Source: Octopus vulgaris
Taxonomy: Eukaryota
Length of the DNA stretch: 64,000 nucleotides
Reading direction: 5' to 3'
Assembly (NCBI GenBank): GCA_951406725.2
Contig: OX597815.1
Span: 91,884,001-91,948,000, forward strand
Shown: in pieces, positions 1 through 64,000 of the stretch
Layout of the letters: each line of letters starts with the position of its first letter
Numbering within the stretch: the first letter of the stretch is position 1
Notes under the pieces: model-generated
Databases searched by the model: none
What the model saw: the letters and a program-made list of their open reading frames with translations, nothing else
Told to the model about the DNA's origin: nothing
Made by a program: the position numbers and the translations under genes

Positions 1-31
1 TATCATAGTTGTTACTGCTGTTGCTGTTGAG

Positions 32-381
32 TGAACGGTCTTCATCCCAGAGCTCGCAAGATGGGAGAAGTCCAAAACGTGATCCTTTGCTTTTTGTAAG
101 ACCCGCAGAAGAGAAAGCAGGTCAATCCCCGACACCGAGATGGATGAATGTGCATCCAGGCTCAGCGGTTGTGTAGGAAGTCGGGGACAAGAAACAGGAA
201 GGAAGAGTGAGAGAAAGTTGGAGCAAAAGAGTACAACAGGGGTCGTCACCATCCCCTGCCGGAGCCTCGTGGACCTTTAGGTGTTTCGCTTAATAAACAC
301 ACACAATGCCCAGTCTGGGAATCGAAACCACGATCATCCGACCACAAGTCCGCTGCCCTAACCACTGGGCCATTGCACCTC
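32..381 (-). mobile_element. tRNA-derived SINE (octopus OR-type head)
   Basis: Minus strand reads TGGCCCAGTGG (A box) then GGTTTCGATTCCC (B box). The first ~190 nt align by eye with the SINE at 12692-12992, but the 3' tail differs. Confidence 0.8.
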
Positions 382-899
382 TACTGTTACTGCTGTTGCC
401 AGTGTTGTTGTTTTTGTTGTATTTCTATTCTTCCAAGTGTTTTGTGGTTCTTCATTGGATTTTAACATCCTTATACACACATATCACCATCACCACCAGA
501 CATGGTTGAGTGGATATAGAGTTTGCCTTCTTTCTACATGGTCTTGCATTCTATTTCACTGCATGGTATCTTAGGCAAATGCCTTCTAATGTAGCCTTAA
601 GCTGACCAATTTCCTGTGAATGAAATCAGCATATAGCAATTGTATGGAAGTCTATTGTTTATATCTAAATATATCATCACCATCATTATCATTTTAATGT
701 CCACTTTTCCATGCTCACATGGAGCAGACAGAATTTGTCGAGGCAGATTTTCTACAACCAGATGCTTTTCTGATTGCCAACCCTCACCTATTTCCGAGTA
801 AGGTAATATTTTCCCATGACCAGGCATGTTTCCATGGAACATTGAAAAAGTAGGACACTGCCTGCATGATGTTAGCACTTGTTTAGAAGCCCAAAATAA

Positions 900-932
<33 letters not shown>

Positions 933-984
933 TACCCTCACACACACACACACACATACACGTAAACAACTATGCATGCACACA

Positions 985-1022
<38 letters not shown>

Positions 1023-1275
1023 GGAGGCACATGGCTTAGTGGTTAGGGTGTCAGCATCATGATCGTAAGATTGTTGTTTCGATTCCTGGACCAGGCGACA
1101 CATTGTGTTCTTGAGCAAAACACTTCATTTCACGTTGCTCCAGTCCACTCAGCTGGCAAAAATGAGTAACACTACAATGGACTGGCATCCCATCCAGCTG
1201 GGGAACACATACGCCATTGAAACCAGGAAACCGGGTCCATGAGCCTGGCAAGGCTTTAAAAGGGAACATTTATTT
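1023..1275 (+). mobile_element. tRNA-derived SINE with CORE-like central domain
   Basis: TGGCTTAGTGG A box and GTTTCGATTCC B box, followed by TGTGTTCTTGAGCAAAACACTT...CTCCAGTCCACTCAGCTG (CORE-like). Sits directly after a (TA)n tract. Confidence 0.7.
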
Positions 1276-1294
1276 TTTTATATATATATACAAT

Positions 1295-1458
1295 GGCCTT
1301 CTTTCAGTCTCCTAAAATCTACCAAATCCACTCACAAAGCTTTTGCCAGCCTGCAGCTATAGCAGAAGACACTTGCTGAAGGTGCCGCACAAGGCAACTG
1401 ATCATGCAACCATGCGGTTAAGAAGCAAATTTCATATCACATAGCTATACCTGTGCCT
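1295..1458 (-). mobile_element. 5' half of the abundant microsatellite-containing SINE
   Basis: Reverse complement matches the head at 12265 and 13259 (GAAGACACTTG, ACCAAATCCACTCACAAAGC). Confidence 0.7.
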
Positions 1459-2074
1459 ATCTTACATACACACACACACATATATATACATATATATATA
1501 CACACACATACGTATATATACATATATATATGCACACACACACAGAGTTTATTATTACAGATATAAAAACAAGATTATTTCAAATATATTTATCATTAGA
1601 CTTCAAAAATAACTACCACACAGCATTGAGTGACTACAAGCATAAAGGTAGCGCATATATGAAACATCATCATTAATAAGATCACTGAATGTAATGAAAG
1701 GACTTTGACAAGCCAACTAATCAGTTAATTGATTAATGGAGTAATTAATTAACTAATCACTTGATTAATTCATAATGAAACAGAAGTCAAATACAATGAA
1801 TGCCTGTGTTTTATTGACTGTAAGACACTCCCAAAGTACATCTATATATTCATCATCATCATTATTATTGCTTTAATCTCTACTTTTCCATGCTTGCATG
1901 GGTTAGCTGAAAGTATATTGGGGAAGAGTTTTCTACGATTGAATGCCCTTCCTGATGCAGATGTCCCCTTGTTTACAATTAAGATAATAATATCACATTT
2001 CATCAAACAAGAAATAGCTTGGACATGCTTACATGGAAAACTGGGAACAAGTAACATTGAAACAAGCCTTTTTT

Positions 2075-2460
2075 TTATTTATTTGTTCCAGTCATTAAAC
2101 TGCTGCCATACTGGAGCACTACCTTGAAAAACATTTAGTCGAACTTATCAAACCCAGTACTTATTTTGTTTTGAAGCCTGGTACATATTCTATTGGTCTC
2201 TTTTACCAAACTGCTAAGTCATGGGGAAATAAAAACACCAACACCGGTCGTCAAGCAGTGATGAGGAACAAGCACAAATACAAAGACACACACACATACA
2301 TCAGGCTTCTTTCAGTTTCTGTTTACCAAATTCACTCACAAAGCTTTGGTCAGTCAGAGGCTATAGTAGAAGACACTTATCCAAGGTACCACACAGTGGG
2401 ACTGAACCCAGAACCATGTGATTGGGAAGCAAACTTCTTTCCACACAGCCATGCCTGCAC
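2075..2460 (-). mobile_element. Near full-length microsatellite-containing SINE
   Basis: Reverse complement of GGCATGGCTGTGTGG...GGTTCAGTCCCACTG...GAATAAGTAC...GCTCCAGCATGGC...TGACTG. Same family as 12265-12672. Confidence 0.8.
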
Positions 2461-2499
2461 CATTCCCTGTACTGATTTCTATTTGTTCTGCCACTGGGA

Positions 2500-3130
2500 C
2501 ATTAGGGAACAAACTTTCTACATCTAATATGGAGAGGGTACCTATCGTATTTGTTTCTTCAACAAAAATCACACATAAAATCTATTACCTGAATCAAATA
2601 CATGAAAATTAATGAACAGACAAATGTAAAATTGAAACACTAGATAAATGGACTACAAAATACATCACACCCAACCATAAACTTAAATAAATAATATATT
2701 ATAAAAATGCCAAAAGCAAAAACTTTGTTATCAGTAACATAACACAAGTATGTAAACCCAAGAACAAAATACGTATGCCCAATGTAATTTGTAAATTTGA
2801 CAGCAAAACTGAAAGTCGCAAACTACAGAATCTAGCTGTTACATTGGACACACCAGTACAACCTTTTCACATAGGTTCACCATGCATTTACAACATGGAG
2901 ATATTGCAAAACATTATACCACAAAATATAATTAGATAAGACAATACTAAAGAAGAATACTTACATACTTTATATAAATCTTCCCCAAATAGAAGATTCA
3001 TTATGGAAATCATATTAATATCACAAAGGCAAAGTCAAAATCAATATCCAAACAACACACAAACATATAAAAAAATTAACATGTGGCTAATGACATAAAA
3101 AACCTTAATGGTCAAAAATTTGACCACGGC
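2500..3130 (+). pseudogene. Degenerate Penelope-like element, GIY-YIG endonuclease region
   Basis: Translation near 2775-2925 gives PNVICKF...CYIGHTSTTFSHRFTMHLQHGDIAKHY, matching the YIG-x-T...R...H GIY-YIG pattern. Frameshifted. Confidence 0.6.
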
Positions 3131-4164
3131 AAACAAATCAACACATGACTACTGATGTAGGGAGCTATAGATAAAACACCTTTGGTGGAAAAGTGTACAT
3201 GAAGCAACACAGAAAACAAAATATACAGTTCTTGAAAATGAGAGTATGGAGGTTTAGAAATGTCAAATATGAATTTAGGGACTCTGATGTTCCAAACTAA
3301 CTATAAAATACTAATATTATGAAAAATCTAAAATAAAAATATAAATGATAAAATTTAAAAACAATCATGTATTCAATGAAACACACACGCTCACACAAAC
3401 ACACACGCACACACACACACAGGTATATAAGTATGGATTTGTGTTATTACTGTATATAAGATTAACTACACAAGTAGGACACTCCTACCTATAAAGATCA
3501 AAAACTGTTTTGAAATCAATCATTAATGCATTGTTAGGTGACAAATTTGGAGAAAATGTCTTATTCTTTTGACAGAAATTGATTTTTCTCTTTTGATGGA
3601 AAATAAAGGGGAAAAAAAGAGAGATCAGGTTCAATAAGTAAAGGCTAATTTTAAACATTTCAATAACTTCTGTTGCATTTACTCTGAAATAGATAAATGA
3701 ACTAAATAACCTTGAAGATTTTATTGTATATTTTGGACAACACAACATGCTTTTCAAGTGTATCTATTGCTTAAACTTTTTCCTCGTGACTGAACAAGGG
3801 AAGCTCTATGCAGTTGCTTGACCATCTGTTAGATATAGCAACCTAGAATCACATCCAACTATCTTTAAAAAGTAAAGATACATAAGATAATGCAGTCCTA
3901 GGTACAAAGTGTCTGAAAACAAAAGACAGATGGGTTGCAGCTGGAATATCTTTCATCAGAGACCTACTTAATATTTTTTTTTTAATTTTAGGCATAAGCA
4001 TAGCAGTTTTAAGGGAATTCATCAATACCATCAGCCCCTATACCTTAAGGGTTGAAAGACAAAGTTGGCCAGAGCTAGAAAATTGGTTTCAAATTTTAGC
4101 ACAAGGCCAGCAATTTCAGGAGAGAGAGTAAGTCAATTGCATCAATGCCAGTGATCAACTGGCT

Positions 4165-4380
4165 CTTATTTCATTGAGCCAAGCATCTGTTTTTTGCTGG
4201 CACAAGAGATCAGTGAAAGCACGTCCACTGTGAGCCTCATGATGATCTCCTATTTCAACAGCAATGTCTTCCATTCTCTCTTCGTTTGGCAATACTATGC
4301 CCTTACACTTTGCTCTTTTCCTCCATTTCAATTTCAAGATACCAAATTCCATCCTTATATCTTTACTACACATCTGTAAA
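4165..4380 (-). pseudogene. R4/Dong-type LINE RT fragment
   Basis: QMCSKDIRMEFGI.LKWRKRA.C..IVLPN is nearly identical to the translation of 8900-9010. Confidence 0.65.
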
Positions 4381-6419
4381 GTAGATGGAGGAAGGGTCCT
4401 GGACACTTCCACTTTGGAGGGCTTCAATGGGGCCTTCATGAAATAGCTGCAGAGCATTAAAGTCAGAGAATTCTACTTTGAAGAAGATTAGAGTTTTGTA
4501 CTTCTTTGAAATTAATAAATGTCTCTTCTGAAAAAGTCTCAAAACTTCTGGAAAGCACCTTGTAGATTTATAAATGTTTAACATAATCATGAGGGCATGT
4601 TATACTGGTGTGTTTTCTTTACAAAATCAGTGATTCGCTGTCTGCTTACAATGTAAGAAACACACAGTTGGCATATATAAGAGGGATATCAGCACAAAGT
4701 TACAAAAGAGGGTTGTTTGTATGTGTGTCTGTCTGTCTGTGAGTCTGTCTGTCTGTCTGTTCCTATCCTCAACACATGAAGACTTGGACCCAATCATTAT
4801 CCACATGACCATGGAAGTTAAAGGCAACTAGAATTATAATTGAACATAGAACTTAAAGAGATATATTAAATACCAAAAGTTCAAAGCTCTACCACTCCTT
4901 TAACCTTGCAATAAGGATTTATATTAACAAGAAATTAAAGAGCAAGCTAGCAAGTGTAAGAATTTGTACTTAGAAATTGTACTCTAAACATACAATGCAT
5001 AATTTTAGATTAATATTTGTGGCCCTGTACCTTTATTAGAAATCAATATTTAATTACGTTTTTCTATGTTTGAACTTCAAATCCTACTAAGTCAGAATTT
5101 GCCCCTCGTCTTTCTGTGATTGGTAAAATAAGAACCAGTAAAGAACAGAGGTGACTCTAATCAATTCTTTATCCGAAACTGAAATCTTGGGATCAATGTA
5201 ATCAACAAAATCCCTTAAAATTGTTGCCCCATTATGGCTGCAGTTTAATGACTGAAACTACAAAAAGGAATTTAAAAAAAAGAAAATATCTGAGAATATA
5301 CATTTATTTAGATGTTAAAGCTGAACGAAAATTAGATTTTCCCCATTATTAACTTCAGATTTTGTTGTTTCCATCTATATTTTTTTCTCTAATTAGTTCT
5401 GCTTTGAGAAATATATTTGAATGGATCTTCAATAAATACTATATAATTACATTTGTTAGTTTGCCATGAAGCAGAGATATATCTAACATTATTTAGCAGA
5501 AGCCCTTTATGGAAGAGACATTCGCTCATGTTGTTGTTGTTGAACTAAAAATCAATTAGGCCTATCATAAAAAGTATTCCAGCTATGCTATTCAAAGATA
5601 GAGTGTCTATAACCACATAATTGAATGAATCTTTCTTTCCTTTAAGATAGTTGGTATGATTTGGCTACTATTTCGATAAGGTCAAGCATCTGTATGGAAA
5701 CTACCTCGTTAGTTTTTAGTGTTGTTTCTATTAAGCTCACAATCTTACTCTGATCTATAATCAAAAGAATTCCAAATATGACAAGCTTGTCTTTTTGTAT
5801 ATTAGGGACTACATTATCCAATGTATTGAATAATTGCATTCTTTATTTAAAATTATTAGACGTTATTTAAAAGAGATTAGGTTGTTACTTCTTGCAAGCC
5901 AGGCCATCATACATAGAGGCCTACATTGGTTAATGATTGCTTTTACTAAAGATACTTTCTAATGTGGAAATTCTAGCACCACTAATCTTCTTGAACTTCA
6001 GTATTTATATTTCAGTCCTCTTTTCTTGAACCGTCAGTAATAATTACAAAACAAGAGTGCTGGGACAGCTCAAGTGTTAACATCTTGTATCTTATCACTG
6101 CATTATAGCCAATGCATTTAATTTTCACTGACTCAGTTCACATACAAAGGCATATGTTTAAGTACAGTTAGTTTCCATATGTAATAAGTATCTGTAATTC
6201 TGAAATGAGGTCTTACTGTAGATTTAGAGAAGGTAACAAGTAGTCACTCAAGTACTCGTTCACCAGATTCCTGATTCTAAGTTCCATTTAACATATGGTG
6301 TACATGAGAGAATATCTTATGACAGGCATTCACTTCAAGGTTATCACTTAATTCAACTAAGAGAAAACTCAGAAAAACATTGATATTAAAAATAATAATA
6401 ATCACAGTTGCAGATAGTT

Positions 6420-7400
6420 AATCATTATTATTATTATTGTTGTTGTTATTATTATTAATATTATTATTATTATTATCATTCAGTAGTTTTATTTTTATAG
6501 CGTACTTCCACTTCACTACCGAGCGCAACTCTGTGTGCCTTGGGTATGTGCTGTGGTTTGTTGTGATGCTCTTATTTTTACTGTATTGAAAATGTTTTAT
6601 ATACAATGTGTGCAGTGCCTAGTAGTGCTATTTTGTGTATATTATATATATACTTGTTAGACCTGGTGTTTTTGTTATGTATTTGTCTATTTTTGTTATG
6701 TATTTTTATCATACCTAAAAGCACCCACTACACTCACTCAGTCAAACCGTCAAACCTATGCCAGCATGGAAAGTGGATGTAAAAACGATGATGGTGATGA
6801 ATGTGCCTACTATGATAGGAATTGTTTTTTGTTTTTAGATTCCACATTCGGGTTGCCTCTATTTCCAGGTCTTTGAAAGTTTCTCCATTTCTTTTAGAGA
6901 AACACTGTCATCTGTTGGTATTGATACATCAATTACAAAGCATTATTATTATTATTATGTGATGAAACTCACTGCTTATTTTGCTGGGTATGATGGAAAG
7001 TGTCAGTTATCCACAGCCAACAGACTAAGGTGACACATGTTTATAGTCATGCTTCAAGAACCTTACAAAGAATTCTTGCAGTTCCAAACAATGTTGATCT
7101 TTGTAGGTGTTCTACCTTCATGCTTGCACCAATCTTTTTCAGCCATGTTGATAGTTGGGTGCTGATACTTCCAAGTGCACCAATTACTATTTGTATCACA
7201 TCCACTCTCCTCATTGACCACAACCTTCATATTTCCCACTTTAAATTGTCATAGTTGTTTATTTCTTTTCTTCTTTCTCATTGATCCTGTTGTCACTGGT
7301 GCATGCTATGTCATTTATCATGCATGTTCTTTCTTTTGTATTCACCCCCAAAAAATGTCCAGTTTCTGATATCTGGTCAGGTGATCGCACTGAATCATTG
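6420..7400 (-). pseudogene. Two degenerate R4/Dong-type LINE 3' ends (RLE domain) with a (TAA)n tail
   Basis: Minus-strand peptides WNLKTKTIPIIVG and VIGALGSISTQLSTWLKKIG...LLGTARIL, typical of RLE C-termini. (TAA)n tract at 6420-6480. Confidence 0.6.
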
Positions 7401-7514
7401 CATCCCACAGGATTTTGCAATTCTCATTCAATTTTGAATGCAACACCAACCTTAGTCTTCAGAAATATTCCGTCCTCAGTTGCTCTTTCATTTCCTTTTC
7501 CATTATTAATAATC

Positions 7515-9572
7515 ATTATTATTATTATTATTATTTAAGATGTTGCACAGTATCCAATATCGTAATGTTGATTGAAGATATTGAGTCTACCGGGGTTTTG
7601 TATTGTCTATCAAGCCACAACAAGTACCTCAGACAGACAGTACTTTACACAATATGCATGCTGTTCCAAGTAATGCCAATTTTTGCAATACACCTAGATT
7701 ATAGGGCATTTCTAAAGTTCCCAAATGTTTCTTCAGGTTGGGTGGTATTGAACCCAATGCGCCGTTGACAATCAGGACAACCTTTATATTTGACTATCAT
7801 AGCTGCCACATCTTGGTGATCTCAATTCTCAGGTCTCCATATTTATCAATCTTTTCTCTTTCTTTTATGAAAATATGTTGATCTCCTGGCACTGCCTTGT
7901 CAATTATTGTTTGTTCCTCCTAAAGGTTACTATGTCCAGCCTTTGGTGCTCTAACACCTTGTCTGTTTGGAAGTCAAAGTCCCAGAGGATTTTTGCTTTC
8001 TCCTTTCTGTCCATTACCTCTTCTGGTGTACGTTGGTACCAAGCACCTGTTACCTTGTATCCATACTTCTGGCATAGTAGCCAGTGAAGGTTCTGCACTA
8101 CCTTGTCATGTCTGTGCTTGTACTCTTTCTGCGCACGACTTTCACAAGCACTAACAATGAGAGTAATGCTTTTAACCTTCTTTCCACATATTCTGCAGAG
8201 ATTCGTTGCACTTGTGTGGTATATATCACTTTTCACTGAGTTGATATTCAATGCTTGATCCTGGGCAATGATGATTAAGCTTTCAAGTCTTCTTTTTTAG
8301 GTCACTCTTGCTAACCCACCTCCATGATGCATTCTGATCTTTTAAGTTGTTAATTTCACAGTAAAACTGACCATGTAATTCCATGCAGAGTAGAGTTTCT
8401 TCTCTCTTGTTAGCTATTTGTGATTGGAATGGATTACTGCACTCAAGTTCATTTTTGGTAACTCCTTCTGCATTAGCAGCATTCAGTAGCAGGTCATTTA
8501 CTATTTACCAAATACTCTGCCACGTTTCTTCTTTCACTGTTGATTCCCTCCCATATGCTAATCAGTCCAAATCCACCTTTACACCTCTTCATGTACAGCC
8601 CATGTACATTTACTTTAGAGTGTAGGGTACCATTCAATGTCATTGTCTTTCAGGTTGTGCAAGTCAGTTGGCCAATCTCCATTCGTATCCATTTCAGGAA
8701 GGGTGCACTATATCAGACTACAGCAACAGCCCATATGTTGATGGCAGTCACAAGGTTCCTTGAATTGAGTTTTGATTTCAAGAGAAGTTTGAAGCACTTC
8801 AAAAGTGTAGTGATGGCCTTATCTTTCATTTCTCTGTGCAAGATATTGTCCAGCTCCAAGATCCCAAGGTGCTTGTACACATCATCATCTGGGTCTTTCA
8901 TTCTCTCCATTTGGCAATACTATGTCTTTACAATTTGCTCTTTTCCTCCATTTCAAATTCGAGATACCGAATTCCATCCTTATATCCTTACTGCACATTT
9001 GTACAATCTCAACCAGCCTCTCTATTTCAGGCTCTGTTTTTGCAAACAGTTTTAAATCATCTATGACAAGAAGGTGGTTGAGATGAGGTTCATTCTTTCT
9101 CAACTCATAGGACTACAGAAAGTAGTCCTTTGCGTATGACTACAGAAAGTGGGATCAAGGCTATAACAAATAATAAAGGTGAACAAGAGTATCCCTGGAA
9201 GATACCTCTTTTGATTGTTACCTCGGCTAAGTGCTAGTTGTTACAGAAAAGATGTATTTTTCAACTAGGTATGCTGTTCTTAATCAGTGCACACACATTC
9301 CCAGTTACTCCACACATGCCGAGTGTTTCCAAAATTCACAAATGCGGCAATAGGTCATAAGCCTTTTTAAAGTCTATCCAGGTCATGCACAAGTTTTTTT
9401 GGTACCATTTGCAGTTCTTCATTACAACTTTGTCTATCACAAGGTGGTCCTTGGTGCCCTTGGATCTTTTTGTTCTACTGTAAGTAGATTATTTTTCACA
9501 AGCAACAAATATATTTTCCCTGCAAGGGTGCCTGTTAATACTTTCCATAAAAGGTTAAGACAAGCAATGGGT
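7515..9572 (-). mobile_element. 5'-truncated R4/Dong-clade non-LTR retrotransposon (RT, CCHC finger, restriction-like endonuclease), pseudogenised
   Basis: PIACLNLLWKVLTG (RT start), RGIFQG.S.SPLLF, HLL..DDLKL, CRICGKK...IVSAC...YKHRHDKV and KILWDFDFQTDK...R.DIV. Ends in (TAA)n at ~7515-7535. Confidence 0.85.
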
Positions 9573-10500
9573 CAATAATTGTTGTTGTTGTTGTTATTGT
9601 TGTCGTCGTCGTCGCTGCCACCGTCATCACCGTCGCTGTCCGATCGGCAGCGGCATTGTTGTTGTAGTATCCCACTACCAAAGTTCATTTTACTAATTGC
9701 ATTTGTGGATTTTTCAGAATTCTGAAAGATTACAACAGGTTCTTCATTTCTGTAAATCATTCCAAACAACCATTTTCTTCTCTTTATTCCAGTTTTTTTT
9801 TTTTTTTTTTTTTGCTTTCTTTTCAGCTTTGCTACCTTCATTTTAGAATTTTCTTTAAGCAATATCACTCTTCCAGATGCCCTTAACCTAAATGTTATTA
9901 ATCTGAATATTACTAAATGACAGGTATTTTGACCATGGAAACTAAACTTTGCTGAAATTTTTGGGTCCATATTTTTTGTGGAGGAGGGAGTGTAGCTAAT
10001 CTTAATCAACTACATTTAATAGAGCTGTATAAAGTTGCAACACTTGTTTATCAAGGTCAAACAAGTCAACTTACAATTTTGCAAGAATTGAATCATCAAA
10101 AAGAGTAACACAGTTAGAGAAATTGAATTGTCACTTAATGATATGCTTTGATAAACAATGAAGTGAAGCTGTTGATTATAATGATAGAGCTGGTTGTTAG
10201 TGTGCAGTTGTTGAAAATATTTTGGAGCTCAATCGAAGATGAAAAGATAAGATCCAGTGATTCTGGAAAGTGGTGGTAATTATATCTCTTCAAGACAGGA
10301 AGTTATGTAGACCCAAAAGAGAAGCTGCCAATTATTGTAATGTCAGAAATATACATACCCAAATCAGTTCATTGATGGAAAAAATATAGAACATTTATAT
10401 ATATACACACACACACATGTATATATACATGTGTATGTGTGTATATATATATATACATATATATATATCATCATTATCCTCATCATCATCGTTTAAAGTC

Positions 10501-10531
<31 letters not shown>

Positions 10532-10644
10532 CGCATATATTCATAAACATACATATATATATATATAAATATACATATACACTCACATATACATATATAT
10601 ATATATATACACATTATATATATACACATTATATATATATATAC

Positions 10645-10680
<36 letters not shown>

Positions 10681-10682
<2 letters not shown>

Positions 10683-10770
10683 GGCAGCCCCTGGCTCCCC
10701 AAACCCCGGTCGAACCGTCCAACCCGTGCTAGCGTGGAAAACGGACGTTAAACGATGATGATGATGATGA
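10681..10770 (+). mobile_element. RTE-type 3' tail with (GAT)n (second copy at 16700-16790)
   Basis: CCCCGGTCGAACCGTCCAACCCGTGCTAGCGTGGAAAACGGACGTTAAAC(GAT)n matches the end of the RTE at 57300-57400. Confidence 0.75.
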
Positions 10771-10784
10771 TATATATATATATA

Positions 10785-11340
10785 TTCTTGCCTAGGATAT
10801 TGTTTGGAAACCATTCAGCGACATGAAACCAAGAAGAGAATACCCTCCATCAGGCATTTGCAATATTCTGAATGCCTTACTTCCCTGGGCATGGATACGT
10901 TGAAACACCAACATCTGGCAACTGACTTGGCAGACACCCATAAAATTATTAACCATCTTACTAACAATAATTCTGAGCACCTTTTCAAACTCCACCTGTC
11001 TAACACCCGTGGACATGTTTACAAAGTCAGAAGATAGCACAGCTTCCATGACTTTCGGAAACATTTTTTCACGTTAAGATTTGCTGAAGTATGGAATAAA
11101 CTGCCGGCATCAGTTGTTAGTTGTTGGAGCACTGCATCCTTCAAAACTTCCATACTTCTTGAGATTCGCCAACACTACACCTGATTTTCTCCCCTTCATA
11201 CACACGTATGTATGTATCTGACTCTTACACAGTTCACTTTCCAGACATTTGTACATTACTGCATATGCTTTATACACACTTTTGACAAGTTGTAGTGCAT
11301 CTGAGCACTGTATACAATAATTTCATTATTATATTATTAT
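10785..11340 (+). mobile_element. CR1-type LINE 3' fragment (second copy at 16804-17358)
   Basis: KRIPSIRHLQYSECL.SLGMDTL...NTRGHVYKVR is the same family as 52009-52455. TTA-rich tail. Confidence 0.85.
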
Positions 11341-12145
11341 ATAAATATACATATACATATACACACTCATGTATATATAAATATATACGTACATACATAC
11401 ATATACCATGCATGTATGTAGGTATAAATTTTTATGAGAAAATGTCAGGTAAATCTTGTTAGCAATTTAAAATAATACTGTTCTTTTATAGGAAGGTAAA
11501 TATATTTCAGTTCACACTTTTACTCATATTTTGAAATGTTTACTTTTCCATGTTGACATAGATTCGGCTTCTAACAACACTAACGATCTCTCAAATTATA
11601 TCTAAAGATTTTATTTTATTTTTAAACAACCTAAGTAAACTAAATCTTTCTGTATTATAACTTCTATTCCAACCAAATAAAATTAAAATGTGTAACTTGG
11701 GACATAAAAATCATTTAAATTTAATAGCTTATCAGATTTAACAGAAAAACTCCACTACATTCTTCAAAAAAAAAAATCTTTTACCAAGGAATATAAAAGG
11801 AGGAGCAGGATAACGTATATACATATATAAATTGAAAAATTCTTGCTTGTTTCCATTTTTCTTGTCAAACCCATCACCTAGCAAATAATAGCATATTTCT
11901 GAAACTTTCAATGTACATTTTATTCTAAGAATTTTGAATGGATGAATTTGAAGTTAAATTCAAATATTCTTTAAAAATCAAATCATTTTCTTTAAGGTTT
12001 TTTTTTCCTTTCTGAGGTGAGGCATTATTTATATGTCTTGGTATGAGACAAATCTTATAGGATCATCATTCAATATAAACAACTTTTTTCGTTTGTTGCA
12101 AAACACACTCTCTCTTTCTCTCTCTTTATAAATGTATATAAATTG

Positions 12146-12193
<48 letters not shown>

Positions 12194-12264
12194 TCTTTAC
12201 TCTCTTTTACTCTTTTACTTGTCCATTATCCCTTAGATGGTTGCATAACCTCTAACTTATATAT

Positions 12265-12672
12265 AGGCACAGGGATGGCTGTGTGGTAAGTAGCTTGCTC
12301 ACCAACCACATGGTCCTAGATTCAGTCCCACTGCATGGCACCTTGGGCAACTGTGTCTTCTACTATAGCTTCAGGCCAACCAAAACCTTATGAGTGGATT
12401 TGGTAGACAGAAACTGGAAGAAGCCCGTCGTATATGTATATATGTGTATATGTATGTATGTGTTTGTGTGTCTGTTTGTCTCCCCAACATTGCTTGACAA
12501 CCAATGCTGGTGTGTTTACATCCCTGTAACTTAGCAGTTCAACAAAAGAGACTGATAGAATAAGTACTAGGCTTACAAAGAATAAGCTGTGGGGTCAATT
12601 TACTCAACTAAAGGCAGTTCTCCAGCATGGCCACAGTCAAATGACTGAAACAAGTAAAAAGACTAAAAGAGT
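12265..12672 (+). mobile_element. Microsatellite-containing SINE (second copy at ~18284-18686)
   Basis: TGGCTGTGTGG A-box-like and GATTCAGTCCC B-box-like motifs, internal (TA/TG)n, tail GACTGAAACAAGTAAAAAGA. Confidence 0.85.
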
Positions 12673-12691
12673 GTGTGTGTACATATATATA

Positions 12692-12992
12692 TATGGCCCA
12701 GTGATTAGGGCAGCAGACTCGTGGTCGTAGGATCGCGGTTTCGATTCCCAGACCGGGCGTTGTGAGTGTTTATTGAGCAAAAACACCTAAAGCTCCACAA
12801 GGCTCCGGCAGTGGGGTGGCGATCCCTGCTGTAGTCTTTCGCCACAACTTTCTCTCACTCTTTCTTCTGTTGGCCTGCTCACTTAGCCAGCGGGGTGGCG
12901 TCATTTGATGGCTAAAACAATGCGAAGCGCATTGTGACCAGCGATGTGTAGCAACATCTGATAGCCTGGTCGGTCACGGTGATCACAGTGAT
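12692..12992 (+). mobile_element. tRNA-derived SINE, OR-type head (second copy at ~18708-19008)
   Basis: TGGCCCAGTGA...GGTTTCGATTCCC boxes. CpG-rich, so probably young. Flanked by (TA)n. Confidence 0.85.
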
Positions 12993-13258
12993 ATATATAT
13001 GAAACAATATAGACAGATAATGTTTGATGTATCTCAGGCAACATGGTTATGGTATATAGTAAAGAAAGACAACAGAGTAATGCTGTTAGTAGGGGAGGTT
13101 AGGAAGGTAAAGCAGGAGGATGAAATATTGTAACTGAATAAGGGGAAATTAAAAGTAATTAAAAACAAGACAAATGAAGGTGAAAAGATGAAAAAGTGTC
13201 TGTTTCCTTGTCTTCACATTTACCACTCTTTCTCTTCATATACACACATACATATATC

Positions 13259-13405
13259 AGGCGTGACTGTGTGGTAAGAAGCATGCTTCCCAGTTGCATA
13301 GTTCCAGGTTCAGTCCCACTGTACGGCACCTTGGGCATGTGTCTTCTGTTATAGCCTTTAGCTTTGTAAGTGGATTTGGTAGATGGAAATTAAAAGAAGC
13401 CTCTC

Positions 13406-13478
<73 letters not shown>

Positions 13479-13950
13479 ATACAATACACACACACACACA
13501 CACATATATGTATGTATGTATACATTCATGAGTGTGCATTTGTATTTATTCCCCCACCACATATATATATATATATATATATTTTGTGTCTGTGTTTGTT
13601 TTCCCACCGTTGCTTGACAACTGATGCTGGTGGGTCTATATCCCCATAACTTAGCAGTTCAGCAAAAGACACCAACAGAATAAGTACTAGGCTTACAAAG
13701 AATATGTCCTGGGTCAATTTCTTTAACTACAACTCTTTAAGGCATTGCTCCAGCATGGCCACAGTCAGATGACTAAAATAAGTAAAAGAATAAAAGAATG
13801 TATATATATATTCTTTAGTCGAACAAATCGACCCCAAGACTTATTCTTTGTAAACCTAGTACTTATTCTATCAGACTCTTTTGCTGAACTGCTAAGTTAC
13901 GGGTATGTAAACACCCCAACATCAGTTGTCAAGCGGCGGTGGGGTAACAG
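13259..13950 (+). mobile_element. SINE (13259-13800) followed by an inverted partial copy of its 3' half (13812-13950); duplicated at 19274-19970
   Basis: GAATAAGTACTAGGCTTACAAAGAAT at ~13678 recurs as its reverse complement ATTCTTTGTAAACCTAGTACTTATTC at ~13843. Confidence 0.8.
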
Positions 13951-13954
13951 ATAC

Positions 13955-14760
13955 ATATATAAACTGGAGTAAGAACATAAATATGAAACAAGGTGGAAAA
14001 AAGATTACTCAAATACCAGTGGTAGAGTAATATACTTTATTTAAAAGCAGCAGAAATATAACAAAAGCTGTTACTCACTTTCACGTTCCTGTTCGTCGGA
14101 CAGTTTTTTTTTTAACAAAACTTCCACCGAACAGGAACATGAAACTCTGAGTAACAGCTTTTGTTATATTTCTGCAGCTTTTAAATAAAGCATATTATTG
14201 TTGTTATTGCTGGCGATGGTACTGCCATTGGTTCTGTTTGTGTCTCTTCTGCTGCTGCTGTAGTAGCCATTGGGGAAGCTGCTGATGTTGTTGCTGCTGT
14301 TAGGGTCAGCCAGTACCTCAGCTTCATAGATGACTCCTTTGGTTTTGCAGTGGCCTCTCACTGGACATCTGTTGTGGTCCCTGCCTCCGCTTGTGGTTTT
14401 GGGGTGCTAACTAGAATCCTATTAGTATTGGGGGACACAGCTAAAAGAGGTCTTAAGGTTGTGCCTGTTTAAAATACATCTGTACTTATGTGAATGTGTG
14501 AAATGTTTATCTATTAACTTAAGGAATATCCTACCTACAGACGTTTTTATGTTAAGCGAAAAGGTGGAGCAACCCAAATAATATTTCTGCAATGCTTCAT
14601 TCTACGGATATTGGGGCCCAGCATGTAGGAGATGCTGTCCCTAAATCTGCTACCAGCTAGAGCCTCATTACAGTAGGGGTTGCTGCATCAAAAATCTCTT
14701 GGCTGGAGGAAAGGTTCATGATTCTCTTGCTAACATCCTTCACCAGGTTTTTTAACACAA
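13955..14760 (-). mobile_element. Penelope-like element fragment (thumb/linker and GIY-YIG start) with inverted pseudo-LTR; duplicated at ~19973-20780
   Basis: Minus-strand peptides RNIIW...NIKTSVGRIFLKLIDKHF...KYRCILNRHNLK.SFSC and CPVRGHCKTKGVIYEAEV. Inverted repeat 14028-14095 / 14128-14197. Confidence 0.8.
14068..14103 (-). ncRNA. Degenerate minimal type I hammerhead ribozyme (U4C variant)
   Basis: Minus strand: CTGT-CCGACGA-ACAGGAACGT-GAAA-GTGAG-TA-ACAG, with stem I CTGT/ACAG. The opposite arm retains an intact stem III (GAAACTCTGAGTA). Confidence 0.5.
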
Positions 14761-14771
14761 TGGATGAGTGC

Positions 14772-14809
<38 letters not shown>

Positions 14810-14864
14810 TCATCATCATCATCATCATCATATATATATATATATATGCATGTTTGTATGTATA

Positions 14865-15192
14865 TATAAATGTTTTAAATATTATTTTATAGTCAAAAGT
14901 ATGCAAGTTAAAAAGATTTTATACGCAGATCAAGGTCAGTACTGTTGCCTAGTATTTAAGGGTTAAGACCTCTTCCTCAGAAATCTACAGAGAAAAGGTG
15001 TTGATAGCTGCAGTCTCTGCTCTGTAGTATGTGTCACTTATCAACACCTTTTCTCCATAGATTTTTCTGAAGATACAGTTCTAACCTTAAAATATTAAAA
15101 TACCAGGTAATAGTACTAATCATTGACCTGTATTTTTAATTTTTTAACTTGCATTATTTTGACCTTAAAAAATATTCAAAGCATTCATATAA
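14865..15192. repeat. Diverged fold-back inverted repeat (~140-150 bp arms) between (TA)n tracts; duplicated at ~20872-21200
   Basis: AGAAAAGGTGTTGATA / TATCAACACCTTTTCT and ATGCAAGTTAAAAA / TTTTTAACTTGCAT are reverse complements. Confidence 0.75.
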
Positions 15193-15204
15193 TATAATAT
15201 GATA

Positions 15205-15286
<82 letters not shown>

Positions 15287-16139
15287 GACAATGCTTTATG
15301 AAAACTATACTATTTTAATATTCTACTCTAATATATGTACACTCTCACACACACACACAAACACACACGCACGCACAGATATTTGTCCAATGTACTCAAC
15401 ATCTTACCAATTGAGAAAATAAATTGCTGTACCATCGCATAATTCTATAAACTATATTAAAACCATATTATACCCCAACCCTCAAGTACCAATAAATAAC
15501 ATAGAATTCTTAAGAAGTGATTTAATGAGTCTTCCTCCTCCAGCCTGCCATCTTTCAGAAAAAAGAATTATTTTTTCATAAGCGCTTTCTTTCAAAAGTC
15601 TTCGTCTTATAATTAATTCATATTTAATTCCCCCCTTTCATGTTTGTTTGTTTCTTTATTTGTAGTTTTTGTTTTATTTTAATTTTGTTACATTTTCAAT
15701 TTAATTGTGTTTTGTGTTATTTTTGCGGGGGGGGGGGTATTTTTTTCTTTCTTTCTAATTTCTTAATGATTAACTATTTCATTTTCTAGTTGCAGCTTTA
15801 ATTCAAATTTCAATCTATCAGCACTTACCAATTTGGCTAATAGTTTGTTCTAATCAGGAATTTTAATAGCACTTGACTTTCAATTATTTTTGACCGGAAT
15901 TTTGCTGGAAATTTGAAAGAAGAGCAAAGGTTAAAATTCTTCAAGACTCTTTCAATTAGAGAACAAAACAATTCATTTGAGTGTGCCATTGAAAGTAATA
16001 TGTTTTCTGTGTCAATTTTACATTTGCTTTTCAACCATGTTTCTGTAACTAAATATATTGACCAGGTGTGATCAACATTAATATACTTTGTCATGAATTG
16101 GTAAAAGTGGTGTTAAAATAACATTGCATGAAATAATAG

Positions 16140-16365
16140 TCATGGCCAATGCCAGTGTCATGTAAACGGCACCCATGCCAGTGGCACATAAAATGCACCC
16201 ATTACACTCTTAGATTGGTTGACATTAGGAAGAGCATCCAGTGATAGAAGCCATGCCAAATCAGACTGGTACTTGGAGCAGCTCTCTGGCTTACCAGTTT
16301 CAGTCAAACCATCTAACTCATGCTAGCAAGGAAAGCAGATGCTAAATGATGATGATGATGATGAC
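16140..16365 (+). mobile_element. RTE-type 3' UTR fragment with (GAT)n tail (second copy at ~22150-22375)
   Basis: GTGGCACATAAAATGCACCCATTACACTC...CATGCTAGCAAGGAAAGCAGATGCTAAAT(GAT)n is the same family as 57100-57400. Confidence 0.7.
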
Positions 16366-16599
16366 AACGATGACAATAATGATAACAATGATGATGAGAG
16401 CAATAAGTAGCAAGAATAACAAGCCCCTACACAGTCCCTCAACCAGCTAGAAATAACATCCAAATCTTTTCCAAACCATACCCTCCTGTCTACAAAAACA
16501 AAAAAATTAGATAATGTATCCTTAGACATATGTCTGAAGAACAAAAAGCAGGAAGAGTGTTCATGAGAGAAGTTCCTTTGGTCATAGGTTTGCTTGATC

Positions 16600-16699
16600 N
16601 NNNNNNNNNNNNNNNNNNNNNNNNNNNNNNNNNNNNNNNNNNNNNNNNNNNNNNNNNNNNNNNNNNNNNNNNNNNNNNNNNNNNNNNNNNNNNNNNNNN
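16600..16699. other. Assembly gap (100 N)
   Basis: Run of exactly 100 N. Confidence 1.
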
Positions 16700-18164
16700 G
16701 GGGCAGCCCCTGGCTCCCCAAACCCCGGTCGAACCGTCCAACCCGTGCTAGCGTGGAAAACGGACGTTAAACGATGATGATGATGATGATATATATATAT
16801 ATATTCTTGCCTAGGATATTGTTTGGAAACCATTCAGCGACATGAAACCAAGAAGAGAATACCCTCCATCAGGCATTTGCAATATTCTGAATGCCTTACT
16901 TCCCTGGGCATGGATACGTTGAAACACCAACATCTGGCAACTGACTTGGCAGACACCCATAAAATTATTAACCATCTTACTAACAATAATTCTGAGCACC
17001 TTTTCAAACTCCACCTGTCTAACACCCGTGGACATGTTTACAAAGTCAGAAGATAGCACAGCTTCCATGACTTTCGGAAACATTTTTTCACGTTAAGATT
17101 TGCTGAAGTATGGAATAAACTGCCGGCATCAGTTGTTAGTTGTTGGAGCACTGCATCCTTCAAAACTTCCATACTTCCTGAGATTCGCCAACACTACACC
17201 TGATTTTCTCCCCTTCATACACACGTATGTATGTATCTGACTCTTACACAGTTCACTTTCCAGACATTTGTACATTACTGCATATGCTTTATACACACTT
17301 TTGACAAGTTGTAGTGCATCTGAGCACTGTATACAATAATTTCATTATTATATTATTATATAAATATACATATACATATACACACTCATGTATATATAAA
17401 TATATACGTACATACATACATATACCATGCATGTATGTAGGTATAAATTTTTATGAGAAAATGTCAGGTAAATCTTGTTAGCAATTTAAAATAATACTGT
17501 TCTTTTATAGGAAGGTAAATATATTTCAGTTCACACTTTTACTCATATTTTGAAATGTTTACTTTTCCATGTTGACATAGATTCGGCTTCTAACAACACT
17601 AACGATCTCTCAAATTATATCTAAAGATTTTATTTTATTTTTAAACAACCTAAGTAAACTAAATCTTTCTGTATTATAACTTCTATTCCAACCAAATAAA
17701 ATTAAAATGTGTAACTTGGGACATAAAAATCATTTAAATTTAATAGCTTATCAGATTTAACAGAAAAACTCCACTACATTCTTCCAAAAAAAAAATCTTT
17801 TACCAAGGAATATAAAAGGAGGAGCAGGATAACGTATATACATATATAAATTGAAAAATTCTTGCTTGTTTCCATTTTTCTTGTCAAACCCATCACCTAG
17901 CAAATAATAGCATATTTCTGAAACTTTCAATGTACATTTTATTCTAAGAATTTTGAATGGATGAATTTGAAGTTAAATTCAAATATTCTTTAAAAATCAA
18001 ATCATTTTCTTTAAGGTTTTTTTTTCCTTTCTGAGGTGAGGCATTATTTATATGTCTTGGTATGAGACAAATCTTATAGGATCATCATTCAATATAAACA
18101 ACTTTTTTCGTTTGTTGCAAAACACACTCTCTCTTTCTCTCTCTTTATAAATGTATATAAATTG

Positions 18165-18212
<48 letters not shown>

Positions 18213-19420
18213 TCTTTACTCTCTTTTACTCTTTTACTTGTCCATTATCCCTTAGATGGTTGCATAACCTCTAACTTATATATAGGCACAGGGATGGCTG
18301 TGTGGTAAGTAGCTTGCTCACCAACCACATGGTCCTAGATTCAGTCCCACTGCATGGCACCTTGGGCAACTGTGTCTTCTACTATAGCTTCAGGCCAACC
18401 AAAACCTTATGAGTGGATTTGGTAGACAGAAACTGGAAGAAGCCCGTCGTATATGTATATATATGTATATGTATGTATGTGTTTGTGTGTCTGTTTGTCT
18501 CCCCAACATTGACAACCAATGCTGGTGTGTTTACATCCCTGTAACTTAGCAGTTCAACAAAAGAGACTGATAGAATAAGTACTAGGCTTACAAAGAATAA
18601 GCTGTGGGGTCAATTTACTCAACTAAAGGCAGTTCTCCAGCATGGCCACAGTCAAATGACTGAAACAAGTAAAAAGACTAAAAGAGTGTGTGTGTACATA
18701 TATATATATGGCCCAGTGATTAGGGCAGCAGACTCGTGGTCGTAGGATCGCGGTTTCGATTCCCAGACCGGGCGTTGTGAGTGTTTATTGAGCAAAAACA
18801 CCTAAAGCTCCACAAGGCTCCGGCAGTGGGGTGGCGATCCCTGCTGTAGTCTTTCGCCACAACTTTCTCTCACTCTTTCTTCTGTTGGCCTGCTCACTTA
18901 GCCAGCGGGGTGGCGTCATTTGATGGCTAAAACAATGCGAAGCGCATTGTGACCAGCGATGTGTAGCAACATCTGATAGCCTGGTCGGTCACGGTGATCA
19001 CAGTGATATATATATGAAACAATATAGACAGATAATGTTTGATGTATCTCAGGCAACATGGTTATGGTATATAGTAAAGAAAGACAACAGAGTAATGCTG
19101 TTAGTAGGGGAGGTTAGGAAGGTAAAGCAGGAGGATGAAATATTGTAACTGAATAAGGGGAAATTAAAAGTAATTAAAAACAAGACAAATGAAGGTGAAA
19201 AGATGAAAAAGTGTCTGTTTCCTTGTCTTCACATTTACCACTCTTTCTCTTCATATACACACATACATATATCAGGCGTGACTGTGTGGTAAGAAGCATG
19301 CTTCCCAGTTGCATAGTTCCAGGTTCAGTCCCACTGTACGGCACCTTGGGCATGTGTCTTCTGTTATAGCCTTTAGCTTTGTAAGTGGATTTGGTAGATG
19401 GAAATTAAAAGAAGCCTCTC

Positions 19421-19495
<75 letters not shown>

Positions 19496-21212
19496 ATACA
19501 ATACACACACACACACACACATATATGTATGTATGTATACATTCATGAGTGTGCATTTGTATTTATTCCCCCACCACATATATATATATATATATATATA
19601 TTTGTGTCTGTGTTTGTTTTCCCACCGTTGCTTGACAACTGATGCTGGTGGGTCTATATCCCCATAACTTAGCAGTTCAGCAAAAGACACCAACAGAATA
19701 AGTACTAGGCTTACAAAGAATATGTCCTGGGTCAATTTCTTTAACTACAACTCTTTAAGGCATTGCTCCAGCATGGCCACAGTCAGATGACTAAAATAAG
19801 TAAAAGAATAAAAGAATGTATATATATATTCTTTAGTCGAACAAATCGACCCCAAGACTTATTCTTTGTAAACCTAGTACTTATTCTATCAGACTCTTTT
19901 GCTGAACTGCTAAGTTACGGGTATGTAAACACCCCAACATCAGTTGTCAAGCGGCGGTGGGGTAACAGATACATATATAAACTGGAGTAAGAACATAAAT
20001 ATGAAACAAGGTGGAAAAAAGATTACTCAAATACCAGTGGTAGAGTAATATACTTTATTTAAAAGCAGCAGAAATATAACAAAAGCTGTTACTCACTTTC
20101 ACGTTCCTGTTCGTCGGACAGTTTTTTTTTTAACAAAACTTCCACCGAACAGGAACATGAAACTCTGAGTAACAGCTTTTGTTATATTTCTGCAGCTTTT
20201 AAATAAAGCATATTATTGTTGTTATTGCTGGCGATGGTACTGCCATTGGTTCTGTTTGTGTCTCTTCTGCTGCTGCTGTAGTAGCCATTGGGGAAGCTGC
20301 TGATGTTGTTGCTGCTGTTAGGGTCAGCCAGTACCTCAGCTTCATAGATGACTCCTTTGGTTTTGCAGTGGCCTCTCACTGGACATCTGTTGTGGTCCCT
20401 GCCTCCGCTTGTGGTTTTGGGGTGCTAACTAGAATCCTATTAGTATTGGGGGGCACAGCTAAAAGAGGTCTTAAGGTTGTGCCTGTTTAAAATACATCTG
20501 TACTTATGTGAATGTGTGAAATGTTTATCTATTAACTTAAGGAATATCCTACCTACAGACGTTTTTTATGTTAAGAGAAAAGGTGGAGCAACCCAAATAA
20601 TATTTCTGCAATGCTTCATTCTACGGATATTGGGGCCCAGCATGTAGGAGATGCTGTCCCTAAATCTGCTACCAGCTAGAGCCTCATTACAGTAGGGGTT
20701 GCTGCATCAAAAATCTCTTGGCTGGAGGAAAGGTTCATGATTCTCTTGCTAACATCCTTCACCAGGTTTTTTAACACAATGGATGAGTGCGTATATATAT
20801 ATATATATATATATCATCATCATCATCATCATCATCATATATATATATATATATGCATGTTTGTATGTATATATAAATGTTTTAAATATTATTTTATAGT
20901 CAAAAGTATGCAAGTTAAAAAGATTTTATACGCAGATCAAGGTCAGTACTGCTGCCTAGTATTTAAGGGTTAAGACCTCTTCCTCAGGAAATCTACAGAG
21001 AAAAGGTGTTGATAGCTGCAGTCTCTGCTCTGTAGTATGTGTCACTTATCAACACCTTTTCTCCATAGATTTTTCTGAAGATACAGTTCTAACCTTAAAA
21101 TATTAAAATACCAGGTAATAGTACTAATCATTGACCTGTATTTTTAATTTTTTAACTTGCATTATTTTGACCTTAAAAAATATTCAAAGCATTCATATAA
21201 TATAATATGATA

Positions 21213-21296
<84 letters not shown>

Positions 21297-22610
21297 GACA
21301 ATGCTTTATGAAAACTATACTATTTTAATATTCTACTCTAATATATGTACACTCTCACACACACACACAAACACACACGCACGCACAGATATTTGTCCAA
21401 TGTACTCAACATCTTACCAATTGAGAAAATAAATTGCTGTACCATCGCATAATTCTATAAACTATATTAAAACCATATTATACCCCAACCCTCAAGTACC
21501 AATAAATAACATAGAATTCTTAAGAAGTGATTTAATGAGTCTTCCTCCTCCAGCCTGCCATCTTTCAGAAAAAAGAATTATTTTTTCATAAGCGCTTTCT
21601 TTCAAAAGTCTTCGTCTTATAATTAATTCATATTTAATTCCCCCTTTCATGTTTGTTTGTTTCTTTATTTGTAGTTTTTGTTTTATTTTAATTTTGTTAC
21701 ATTTTCAATTTAATTGTGTTTTGTGTTATTTTTGCGGGGGGGGGGGGTATTTTTTTCTTTCTTTCTAATTTCTTAATGATTAACTATTTCATTTTCTAGT
21801 TGCAGCTTTAATTCAAATTTCAATCTATCAGCACTTACCAATTTGGCTAATAGTTTGTTCTAATCAGGAATTTTAATAGCACTTGACTTTCAATTATTTT
21901 TGACCGGAATTTTGCTGGAAATTTGAAAGAAGAGCAAAGGTTAAAATTCTTCAAGACTCTTTCAATTAGAGAACAAAACAATTCATTTGAGTGTGCCATT
22001 GAAAGTAATATGTTTTCTGTGTCAATTTTACATTTGCTTTTCAACCATGTTTCTGTAACTAAATATATTGACCAGGTGTGATCAACATTAATATACTTTG
22101 TCATGAATTGGTAAAAGTGGTGTTAAAATAACATTGCATGAAATAATAGTCATGGCCAATGCCAGTGTCATGTAAACGGCACCCATGCCAGTGGCACATA
22201 AAATGCACCCATTACACTCTTAGATTGGTTGACATTAGGAAGAGCATCCAGTGATAGAAGCCATGCCAAATCAGACTGGTACTTGGAGCAGCTCTCTGGC
22301 TTACCAGTTTCAGTCAAACCATCTAACTCATGCTAGCAAGGAAAGCAGATGCTAAATGATGATGATGATGATGACAACGATGACAATAATGATAACAATG
22401 ATGATGAGAGCAATAAGTAGCAAGAATAACAAGCCCCTACACAGTCCCTCAACCAGCTAGAAATAACATCCAAATCTTTTCCAAACCATACCCTCCTGTC
22501 TACAAAAACAAAAAAAAATAGATAATGTATCCTTAGACATATGTCTGAAGAACAAAAAGCAGGAAGAGTGTTCATGAGAGAAGTTCCTTTGGTCATAGGT
22601 TTGCTTGATC
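16700..22610. repeat. Copy 2 of the 5.9-kb tandem duplication
   Basis: Begins at the first base after the gap with GGGGCAGCCCC (= 10681) and ends with TTGCTTGATC (= 16599). Confidence 0.95.
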
Positions 22611-22767
22611 AGGTCTAACCTGAAACTAAAACTATCAACAACAGCAGCAGTAATAGCAATAGCTACAATAACTACAACAACTACAGCAACAACAGTAAGG
22701 CTATAAATAAGTATTTCCTTGCAAAAGCACAAGGCCAAAAATTTTACTGACGGACATAAAGAATTAA

Positions 22768-22977
22768 CCCTTCAGCATTTTAACTGGCCAAATCCAGCTG
22801 AAATATTCTTCCTGTTTTATGTTCAAACTGACCCGATCTAGCCTCTCACACCTACCCTATTCTAAAGCTAAATAACACATCATTGAATCTTGAAACTATG
22901 AGATAATGCATGATTAATTCAAAGCAATTTGAATAAATAAGCATTACATGTGGCAGAGTAATCTGACTGCCAAAGAG
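22768..22977. mobile_element. piggyBac-like MITE with TTAA target duplication
   Basis: TTAA-CCCTTCAGCA ... TGCCAAAGAG-TTAA. Confidence 0.6.
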
Positions 22978-23399
22978 TTAAATCATTCAGTACATAACTT
23001 GTCAGTCACTATTTTATGCATCCTGTAAGTCAACCACTTGGTCAGTTTGGGACACAGAACATAAAGAGGGGCAAGTAAGTACAGCAAGGTATTTTCTCCA
23101 GTACACCACATATTCTACCACCACTACATTGACTTCAACAGGGGAACAGCAACAATGGCAACAGTAGCAATTTCAAATGTAACAGGAAACAATAAAAACA
23201 ACAACAAAAGCAACAATAACAACAATAAACAAAAGCAACAACTTTTATAACAGTAATAAAAATACCATGAAACTGTGGAATACTGCTGCCACATTTGGGA
23301 CAGTGATGCTGCTAGACACACATACATCTGCACCCAAAGAAGGTCATCTGACTGGTTGTTAGAACTGTATTAGCTACATAGTATATGCTTTATGAAATT

Positions 23400-24230
23400 T
23401 ATTTAATGTACTACTGGGTTCAAATCCACCTATGAATATATATGTAAATAACTCCTAAGGCATGAGAGGCTTTCTGGGTTGATGCTTAACTTCAGGAGAT
23501 TAGCAATAGATTTCCTAAGACCTGTGATGTGTTCAGAAAGCTTGATCATAAGGTTCTGGTCATAATCAAACATGAAAGTAGAAGGTTGAAATCTATCAAG
23601 CATGTGTCATAACAGCACTATTGCATGGATGTCAACCCAGGATGACCTACTGTCAAGTATATCCAAAATCTTGAGTGATTCTATGAGTGATACTTGTGTA
23701 ATAGACTGAATATCTCATGGTGATCTTATGTACTTCATACAAGAGTAACGCAGCTGGTGAAAATGAAAAGTATCAAATCCACAATTATGAAACACTAACA
23801 TAGATGATCTGGTCATCTTTTATATTGCGAGGAAACTTACATACCTAAACAGGTGTTGTTTGGTGAGCTTGGTCATGGAAGATATCCCTGGGGCAAGCCA
23901 CACAAGTGTTTCAAAGACAATCTTAAAACACATTTAAAAAAATCAATATCAATATCAAAGCCTGAGAAAGTCTTGCATCAGCCAGGGAGCAGTGGAAGTA
24001 TTTGATTGCTAATAGTATTAAAGAATTTAAAAACAACAGAATTGCATACACTGAGTTGAAACATCCTAATAAATATGGTAAATATATGGAGGATGTGAAC
24101 CCTCGTCCTGAGGAGGATATGAAAGAGCCTTTCTCATGTGATCAGTATGGTCATGTCTGCTCCTCAAAGACAGGCCTACTCAGCCACAAATGTGGTCATG
24201 GGAGCACCCCATCTATCAATGTGATATTTA
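23400..24230 (+). pseudogene. Old RTE-type LINE C-terminal fragment with a C2H2-like finger
   Basis: GKPHKCFKDNLKT, ESLASAREQWKYLI and FSCDQYGHVCSSKTGLLSHK. Confidence 0.55.
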
Positions 24231-24652
24231 GCATGATCTTTTGTGCACCTTGTGTAGCAGATTGTGTGGGTTAGCCAGTGGACTCACTTGGTATTGTACA
24301 TCCCAACATTCAGATGGTTTGGTTGCTGGGGGCAGGGGCTGATACGTAGTCTGTGTGGAATGATTTCTATGTTCCTTGCAGGCCTTAGGAGCTATGTGAG
24401 ATATCATCAGCAATGAAGAGACCAAATTGGGAAGTTTCTTAGAATGAAATGAGTCTAGGAGTTGGTCTTACTCAGTCATGAGTGAACTCCCACCATGTGT
24501 GTGTGTGTGTGTGTATAAACACACACACATATATATGTATGCATGTTTGTGTGTGCATGTATATAATATATTACATTACATTTATATATATGTGCATGTG
24601 TGTATATATGTTTGCATATATATGGATAGAAAAAAGATGTATAGAGTTATAT

Positions 24653-24706
<54 letters not shown>

Positions 24707-25645
24707 TTATATATACATACATTTATATATACACACACACATATATGTATGTATGTATATGTATGAGTGTATAGATTTGTATGTATACATATATATATTA
24801 TACAAAAACAACAACTGTAATATGTAAGACAAAAATATGATGATGGTTGTTGCTGAGATGAAGTTATCTGAGAGATATATCATTTGCTTGACGATGCAGT
24901 TATTATATTAACATAGAAATGAAAGAAAAAATATATATATACAAATATAAGCAGAGAAGAAATGTATTCTTGTAAATTGAGAATCTTTCTTATAGTTGAA
25001 AAATATCCTTCTTTCTCAGATTAAATTTTGTCCATTTCCACTACTGCAGACAGAAATCTCAGAACCAATAATATATTTTCTTTCCATTTCTCATTTTAGA
25101 ATTTAGTTCCAGTTCTATACAGAATAAAATAACTGGTTAAGAAAAGAAAATAATTATATACATTATATATATGTACACACACAGACATATATATATATGT
25201 GTGTGCATGCGTGTTTACATATGCATATATATATGTGTGTGTGTACACACACACACACATATATATGCACATTCATCTATACATGATAACCAGCAGTGCA
25301 TAACAACATCCATTAGTCTAGTCGATACACTGAGATATATATATATATATATGTGCATGTGTGTATATATGTGTGTGTGTGTGTATATATGTATGTAAAT
25401 ATATGTATGTATATATATATATATATATGTATATATATCTATATATATATATGTATGTATATGTATGTATGTATGTATATATATGTATGTATATGTATGT
25501 ATGTATATATATGTATGTATGTATATATATGTATGTATATGTATGTATGCATATATATATATATGTGTGTGTGTGTGTGTACGTATGTATATGTATGTAT
25601 ATGTATGAATGTATGTATATATATATAATATATATACACACATAG

Positions 25646-25691
<46 letters not shown>

Positions 25692-25938
25692 CACTCACAC
25701 ACACATATACATATATATGCATGTGTGTGTGTGTAGACATACATACATACGTGTGTGTGAGTGCACATTTGTTTATCCTGAGCAAATGAGGGAGGAATGC
25801 TTAATACATGTTGTAAGGGATATGATAATTTTTTATTAAAACTGAAACTGAGAGTTTTTGTCATTGAGTTTCACACCACGGTGATCTTTAGGCAAGAACT
25901 GTTACAGCTGAATATTGGAGGTGTATTTACAACCTTTT

Positions 25939-25975
<37 letters not shown>

Positions 25976-26261
25976 TATGCATGCATAGGTGTAAGGTTTT
26001 AAATAAATGTTCATTAGAAAAGTTGTTATTGAAGGGGTTATTTAAAAAAGGTAATTAAGGACATCTCTATTAGCTATATCCCTAATTAATGGTATCTTTC
26101 ACTGCTGAGTGATTTTAAGGATTTTGTGAATAAATGATATATGTTCTTTTGTGGACTTTGATTTCTATGGTTTTGAGAAAAATATCTTGGTGTATGTATC
26201 TATGTGTGTAAATTTACACGTGACAGTTTGTATTTCTTTAGAGGTTTGTTTTTTGGCATAT

Positions 26262-26487
26262 TCTTTTATTCTTTTAATTATTTCAGTCGTTTGACTGTGG
26301 CCATGCTGGAGCACCACCTTAAAGGGTTTCTTAGTCAAAGAAATCAACCCCAGGACTTATTCTTTGTAAGCCTAGTACTTACTGTATTGGCCTCTTTTAC
26401 TGAACCACTAAATTTCATGGATATAAACACAACATTGGTTGTCAAGTGATGGTAGGGGGACAAACAGACACAAAAATGCACGCATAA

Positions 26488-26555
<68 letters not shown>

Positions 26556-26691
26556 ACCTTATTTCAGTTTCCATCTATCAAATCCACTCACAAGGCTTTG
26601 GTCGCCCCGAGGCTATAGTAGGAGACACTTGGCCAAAGTTCCACACAGTGGGACTGAACCCAGAACCATGTGGTTGGGAAGCAAGCTTCTT
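26262..26691 (-). mobile_element. SINE body, interrupted near its 5' end by an L1/Tx1-type insertion (head resumes at 28730-28762)
   Basis: The SINE sequence runs to GGTTGGGAAGCAAGCTTCTT and resumes as GAAGCAAGCTTCTTAACACACAGCCATGCCTG at 28730. Confidence 0.9.
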
Positions 26692-26984
26692 TATTTCATT
26701 AAATTTGCCACAAGGGCAGCACACAGAGAGAAGCTTGGGGGCTAGACAGAGATATTAATGGGATGAATGATGATGATATATGGATGATAAGAATGGAAGA
26801 ACACGAAAAGCGCCCGCCGACTTTCGCTTCTCTAAAACATTGTTCTTTTTTTTTCTTTTTTTTTTTTAAAACAATGAGGCAATAAACCTCTTACACAGTT
26901 CAAAATTAAAAATAAAACACAAACACGAGGCAATAATCCTCTCACTTTTTACATTTTTAGTCTCTTTTGAGGTAATACACCTCT

Positions 26985-27455
26985 TCAATGTTTCCGCCCG
27001 GCCAGGCTCCTCGCTACATCGAAGCACCTGGTCCGTTCCGAACTTAAAGGTTTCAACATAAATCTGAAGGAATCCTTCGGGAAGGAGTTCATTATCTTCC
27101 GTAGATCGTTCTCCCATATGATCTCCACAGCCACCTGCGAAGGCCACTCAGGGTCCTCCGTGTAGGACAGAAGCTCCTCCCACCGGCACTTCCTTTCAAT
27201 TTTTTTAATTTCATTTTGCAAGGTTCCTCCCTTGTGGAAGAGAACCAAAAATTCCTCCTCCAGCAGCACACCCGCCAAAGGAGAATCGGGACACGCCGGC
27301 AGCGTGTCACAACCCGCCGGCAATGTCCCGTTTTTCTTTTTTCTTTTCTTTTTCCCTTGGGCTGCGGGAGGGTGGTGTTCCCTTGTTGTGTCCAGCAGGT
27401 CCTCCTTTTCTCCTGCAGCTCTCGGGTTCTTCAGTGGGCAACCATTGTTGCCCAC
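26985..27455 (-). pseudogene. Probable frameshifted C-terminal continuation of ORF1
   Basis: Begins 10 nt after the ORF1 stop, which lies in an A-run. Has a basic KKKRKKK segment and a globular-looking tail, with no endonuclease or RT motif. Confidence 0.45.
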
Positions 27456-27464
27456 CTTTCGCTT

Positions 27465-28181
27465 TCATTTTTTCGAGGAGGTGGAAACCTCCTTGACATC
27501 CTCCTCCTTCTCTCCCTCCATTGAGGGAGCAGGGAGTGGTTCCTCTGTTAACTGCTCCAGGATCCTATTTTGGTCCTTGGGGCAGTTTTTCTTGATGTGG
27601 CCGGTCTCCAGGCACAGGTGACACTTGGGGGGGGGGCGTCCCTCGAGCATCACCGGATACCTAGACCCAGCCATCCTCAAAAAATCTGGGAAAACCAGAC
27701 TTTCGGCTGATTGTTTCCATAGGGTCAACACAGCTTTTGACCCCTCCCAATCAGCCGCAGGCAAAATTTTTACTTTGAGCAGCTTGGTACTGCTACCACC
27801 CAGACCCCGGCGGATAGAGTCCTCTATCCACTCGGGCTCAATTCCGTGTGGCAAGCCGCAAACCCAAGCCCTCGTTAACTTCTTTCCACAATAACTGGGA
27901 AGAAACATTATTTCCTCCCCTTCGAGGGGCCGGCTTGCAAAATTGCAAGCTTCTTTGGGGGAGTCAAATAGCAACCAGACCATTGCAAATTTGACTCCCA
28001 GTGAAATAAATTTAATAGCTGGCATGTATTCTACCAGCTCTTTCAAAATTGTGGCTTTCGGGAAGACGGTTATGGTATCAAGCGACTTTAAATAAGTCCT
28101 CAACACCACCGTCTTCCTTTCGAGCTCTTTTAGCCATGATTTGAGAGGTGTTAATTCCCATACTAATATTTCCTTTGTCAT
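27465..28181 (-). CDS. L1/Tx1-type ORF1 protein (RRM-like region plus CCHC zinc knuckle), 238 aa
   Basis: TRAWVCGLPHGIEPEWI (RRM-like) and V.LEGRPPPKCHLCLETGHIKKNCP (CX2CX4HX4C). Non-repetitive, ATG-initiated ORF. Confidence 0.8.
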   Translation of the reverse strand: MTKEILVWELTPLKSWLKELERKTVVLRTYLKSLDTITVFPKATILKELVEYMPAIKFISLGVKFAMVWLLFDSPKEACNFASRPLEGEEIMFLPSYCGKKLTRAWVCGLPHGIEPEWIEDSIRRGLGGSSTKLLKVKILPAADWEGSKAVLTLWKQSAESLVFPDFLRMAGSRYPVMLEGRPPPKCHLCLETGHIKKNCPKDQNRILEQLTEEPLPAPSMEGEKEEDVKEVSTSSKK

Positions 28182-30173
28182 TTTTTTTTTTAAATAAAAA
28201 GTTCAAATACAGTTCGTCAATACGTTTTCAAATAAAGAAAGATACACAAAAAAAGAAAGAAGACACAACAGAAGGGAAGAAAAAAGAAAAATAACAGTTC
28301 AAATAAAGTTCTTTTTTTTTTAAATAAATGATAGCTGTGAAAAGAGAGTTCAAATCCAGGCAAAGAAATAAATTTTTGGCCAAAAGGTACGCCTGGCCAA
28401 TCCTTTTAATCCACATGGGCACAAAAATTTTCAAATACAACTTCTCACAATTATGTGAGACAACACACACGTCTCCACAGCAAGGCAGACAAAAAGCCCT
28501 GAATCCAGTAAGGACTCCTTGTCTGTTCAAAAAATAAAACCAACAGGCAACAAATCCTACTGGACTCAAAAAGCAAAAAGTCTTACCTTACAGTAGAGCG
28601 TCTTTCAGTTCAACTTTCGCCAGCTGCATACCAGCGTGACGACTTCAACAGGTGCGTGAAGAACACTGTTTTTGTTCTTTTTTCTTTTTAGGACGGAGCT
28701 CAAGCTACAATGTCCTCTCTGTTCAACCAGAAGCAAGCTTCTTAACACACAGCCATGCCTGTCCAAAGAACTGTTAGTGAGTGTATATGTATGTGCCAGA
28801 CTATGGTAATCTGGTATTATTAATGTTTTGCAGCTGGGTAGTTGTAATGCTACCAGCGGTCATAGAACAGAAATAAAAATACATGTAGCAAGGGGCAAAA
28901 GTATTTACAGCTAAAAAATGTAAATAAACACAAGTTTACTTTATACTTATATACATGCATGTGTGTGTGTGCGTGTGCATGTGTGTTTTAGGCCTGTGTG
29001 TTTTAAATGCATAGTTATTGTCAAGAAGAGCATCAAGACCTAAAATACAGCTCAAGTAAGTATCCGGTAAGTATCTGGTCAACCTAGTCAATCTAGTCAA
29101 AAGGTATGTGAACATTGAAAAATGACAGAATGGAAGAAGGGAGAGGGGATTATAAAAAGGATATAAAAAACGGAATGTAAAGAATGCTATAAAGCAAAAA
29201 AATTTATAACCACAAAACAGGTACAAGTCCAGTCAAGAGACTATAAAGGCAAGGAAATGTAATAAGATTGCATTGAAAATAGAGAGGTTTGGAAGAGAAG
29301 GCTTAAGAAATATTTATATATACAGTACATGGAAAAAAAGAGAATTGATTGTAAAAAGGGCATGAAAAAGGAATGCTATATAAGTTAATTTACACAGGTT
29401 AAAAGAAAGTTTTAATGAAATCTAGTAGACAGCAAAGTTTCCAGAAAGTCAACGTAATCTAATGTTGCAAAGAATTCGAGAATGGTTTAAAAATTGGTTT
29501 GAGAGCAGATGTTACATGATGGACATTCGGTCTGTGAAGAAAGAAAAATGATGGCAAAAGGAGATTGTGACAGAGTAGGAGAGGTGATAATAGATGGGGG
29601 TGATAATAGTGTGTGCATGTGCTTGCATGCTAGTGCATGTAAATGTCAGTGTGCATATGAACAGTCAAAGTTAAAGTACACAGTACTTCAGGAAATAGTG
29701 GCATATACTTTTTATTGAGTTTTACACAGTTGGGTGTAAAAAAGAGTGTAAAAAAAAGGAATGCTACACCAATAAATAAATACATAAATATTTACATATA
29801 TTCATACATACATGCATACATATCTATCTATCTATATATATATATATATATCAAATAGTAATTTCAGTCTTCATATCCATCACTTCTGTAATGAAATGTT
29901 TACATCTATGACAATATCAGTTAAAATTTGATTTTTTCCATTTACATACACAAACGCACACATACATGTACATGCATACATAAAGAAATATATATGATAG
30001 AAATATAATAGTAATTTCAAAGTTCATACCTACCATCTCCATATCAAAATATTTATATCCATGACAATACCACTAATAATGCTGTCTTACTTCCATACGC
30101 ATACATGTATATATACATGCATGCATTCATACATACTAATGTGTGTATGTGTATTATATATGTGTGTATATAA

Positions 30174-30204
<31 letters not shown>

Positions 30205-30919
30205 AACATACATACTCATATATATCATCATCATCATCATTTAACATCCAATATATATATGTATATTGTGTGTCTGTGTGTGTGTATGCAATAAACCTTC
30301 AGATATTATTTCGACGAAATATTTCTTTTTAATTCTTTACAAAACCAAAAGTAAAGAAAAAATGTTATTAATTTTACAAAAGAAAAGTTGCCTGTACCTT
30401 ATGAATGACCTTACATAATCAGAAATGTTGTCAAACAAACATGACAACCATCTCTGAAATTTTAATAATAAATTTAAATCATGAATATTTGTCAATGTTT
30501 TTATTGTTATTACTACGCTTCTCTAAGCTGGTGGCTTTTTATATTTTATATTTCATCCACCATTTTTTAAATCTAGACTCTATAACTATGTTGAGTATGT
30601 GCTTGGCAACACAAGATAATTCCATAACTCTTGCAGTGTTGCGACTGGAGGGAAAGAAAAATAGTTCAGTTTTTGTTGCTTTTTTTTTTTTCCTAGATAG
30701 CAAAGGAAAATTAATTCACCTTAATACTATGAAAAAAATAATTTTAAAAAAATATAATTACTGGAGTCAAAGAATAAATACCAATGGAAGCCTGGGTTGA
30801 GAGTAAATATGCATGCACATGTATATATGTGTGTTTGTGTGTGTGTGTATTTACATGTACATTGAAACTATGACTGTATTCACCTCTCTATCTATGATTT
30901 TATGTGTACATGTGTATCA

Positions 30920-31290
30920 TCATCATCACTATCATCATCATCATCATCCACATCATCATCGTTTTATGTCCACCTGCCATGTGGGCATGGGTTGAACAGT
31001 CTGACAGAAGCTGGCCAGGCAGGAGCCTGCTCCAGACCTTGAGTCTGTTTTGGTATGGTTTTTACAGCTTGTTGCCCTTCCTAACACCAACCACCCAGCA
31101 GAGTGGCCAGAGTGCTTTTTATGTGGCACAAGCACAAGTGAGATCAGTTTTGGCATGGTTTTACAGCCGGATGCCCTTCCAAATGCCAACCACTTTACAG
31201 TTGTACTAGATGCATTTTGCATGGCACCACCACTAGCAGGGTCACCAAGTAACTTGCAAGACAAAAATCCTTGAGGGCACTGTAGGAGGT
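30920..31290 (-). mobile_element. RTE-tail-related element with (GAT)n end
   Basis: (CAT)n-CGTTTTATGTCCACCTGCCATG...GCCCTTCCTAACACCAACCAC, the reverse complement of the RTE 3' tail. Confidence 0.6.
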
Positions 31291-31593
31291 GATCTTGTGT
31301 CAGATGATAAAAGGTTCAAGTGTGACAGAGAGGCAGAAACAGGTGTCTTACTGTAGAGATACATGGCTACCTGGCCAGAGAGAGAGAGGGAGAGAGATAA
31401 AGAAGGAGGACAGAAAACAGGTGAGCTGCTGTAAAGGAGATACATGGCTCAATTTAATTCCATGACACCTTGAGTTCAATTCCATGGCACCGTGAGTTTA
31501 ATTCCATGGCACTTTGAGCAAGTATCATCTGCTATAGCTCTCAGCTAACCAAAGCCTTGTGAAAAATAGAAATTGAAAGAAGCTTGTCATATT

Positions 31594-31803
31594 CAAGGGG
31601 CTACTGAAAAGGTCCTAGCTTTAAATTTATCATGAAAAGCCTAGCTGGAGGCCCAACCTTCCGAATTCTTTTACAGGGCTTACAAAAACTGGAGGACTGC
31701 TGCAATAAGTGTGTGAGGGGAATATGTTGAATAAAATCATAATCAACTGATCCTCCTGTATTTTCTTTTATCCAAAGCCAGAAATTGTTCAGCACCTTTC
31801 TGT
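31594..31803. mobile_element. mariner-derived MITE nested in a SINE
   Basis: Termini CAAGGGGCTACTGAAAAGGTCCTAGCTTT and AAAGCCAGAAATTGTTCAGCACCTTTCTG-TA are imperfect TIRs. Confidence 0.5.
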
Positions 31804-32372
31804 ATATTTGTGTATGTGTTTGTGTGTCTGCGTGTTTGTATCTCTTTGTCTTGACATCATGTGATAGTCGTAAACAAGTATCTTCATAGAAGTGGCATTC
31901 TTCATTTCCAGTCTTCCATGAAAACATGTCCAGCCATTGGAAAATATTACTCTGCTTGTGAAGGTTGGTGGTGAGAAGGACATCTGGTCACAGAAAATCT
32001 ACTTCAATGAATTTCATTTGATCTATACAAGAATAGAAAATTGGATGTTAAAACAATAGAGATGATGATGATAGTATTTTCATGCTAACCATAATTGTTC
32101 TACCTTCTGATAGCTCCAAAGAAGGGTACCATTTTTTTTCCATTAATTTCTCTTCAAACCTTTTACATCAACAACTGAGAAAATTAAAAGTGCACAAAAT
32201 ATGAATTTAAAACAAATAGATTACTTTATAACATAATCCTCTTTATTTTCAACATGTTTGATCCATTTTTGCTTAAGCAAATTACTGAATACAGATTTTC
32301 TTTGGAGATGGCCATGGTTAACATAATAACAACAACAGTTTAATTGACATTTCTATTTTACATATGTATATA

Positions 32373-32790
32373 TCTATTATATAAAATCTGTTCTGTCTGT
32401 CTGTGTGTGTGTGTCTTCTAGGATCTCGGGCATCCTCCATCTGATTGCACTCAAATTTGATATGTAGATACCGATGGTATCAGGGCATGTATAAGTCTTG
32501 AAAAAATTACAAAAATCGATTCCAGGTGAGAATGCGATCGATAAAGCCATGGGAATGTGCATTTGTATGCGCAAGTACATCAGGTGTTGCAATCGATACT
32601 ACGCATACACGAGAAAGATGCACATGCAGTTTGTGCAAAATAAAAAACGGCCTGTTTGGTGTCTCAAATTTAGGTTAAATCAGTGTTTCTCAAAGGGGAG
32701 GCCTATGGAATGGTCGGACAAGTTGTTTTGAGAAAATTTGGTTTAAATGTTTGACAATTCAGCACCATCCATTGGACGAGGGGCATTTTG
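32373..32790 (+). mobile_element. Non-autonomous Helitron, 5' portion
   Basis: A|TCTATTATATAAAA start followed by (CTGT)n, resembling the 5' ends of the Helitrons at 58117-59365. No CTAG end seen. Confidence 0.5.
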
Positions 32791-32864
<74 letters not shown>

Positions 32865-32866
32865 AG

Positions 32867-34088
32867 GAAAGTCAAAAATTATCTGCACTTTCACCAAAAG
32901 TTGTTTAGGTTGGCCTCACTGTCTTTCATGTTTGCATGTTAAAAAGTGGTACTCTTGTGGTTATATAACTGAAGTTTGATGATGATCACCCCAGTTTTCT
33001 TTCTTGTGTTACAAAGTAATCTTTGTGTACACCAAAGAAGAATAGAAATCAGTGATTCAATTTTTCTGGTCTGAAGGTGTGTTAGGTGCTGATATTTGTC
33101 ACAGGTTTTCAGTACAACCATGTAGAAGTGTGTATGAGTAGATCAAGAAGTTTAAAATTGGTTGAACAAGTGTGAAGCACAAAGAGGGAGCAGGATGCAT
33201 GTCAACTTTCACCACTAACATGAAGACTTGACAAGCTTGAGAGATGGTTGTAGTGAACTGACAAGTGACCATCGATGAGATGAGATGTTTTGTGCAAATT
33301 AGTCTTGGTTTTGTGTACAAAATCATCCACAACAAGCTTCGCTTTTGTAAAGTATGTGTGAGATGGATGCCAAGAGAGCTTACTGAAGCACATAAGCACA
33401 ATCATGTGGAGATCTATCAATGCATACTTGACTGCTACAACTTATGAAGGCAAAGGTTTTTTTGTTTTTTTTAAAGAGAATAGTCACAGGAGAATGGAGT
33501 GGAAACATTCAGAAATACCTGTGTAAAAGAAACTCAAGACTCAACTTTCTGCTGAAAAAGTGATGCTAACCATTTTTGGGGACACAAAAGCTATTTTTAC
33601 TGGAACATTACCTGGGAAAGGAGTCTATAGTCACTAGTGTAGACTACAGTGAAATGCTGACCCACAAACTGAAACCAACAATTCGCACCACATGCTGAGG
33701 TCTATTGTCAAAGAAAGTGCATGACAATGCAGGCCCACCTACAGCTACCCAAACAGTTAAAACCTTGAAAAAAATTGTATTTCAAGTTGCTGAAACACCT
33801 TGCATACATTCCAATCTCACCCCTTTCAACTATCTTTGGACCATTCAAACATCCTTAACATGGTCAACAATTTACTGTGGACAATGAAGCATAGAAAACA
33901 ATGCATAAATGGCTGCATAACCGGCCCCAAAACTTTCTTCTCTAATGGAATATGCAAACATGTGGACTGATTGAAGAAGTACATCGAAAAGCAAGATTAT
34001 GTCAAAAAATGATGCAATTGTTCCACCCCTGCTTTTGTTTTAAAAGATTACAGAAACAAGTGTGTGTACAATTTTTTACATACCTTTG
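32867..34088 (+). mobile_element. Degenerate mariner transposon
   Basis: KVCVRWMPRELTEAHK, RIVTG, KVMLTIF and HDNAGP motifs. Imperfect TIRs. Many stops and frameshifts. Confidence 0.8.
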
Positions 34089-34279
34089 TGAACATACATG
34101 CATGCATGCATACACACACACACACACACATACATACATACATACATATATAAAAATAGGATCATGTACGGTCGTATCGTATAGGAAATACAATGCGCAC
34201 GCGATCCCATTCTTAATGAGTTAGACAAACCATTTATACATGCAGCACAATAGAACATAAGGGATTGACAACAAGTCAC

Positions 34280-35305
34280 TGTTTGAGAGGCAAGATAAGA
34301 TTTTATTTACAATGAAGTTAAGGTTGGAAGTGTATGGGAGCATGCAACACGTGTTTGTGTCTGTGTGTTAGTGTGTGACAGAACAATGAACGTGGTTGAC
34401 ATAGAAAAGTACCTGATGGTGGAAGATAGCAGTCTTTGGTGGTTGAGCGTACATTGGCATAGTGGTTAAGGAACCATTGTATCATTTTGTTGTTTAGCTC
34501 TGTCTCTGAAGCTAGTTCTTACAAGAACTAAAGACAGGTAATTGATTTACTGTTTATGAGGTACACGAGGTGTAAGAGTTCAATATCAAGATGTTGTGTC
34601 TCGGAGCTGACATCTGTTGAATCGCTTGTTGCGTTTATCTTTCTCTTGATATGAATATACTTCCAGATGTGTTAACTGTAGCCGTTTTTTCCGTGGTAAG
34701 AATTTCACCTAACCGCTATAGCTGAATCTGTAGTTGTCTTGTGTACAAATTAAATCTTCGATGTTTGGCGTTTGGTTTCCGCTGCTTCTTCATCATATAT
34801 TCTGCTTGGTTATTTTTCTCTAGTTATAGATATCCTGTAACCGTTCTTTCGTGGTGATATTATCACACTAACAGTATGAGAGGAATCTGTAACATCTTGT
34901 ATTAATGGTGGTCGCCTGCCTTTCGAAACTGGAACATGGTCGAGTATGCTCTGTGTGGTCAGAGGCTCGCCCTGAGAAGGACTTGAAACCTAAGACGAGC
35001 TCTGTGGTCAGAGACTTATCTCTGAAAAGAACTAAAAGCCTAAGACGAATATTTGTCTGAAAAACCTTCTTTATATAAGGCTTATACGGCTCCAAATGAA
35101 CTTCAGAAATGGAAAGCTGTGATTGGCTGCTTGGAACTATGGCGCGAAAATAAGCGGAGGCAAATCGCGTCACGTGATAACCAGCGGTGCGAACGTAGTA
35201 GAGACCAACGTGTCAGCCAATCGAATTAGTGTTTACAACAATGTTGAACTAGCCAAAGATGTTTGTAATCTCGAATGAGATTATTCTTAATACTCTTCTC
35301 AAACA
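34280..35305 (-). mobile_element. Probable solo LTR (~1.03 kb)
   Basis: TGTTTGAGA...TCTCAAACA termini. On the minus strand: CCAAT boxes, TATATAAAG (~35070) and AATAAA ~22 nt from the end. Flanks GTCAC and GTGAA are imperfect as a TSD. Confidence 0.6.
35060..35225 (-). promoter_or_regulatory. Promoter-like motif cluster inside the putative LTR
   Basis: TATA box, CCAAT (GATTGGCT ~35121; AGCCAATC ~35215), E2F-like TTTTCGCGCCA (~35140-35150) and E-box GTCACGTGA (~35169). Confidence 0.45.
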
Positions 35306-36039
35306 GTGAAGATAGCGATGAGAGAACATACATACATACATACATATTGATCGATATATCAGTGGTAGCGGCAGCTGTTTCATGCTTCTGAGAACTGCAG
35401 TTCCTGCCTGACTAAATTGTTTCTCAATATCAATGGCATTTAAGAATGGAAAAGCCAAACTTCATACAAAACAGATGGGAGCAAAGATGACAAAGAAGAG
35501 TTAGCAGAGGGTATGGTTGTTGTTGTGTCTTGCATTCTTTACATTTTTCTTCAACTTGTCTTTTTCTTTGGGTTTCTGAAATATTAATTATAACAATAAT
35601 GGAGAGTGATACTAATTGGAATACTTCTGGGCTTCACTTTCCCATATTTAGAGGAGTTATTTAAGCCATTTTGAGGATTGATTTTAGCTGCTTTCTGTAA
35701 TGGCTTAAAAACTTCCAAGTGCTCTTTTCCCAGTGATTAAGTTACTGAAGAGGATCCATTAATTATGTGCTTCCACTGCACTATCAAGAGCAGGTCTATG
35801 TGCCTTGGATATGTGCTGTGGTTTGTTATGGTGTAGTTATTTTTATTGTATGTGCCACATGTGTGTGCAGAATCTCTTTTACTCTGTTACTGGATCCAGT
35901 CACTTGGCTATGGTCAAACACTGTCACTGATACATGTACAATTAAAGTGCGTTGCTTTTGTATGTGTTCCTTTTAGTATATATTTATTTTTACTTTCTAT
36001 ATCTTCTATATATATACATTTTCTATCTATCTTCTAACC

Positions 36040-36823
36040 ATAAAGTAAATATTTAGTCCTGCATGAATCTGACAACACCAACATCCAGAAGGAGCTACAA
36101 GATATGCTCAACTAATAGAAGTTACATTTTTTCCCCTCATCACTGAATCAGAATTCAACAACAACAGAAGAAATATCCCACATCATTTCAAATAACTAAA
36201 GATGAATGTACCACCATCACATCAAGACTTTGAAAACATCATGAATTGTGTGAAACTGAATATCCCCACATGCAAACATCCCTCTTGAATTATTGAAACA
36301 ATGGAGACTGCTTTTCCAAACTAGGCTTTTCACTCTTATTCTGTAAACATGGGAAGCCCACCAAATCCTCTTTCTAATCATACACACCACTTCTCCACAC
36401 ATCTAACCACAAATACTACCAATACATTTTCATTCACACCACAAAACCCTTTTGAATGAGCAACACAGATTCCATGGCTCCATACTTTGAAATGACTAAA
36501 CATGAACTGCTATTGGAACTTACATGCCATGTACAAGAAACTTTTTTACCAATTCTATACACCATTTTCCTCGAATAATGGAACTACAACTACAATATCT
36601 TTATATATCTTATTTCTACTTTCATTCTCTTATTGCCCTCTATATTTCCTATCTCCTCCTTTTCCATAATAATTTGAACTCAAATATTTCCTCTATTTAA
36701 CCTTCTCACACCATCTCTGATGAAGGGATATCCATAATATCCCAGAAACAGCTGTAAGACTATTTCCTTATAAATGTCCTGAAAACTCTTTACAGCCTTG
36801 GTTTTGTTATCTCATTCTGTCTA
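36040..36823 (+). mobile_element. Penelope-like element 3' end and pseudo-LTR
   Basis: A WEAHQILFL-type C-terminal remnant, then a T/C-rich UTR ending in a hammerhead motif and (TA)n. Confidence 0.5.
36714..36759 (+). ncRNA. Minimal type I hammerhead ribozyme with palindromic stem III
   Basis: TCT-CTGATGA-A-GGGATAT(CCATA)ATATCCC-A-GAAA-CAGCTG-TA-AGA. Predicted cleavage after A36756 (GUA). Confidence 0.75.
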
Positions 36824-36859
<36 letters not shown>

Positions 36860-36963
36860 ATACATATATATATATATATATGCATGCTAACACAAGACCC
36901 ACATTAGACCCCTCACTTATATCATTATCGAACCAAAAGTTTGGGTCTTCTAGATACCAATAC

Positions 36964-37026
<63 letters not shown>

Positions 37027-37128
37027 GTATTGGTATCTAGAAGACCCAAACTTTTGGTTCGATAATGATATAAGTGAGGGGTCTAATGTGGGTCTTGTGT
37101 TAGCATGCATATATATATATATATGTAT

Positions 37129-37168
<40 letters not shown>

Positions 37169-37275
37169 TAGACAGAATGAGATAACAAAACCAAGGCTGT
37201 AAAGAGTTTTCAGGACATTTATAAGGAAATAGTCTTACAGCTGTTTCTGGGATATTATGGATATCCCTTCCTCAG

Positions 37276-37276
<1 letters not shown>
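36716..37276. repeat. ~560-bp near-perfect palindrome centred on (TA)n
   Basis: Arms 36716-36967 and 37023-37276 are reverse complements, including their internal microsatellites. Confidence 0.95.
37233..37276 (-). ncRNA. Inverted copy of the hammerhead motif (CUGAGGA core)
   Basis: Minus strand: T-CTGAGGA-AGGGATATCCATAATATCCCA-GAAA-CAGCTG-TA-AGA. The 5' strand of stem I is partly replaced by (TA)n. Confidence 0.55.
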
Positions 37277-37307
<31 letters not shown>

Positions 37308-37319
37308 TAATCACTACAC

Positions 37320-38420
37320 CCCTTACTTCAATAACCATTTTTTAGACAGTGAAAAAACAGGCACCACCACTTACACAGACCCATAAAAAGAAAACTAAAA
37401 TAACAAACCTCTCTAATAAAAAACCCTTACACCAACCCAAATTAGCATCCTAGCCAGAGGCTTGAAATTCACACCCACCCCAAGAACACAACTCCCCGGA
37501 GATCAAGGATGACATTTCAGAATTTTGCAGAAAACTTCGTCTAACAGAAGCTTTTATAGACCTCAACAATGAGGATGATTCAATTGTTAAAAATAAAAGT
37601 AACTACCTACCATCCAAAGGAAGAAATAAAGCACTGGATGATTTTTGCAACCACAGCCAGAGTCTCCCTTTTACCCCATACAAAACCAAGGTTAAGTCCA
37701 ACTTTAATAGTAATGAATGGAAAAACCTACAAGACCTACAACAGGACAAGTGCCTTACTGTTAAAGAAGCCAACAAAGGTAGTACTGTGGTCCTTATGGA
37801 TACAGATTTTTACAAATACTTTCATTATTTAATGACAACTCTTTCTATGAAATAATCACTAACTATAAACAACAAAAAACACTCAAAAACCTCACCACTC
37901 TCATACAACATGGTCAAAAGCTCACAGAAAAAGAAAAGGATTACATCACCAACTTCAAATGCAAGCCCAACCTCTTCTATGGCCTCCCTAAAGTCCATAA
38001 AACAAGTCCATCACCAAAGACTGCAAACTCTCCTTTGACATCCACATCAACATTAAGACACCGGAGGACCTAAAACTAAGGCCGATCATAGCTGGCACCT
38101 CCTGTGAAACACACCGCTTGAGCAATTTCCTGGACATCCTTTTGAAACCTTTCCTCAGTCACATCAAAAGTTTCATTAGAGACGATCTTGACATGCTCAA
38201 GCACCTCACGAAAACAACCAACGAGGAGGCATTCTTTGTTTCCTTTGATGTTATCAACCACTATACCAACATCCCACATGAATATAGTATTGAGGCAATT
38301 GATTTCTGGCTGGAGAAACATCCAGAAGCATTTCCTAACCACATTAACAAGACCATCATTACAGAATCACTCAAGTTCATTCTGACAAACAATTACTTCC
38401 TCTTCGAAAACACACACTAG
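37320..38420 (+). pseudogene. Penelope-like element reverse transcriptase, N-terminal half
   Basis: ILARGLKFTPTP, FCRKLRL, FYGLPKVHK, LRPIIAG, LSNFLDILLKPF and FVSFDVINHYTNIPH...ILTNNYFLFEN. Frameshifted and truncated before the DD motif. Confidence 0.9.
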
Positions 38421-39337
38421 AAATAAAAATCCCAAATTTCATATATTCCCTTTCTGTCAATGTAAAGACAGAATCTCTACACAAGAAAGAATCAACAAGA
38501 AGAATCTTTTTATTGAAAAATTCCAAACTCTTCTTAATATGCAAACTCCACGGTGAGCGTTTTCCTTTTTCTAGCATCCTGTCTGACAAAAAATAGATAT
38601 AAGCATCCTGTTTGACAAAAAATCCAGCATTCCAATTAAAGAATATAAAATCCACAGAATTGTCTCCCCTTACTCACAGAAACTGGATAACTCCTACTCC
38701 ATTTCCTGTTTTGACACATAAACATCCAACTTTTTCAAACAAAACACTACACCAAAACACATGCATCCTAATCCTCCAAAGAAGTTTTTCCATGAACTAA
38801 TATTGAACTTTAAAAGCATAAAGACACTACAATGTATTGGTATACTTATTTATTCATTTTTGTATATATTTATTATTTTTTTTAAAAACATTGTAAATTT
38901 CTTTTTTCCCCTTCCTCAGTTTAGAAATTTTTTCTTCCCTTCCAAATCTTGAAAATTTGCCTTGCAATGAAAGCTTGTTTGATTTCTTTTAATTTTTCAT
39001 ACACCAATTTTTATTAAAATTTACTTTCAGTTTAGCATTCTGCCTTATTATTTTTTCCTCTCCTATATATATATAAATTAATAAATAAAACATATGCATA
39101 TATACATACATATATGTACATACCTACCTCTACATGTATATATACATGCATATATGGGTACAGGACACAAAAAAAAACGTCAAATACAATGAGAAACAAA
39201 AACATAAACACAAAACCAAGGAAATGGACATTTTTCTTAAACAACAAAAAAATAGACTACAGGACATACAACACAAGGAAAATTCCCCTTCTTCAGTCAT
39301 ATATATATATATATATGTATGTATGTATGTATATATA

Positions 39338-39792
39338 CAGGTCTTCATCGACTTACGACCGCAATTGGTTCCGACTGATTGGTCGTAAGTTGGCCTATAG
39401 GCTTACATAGCTTTGTTTTATATTTTTACATTCTTAAGGTACATTCTCAGGTAAAAGTCACACACAGCATTCTGTATTATACTATTACACTGACATTAGT
39501 CAAAAATTTTGGAGTCTCAAGCAGTCATCTTATAAACAAATATGAGGTTGTGTCGATGACTCCTCGATAGGATATTCATCCAACACTTGGGATAATCACA
39601 GTGGCAATCGATAACCAAACCTAGAGGAAGCATTTGTCAGTTGACATCACCCATAGATAGGTTAATTTCTAAGAAATTAAACCCATTAGATTTCAACTGG
39701 ACTATTTATTATTGCTGCCGGGAGCTGGCGGGTCATTCATCATAAAGTCAATTGGTTGTAAGTCACATAGGTCATAAGACAATGATGACCTC
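39338..39792. mobile_element. Tigger/pogo-like MITE
   Basis: TA-CAGGTCTTCATCGACTTACGACC...GGTCATAAGACAATGATGACCT imperfect TIRs, with repeated sub-terminal GGTCGTAAGT-like motifs. Confidence 0.65.
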
Positions 39793-40829
39793 AATAAAGT
39801 ATATATATGTAAAAGTGTGTATGTATATTTGTGTACACATTTTTCTGATTTGTGTGTATATATAGGAGTGTATGTGTATGCACATTTGTTTGTATTTCTG
39901 AGTGCATATATGTGCATGGTGTTCATGTATTTGTGTGTGTGCGTGTGTGTTTCTGTGTGTGTCTGGGTCTGTGTGTTAAGTTGTATTTGTTTCATTTCTG
40001 TGTTTTGAAGAAATTGTTTGTAAAAACGAAACCTTTCAAATAGAAATCTCATTAGGTTGGAAGCAAAATGTTGGGTCAAGAAAAACCTACAACAACAGCT
40101 GAAATCTTTAATCTTTATTTATTTGTTCATTTATTTCTTTTAACTTGAAAGCTGAGAAATCATACTATTAAGCAAAAAAAATAACACTAAAAACTCCACA
40201 TACTTCTCTTTCTCTCAAATTGTTTTTCCTTTTTTTTTGCTGCTGTACTACTATTGTTTTTCTCCTTAGCACTTTCTAAATTGCTTACATTGTACATTAG
40301 CTTCTAATCACTTCACTTTGTCCTTTATAACTTCTAATAATGATTTTACTCATACACAACTAATACTTATTTTTATCGACTCCACCCCCAAGGAAATAAG
40401 AAAATAAAATAAAGCTGTGCACTAATGTAATTTGAATACAAAATATGGACAGAAGAAATCATATACATACATGCATACGTGTGTATGCATGTGCATGCAC
40501 GCACGTGTATGTATGTATCTATATCATGTAAATTAAATTTGATCAGTAATCAATTCTAGCTACTAACTGAGTTAGAAATAAAGATTCTTTGATTATTATT
40601 ATCAATCACAAGAATGGGGGATTGCCAGAATCATTAAAACATTGGAAAAAATACTTTGAGGAATTTCTTCTCACTCTTTACACTCTGAGTTCAAGTCTAG
40701 CCAAGATTAATTTTGCCATTCATCTCACCACAATCAACAAAATAACTAGTCAAATACTGGTGCTGGTGGTATCAACTAACTTCTTTCCCTTCAAAATTGC
40801 TGCACTTGTGCCTAAATCAGAAACTATTG

Positions 40830-41400
40830 TTATTATTATTGAGTGAGAGAGCAGCGCATGCCATCTAAGTGACACTAGGGTACAAATATATAAAGCCCAG
40901 TATACCCATCACAACTACCCATCTGATAAGAGTGCATTAGGCATATGCATCACAACCACATGTGCACAACATGATGATCTCATATCAAGATAGACAGCAC
41001 ATGACCTTGCAGGTCAGGGCCCAGTTAGAATTTTCTTTGGTTTGAGTAACCCATCCCACTCAAAAGGTTCCTGAATAAGGTTTGTTTAAGTATGATGAAT
41101 GAAACACCCATGTCTCCAGAGGTGAATTATTCAAACCCAAGGAATTGTTTTCAACACATGGCTATGATGCTCTCCCACTACTTGTGCTCATGATCAGAGA
41201 TGCACATATTGTCAACCACTAAGGGACATGCTCAACTGGTTACGGTCAAGCAACTGACAAGCAAATTTGTGGTAATGAGCAGAATACTTGCTGTAGCCCA
41301 TCTTTTATACTAAGACAAAGCAATGTACATGGTAACACTTCCAATTAGTTAAGATCAAAAACCATGAGAACCACTGCCTGGTATTGCATCAGGGCATTTG
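40830..41400 (-). mobile_element. Non-coding interspersed element with (TAA)n tail, possibly mobilised by R4/Dong
   Basis: A higher-complexity 560-bp block bounded by (TTA)n and (TTG)n tracts, like the R4 copy at 7515-9572. No ORF. Confidence 0.4.
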
Positions 41401-41684
41401 TTTTGTTATTGTTGTTGTTCAGTAATATAAGTACAGGCGTGGCTGTGTGGTAAGAAGTTTCCTTCCTAACCACATGGTTCTGGGTACAGTCCTACTGTGT
41501 GGTACCTCTAGCAATTGAACAAGGCCTTGTGAGTGAATTTGGTTAATGAAAACTGAAAGATCATATATATTCATCTTATTTTACCTATCATTACTTTAGT
41601 GGAATTATTTTAATGTTCATCCAACTTTGTAGTAAGCCAATGAAAGAGGCTTTATATTACAAACACAATAATTAGACAAGATAT

Positions 41685-42390
41685 TCATCATCATCATCAT
41701 CATCATTTTCATTTAATGTCCATACTGGCATGGGTTGGATGGTTTGACCAGGGCTGGCAAGCTGAGGGGTTGCACCAGACTCTAGTCTGATTTGGCATGG
41801 TTTCTACAGCTGGATACCCTTCCTAACACCAACCACTCCAAGAGTGTAATGGGTGCTTTTATGTGCCACCGGCATGGGTGCCAGTTGCATGACATGAGTA
41901 TCTGTCATGACTATAATTTCACTTAGCTTGATGGATCTTCCTTTCAAGCACAGCAAATCACCAAGGGTCTTGCTCATTTGTCATTGCCTCTGTGAGGCCC
42001 AATGCTCAAAGATGTGTTTTATGTGCCACCAGCATGGGTGCTAGTTAAGCAACACTGGCATCGGCCACAACTATAATTACACTTGGTTTGACGGGTCTTC
42101 TCAAGCACAGCATGTTGCCAAAGCTCTCGGTCACTAGTCATTGCCTCTGTGAGGTCCAACAATTGAAAATCATACTCCACCACCTTGTCCCATATCTTTC
42201 TCTACCACAGGTTCCCTCCACAGTTAGAGATCGGCACTTCTTTACACAGCTGTCCTTGTCAATATGCATCACATGACCATACCAGCACAGTCGTCTCTCT
42301 TTCATACCACATCTGATGCCTTTTATACCCAACTTTTCTCTCAAGATACTTACACTCTGTCGAACATGCACACTGACTGGACATCCAGCA
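41685..42390 (-). mobile_element. RTE LINE 3' fragment with UTR and (GAT)n tail
   Basis: LREKLGIKGIRCGMKERRLCWYGHVM...VKKCRSLTVEG is homologous to 56690-56940. Confidence 0.85.
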
Positions 42391-44849
42391 AAGAAATTAA
42401 ACAGGAAAGATTAGTGGTTAGGCTGAGTTAGAGCATTCCACAAACCTGTTCATTTACCATTTCTTAAAATGTATGAGTGCATTCAAATGCACCAGTAAGC
42501 ACTTATGTCTCTTATTCAGATATTTGGAGATGAAAAAACCTACATCTTCATCATAATGTCTTAGCTTTAATTTTACTAAAATATGTCTTTTGTATGTAGC
42601 ACCATACCATTATTGTGTGATGAAGAAGAAGCAACAATAATTGCAGATGAAAACCTACAAACAGCTGATAAAAACACAAAAGGAAAAAAAATCACTACAA
42701 GATTCAGCATAAAAATAAAAGAAATGAGTGATGGGAAACAATGACATAGATTTCTAAGTAGTTGTCACTTTTGTATTACAGCACAGGCAAGTGATCAATG
42801 CAAAGCTAACAAAGGATGGAGTTGCAAGTCTTAAAAACACATAAAGGCCACAGAGCCATATCAGAATTGTACCCAATAGAAGGTTCTGTGACAAACTGCA
42901 TGAGATTAAGGTTACAGGATAGAAGTCTTGGTTGCTACATTTGTCATATATATATATATGTATATAAGTATGTGTGTATCTGCATGAACTTTAAAATCCT
43001 AATATATCCTCCCATATATTGTATAATGTCTCTCACCCCTCCCTTTCTTATTTGTAAATGTGTCTCTCACTCTCTACATCTTCTTTTCTTCATATTACTA
43101 TATTAAATTTTCATTGAGTCATTCTTAATTCTCTCTTTGAGACACAATTTATTCAAGCATTGCCAAATTAAACTTTCTTTGGAGTACTTGTAAAAAAGAG
43201 CTATAATTTCACAAGAAACGTCTTCCCCAATACCTGGGGAACAGACAACAACAAAAAAAGTTTGTGCAGCTCTAACATAGTCGAGCTTGAAGAGTTTATC
43301 TCAAAGAGGAACAGCCACTCTTCTATTGTAGCATAACAAGAGAAGCACTTCTGAAACTTACTTCTGAAACTTACTTGCAGTCCCTGACCTGAAAGTCCTC
43401 TAGCAGTGACTATTTTGTCCAGAATCACTCCTCAACCATCATCACTCATATCCTCCACTAACTCTCTGCAGAATATGAAAGTTGATGTTCCACCAATCAC
43501 AAGGTTGAACAGGTGCATTGCAATGTGCACCTGGCAACATTCCTAATGCCAAACAATCAACATCAGTTGTGCCTGACCCAGAAGTGCAGTTCTCTCAAAA
43601 ATGAGCCGTAGAAATACATGTCACACAAGCAGTAACCACATCTGTTTTCTCTCATCCAGGAATCTCTGTAAACATATGAGCCTTAGCACATATTTGTGCT
43701 TCATTAACCACAGATTCTTGAAACCCCATTGGCATAGATATTGGCAGCAAATGTATCTCCTGACTAGCAGAACCTGCTTTTTCCACAAGAAACAAAAGAG
43801 TATATGCTCTAGTCTAATCAGAAGTGTCCTGTGACAAAACACGGAGGCCATACTATAGTGATGTAGATACCAACCACTTCTGCTCGACCTTTAAGAAACA
43901 GCTTCCTTTCAGCTCTGAGTCAGACTGGCTACCCTACTTATAACTTTTCCAATTGTATTAACCTGGAGTTCTGGTGTAACCCAGACCCCTAGCGCTATAA
44001 CTGGGCACTTGGTTCAGTAACAGAAGCTGCAAACCTGCATAAATTTGCCTCTCTGGATTCTGAGTTCAAAATCGACCAACTTGATCTGGTTAATGCATAA
44101 TTCTATCAACTCTAGAAATTCCTCCAGAATGGTACTAACAACTTCAGTTTCTGTCATTTTGACACCACCATCAGCATAGGTAGACATGGCTCTACTTTGT
44201 CCCAATTAGAGCAGTTAGTTCAGTGTCTTTGACTCCTGCAGCGATGATTCTTGCGCTAAAACATATAGATAAGACAGGAGTGGGAAGAAGTAAAACTATT
44301 CCAAAGGCTGGTCATTTAGCTTGACCACTGAACCAATGCCATTATACATTGTAGCAATCTAGTCTCCAAAGCTGGGATAAAAACTGACTATGCTTAGAAC
44401 TGATATGAATTAATCTAGCAAAGCCAGATCCTGCCCCATGGTGTGTTTCATGAGGTAAAGATTGTCATGGATAGAGCTGCTGGATCACACAAGCCCATAC
44501 GTTTCTAATTATAATGCCAACAAGCACCAGCTTTTAAGGTCTGAGTTGAACAGAATCATAGGCCTGAAGCCGTCTGTTTTGTATTCTTTTGTTAGTGTCC
44601 TTTCTTAGTCACATCATTCCCCAACGCACATAACCTAGAAAGCTCCTAGTCTGCTATCTGTTGCAACAGGTAACTGCAAAGACAGTAATGAACAAGTCAA
44701 GTAAGGCATGTGACAGAAAAGTCTGTGCTGCAACCCTTCCAGTCCTGGTGATTTTCTCATCACACAATCACTCATCATGTTTGCTGCTGCTACTGAAATT
44801 GTTGTTTGCAGCACACTGAATCTTCAGATGATAATCATATCAGACAGTT

Positions 44850-44886
<37 letters not shown>

Positions 44887-45135
44887 GGTGGTGGTGGTGG
44901 TGGTGGTGGTGGTGGTGGTGGCGGCGGTAGTAGTGGTAGTAGTAGTGGTTGTGGTGATTTTGATCGTGGTCATGGTGGTGGTGGTTGTGGTGGTGGTGGT
45001 GGTGGTTGTGGTAGTGGTGGTGGTGGTGGTGGTAGCAGCAGCAGTAGTAGTAGAGATAATAAAAGCCACAACAATGAAATTGATGAAAATGAAGATAACA
45101 ACAATGATGACTATAAGGAGGAGGAGGAGGAGGAG
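44850..45135. repeat. Compound trinucleotide microsatellite (GTA)n(GTG)n...(GAG)n
   Basis: Seen directly in the sequence. Confidence 0.95.
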
Positions 45136-45768
45136 TGGGAGGAGTACAACAAAGCTGATACTGATGAGATATTAGAGATTTGTACTGGAAAGTTAACAAA
45201 CAATTTACTCCATCAATGAGGTTTTTCTCCCCTAATTAAAAAGAAGTTGTTGAAATCCTTGCAAAGAAGAGTCATTCTTTAAGTTTAGTGCAATCAATAG
45301 TTTCCATTTTATCAAAAATAAAAAAACAAACACAGACCACAATACTTAGATAGATCCCCGGTATTTACATTAATCAATACATACTACTACTACTACTACT
45401 ACTACTACACACATATTCATAATCAACATTTATGCGTACATGCATGTATGTGTGTGTGTGTGTGAGTGAATTCATTTATATATATATATATATATTAAAG
45501 TACTTGGTTTATATAAATAAATATAAATATATATATATACATATACAAATTTAAATATACATACATGTACATTTATGTCTATGTATTTACATATACATAT
45601 AAATAGATAGATAAATAAATTGGATGTATAATCTGTGTATACGTGTGTGTGTGTGTGTATAGAAAGAGAGAGAGAGAGAGAGAGAGGTAATTATGCAGAT
45701 AAACAAATTAGATACATTAAATATATTAAATAAAATAGTTAGGGTATGAAATACAAAATATGTATATA

Positions 45769-46065
45769 TGTTGTGGGATGACGTCAGCAGCTGGACGTCA
45801 GCAGCCGGGTGCGTTGACCGGAAGCTGGGGCAATCGGAAGGGGTCAGCCATCAGGTGTGCGCAGGGAGCGGGGAATTGCGCCCTTTCCAACGTGGGTCGT
45901 GCAGGTGACAAGACGTGTGAGGACGTCGCTAAGGGCTTGGGCTAGCAGCTGCTATCGTTAGTGTTCGGGTCGGGGCTGCATGGAAGGACTAGTCACCACT
46001 GGAGGGTCTCCGTCACTAAGAAGAGAAGGTAGGTGCCTCTATATTCAAATCGCGCACACACTACA
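45769..46065. mobile_element. Probable short solo LTR (297 bp), GC/CpG-rich
   Basis: TGTTGTG...CACTACA termini with flanks TATATA and TATGTA. Abrupt GC shift against AT-rich flanks. Contains TGACGTCA and CCGGAAG. Confidence 0.6.
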
Positions 46066-46167
46066 TATGTACACATACTAAAGACATTGAAGTTTAGTTT
46101 GAATTTTTTGAGCATTACTAAGTATCTTTTATACTGAGAATCTCTGGACCTCATCTGTGGACTACAA

Positions 46168-46205
<38 letters not shown>

Positions 46206-46277
46206 TAAGAGAGAGAGAGAGAGAAATGGAGATATAATTTGTATACATGTGTATATAAATATATATATAAATATATA

Positions 46278-46652
46278 GTAGAGCGTTAAGAGCACCATCT
46301 GAGCATGATCGTTGCCAGAGCAGCTGACTGGCTTCCATGCCGGTGGCATGCGAAAAAAACTTTTGAGTGAGGTCATTGCCAGTGCTGCTGGACTGGTTCC
46401 TGTGAAGGTGGAACGTAAAAAACACCTTTTGAACATAGCTGTTGCCAGTACTGCCTGACTGGCCCTCGTGCTGGTGGCATGTAAAAGCACCCATTACACT
46501 CTAGGAGTGGTTGGTGTTAGGAAGGGAATCCAGCTGTAGAAACTCTGCCAGATCAGATTGGAGCCTGATGCAGCCATCTGGTTCACCAGTCCTCAGTCAA
46601 ATCGTCCAACCCATGCTAGCATGGAAAGAGGAAGTTAAATGATGATGATGAT
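46278..46652 (+). mobile_element. RTE 3' UTR fragment with internal ~60-bp repeats and (GAT)n tail
   Basis: Three TTGCCAG...ACTGG...GGTGG...AAAA units, then CCAACCCATGCTAGCATGGAAA...(GAT)n. Confidence 0.75.
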
Positions 46653-46779
46653 ATATATACACTATGCAATTTATGTAATATATAAATTGTGAAGCATTGA
46701 ATGCAGAATGAAAGCAAGGTAACACATGATGGACAAGTTTGAATAGATGTTACATTACCTTAGTTCTTAATAGGAAATG

Positions 46780-46821
46780 AAAGTTTTGACATTTCAGACA
46801 TTAGCTCTTCATCAGAAAAAC
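46780..46821 (-). ncRNA. Degenerate minimal hammerhead motif
   Basis: Minus strand: TTTT-CTGATGA-AGAGCTAATGTCT-GAAA-TG-TC-AAAA. Stem II is imperfect. Confidence 0.4.
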
Positions 46822-47494
46822 AAATTTGGAAGCAAAGTATAGATGGAGAATGAAAGAGAAAAAGTGGTTCAAGGAAAAAAAGGCAAGGGGTCAGGTAGAA
46901 GGTGGTTCTATGGGGAGGAGGAGGTTAGAGGGGGTAAGAGTCAGGTTACACATATAGGTGTTTATTTGTGTATTGAGAAGGGCATGGGGAAGGAGGTTTG
47001 CAGATGTGGATTTTTGGGAGTGTGTGTATATGTGTGGAGCTGGGCAAGTGTGGAAATGTAGTGATGTGAATGTGTTATATTGTCTGCATAGAAAGAATTG
47101 GTGACAAAGGCGTTAAATACAGATGTCAAAGAAAGTGGGAGCGACAGAGTGGGAGGAAGGTGTGTGAGGGAATGAGAAATTGTGTGTGCAACTCTATGTA
47201 CATGCAGGTGTGTGTGTTGTTGTGCATTCTTGTGCAGGTGTTTGTTTATTTGTGTATGGTAGGAAGAGTGGACATGTGTGTGTGTGTGAGGTGTGTGTGT
47301 GCATATATGTGTATGTAAACAAAGCTTGCTTTGTAGAAAGTGTTGAGATGTATGGTAAAGCACTTGACTGGTAACCACAGAGATGTGAGTTCTAGTCTCA
47401 TAGCTGGCCGCTGACAAGATTTTCTGCAATATAAGGATATTATCCTATTCATGCTGTTCTTGCATTATTCTGCACTTGAGAATAAATTATCTCC

Positions 47495-47556
<62 letters not shown>

Positions 47557-48197
47557 TACACACCCACACACACATATAGTTCAAATTTATATGTAATAGA
47601 TATAAGTGTGACAATGTAGTTCCAACAATACAGTTACAGGTTCAGTCCTACTGTATAGTACTTCAGGCAAGTGTCTTTTCTTTTACTATAACCTGGGCCA
47701 ACCAAAGCTTTGTGAGTGAATTTGGTAGATACATATATACATATGTGTGTGTGTGCATGCATGTTTGTGGGGTATTTGTGTTCTCCTTGTATTGATATCA
47801 CATGATTGTTGTAAAGGAATATTTTGGGCCAAGGGCCAAGAGTTTCATGCATGGCACTTATCAAACTGGTTTCAAATTAGGAGGATTCTATTTATAAAGA
47901 CTGACAAATGATAATAAATATAACTCTCTCGATTGTTCTAAAAAAAATTTTGAAAAATTTGAATGGTCATGTAAATAATGTATATCATCAAAATAGTCTG
48001 TCCATTAAGCAGTTCAATAAATGCATCAACATATGCACTCAAAAAATAAAGTGAAATAAAATAAAAGAAATAAGGGTAAAGTAAAATTGGTGAAAGGAAA
48101 AGAGAAAGAATAAACACACAACATATACACGCACATAAACAAATATGCCTGTACATTTTGCACACATGCATGTACATACAAAATATGCACACACACA

Positions 48198-48236
<39 letters not shown>

Positions 48237-49199
48237 ATGTGTGTATTGAAAGGGTTAAGCAGTTACACATGAGTAAATCTATACTGAAAAACAAAATGAA
48301 AATGCTTTGAGAACTTTATCATGGGTAACAGAAAGAATTTACATTTTTATCAAAATATGCTACCAGCTTCAATTGTTTAAAAAGAAAATTTAATCATGCT
48401 GAAAGTGAAAGGAATGTAAAGTGAAATAAATTAAATTAAATTGCAGTAGCATCAGCACAAAGCAGTGATGCAGAATAAATGGACTTTAAGTTAATTAGAA
48501 TATGTTTGGGACATATTTTAACTTCTAAAGGCAAATTCACTGTAGTTACTGGGGAGAAAAACCCTCACTTATTGTAAAAAGAGTGAAAATACCATATCTG
48601 TCTTGTGTTTCCTCCTAGTGGACAGTAGATAAATGTTTTATTCCACAACATATTTGTAGTAGCTTCATGCAGGCATAGCATGGATTCAATCCTCAATTGC
48701 CAAATTTCACTTAACACTTCAACAGAGCTTTTCTTATGGTAAAACAATAGTTTTCTGTGAATGACAGCAGTTATACATTTCCCAGATGCATTCACTAAGC
48801 AGAATAATGCCTTTGCAGCGTGACCCTTCTAACCCCTTCTAGACCACCACTGGCTGGAATGGAGATAACAGACCTCCAACAAAATCATTTGTTCTCAACA
48901 ATATGTCTATCTTTCTGGCTGCTTTTTGATAGTTATAAAAACAAGAACTCCATAAGCTAAAGGCAGTTACTGAGAGCAACCATCAGTGAGTGTAAACGTT
49001 ATTATTGCACTTTCTTCAAACACTTCATTTAAGTTTATATAACCTCTCTCACCAACCTCCAATAATCTTTCTCGCCAACCTGCGAAAACCTCTCTCACCA
49101 ACCTCCAACAATCTCTCCCTCCTCAAGCTGACAGTTTTTTGTACTTTTTCATGGCGGAAAATACACCTTTTGTGGCAGTTATAATGAAATTGCTTTCTC

Positions 49200-49267
49200 A
49201 TATCAGAGTAATAATGCATTTCAATAGAACATCTTTACCCCCGGGAATTACCAGGTACACCAGCTAG
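49200..49267 (+). mobile_element. Helitron 3' end
   Basis: Hairpin CCCGGGAATTACCAGG shortly upstream of CTAG|T. Confidence 0.5.
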
Positions 49268-49272
49268 TATAC

Positions 49273-49318
<46 letters not shown>

Positions 49319-49570
49319 TGTGTGTGTGTGTGTACATTGTGTGTGTATACATGTGTGCACATGTATAGGTACATTTGTTTAGGTGTGTGCTTGTATGTTA
49401 TGCATGTATACTTTCTCCTTTCCTTTCACTGAATTTATTTTATCTTAATTTCTTTCATTTTATTTTATTTTATTTATTTATTCATTTACTGAACAGCTTA
49501 ATAGGCAGACAATTTGAAAAAATATGCATTATTCACACAACCATCTAATTTTTTCGACTTTTCTAATTGA

Positions 49571-49644
<74 letters not shown>

Positions 49645-49645
<1 letters not shown>

Positions 49646-50085
49646 TGATTGATTCTAGTTTCAGCTTATGAGCTGTGGCCATGCTGGGGCACCGCCATTT
49701 GGTGTTGCTACTTGGTTTCACTTCATGGAGGCTTTCTAGCAACTGCTATTTGGTGCATGAGAGAGTTCGATGCAGCTGCCCTCATCTGCCCCTCCTGCCG
49801 TGAAGTTGGTTCATCTGGGACACCTGACAGGAAGAGATCCAGCTTCATTTTAAAGACATCTGTATCCACCCCATGCAGGTCTCTCAGGTTCTTCGGGAGG
49901 ATATTGAAGAGCTGTGGGCCTCGGAAGCCCAGGCTATCACAGAATCTTGTCCTACATCTTGATGGCAGGTTTGGAGTCCTAGGCACCACGCAGTGGCGCC
50001 CAGTTCTGGCATTTGCGTAACTCTCGATGCCAAAGTTCAGGACATTTCCCTCCAGGATCTTCCAGATGTATATTATGGCATATCT
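49645..50085 (-). mobile_element. CR1/Jockey-group LINE 3' fragment inserted in (TA)n
   Basis: RYAIIYIWKILEG...RTGRHC...GPQLFNILPKNLR...FKMKLDLFLSGVPDEP. Short (AATC)n tail. Confidence 0.8.
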
Positions 50086-50136
50086 ACATATATATATATA
50101 TATATATTTTAATTGTATAAATATATGCATACATTG

Positions 50137-50178
<42 letters not shown>

Positions 50179-50199
50179 AATTGTATAAATATATGCATA

Positions 50200-50253
<54 letters not shown>

Positions 50254-50569
50254 TTATATGTATGTATGTATATTTGTGCACATACATATACACGTGCCCC
50301 CTTATTTAAATTCTTACAAGTGGTATTCTAGTTTGGTGCATGAAATAAATGAAATAAATGGGGCATGTTATGCATATGTGTATGAATATGTGTGTCAGTG
50401 TATGCGTTTATCTGCACATGTGTTTATTTGTGTGAGCATGCAAATATGTGAGAGATAGACAATTTGCATTTATATAAGCTAATACCAATCAATATCTTCA
50501 TTATACATTGAGTGTGATCATCATCAGAATTTTATGACCGTTCTTCCATGCTAGTAAGCAAATATATAT

Positions 50570-52522
50570 TTGGGAAACTTCAGCGGTCCGACTTGCCAGG
50601 AAGGAACGTCAGACTGCTGAACGGGAATACAAGTTGCATAAATCAGACACCAACAGGAAAAAGCAGAATAAATCTTCCAACCATCTCAAGCAAGTGACTA
50701 AAAAAGCAGTGCTTGAATTTGAACAGTGCATAGCAGCCAATCCTGACAGCAAGGTTTTCTGGAAATATGTGCATTCAAAGCAGAGACCTCACTCTCCAGT
50801 GGGCCCTCTTCGCAACCTTCACACAAACCAGATCACTGACGATCCCAAGGAATGTGCAGAACTCATTGCCAAGTGCTATGCAAACATATTCACTGTTGAA
50901 AATCAAAATGTACCATCTTCACCATCTCTAACAGCAAATTCCATAACAACTATGGAATTTACACCTGCAATGCTGCGACGTCACCTTCAAAATAAGCGCA
51001 ACTATGCCTCCCCTGGTCTTGATGGAGTTACATACCTGCTTCTCAAACGTGGTAGGTACTTCCTTTTACACTAGCTTTCTATTTTTTTCCAGTACTGTCT
51101 CAACAATGGTGCTACTCCGGAGCAATGAAAAACTGCCAGTGTCATTCCTCTGTTCAAAAAGGGCAACCGCACATCACCTGTCAACTATCGCCCAGTCAGT
51201 CTCACTAGCTGTATTGCAAAACTGATGGAATCATGTGTCAGAGAAACACTTTGGAACCTCTGGAGTTCTCACAGTCTCATCCAACCCTCACAATATGGAT
51301 TTGTCCCTAACTCCAGCTGCAGTGATCAGCTTGTCGAGTTCCTTGAGGACATTACTCAGATCACTGACAGTGGCTCATGGGTGGATGTTGTCTACCTTGA
51401 CTTTGCTAAGGCTTTCAACTCTGTGCCACACAAAAGGCTTATGGTGAAACTCTCTGCAATGGGTGTGAGGGATGATCTTTTTAACTGGTTGAAATCCTTC
51501 ATTCTCAGCCGAAAGGAGGTAGTCACAGTTCTAGGACAGCATTCTACACCATGTCATCGGGTGTACCACAGGGATCTGTTCTTGGTCCCCTCTTGTTTGT
51601 GGCATACATTAATGACATAGATGCCAATTTAAAGAATGCCACAGTATTGAAATATGCAGACGACATCAAGCTGTACCTTGAAATCAAGAGGACAGATCCT
51701 GTTGTCTACAGCTCTTTCCTGCAATCAGACCTGGACACAATGCAGCAATGGATCACAGACTGGCAACTGAAACTGGCTGTGGACAAACGTACCACCATGC
51801 ATTTTGGGAGAAAAAACCCTGCGTCCACATACTCCCTCCACAACATTGATATCAAGAAATCCTCTTGCGAGCGTGACCTAGGCATCACTGTCAGCAGTGA
51901 TTTGTGTTGGACAAAGCATATCTCTAAAATTGTCAAGAAGGCTGAGGGTGTCTTGGCATCACTCAGCAAGACTTTTGTTAGCCGCTCTCCAGCCATTTAT
52001 TTAAAGCTATGGTACGACCACACTTGGAATTCACATCATCAGTTTGGAACCCCTATCTTGCTCAGAACATTGACCTCCTGGAATCTGTTCAGAGACATGC
52101 AACCAAACGCATACCCTCCATCAGACACCTACCATACTCTGAGTGCCTTGTTTCCCTGGGCATGGATTCACTGAAGCTCCGGCATCTGGCGATGGACTTG
52201 GTAAACACCCACAAAATTATCAATCACCTCACCAACAACCACACTGAACACCTTTTTGATCTCCATGTGTCCAACACACGTGGACATGCCTACAAAGTCA
52301 GAAAACAACACAGCTCCCATGACTTTCGGAAACATTTTTTCATGCTCAGAGTTGCTGAAGCATGGAACAAACTGCCTGCGTCAGTTGTTGACTGCCATGA
52401 CACTGCATCCTTTAAGGCCCTCATGCTTTCCAAAATCCTCCAAAACTACACCTGATTATACATACACTTTAAATGAGTTGTAGTACACCTGAGCACTGTA
52501 CACAATGTTTTTATTATTATTA
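50570..52522 (+). mobile_element. 5'-truncated CR1-type LINE with RT domain, pseudogenised
   Basis: NYRPVSLTS, QYGF, YLDFAKAFNSVPH, GVPQGSVLGPLLF, YADD and ERDLG motifs. (TTA)n tail. Stops and frameshifts present. Confidence 0.92.
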
Positions 52523-52524
52523 TA

Positions 52525-53781
52525 CAGAGTGTCACCAAAAAATGTATACACACTTTAAATAATTGTAAAGAAGGTATTTATAAAAATACATTTCATTTTC
52601 AAAATTTAATAGAATCTACAGACATTATTTTATTGTTTTGTCAATGCCTGTTTTCAAACTGACGTCCATTCTGGTCCAGGCACTGCCAAAAATGCAAAAC
52701 AAATTGAATCATAAACATCACAAAACAGTTTGTTTGGTATTTGTGTGCATTCTCATTCAACAGTTGCTCTCAAATCAGCGACTGTTGCAGGTTTCATAGC
52801 ATAGATTTTGTCTTTTATGTATCCCCATATCCCCATAAAAAAAAAATCTAGTGGTGTGAGGTCTGGCAAACACGGAGGGTATTCAACAAAACTCCTTCAT
52901 CCAATCCACCTGTTTGGCAAGATCTCATCAAGGAAGGATCTAGCATCACAATGGCTGTGTGCCTCATCTTGCTGAAAATAAAACTCCTCATCTTCAAAGA
53001 CTTCTCTAATGCTTGGCATGACAGACTATTGCCACAAGTTCAAGTGAACAGGACCAGTCATAGTAGCATCAAAAAAGAATGGTCCAATCAATCCTCTTGA
53101 TGATAAGCCACACCACACTGTAACTCCTGGTAAATTAGCATGGTGTTCCACCATAACATGCAGATTCTCAGGTCTCCAGTAGGTGCAATTGAACCATTTA
53201 ATTTGAATGTGGCCTCATCACTCCACACAGTCTTTGTTGCAAAGTGTGCATCTTCTACACATCGTGCCAAGTACCACTTGAAATACAGCACTCTTCAGTC
53301 TGGATCATCATCATAAATAGCATGGACTAATCTTGGAACATAACTTTTCCATTGACAACACTTCAAAATGTGTTGGACAGACGATTTTGAAATACTTACC
53401 CCACGACTCACTTGCCGCACAGATTTTCCTGAACTTTGGTGATACGTTTCCGGCACTCCTTGCTTTGTGGGGGTTGTCGATGATCATTGTCCTCTGGAAC
53501 ACCTCTCGTGAACATTCTGAACTGTTCCATCAGCTTCAAACTTATCTTTAATTTGAGTGATGGTGAGTCGCGTTGGTGGATCTGTTTGAAACTCGCTCCT
53601 AAACTGTCTTTGCACTTCAACTGCATTTTCACACTTCTAGTAGCATTTTAGAATGAATTTCCTTTGTTTAAAGCTTAGTCTGACTGCCATCATTAATTCC
53701 AATTGGTTTCATCAGGAAAGAAAAAACATCAGTTGAGTTATCAGCTGCTAAAGTGTGTTTACATTTTGGGGGGACACCCTG
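52525..53781 (-). mobile_element. Full-length degenerate Tc1/mariner-superfamily transposon with TA TSD
   Basis: TIRs TA-CAGAGTGTCACCAAAAAATGTATACACACTTT and AAAGTGTGTTTACATTTTGGGGGGACACCCTG-TA. Peptides [18 protein letters not shown] and PDLTPLDFFLWG. Confidence 0.88.
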
Positions 53782-53808
53782 TATATATGCATGTCCAGTA
53801 AATGAAAT

Positions 53809-53960
53809 AGGTGCAAGCATGGCTCTGTGATAAGAAGCTTGTTTTTAAACCACATGGTTGCAGGTTCAGTCTCACTGTGTGGTACCTTTGGAAACTGTGT
53901 TCTACCATAGCCTCAGGCCAACCAAAGCCTTGTGAGTGAATTTGGTAAATAGAAACTGAA
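53809..53960 (+). mobile_element. SINE 5' half
   Basis: GGTGCAAGCATGGCTCTGTGATAAGAAGCTTG...CCAAAGCCTTGTGAGTGAATTTGGTA. Confidence 0.7.
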
Positions 53961-54071
53961 ATTTATTTTATGTATGTATATATATATATATATATATATA
54001 CATACATAAAATAAATTATTTTTTATACATCCAACCACGTGCTTTCACATACCTACTCTCTCACCTATATA

Positions 54072-54544
54072 TATATAGTATTATTAATATTTTACAAAAC
54101 AAGAGAGAAGATGGAGATAAGATAAATAAAAGTTTATTAACATTGACAAGACCAGACTTACAATTGTTTCAATTCATTACTCGTAGTATAAAAATTAACT
54201 GAATTTAACGAAGTTAATCTGGTTAATTACTACAATTTACAAATTTAATTTGGTTAATTGCTATGAGAATTTTACTAAATTTATTTGGTTAATTACTACA
54301 AGTGAGACCGAATTTAATTTGATTTAACTAAATTAATTTGGTTAATTACTACAAGTGAGAATATCTTACTTGTAGTAATTAACCAAATTAATTTAGTTAA
54401 ATTAAATAAAATTCTATTAATTTTTTATGCTACAAGTGATGGATTGAAACAATTGTAGGTCTGGTCTTGTTAATGTTAATAAACTTTTATTAATCCTATC
54501 TACATCTTCTCTCTTGTTTTGTATAATATTAATAATACTATATA
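54072..54544. repeat. Fold-back element between (TA)n tracts with an internal AT-rich minisatellite and half-hammerhead motif
   Basis: Outer arms of ~130 bp are reverse complements. Internal TTTGGTTAATTACTACAA repeats flip orientation at ~54362. GAAACAATTGTA lies at 54446-54457, with its complement at ~54158-54169. Confidence 0.85.
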
Positions 54545-54711
54545 TGTATGTGCCTGCTTTGTTAGGCATTCAACCAGTCTAATGGATATTTTTATCCCTC
54601 TGAGGTTTATATCTTCACTTGTACCTTGATCTATACATATATCTATATATGAATGTTATGTGTATATGTGTGTGTATGTGTGAATCTGTGTATATGTATA
54701 GGTGTATATGT

Positions 54712-55065
54712 ATGGGTGTGTAGTAAAAAGCTTACTTCCCAACTACATGGTCTTGGTTTCAGTCCCACTGCATGGCACCTTCAGTGAGTATCTTCTACTA
54801 CAGCCTTGTATCAACAAAAGCCTTGTGAATGGATTTGGTAGATGGAAACTAAAACAATTTGGTAGAGGGAAACTGTGTGTGTGTATTAGTTGCCCATGGC
54901 CACTTAAATGGTGTTGATTTGTTTATATCTTCATAACTAAGCAGCTCAGTAAAAAGAAGCTAGCAGAATAAGTACCAACCTCAAAAAGTAAGCACTGGAG
55001 TCAACTTAAGATGGTGCCCCAGCATGGCCATAGTCCACAAGATTGAAACAAATAAAGATAAAAGA
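54712..55065 (+). mobile_element. Diverged SINE
   Basis: Same head and tail motifs as 12265-12672. Confidence 0.7.
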
Positions 55066-55104
55066 TGTATGTATAAGCTAGGAGACAGGTTTATTTAGCC
55101 AGAG

Positions 55105-57400
55105 GGGAAGCAGATAAGAAAAAATTTGCCAATGTTCTGCGCCACGAGGATCAAAGACTTGAGGTACTTTGTGTTGCAAGACAGTGTGTGAGAGAGAATC
55201 ATGATGTTGTAGGAGAGAAATGTGTCCGCATGGATGATGGTTCACTTGCACTAAATGAGGCTGCAAAGAGGGAGGTTTGGAGACGCCACTATGAAAGGTT
55301 GCTCAATAAAGAAAATGAATGGGAGAAAGAGAGTCTGCCGAATGTCAATTCAAAAGAGGGACCAGCTATCCAAGTTGACAGTACCTTGCTAGATAAAGCA
55401 ATTAAGAGTATGAAGATAGGGAAATCCCCAGCCCATCAGGAATCACTGCAGAGATGCTCAAAATATCTGGCGGTGTCGGCTGTAACCTAGTCACCCGTAT
55501 AGTTAACCAGGTGATACATGAAGGAGTCATACCCAATGACTGGTGTAGCAGCATAATAGTCAACTGCTACAAAGGTAAAGGTGACACTTTAGATACAAAT
55601 AATTACAGAGGTATCAAGTTGTTGGATCAAGTAATGAAGGTCATGGAGAGGGTCATAGCCCAACTAATTAGGGAGAGAGTCAGTTTAAATGAGATGCAGT
55701 TTGGGTTCGTGCCATGGAAAAGCACCACTGATGCTATATTTCTGGTAAGACAGCTGCAGGAGAAATACATAGCCAAAGATAAACCTCTGTACCTGGCTTT
55801 CATTGACATGGAGAAAGCCTTTGACAGGGTCCTTCGATCCCTTATCTGGTGTTCAATGAGGAAACTAAGGATAGATGAATGTTTAGTGAGAGCTGTGCGA
55901 GCCATGTACAGGAATGCTGTCAATAAGGTGAGGGTTGGCAATGAGTACAGTGAAGAATTCCGGGTAGAGGTTGGGGTCCACCAAGGATCAGTAAAAGCTG
56001 TAAAACATGACATAAACAGCTGCAATGGAGACTATAGAGCTGTGGCTAACAGACACAGTAGACATCCCAACTGCATCTACATGCTGGAATTCATCCCCAC
56101 ATCTTTAAACAAGGTCTTAAGCTCAATTCAGACAGCTATGTGAAGCTGCCGAAGACTATGGTCAACCCTCCATTGAAGAGGGTTGCTGCTAGAAGGCTAT
56201 GTTTGTAGCACCAGAATCTGGTTCCTTCTCATACCTCCTTAAAGTGTTGGAACTGGTTGTCAGAGAATTTTAATGACTTCACCAAACCCCAGTTTTTGGC
56301 TTCCTAATTCCTCCAATTGTAATCCCATGAATTACTATGTGTGGTGTGCAGTTGAGAAAGACACCAACAGCTCTGCCTGCAACACCAAGGCTGAACTGGT
56401 GGACAAAATCAAGAATGTATTAAAAGATCTTCCCAGGGACACAGTTAAGGACACAAGTGCTTTGTTCCCAAAATATCTTGAGATTGTGGTGGAAATTGAG
56501 GGCAGATACTCGAAGTAAACTGCTTTTTCCTAGCCATAATTTAGTTGATATTTTTTGATTTTTTTAAATACTTTTATTTTTGGATGGGATATTGTTTTCT
56601 TTTCTCTTATGCAACATGTCAAATTAAGCCCAAACACCTTATGTGTGTGTATATTGTGTGTGTATGTGTGTGTGTTGGACATAAAAAGCATTGGATGTGG
56701 CGTGCAGAAGAGATGTTTGCATTGGTATGGTCATGTACTATGGATGGATGAGGAGAGATATGTGAAGAAGTGCCACTCCCAAACAGTTGAAGGAATCTAG
56801 GGTAGAGGTAGACCCAGGAAGACATGGGATGAGGTGGTCAAGCATGACCTTCGAACATTGGGCCTCACAGAGGCAATGACGAAAGACAGAGACCTCTGGA
56901 GATATGCTGTGACTGCGAAGACCCGACAAATGAACTGAGTTCATGGCTTACAGGACGGCCTGCTGTGCTTACCTTGGATTGTAGGGCAACCTGCTGTGCT
57001 TGAGGAGACCTATTGAGTCAAGTACATCAACATCAAAATAAAAATCAAATGGAAACTGTAGTTGTGATACCAGTACCAGTGGCATGTAAAAAGCACCAAA
57101 GCACCATCCAAACGTGATTGATGCCAGCGCCACCTTGACTGGCGTCCATGCCGGTGGCACGTAAATAGTACCAACCGATCGTGGCCGTTGCCAGCCTCCT
57201 CTGGCCCCTGTGCTGGTGGCATGTAAAAAGCTCCCACTACACTCACAGGGTGGTTGGCATTAGGAAAGGCTCCAGCTGTAGAGACACTGCCAGATCAGAC
57301 TGGAGCCTGGTGCAGCCTCCTGGCTTCCCAGACCCCGGTTGAACCGTCTAGCCCATGCTAGCATGGAAAACAGACGTTAAACAATGATGACGATGATGAT
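55105..57400 (+). mobile_element. RTE LINE: RT 5' part 55105-55990; C-terminus, 3' UTR and (GAT)n tail 56690-57400; interrupted and internally deleted
   Basis: YKGKGD...NYRGIKLL, QFGF, FIDMEKAFDRV and GVHQGS. The later part matches the RTE C-terminus at 42138-42371. Confidence 0.9.
55991..56642 (+). pseudogene. Tc1/mariner transposase remnant inside the RTE
   Basis: FWLPNSSNCNPMNYYVW...VEKDTN...CNTKAELV...LEIVVEIEG, a degenerate WPxxSPDxNP motif. Confidence 0.7.
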
Positions 57401-57414
57401 ATATATATATATAT

Positions 57415-57574
57415 AGGTGGCTATGTGGTAAGAAGCTTGCTTCCCAACCATGGTTCTAAGTTCAGTCCCACTGCGTGGCACCTTGGGCAAGTGTCTTGTA
57501 CTATAGCCTGAGGTCAACCAAAGCCTTGTGAGTGGATTTGGTAGGTGGAAACTGGAAGAAGCTCGTCATATGTC

Positions 57575-57635
<61 letters not shown>

Positions 57636-58042
57636 TGTGTTTGTTACCCACCATAATCACTTGACAACTAATGCTGGTGTGTTTATGTCCACATAATTTA
57701 ATGGTTTGGCAAAAGAGACCGATAGAATAAGTACTAGGCTTACAATGAATAAGTTTTGGGATCGATTACTTTACCTAAAACTCTTTAAGGTGGTGCTCCA
57801 GCATGGTCACTGTCAAATGACTGAAACAAGTAAAGGAATAAAAGAATATATATATACTGCTGCATATATTTTATCTTCTACTTGTTTCAGTCATTAGACC
57901 ATGGCCATACTGGAGCACCACATTGAAGCATTTTAGTTGAACAATTTTTTTTTTAAAGCTGCTACTTATTCTGTCAAACCAATAAGTTATGGAGATGTAA
58001 ACAAACCAACATCAGTTGTCAAGCAGTGACAAACACAAATAC

Positions 58043-58070
<28 letters not shown>
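57415..58070 (+). mobile_element. SINE (57415-57848) plus a tail-to-tail inverted partial SINE (57870-58070)
   Basis: ATGACTGAAACAAGTA at ~57817 versus TACTTGTTTCAGTCAT at ~57879. Confidence 0.8.
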
Positions 58071-58073
<3 letters not shown>

Positions 58074-58116
58074 CTTGGAAATGGATGTGTGGCATTCAAT
58101 TAAATAATATAAATAA

Positions 58117-58942
58117 CTAGCAGTATCGCCTGGCGTTGCTCGGGTTTGTAAGGGAAATAACTATATAAGCATTTTTAGAGAGTTACTTCCCTTATAGATG
58201 CCAATTCGGGCTTTCTTAGCCATTTCTGTTTGGTGTCTTCAAGCCATGAAGTCGTTGTTCTAAAAGAACGCTGGTCTCCTTGACAACGCATTACGACGTT
58301 GATTTCTTTACACTCCCTTCCCCACAGCTTCACGAGGGAGGGAAGGGGGAGAAGCAAACAGGTGCAGCTGTGAGCGTGGACGCCAACTCCGCCGCCATCG
58401 ACACACGAAAAATTATGCTTTAAAATGGAATAAAAAATAATGTTAAATTATTTTTAAAATCGTAGACTCATCGTAGATGCGCGCTAATACTCAGACGAGC
58501 TCGATATGAATCACGACTATAAGATACCCAAATTTGGTTAAACTGCACCGCAAAATGTGGGAGTAGTTAGGAATCTAAATCGAAGGGGACAGACACTCAC
58601 AACGCATTACGACGTTGATTTCTTTACACTCCCTTCCCCACAGCTTCACGAGGGAGGGAAGGGGGAGAAGCAAACAGGTGCAGCTGTGAGCGTGGACGCC
58701 AACTCCGCCGCCATTGACACACGAAGATTTTATGCATTAAAATGGAATAAAAAATGATGTTAAATTATTTTTAAAATCGTAGACTCATCGTTGACGCGCG
58801 CTAATAGTCAGACGGGCTCGATATGAATCACGACTATAAGATACCCGAATTTGGTTAAACTGCACCGAAAAATGTGGGAGGAGTTAGTAATCTAAATCGA
58901 AGGGGACAGACACTCACACAACTAGAGTTTTATATATATAGA
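58117..58942 (-). mobile_element. Non-autonomous Helitron with a ~310-bp internal tandem duplication
   Basis: Minus strand starts A|TCTATATAT and ends with hairpin CCCGAGCAACGCCAGG followed by CTAG|T. Segment ~58285-58600 is repeated at ~58600-58920. Confidence 0.8.
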
Positions 58943-58966
58943 TATATAAATGCTTATATATATATA

Positions 58967-59365
58967 CTAGCAGTATCACCCGGCGTTGCTCGGGTTTGTA
59001 AGGGAAATAACTATAAAGCATTTTTAGAGAGTTATAGCCAAAAAATAGCATAAAATGCATTAAAAATGGAAAAAAAATTATAGTAAATTTTTTTAAATCG
59101 TTGACTCATCGTAGACATTTTTAGAGAGTTACTTCCCTTATATAATAGCAAAAAAATGCATTAAAATGGAAAAAATCATGGTAAATTATTTTTAAAATCG
59201 TAGACTCATTGTAGACGCGCGCTAATACCCAGAAGGGCTCGATATGAATCACGACTATAAGATACCCGGTTTTGGTTACACTGCACCGCAAAATGTGGGA
59301 GTAGTTAGGAATCTAAATCGAAGGGGACAGACACTCACACAACTACAGTTTTATATATATATAGA
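58967..59365 (-). mobile_element. Second non-autonomous Helitron of the same family
   Basis: Same TC start, CCCGAGCAACGCCGGG hairpin and CTAG end. Confidence 0.8.
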
Positions 59366-59399
59366 TATATATATAGTCTTATGCTATATGCGGACATAT

Positions 59400-62300
59400 A
59401 TGTGCGTGCGCGAACGTTTGCGGGCAAAAGTGTGACTGCGCAAAACTGCGCAAAAGTGTGACTGCGCATGCGCGAACATGTGACTGCGCATGAACGAACG
59501 TGTAATTGCGAATGCGCGAATGTCTGACTGCGCCTGCGCGAAAGTGTGACTGCGCATGGGCGAACGTGTGACTGCGCATGTGCGAAAGTGTGACTGTGCA
59601 TGCGCGAACGTGTGACAGCGCATGCGAAAATGTGTGACTGCGCATGCGCAAACGTGTGACTGCGCATGCGCGAACGTGTGACTGCGAATGCGCGAACGTG
59701 TGTGCGCGCATGCGCAAACTTATGGCTGCGCATGCGCGAACGTTTGATTGCGCATGCGCAAAAGTGTGATTGCGCATGCGCAAACGTGTGACTGCGAATG
59801 CACCCACGTGTGGCTGCGCATGCGCGAACGTGTGACTGCGCATGCGCGAATTTTGACTGCGCATGCGCGGACGTATGAATGCGTGTGCGCGAACATTTGA
59901 CTGCGCATGCGCATGCGCGAATATGTGACTGCGCATGTGCGAATATCAGACTGCGCTTGGGCGAATGTGTGACTGTGCATGCGCGAATGTTTGACTGCGC
60001 ATGCGCGAACGTATGACTGCGCATGCGCGAACGTGTGCATGCACATGCGCGAACGTGTGCATGCGCATGCGCGAACGTGTGTGCGTTCATGTGCGAACGT
60101 GTGACTGCGCATGCGCAAACGTGTGACTGCGCATGCGCAAACGTGTGACTGTGCATGCGCGAACCTGTGACTGCACATGCGCGAACGTATGACTGCGCGT
60201 GCGCGAACTTTTGACTGCGCATGCGCGAATGTTTGCCTGCGTGTGCGCGAACGTATGACTGCGCATGCGCGAATATGTGACTGCGCATGCGTGAACATGA
60301 CACTGCGCATGCGCAAATGTTTGACTGCGCATGCGCGAATGTTTGACTGCGCATGCGCGAACGTATGACTGCTCATTCGCGAACGTGTGACTGCGCATGC
60401 GCGAACGTGTGCGTGCGCATGCGCGAACGTGTGTGCGCTCATGCGCGAACGTGTGACTGCGCATGTGCAAACGTGTGAGTGCGCATGCGCGAACGTGTGA
60501 CTGCACATGCGCGAATTTTCACTGCGCATGCGCGAACGTTTGACTGCGCATGCGCGAACGTGTCACTGCGCATGCGCGAATGTTTGCCTGCGCATGCGCG
60601 AACGTATGACTGCGCATGCGCGAATGTGTGACTGCGTATGCGCAAACGTGTGACTGCGCATGCGCGAACGTGTGACTGCGCACGCACGAATTTTCACTGC
60701 GCATGCGCGAACGTATGACTGCGCATGCGCGAACGTGTGACTGCGCATGCGCAAGTGTTTGCCTGCGCATGCGCGAACGTATGGCTGCGCCTGCGCGAAT
60801 GTGACTGCGCACATGCGCGAGTGTGTGACTGCGCATGCGCGAGTATGAGACTGCGCATGCGCAAATGTTTCACTGCGCATGCGCGAACGTGTGACTGCGC
60901 ATGCGCGAACGTGTGTATGCGCAAGCGCGAACGAGTGACTGCGCATGCGCAAAAGTTTGAATACGCATGCGCATACGTGTGACTCCGCATGCGCGAACGT
61001 GTGACTGCGCATGCGCGAACGTGTACGTGCGCATGCGCGAACGTTTGTGTGCGCATGCGCAAACGTGTGACTGCGCATGCGCGAACGTGTGACTGCGCAT
61101 GCGCGAATGTTTTACTGCGCATGCGCGAACGTATGACTGCGCATGCGTGAATGTGTGACTGCGCATGCACGAACATGAGACTGCGCATGCGCAAATGTTT
61201 GACTGCGCATGCGCGAACGTATGACTGCGCATGCGCGTATGCGTGACTGCGCATGCGCGAACGTATGACTGCGCATGCGCGAACGTGTGACTGCGCATGC
61301 GCGCACGATGCGCATGCGCGCACGAGTGACTGCGCATGCGCAAAAGTGTGATTGCGCATGCGCACACGTGAGACTGCGCATGCGCGAAAATGTGACTGGG
61401 CATGCGCGAACGTGTGTGCGCGCGTGCGCGAAAGTGTGATTGCGCATGCGCACACGTGTGAATGGGCATGCGCGAAAGTGAGACTGCGCACGCGCGCATG
61501 TTTGACTGCGCATGCGCGAACGTGTGACTGCGCATGTGCGAAAGTGTGACTGTGCATGCGCAAACGTGTGACAGCGCTGGCGAAAATGTGTGACTGCGCA
61601 TGCGCACACGTGTGACTGCGCATGCGCGAACGTGTGACTGCGCATGCGCGGACGTTTGATTGCGCATGCGCAAAAGTGTGATTGCGCATGCGCAAACGTG
61701 TGACTGCGCATGCGCAAACGTGTGACTGCGCATGCGCGAACGTGTGACTGCGCATGCGCAAACGTGTGACTGCGCATGCGCGAACGTGTGACTGCGCATG
61801 CGCGAGCGTATGACTGCGCATGCCAAAAGGTGTGTGCGCGCATGCGCGCACGAGTGACTGCGCATGCGCGAAAGTGTGACTGCGCATGCGCGATAGTGTG
61901 ACTGCGCATGCGCGATAGTGTGACTGCGCATGCGCGAACGTATGACTGCACGTGCGCGAACGTGTGTTTGCGAATGCGCGAATGTGTGTGCGCGCATGCG
62001 TGAAAGTGCAGTCAAACTTTCGCGCATGTGCAGTCACAGGTTCGCGCATGCGCAGTCACACTTTCGCGGACGCGCAGTCACACTTTCGGGCATGCGCAGT
62101 CACACTTTTGCGCATGCGTGCACACACATTCGCGCATGCGCACACACAAGTTCGCGCATGCGCAGTCAAACGTGCACGTACGCACATTCGCGCATGCGCA
62201 GTCACTCGTTCGCGCATGCGCGCGCAAACGTTCGCGCCATACGTTCGCGCATGCGCAGTCAAACATTCCCGCATGCGCAGTCACACGTTTGCGCATGCGC

Positions 62301-62482
62301 AGTCACACGTTTGCGCATGCCCAGTCACACGTTCGCGCATGCGCTGTCACACTACCGCGCATGCCCAGTCACTCGTTCGCGCATTCACGCACACACGTTC
62401 GCGCACGCGCAGTCATACGTTCGCGCATGCGCAATCACACGTTTGCGCATGCGCAATCACACTTTTGCGCATGCGCAGTCAT
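59400..62482. repeat. 22-bp CpG-rich satellite (consensus ACTGCGCATGCGCGAACGTGTG), about 140 units, inverted after ~62008
   Basis: Unit read directly from the sequence. The ORF track shows the matching 22-aa periodicity (3 units). Confidence 0.95.
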
Positions 62483-62668
62483 ATGTTAAATTATTTTTAA
62501 AATCGTAGACTCATCGTAGACGCGTACTAATAGCCAGACGGGCTCGATATTAATCACGACTATAAGATACCCGAATTTGGTTAAACTGCACCGCAAAATG
62601 TGGGAGGAGTTAGGAATCTAAATCGTAGGAGACAGACACTCACACAACTACAGTTTTATATATATAGA
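62483..62668 (-). mobile_element. 5' ~185 bp of a third Helitron copy, fused directly to the satellite
   Basis: Nearly identical to 58757-58942. Lacks the hairpin/CTAG end. Confidence 0.8.
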
Positions 62669-64000
62669 TATATATATATATATATGCACATATGGGTACA
62701 GGACGTCAGCAATTGTAAACAACATGAAGTACAAAAACAAGCAAGTTAAATACGCAAACAACTAGACAAAAAACATTGAAAACAGGACAAGTAACACAAA
62801 GAATGAGCCTTCATCAGTTGTCGGCTGTCTATCTACTTCTCATTTCGATCATTCAACAACAATATGTATAGGGCCTTATCTTACCACTTTGATCTACTCT
62901 TTTTCTCTTGTATCTTGTTTGTTTTTTAATCTCTCCTTGAATTTTTCCTTCTTTTCGAGTTTTCCTATTTCCAGATATTCTCTGTTCTAACATTCTTCTT
63001 TCTCTTTCTTTTCGTAGTTCTCTGCCTTTAAACTTTCCAGGGAAACAACTTAGATTAAATGTCCTAAGTTGCGTCCCTTATCCAACTGAATTTTTTTTTT
63101 AATATTATGTGTTGTTTAGTTATGTTTGCCATGAAGTATCCTATTACTGCTTAACTCTTATCAATTGCTTACTCTCAACAGAACGTAAGAGTTCTGAATG
63201 CATATATGGTACGGAACCGCTCCTTCAGATGTACACAAACATCCTAGAAGACATCCCCAAATCTATTTGATTGATAGGCAATGATTTACTTCTGTCGTAT
63301 TGTTGCTACAGTAGTCTCTACTCTCTGAACCAGCTATCCGCATATCCTCCTCTAACCGGATTTAATAAACTTTTTTAAATCCCTTCTTTCAATCTAGCTG
63401 TATCACATCTCATCAACACAGGTGGTGATCTTCAATATGACAGCGACATTTTTTGACTTGTTACCTTTTATATTAAACGTCCTTGCGAAAACATACTGTA
63501 TCACGTCATTACCACACCTCAGACCCCACACTAAACACTCCTTTTTCAAAAATATATCCCTCTGAAATTTTTTCCACATCCACACTTTTCCGCAAACATG
63601 AATTTGCCTATAGTTGTTTACAGTAAATACCAACCACAACAATATAAAAGGCTCTGCGAAAATTATGGGTACTGCTCCTTCTCTACTGCTCATTTTTTTT
63701 TTTTTTTTTTGTAGCTAATGGTAGAGCTTACAAAGGGAAACCGGACAACCCCTGGTGATAAGAATCACAGAATATCATAAAACAATAATAGATGTTGGAA
63801 GGAAATGTTAGAAACAGAAGAAAGTGTGTAATTCAAAAGAGAAAATGTTGATCGACGCAAGATCAGTGTTATTCTTACGTTCAAGGGAAGCAATACAGTA
63901 TATTCTTTACAAGGGAGGTAATTTGTCAGAGAGTACTTCCTTCCTCACTTCAATGCAAATTTGGCTATAGAATAGTGATATTCGAGAATTCTCAGAGGAC

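Follow-up and report, generated by a model that had tools for sequence, protein, structure and literature searches.

Non-autonomous LINEs that retain ORF1 are known from three clades, Jockey, L1 and CR1, in insects and mammals (available part of PMC5786205). The combination of RRM and CCHC motifs defines a Type I ORF1 (excerpt of PMC4120745), and ORF1s of this make-up have been found in Tx1-type elements (PMC5203782). For O. vulgaris, the available part of PMC13282606 gives 80 annotated L1-Tx1 families and 13 recently active ones, the latter with a mean of 5.4 kb per insertion (Table 1). We found no description of an ORF1-only LINE in cephalopods in the literature searched. Here we analysed a window of 64,000 nucleotides of O. 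vulgaris DNA (contig OX597815.1), in which a sequence-only reading had proposed a retrotransposing ORF1-only family. A TPRT-type insertion, an ORF1 without ORF2, an octopod host and a multicopy state all stood up to analysis; what did not was activity of this copy, which looks dead. We conclude that the locus probably holds a decayed member of a multicopy octopod family of ORF1-only non-autonomous LINEs, mobilised by a full-length L1/Tx1-type LINE.

The element lies between two copies of a target-site duplication (TSD), inside a host repeat:

26678..26691, no strand: TSD at the element's 3′ end, identical 14-mer
28730..28743, no strand: TSD at the element's 5′ end, identical 14-mer
26692..28729, minus strand: element body, 2038 bp, multicopy over its whole length (from TSD bounds and depth)
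26541..26691, plus strand: host SINE-like repeat, left part, its start probably further upstream
28744..28762, plus strand: host SINE-like repeat, right remnant past the insertion

The perfect 14-bp TSD claimed around 2038 bp was recovered exactly, at 26678-26691 and 28730-28743, and neither copy can be extended on either side. Any repeated 14-mer occurred in only 2/300 shuffles of the 2.3-kb region, and the TSD is more than chance. Taking the insert and one TSD copy out in silico made the SINE-like repeat whole again; this restored joint is spanned by 10 of 13 non-self BLASTN matches in the window, representing 8 independent loci because two pairs of them lie in a duplicated segment. The features of a TPRT insertion, namely a TSD, a defined 3′ end and an empty site, are thus all present.

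The SINE-like repeat that the element interrupts is abundant, and the point of entry is a TTCTT/AA site. The nick consensus of L1-type endonucleases is TTTT/AA, and the nick geometry here fits such an enzyme. An RRM/CCHC ORF1, a T-rich nick site and a TSD within 10-20 bp are features of the L1/Tx1 clade found at this locus, and they are not exclusive to it. The SINE copy that was hit reads TTCTT|AA, with AA at that place in 0/9 of the other printed window copies. SINE-specific targeting of insertions was considered and is unsupported.

The remaining features describe a long 5′ UTR and an interrupted reading frame:

28182..28729, minus strand: 5′ UTR, 548 nt, covered in 4/4 runs
27468..28181, minus strand: ORF1, first 238 codons (P0001)
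27891..28145, minus strand: first RRM-type fold, residues about 13-97 (predicted structure)
27633..27890, minus strand: second RRM-type fold, residues about 98-183, the most conserved part, 85% to P0004
27582..27623, minus strand: single CX2CX4HX4C zinc knuckle, residues 187-200 (zf-CCHC E 0.0025, below the curated cut-off)
27465..27467, minus strand: in-frame premature TGA, where P0004 is open
26988..27464, minus strand: in-frame ORF1 continuation, 159 codons (P0002), a low-complexity linker and then an uncharacterised C-terminal region
26987-26985, minus strand: stop of the ORF1 continuation

The lengths first estimated as ~550 nt, 238 aa and ~290 nt for 5′ UTR, ORF and 3′ UTR were measured as 548 nt, 238 aa (28181-27468, minus) and 293 nt. 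The CX2CX4HX4C motif was found at residues 187-200, and what had been described as an RRM-like motif became, in the predicted structure, two tandem RRM-type folds. The model had pLDDT mostly 76-97 over residues 11-210, its top Foldseek matches were tandem-RRM proteins (E about 1e-5), and the first RRM-type fold resembled the nucleolin RRM (best Z 9.0, rmsd 2.1, 75 aligned). As modelled, ORF1 is a Type I protein with a predicted RRM-RRM fold and one CCHC knuckle. The proposed "probable frameshifted" C-terminal extension had to be corrected, as its 159 codons lie in the same frame right behind one TGA, and O. sinensis P0004 is open there. The full ORF1 thus spans about 398 codons interrupted by a premature stop, which makes the 238-aa ORF a truncated form. 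Homology to P0004 extends to residue 280. For the C-terminal 95-111 residues, all Atlas leads scored under 0.9 and the structure model of this region was of low confidence (pLDDT 39.8). A profile built from four distant ORF1 C-termini failed to recognise the region, with 111/500 shuffles as good; P0006 alone came nearest (5/500 shuffles as good).

Behind the ORF1 stop lies a 3′ UTR with a repeated motif:

26692..26984, minus strand: 3′ UTR of 293 nt that contains an A-rich tract
26969..26983, minus strand: GAGG-N7-CCTC hairpin-type motif, repeat 1, directly behind the ORF1 stop
26927..26941, minus strand: the same motif, repeat 2
26876..26890, minus strand: the same motif, repeat 3

The 3′ UTR ends in AATAAA, which overlaps the TSD, and this copy has no poly(A) tail. 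The hairpin-type motif has 3 matches in 64 kb against 0.19 expected and was reached in 0/100 shuffles, figures that are optimistic because the motif was picked after being seen. Its triplication from the ORF1 stop through the proximal 3′ UTR suggests, at the level of sequence, one evolved UTR. Single hairpins gave z scores of -1.2 to -2.4, and the whole 3′ UTR folded no better than shuffles (z 0.47). Rfam returned 12 matches, 0 of them at the gathering score. An exact scan of metagenome contigs for the motif yielded at least 119 loci, with 0/119 element-like by BLASTN or TBLASTN.

The absence of any APE or RT trace was confirmed: read through stops, 6/6 frames gave no Pfam RT or APE match (E≤0.1), and 2/2 RT ORFs of the same window, used as positive controls, matched RVT_1. 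ORF1 had no Transposase_22 match, and wherever the junction is placed, neither side of it showed an ORF2 remnant. Searches for longer proteins fusing ORF1 to ORF2 returned nothing at 418-2000 aa or 1135-3240 aa, which is weak evidence. Neither relatives nor an autonomous partner turned up among metagenome and viral contigs, where a partner would not be expected, and the window contains no second copy of the element by BLASTN of the element or TBLASTN of the homolog set. The remaining matches in the window were two short low-complexity ones and the non-ORF1 part of the chimeric model P0026. The recently active L1-Tx1 families of O. vulgaris are possible donors.

To survey abundance, we summed contig depth in four runs, each under a different organism label, over 25 interior bins across the element, with 26838-26929 masked. 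All 25 bins were covered in 4/4 runs; the shallowest reached 15-23x the median depth of each run's eight listed pieces and the ORF1 core about 800-1800x, a weak measure that gives no copy number. X3 record 17 carries 434 letters of unlike flank beside the same 3′ end, which marks another insertion site and argues against one fixed site. X2 record 9 is ambiguous, running 13 letters into the TSD and ending there at 87% overall likeness. Where the SINE copy that was hit has AA at the nick, the loose-end consensus started with AC in 4/4 runs among the rows listed, which are SINE-dominated. Together, deep coverage in four runs and a second flank at the same 3′ end indicate a retrotransposed multicopy family.

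In the strongest alternative, an ordinary two-ORF L1/Tx1-type LINE would have left a single internally deleted copy here; ORF2 would have been lost by a template jump during the insertion or by later deletion, possibly between the hairpin repeats, and the 2-kb form would never have amplified. Full-length L1-Tx1 families are active in octopus (available part of PMC13282606), and other internal deletions are known in the family, with a joint at 27458-27607 in 4/4 runs and one at 27720-27854 in 2/4. An X4 joint at 27217-28183 sits in A/T runs and is a probable misalignment. No contig among those listed bridges ORF1 to the 3′ tail, and in every one of the four runs the junction-region bin, which holds the proximal 3′ UTR, has the lowest depth of the 25; against this, the A-rich bin where ORF1 starts is only 2-3x deeper. 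X4 record 25 crosses the ORF1 stop and reaches 6 nt past it, under the 31-letter rule. Depth 21 nt beyond the ORF1 stop was 60-84% of that in the last ORF1 codons, and coverage on both sides of the junction is expected for a single deleted copy too. A 3′ depth excess, as a 5-6 kb full LINE with the usual 5′ truncation would give, was absent, a weak indication that subfamily divergence in the tail could mask: the ratio of tail bin to ORF1 core was 0.60-0.74 in 4/4 runs, and that of 5′ UTR to the C-terminal half of ORF1 was 0.55-0.84. The repeated motif, moreover, begins at the ORF1 stop and continues through the UTR, and with no ORF2 remnant at either side the deletion would need to be near-exact. 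We regard a one-off deletion as unlikely.

The homologs bear on a second alternative, in which the locus is the processed pseudogene of a host gene encoding a zinc knuckle and two RNA-binding domains, either ZCCHC3-like or a domesticated ORF1. The closest homolog, O. sinensis P0004, is annotated as a gene (LOC115225585, three protein accessions), and the Atlas cluster at rank 6 (score 0.91) contains the ZCCHC3 RBD1/RBD2 families. Yet the O. sinensis protein is itself decayed, ending at 281 aa with the first knuckle cysteine lost, and along the whole element, UTRs as well, depth exceeds that of single pieces by factors from the tens to more than a thousand. A phmmer search of 1.84 billion proteins gave 28 matches, one close and the others mostly 23-32% identical, with no single conserved parent gene among them; of the 21 looked up, all 13 with a species name were Octopus or Argonauta. 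To judge by these sequences, the pattern is one of many TE lineages and not of a conserved single gene. A pseudogene is accordingly very unlikely. Several ORF1 relatives of 23-30% identity sit on recurring 1.2-1.9 kb contigs.

Identity to P0004, a second subfamily, peaks in RRM2 (72/85) and is lowest in the linker (40/75), a domain-graded pattern that suggests purifying selection in the source lineages. Among the listed coding differences, 19/23 were non-synonymous and 4 synonymous, so the copy is likely dead; a neutral share of 0.30 synonymous was not rejected (p 0.14). A domesticated gene at the locus was ruled out by the premature stop and this neutral-like 19:4 ratio. The 14-bp TSD, T-rich nick site and AATAAA end are a better match to L1/Tx1 than to non-L1 clades. 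That the element derives from, or was mobilised by, a non-L1 Type I clade (I, Jockey, R1, L2 or CR1 group) is hardly credible: Type I ORF1s also occur there and an element without RT has no assignable clade, but those ORF1s mostly have three knuckles, against one here (available part of PMC4120745, including Table 1).

For the preferred ORF1-only family, a source copy would be transcribed from its own 5′ UTR, in whose 548 nt an internal promoter would sit, and the RRM-RRM-CCHC ORF1p would coat its own RNA in cis. The partner's ORF2p would nick the plus strand at 5′-TTCTT/AA-3′ and prime cDNA on the A-rich RNA end; under the TPRT model, the T-rich end of the TSD at 26678..26691 is predicted to prime reverse transcription, and a second nick 14 nt away would create the TSD. 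Speculatively, the hairpin-type motif that recurs three times after the ORF1 stop might serve as a cis signal through which protein is loaded. After insertion this copy, which is probably inactive, would have mutated neutrally and lost its ORF.

If true, a half-LINE with a Type I ORF1 in octopods would mean that the ORF1-only strategy is found again in a further LINE group and a further phylum. The element would also offer a natural test of what makes a parasite retain ORF1 when SINEs do without it, the two options being a cis need of long Pol II transcripts for ORF1p and partner recruitment. RT-based TE classifiers miss ORF1-only elements, so in octopus their ORF1s are annotated as "uncharacterized" or "CCHC-type" genes, and several homologs here appear mis-annotated in this way. 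More tentatively, and in our view somewhat improbably, octopods may hold a large, long-lived radiation of ORF1-only Tx1-type half-LINEs, with hundreds to about a thousand copies of ORF1 in each genome, several subfamilies with selected ORF1, a triple hairpin capturing the partner's ORF2p, and many 23-30% identical relatives as further independent lineages mis-annotated as genes. Such a radiation would bring the LINE groups with the HAL1/HeT-A strategy to four and be its first case in Lophotrochozoa.

Among known systems, HAL1 is likewise ORF1 only, TSD-bounded and dependent on ORF2p in trans, with source lineages that keep ORF1 coding (available parts of PMC5753468 and PMC3627910). HAL1 derives from mammalian L1 with a Type II ORF1 (coiled coil, RRM, CTD; Transposase_22), whereas the octopus element is of Type I (RRM-RRM-CCHC), comes from a mollusc and, in this copy, lacks a poly(A) tail; having no Transposase_22 match, it falls outside HAL1 in the strict sense of a mammalian-type L1 with Type II ORF1. 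HeT-A inserts at telomeres in arrays and has a very long 3′ UTR, in contrast to the dispersed 2-kb insertion with TSD and single knuckle described here. HeT-A (Drosophila, Jockey) is similarly an ORF1-present non-autonomous LINE (excerpt of PMC5786205), and Jockey-lineage ORF1s are Type I with RRM and CCHC (excerpt of PMC4120745). Ag-Sponge (Anopheles, CR1) is an ORF1-present bipartite LINE that arose by internal deletion (available parts of PMC5786205 and PMC3414825); it is CR1-derived, whereas here nothing points toward CR1, and both target site and TSD look L1-like. Autonomous Octopus L1-Tx1 LINEs share the host group and a consistent ORF1 architecture and insertion signature, but recently active ones average 5.4 kb against 2.0 kb without ORF2 here, a comparison made by description. 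Vertebrate ZCCHC3 is alike at the level of features, with two RNA-binding domains and a knuckle, but neither the query nor 22/22 homologs matched the ZCCHC3 RBD Pfam families, and the octopus sequence occurs as a dispersed repeat and not as a single-copy gene. Overall, with a LINE ORF1p (one stop in this copy), no ORF2 and 293 nt after the ORF1 stop, the octopus element is probably a further case of the known HAL1/HeT-A/Ag-Sponge kind, and its mechanism is not new.

The element, an ORF1-encoding insertion of 2038 bp on the minus strand (26692-28729), is flanked by identical copies of the 14-mer GAAGCAAGCTTCTT at 26678-26691 and 28730-28743, so the perfect target-site duplication (TSD) described by the sequence-only reading stands. 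Removal of the insert and one TSD copy restored a SINE-like repeat (labelled so by abundance and length alone), and 10 of the 13 non-self BLASTN matches in the window, at 8 independent loci, spanned the restored joint. Thousands of contigs from all four public sequencing runs aligned diverged from the reference sequence at 26691, continuing there as the SINE itself does, and of 300 shuffled versions of the region just 2 contained a repeated 14-mer of any kind. Together, these data show that the element is a real, single insertion. Its parts agree closely with the ~550-nt 5′ UTR, 238-aa ORF and ~290-nt 3′ UTR first read from it:

Upstream of ATG at 28181, minus strand: 5′ UTR, 548 nt
ATG 28181 to TGA 27467-27465, minus strand: first open part of ORF1, 238 codons
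TGA 27467-27465 to TGA 26987-26985, minus strand: ORF1 continuation in the same frame, 159 codons
Behind TGA 26987-26985, minus strand: 3′ UTR, 293 nt

The C-terminal extension had been thought frameshifted; it instead follows an in-frame TGA (27467-27465), at which the closest homolog, P0004 of Octopus sinensis (67% identity over 275 residues), has no stop.

An AlphaFold2 model of the ORF1 protein, built on 22 homologs, was confident across residues about 11-210, and Foldseek ranked proteins with tandem RRMs highest (E about 1e-5), among them NONO/SFPQ, hnRNP A1 and Sxl. VIA-align placed RRM-type domains at residues 13-97 and 97-183 (best Z 9.0, rmsd 2.1, 75 residues); Z values were middling, yet the top rows were nearly all RRM-type. 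The RRM-like and CX2CX4HX4C motifs seen earlier thus correspond to two RRM-type domains of predicted fold and a single knuckle C-terminal to them, whereas the C-terminal 110 residues are uncharacterised. Reverse transcriptase (RT) or endonuclease gave no match at E<=0.1 in six frames of the element read through stops, while the same search did detect two RT fragments at other window positions, in agreement with the reported lack of any trace of APE or RT. These controls are frameshifted LINE fragments with RVT_1 matches at 50538-52455 and 55077-56143, which we take to be CR1-like and RTE-like from their motifs; further ORF fragments at 38001-38420 and 7904-8296 presumably resemble, by motifs only, Penelope-type RT and a LINE C-terminal region.

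The window also holds two 5.9-kb segments (10681-16599 and 16700-22610), 99.4% identical and head to tail around a 100-N gap (16600-16699), probably an assembly overlap artefact and possibly a recent tandem duplication. The 567 bp at 36713-37279 form a near-perfect palindrome that matches its reverse complement at 97% identity. Just ahead of a GC-rich 22-bp satellite (59447-62481) lie a tandem duplication of 317 bp (95%) and a tandem pair of 100 bp (58283-58918 and 59019-59216). The about 116 copies of the satellite are followed, from a switch at 62008, by about 21 inverted ones, giving long spurious ORFs.

Searching 1.84 billion proteins with phmmer returned 28 matches to ORF1; among the 21 looked up, 13 carried species names, all Octopus sinensis, O. 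vulgaris, O. bimaculoides or Argonauta hians. Judged by these sequences, the host is probably an octopod, and the group comprises many divergent lineages in octopods. The O. sinensis gene model P0026 resembles the ORF1 start at residues 89-134 (54%), matches window 8373-8495 at residues 11-51 and otherwise carries an integrase domain; by this composition it is chimeric, and it probably represents remnants of nested TEs that were taken for a gene in annotation. Logan contigs of distant ORF1 relatives recur at set lengths (P0005 cluster 1849-1930 bp, P0029 cluster 1884 bp, P0012 cluster 1209-1230 bp, P0007 1703 bp, P0022 1764 bp). These have no space for ORF2 and may be more ORF1-only units or simply contigs cut at repeats.

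Of 40 differences listed (131 more lay outside the list), we used 35, excluding five thinly supported 5′-tip rows. ORF1 held 23, and their split into 19 non-synonymous and 4 synonymous was compatible with a neutral synonymous share of 0.30 (p 0.14); part of them may be species or subfamily differences. This pattern and the early stop codon make it likely that the copy is dead. Identity between subfamilies was graded (RRM2 72/85, knuckle 16/20, RRM1 59/97, linker 40/75), as expected if selection acted on ORF1 in source elements. In P0004 the first cysteine of the knuckle is missing and the protein ends at 281 aa; this O. sinensis gene model therefore looks like a further decayed copy and not like a parental gene.

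Part of the stretch was present in 20 of 24 public runs listed, under four organism labels. As at most 0.44 of sampled words were found, none seems to contain this exact copy. When contigs of four runs, one per label, were aligned to the element at 85% likeness, all 25 bins wholly within it were covered in every run. In a rough unit of our own, the median of eight pieces listed per run, depth across the four runs was 15-23 in the lowest bin, 23-204 in the 5′ UTR, up to 835-1775 in the ORF1 core and 512-1242 in the tail bin; summed depth is no copy number, and these values show a repeat of substantial abundance, nothing more. One contig (X3 record 17) joins the element's 3′ end (26688-26837) to 434 letters of unlike flank, which on this evidence marks a second insertion site. 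Joints at 27458-27607 (four of four runs) and 27720-27854 (two of four) come from other family copies with internal ORF1 deletions of 148 and 133 bp.

The proposal of a retrotransposing ORF1-only family thus held as to multiple copies and a second site, and the ORF2-less form is rather probably the family's own. A LINE of 5-6 kb whose copies are truncated at the 5′ end in the usual way is expected to give a 3′ depth excess. Here, tail depth was 0.60-0.74 times ORF1-core depth in each of the four runs, and depth 21 nt behind the ORF1 stop was 60-84% of that at the last codons. The missing excess is an indirect sign of an ORF2-less family form, although an excess at the tail could be masked by divergence among subfamilies. 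GAGG-N7-CCTC, a motif selected after inspection of the sequence, is present in three copies, spread from the stop codon across the proximal UTR, with none in the rest of the 64 kb (0.19 expected), a pattern that looks like one evolved UTR; yet these repeats could themselves have promoted a one-off deletion of ORF2. Such a deletion also accords with the contigs listed, none of which spans ORF1 to tail (X4 record 25, from another run, passes the ORF1 stop by 6 nt only), and with a proximal-UTR bin that is the shallowest of the element. The contig comparison is further limited by the masking of 26838-26929 in the alignment and by a loose-end listing dominated by SINE rows. However, no ORF2 remnant lay beside any possible junction, and we consider a one-off deletion the less likely reading.

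The empty-site plus strand reads TTCTT|AA, and the L1 endonuclease consensus is TTTT/AA, to which this putative nick site is close. The element's A-rich 3′ end meets the nick exactly, with AATAAA overlapping the TSD. AA at the nick is found in this SINE copy and in 0 of 9 other window copies printed, the run consensus being AC; a private variant thus probably created the site, which fits a general preference of L1 type better than targeting of the SINE. In the mechanism we propose, a transcript made from the 5′ UTR would be bound in cis by its own ORF1p, with the GAGG-N7-CCTC hairpins, speculatively, as loading signal; a partner's ORF2p would then be captured for target-primed reverse transcription. 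The autonomous partner was not found.

Internally deleted non-autonomous LINEs have been split into ORF1-absent and ORF1-present kinds (Kojima 2018, PMC5786205), the latter exemplified there by HeT-A (Jockey), HAL1 (L1) and Ag-Sponge (CR1). Ag-Sponge is described as arising by internal deletion (PMC3414825), and HAL1, with ORF1p as sole product, as having several origins in mammals (PMC5753468) and a long intact ORF1 in guinea pig (PMC3627910, citing Bao and Jurka 2010). Type I ORF1 is outlined as RRM then CCHC (PMC4120745), and RRM/CCHC combinations are noted from non-mammalian L1/Tx1 elements (PMC5203782). In the openly accessible literature searched, we found no ORF1-only LINE from a cephalopod. 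A 2026 O. vulgaris repeat annotation gives 80 L1-Tx1 families (PMC13282606), its main text containing neither 'non-autonomous' nor 'ORF'; the family may be catalogued in its consensus library, Repbase or Dfam. The element likely belongs to L1/Tx1 and would work in the same way as HAL1, HeT-A and Ag-Sponge, but as its ORF1 is Type I it is not HAL1 in the strict sense. Overall, this real, well-formed insertion is most likely a new member of the already known ORF1-present non-autonomous kind, found here in a host phylum new for it and probably also in a new LINE group.
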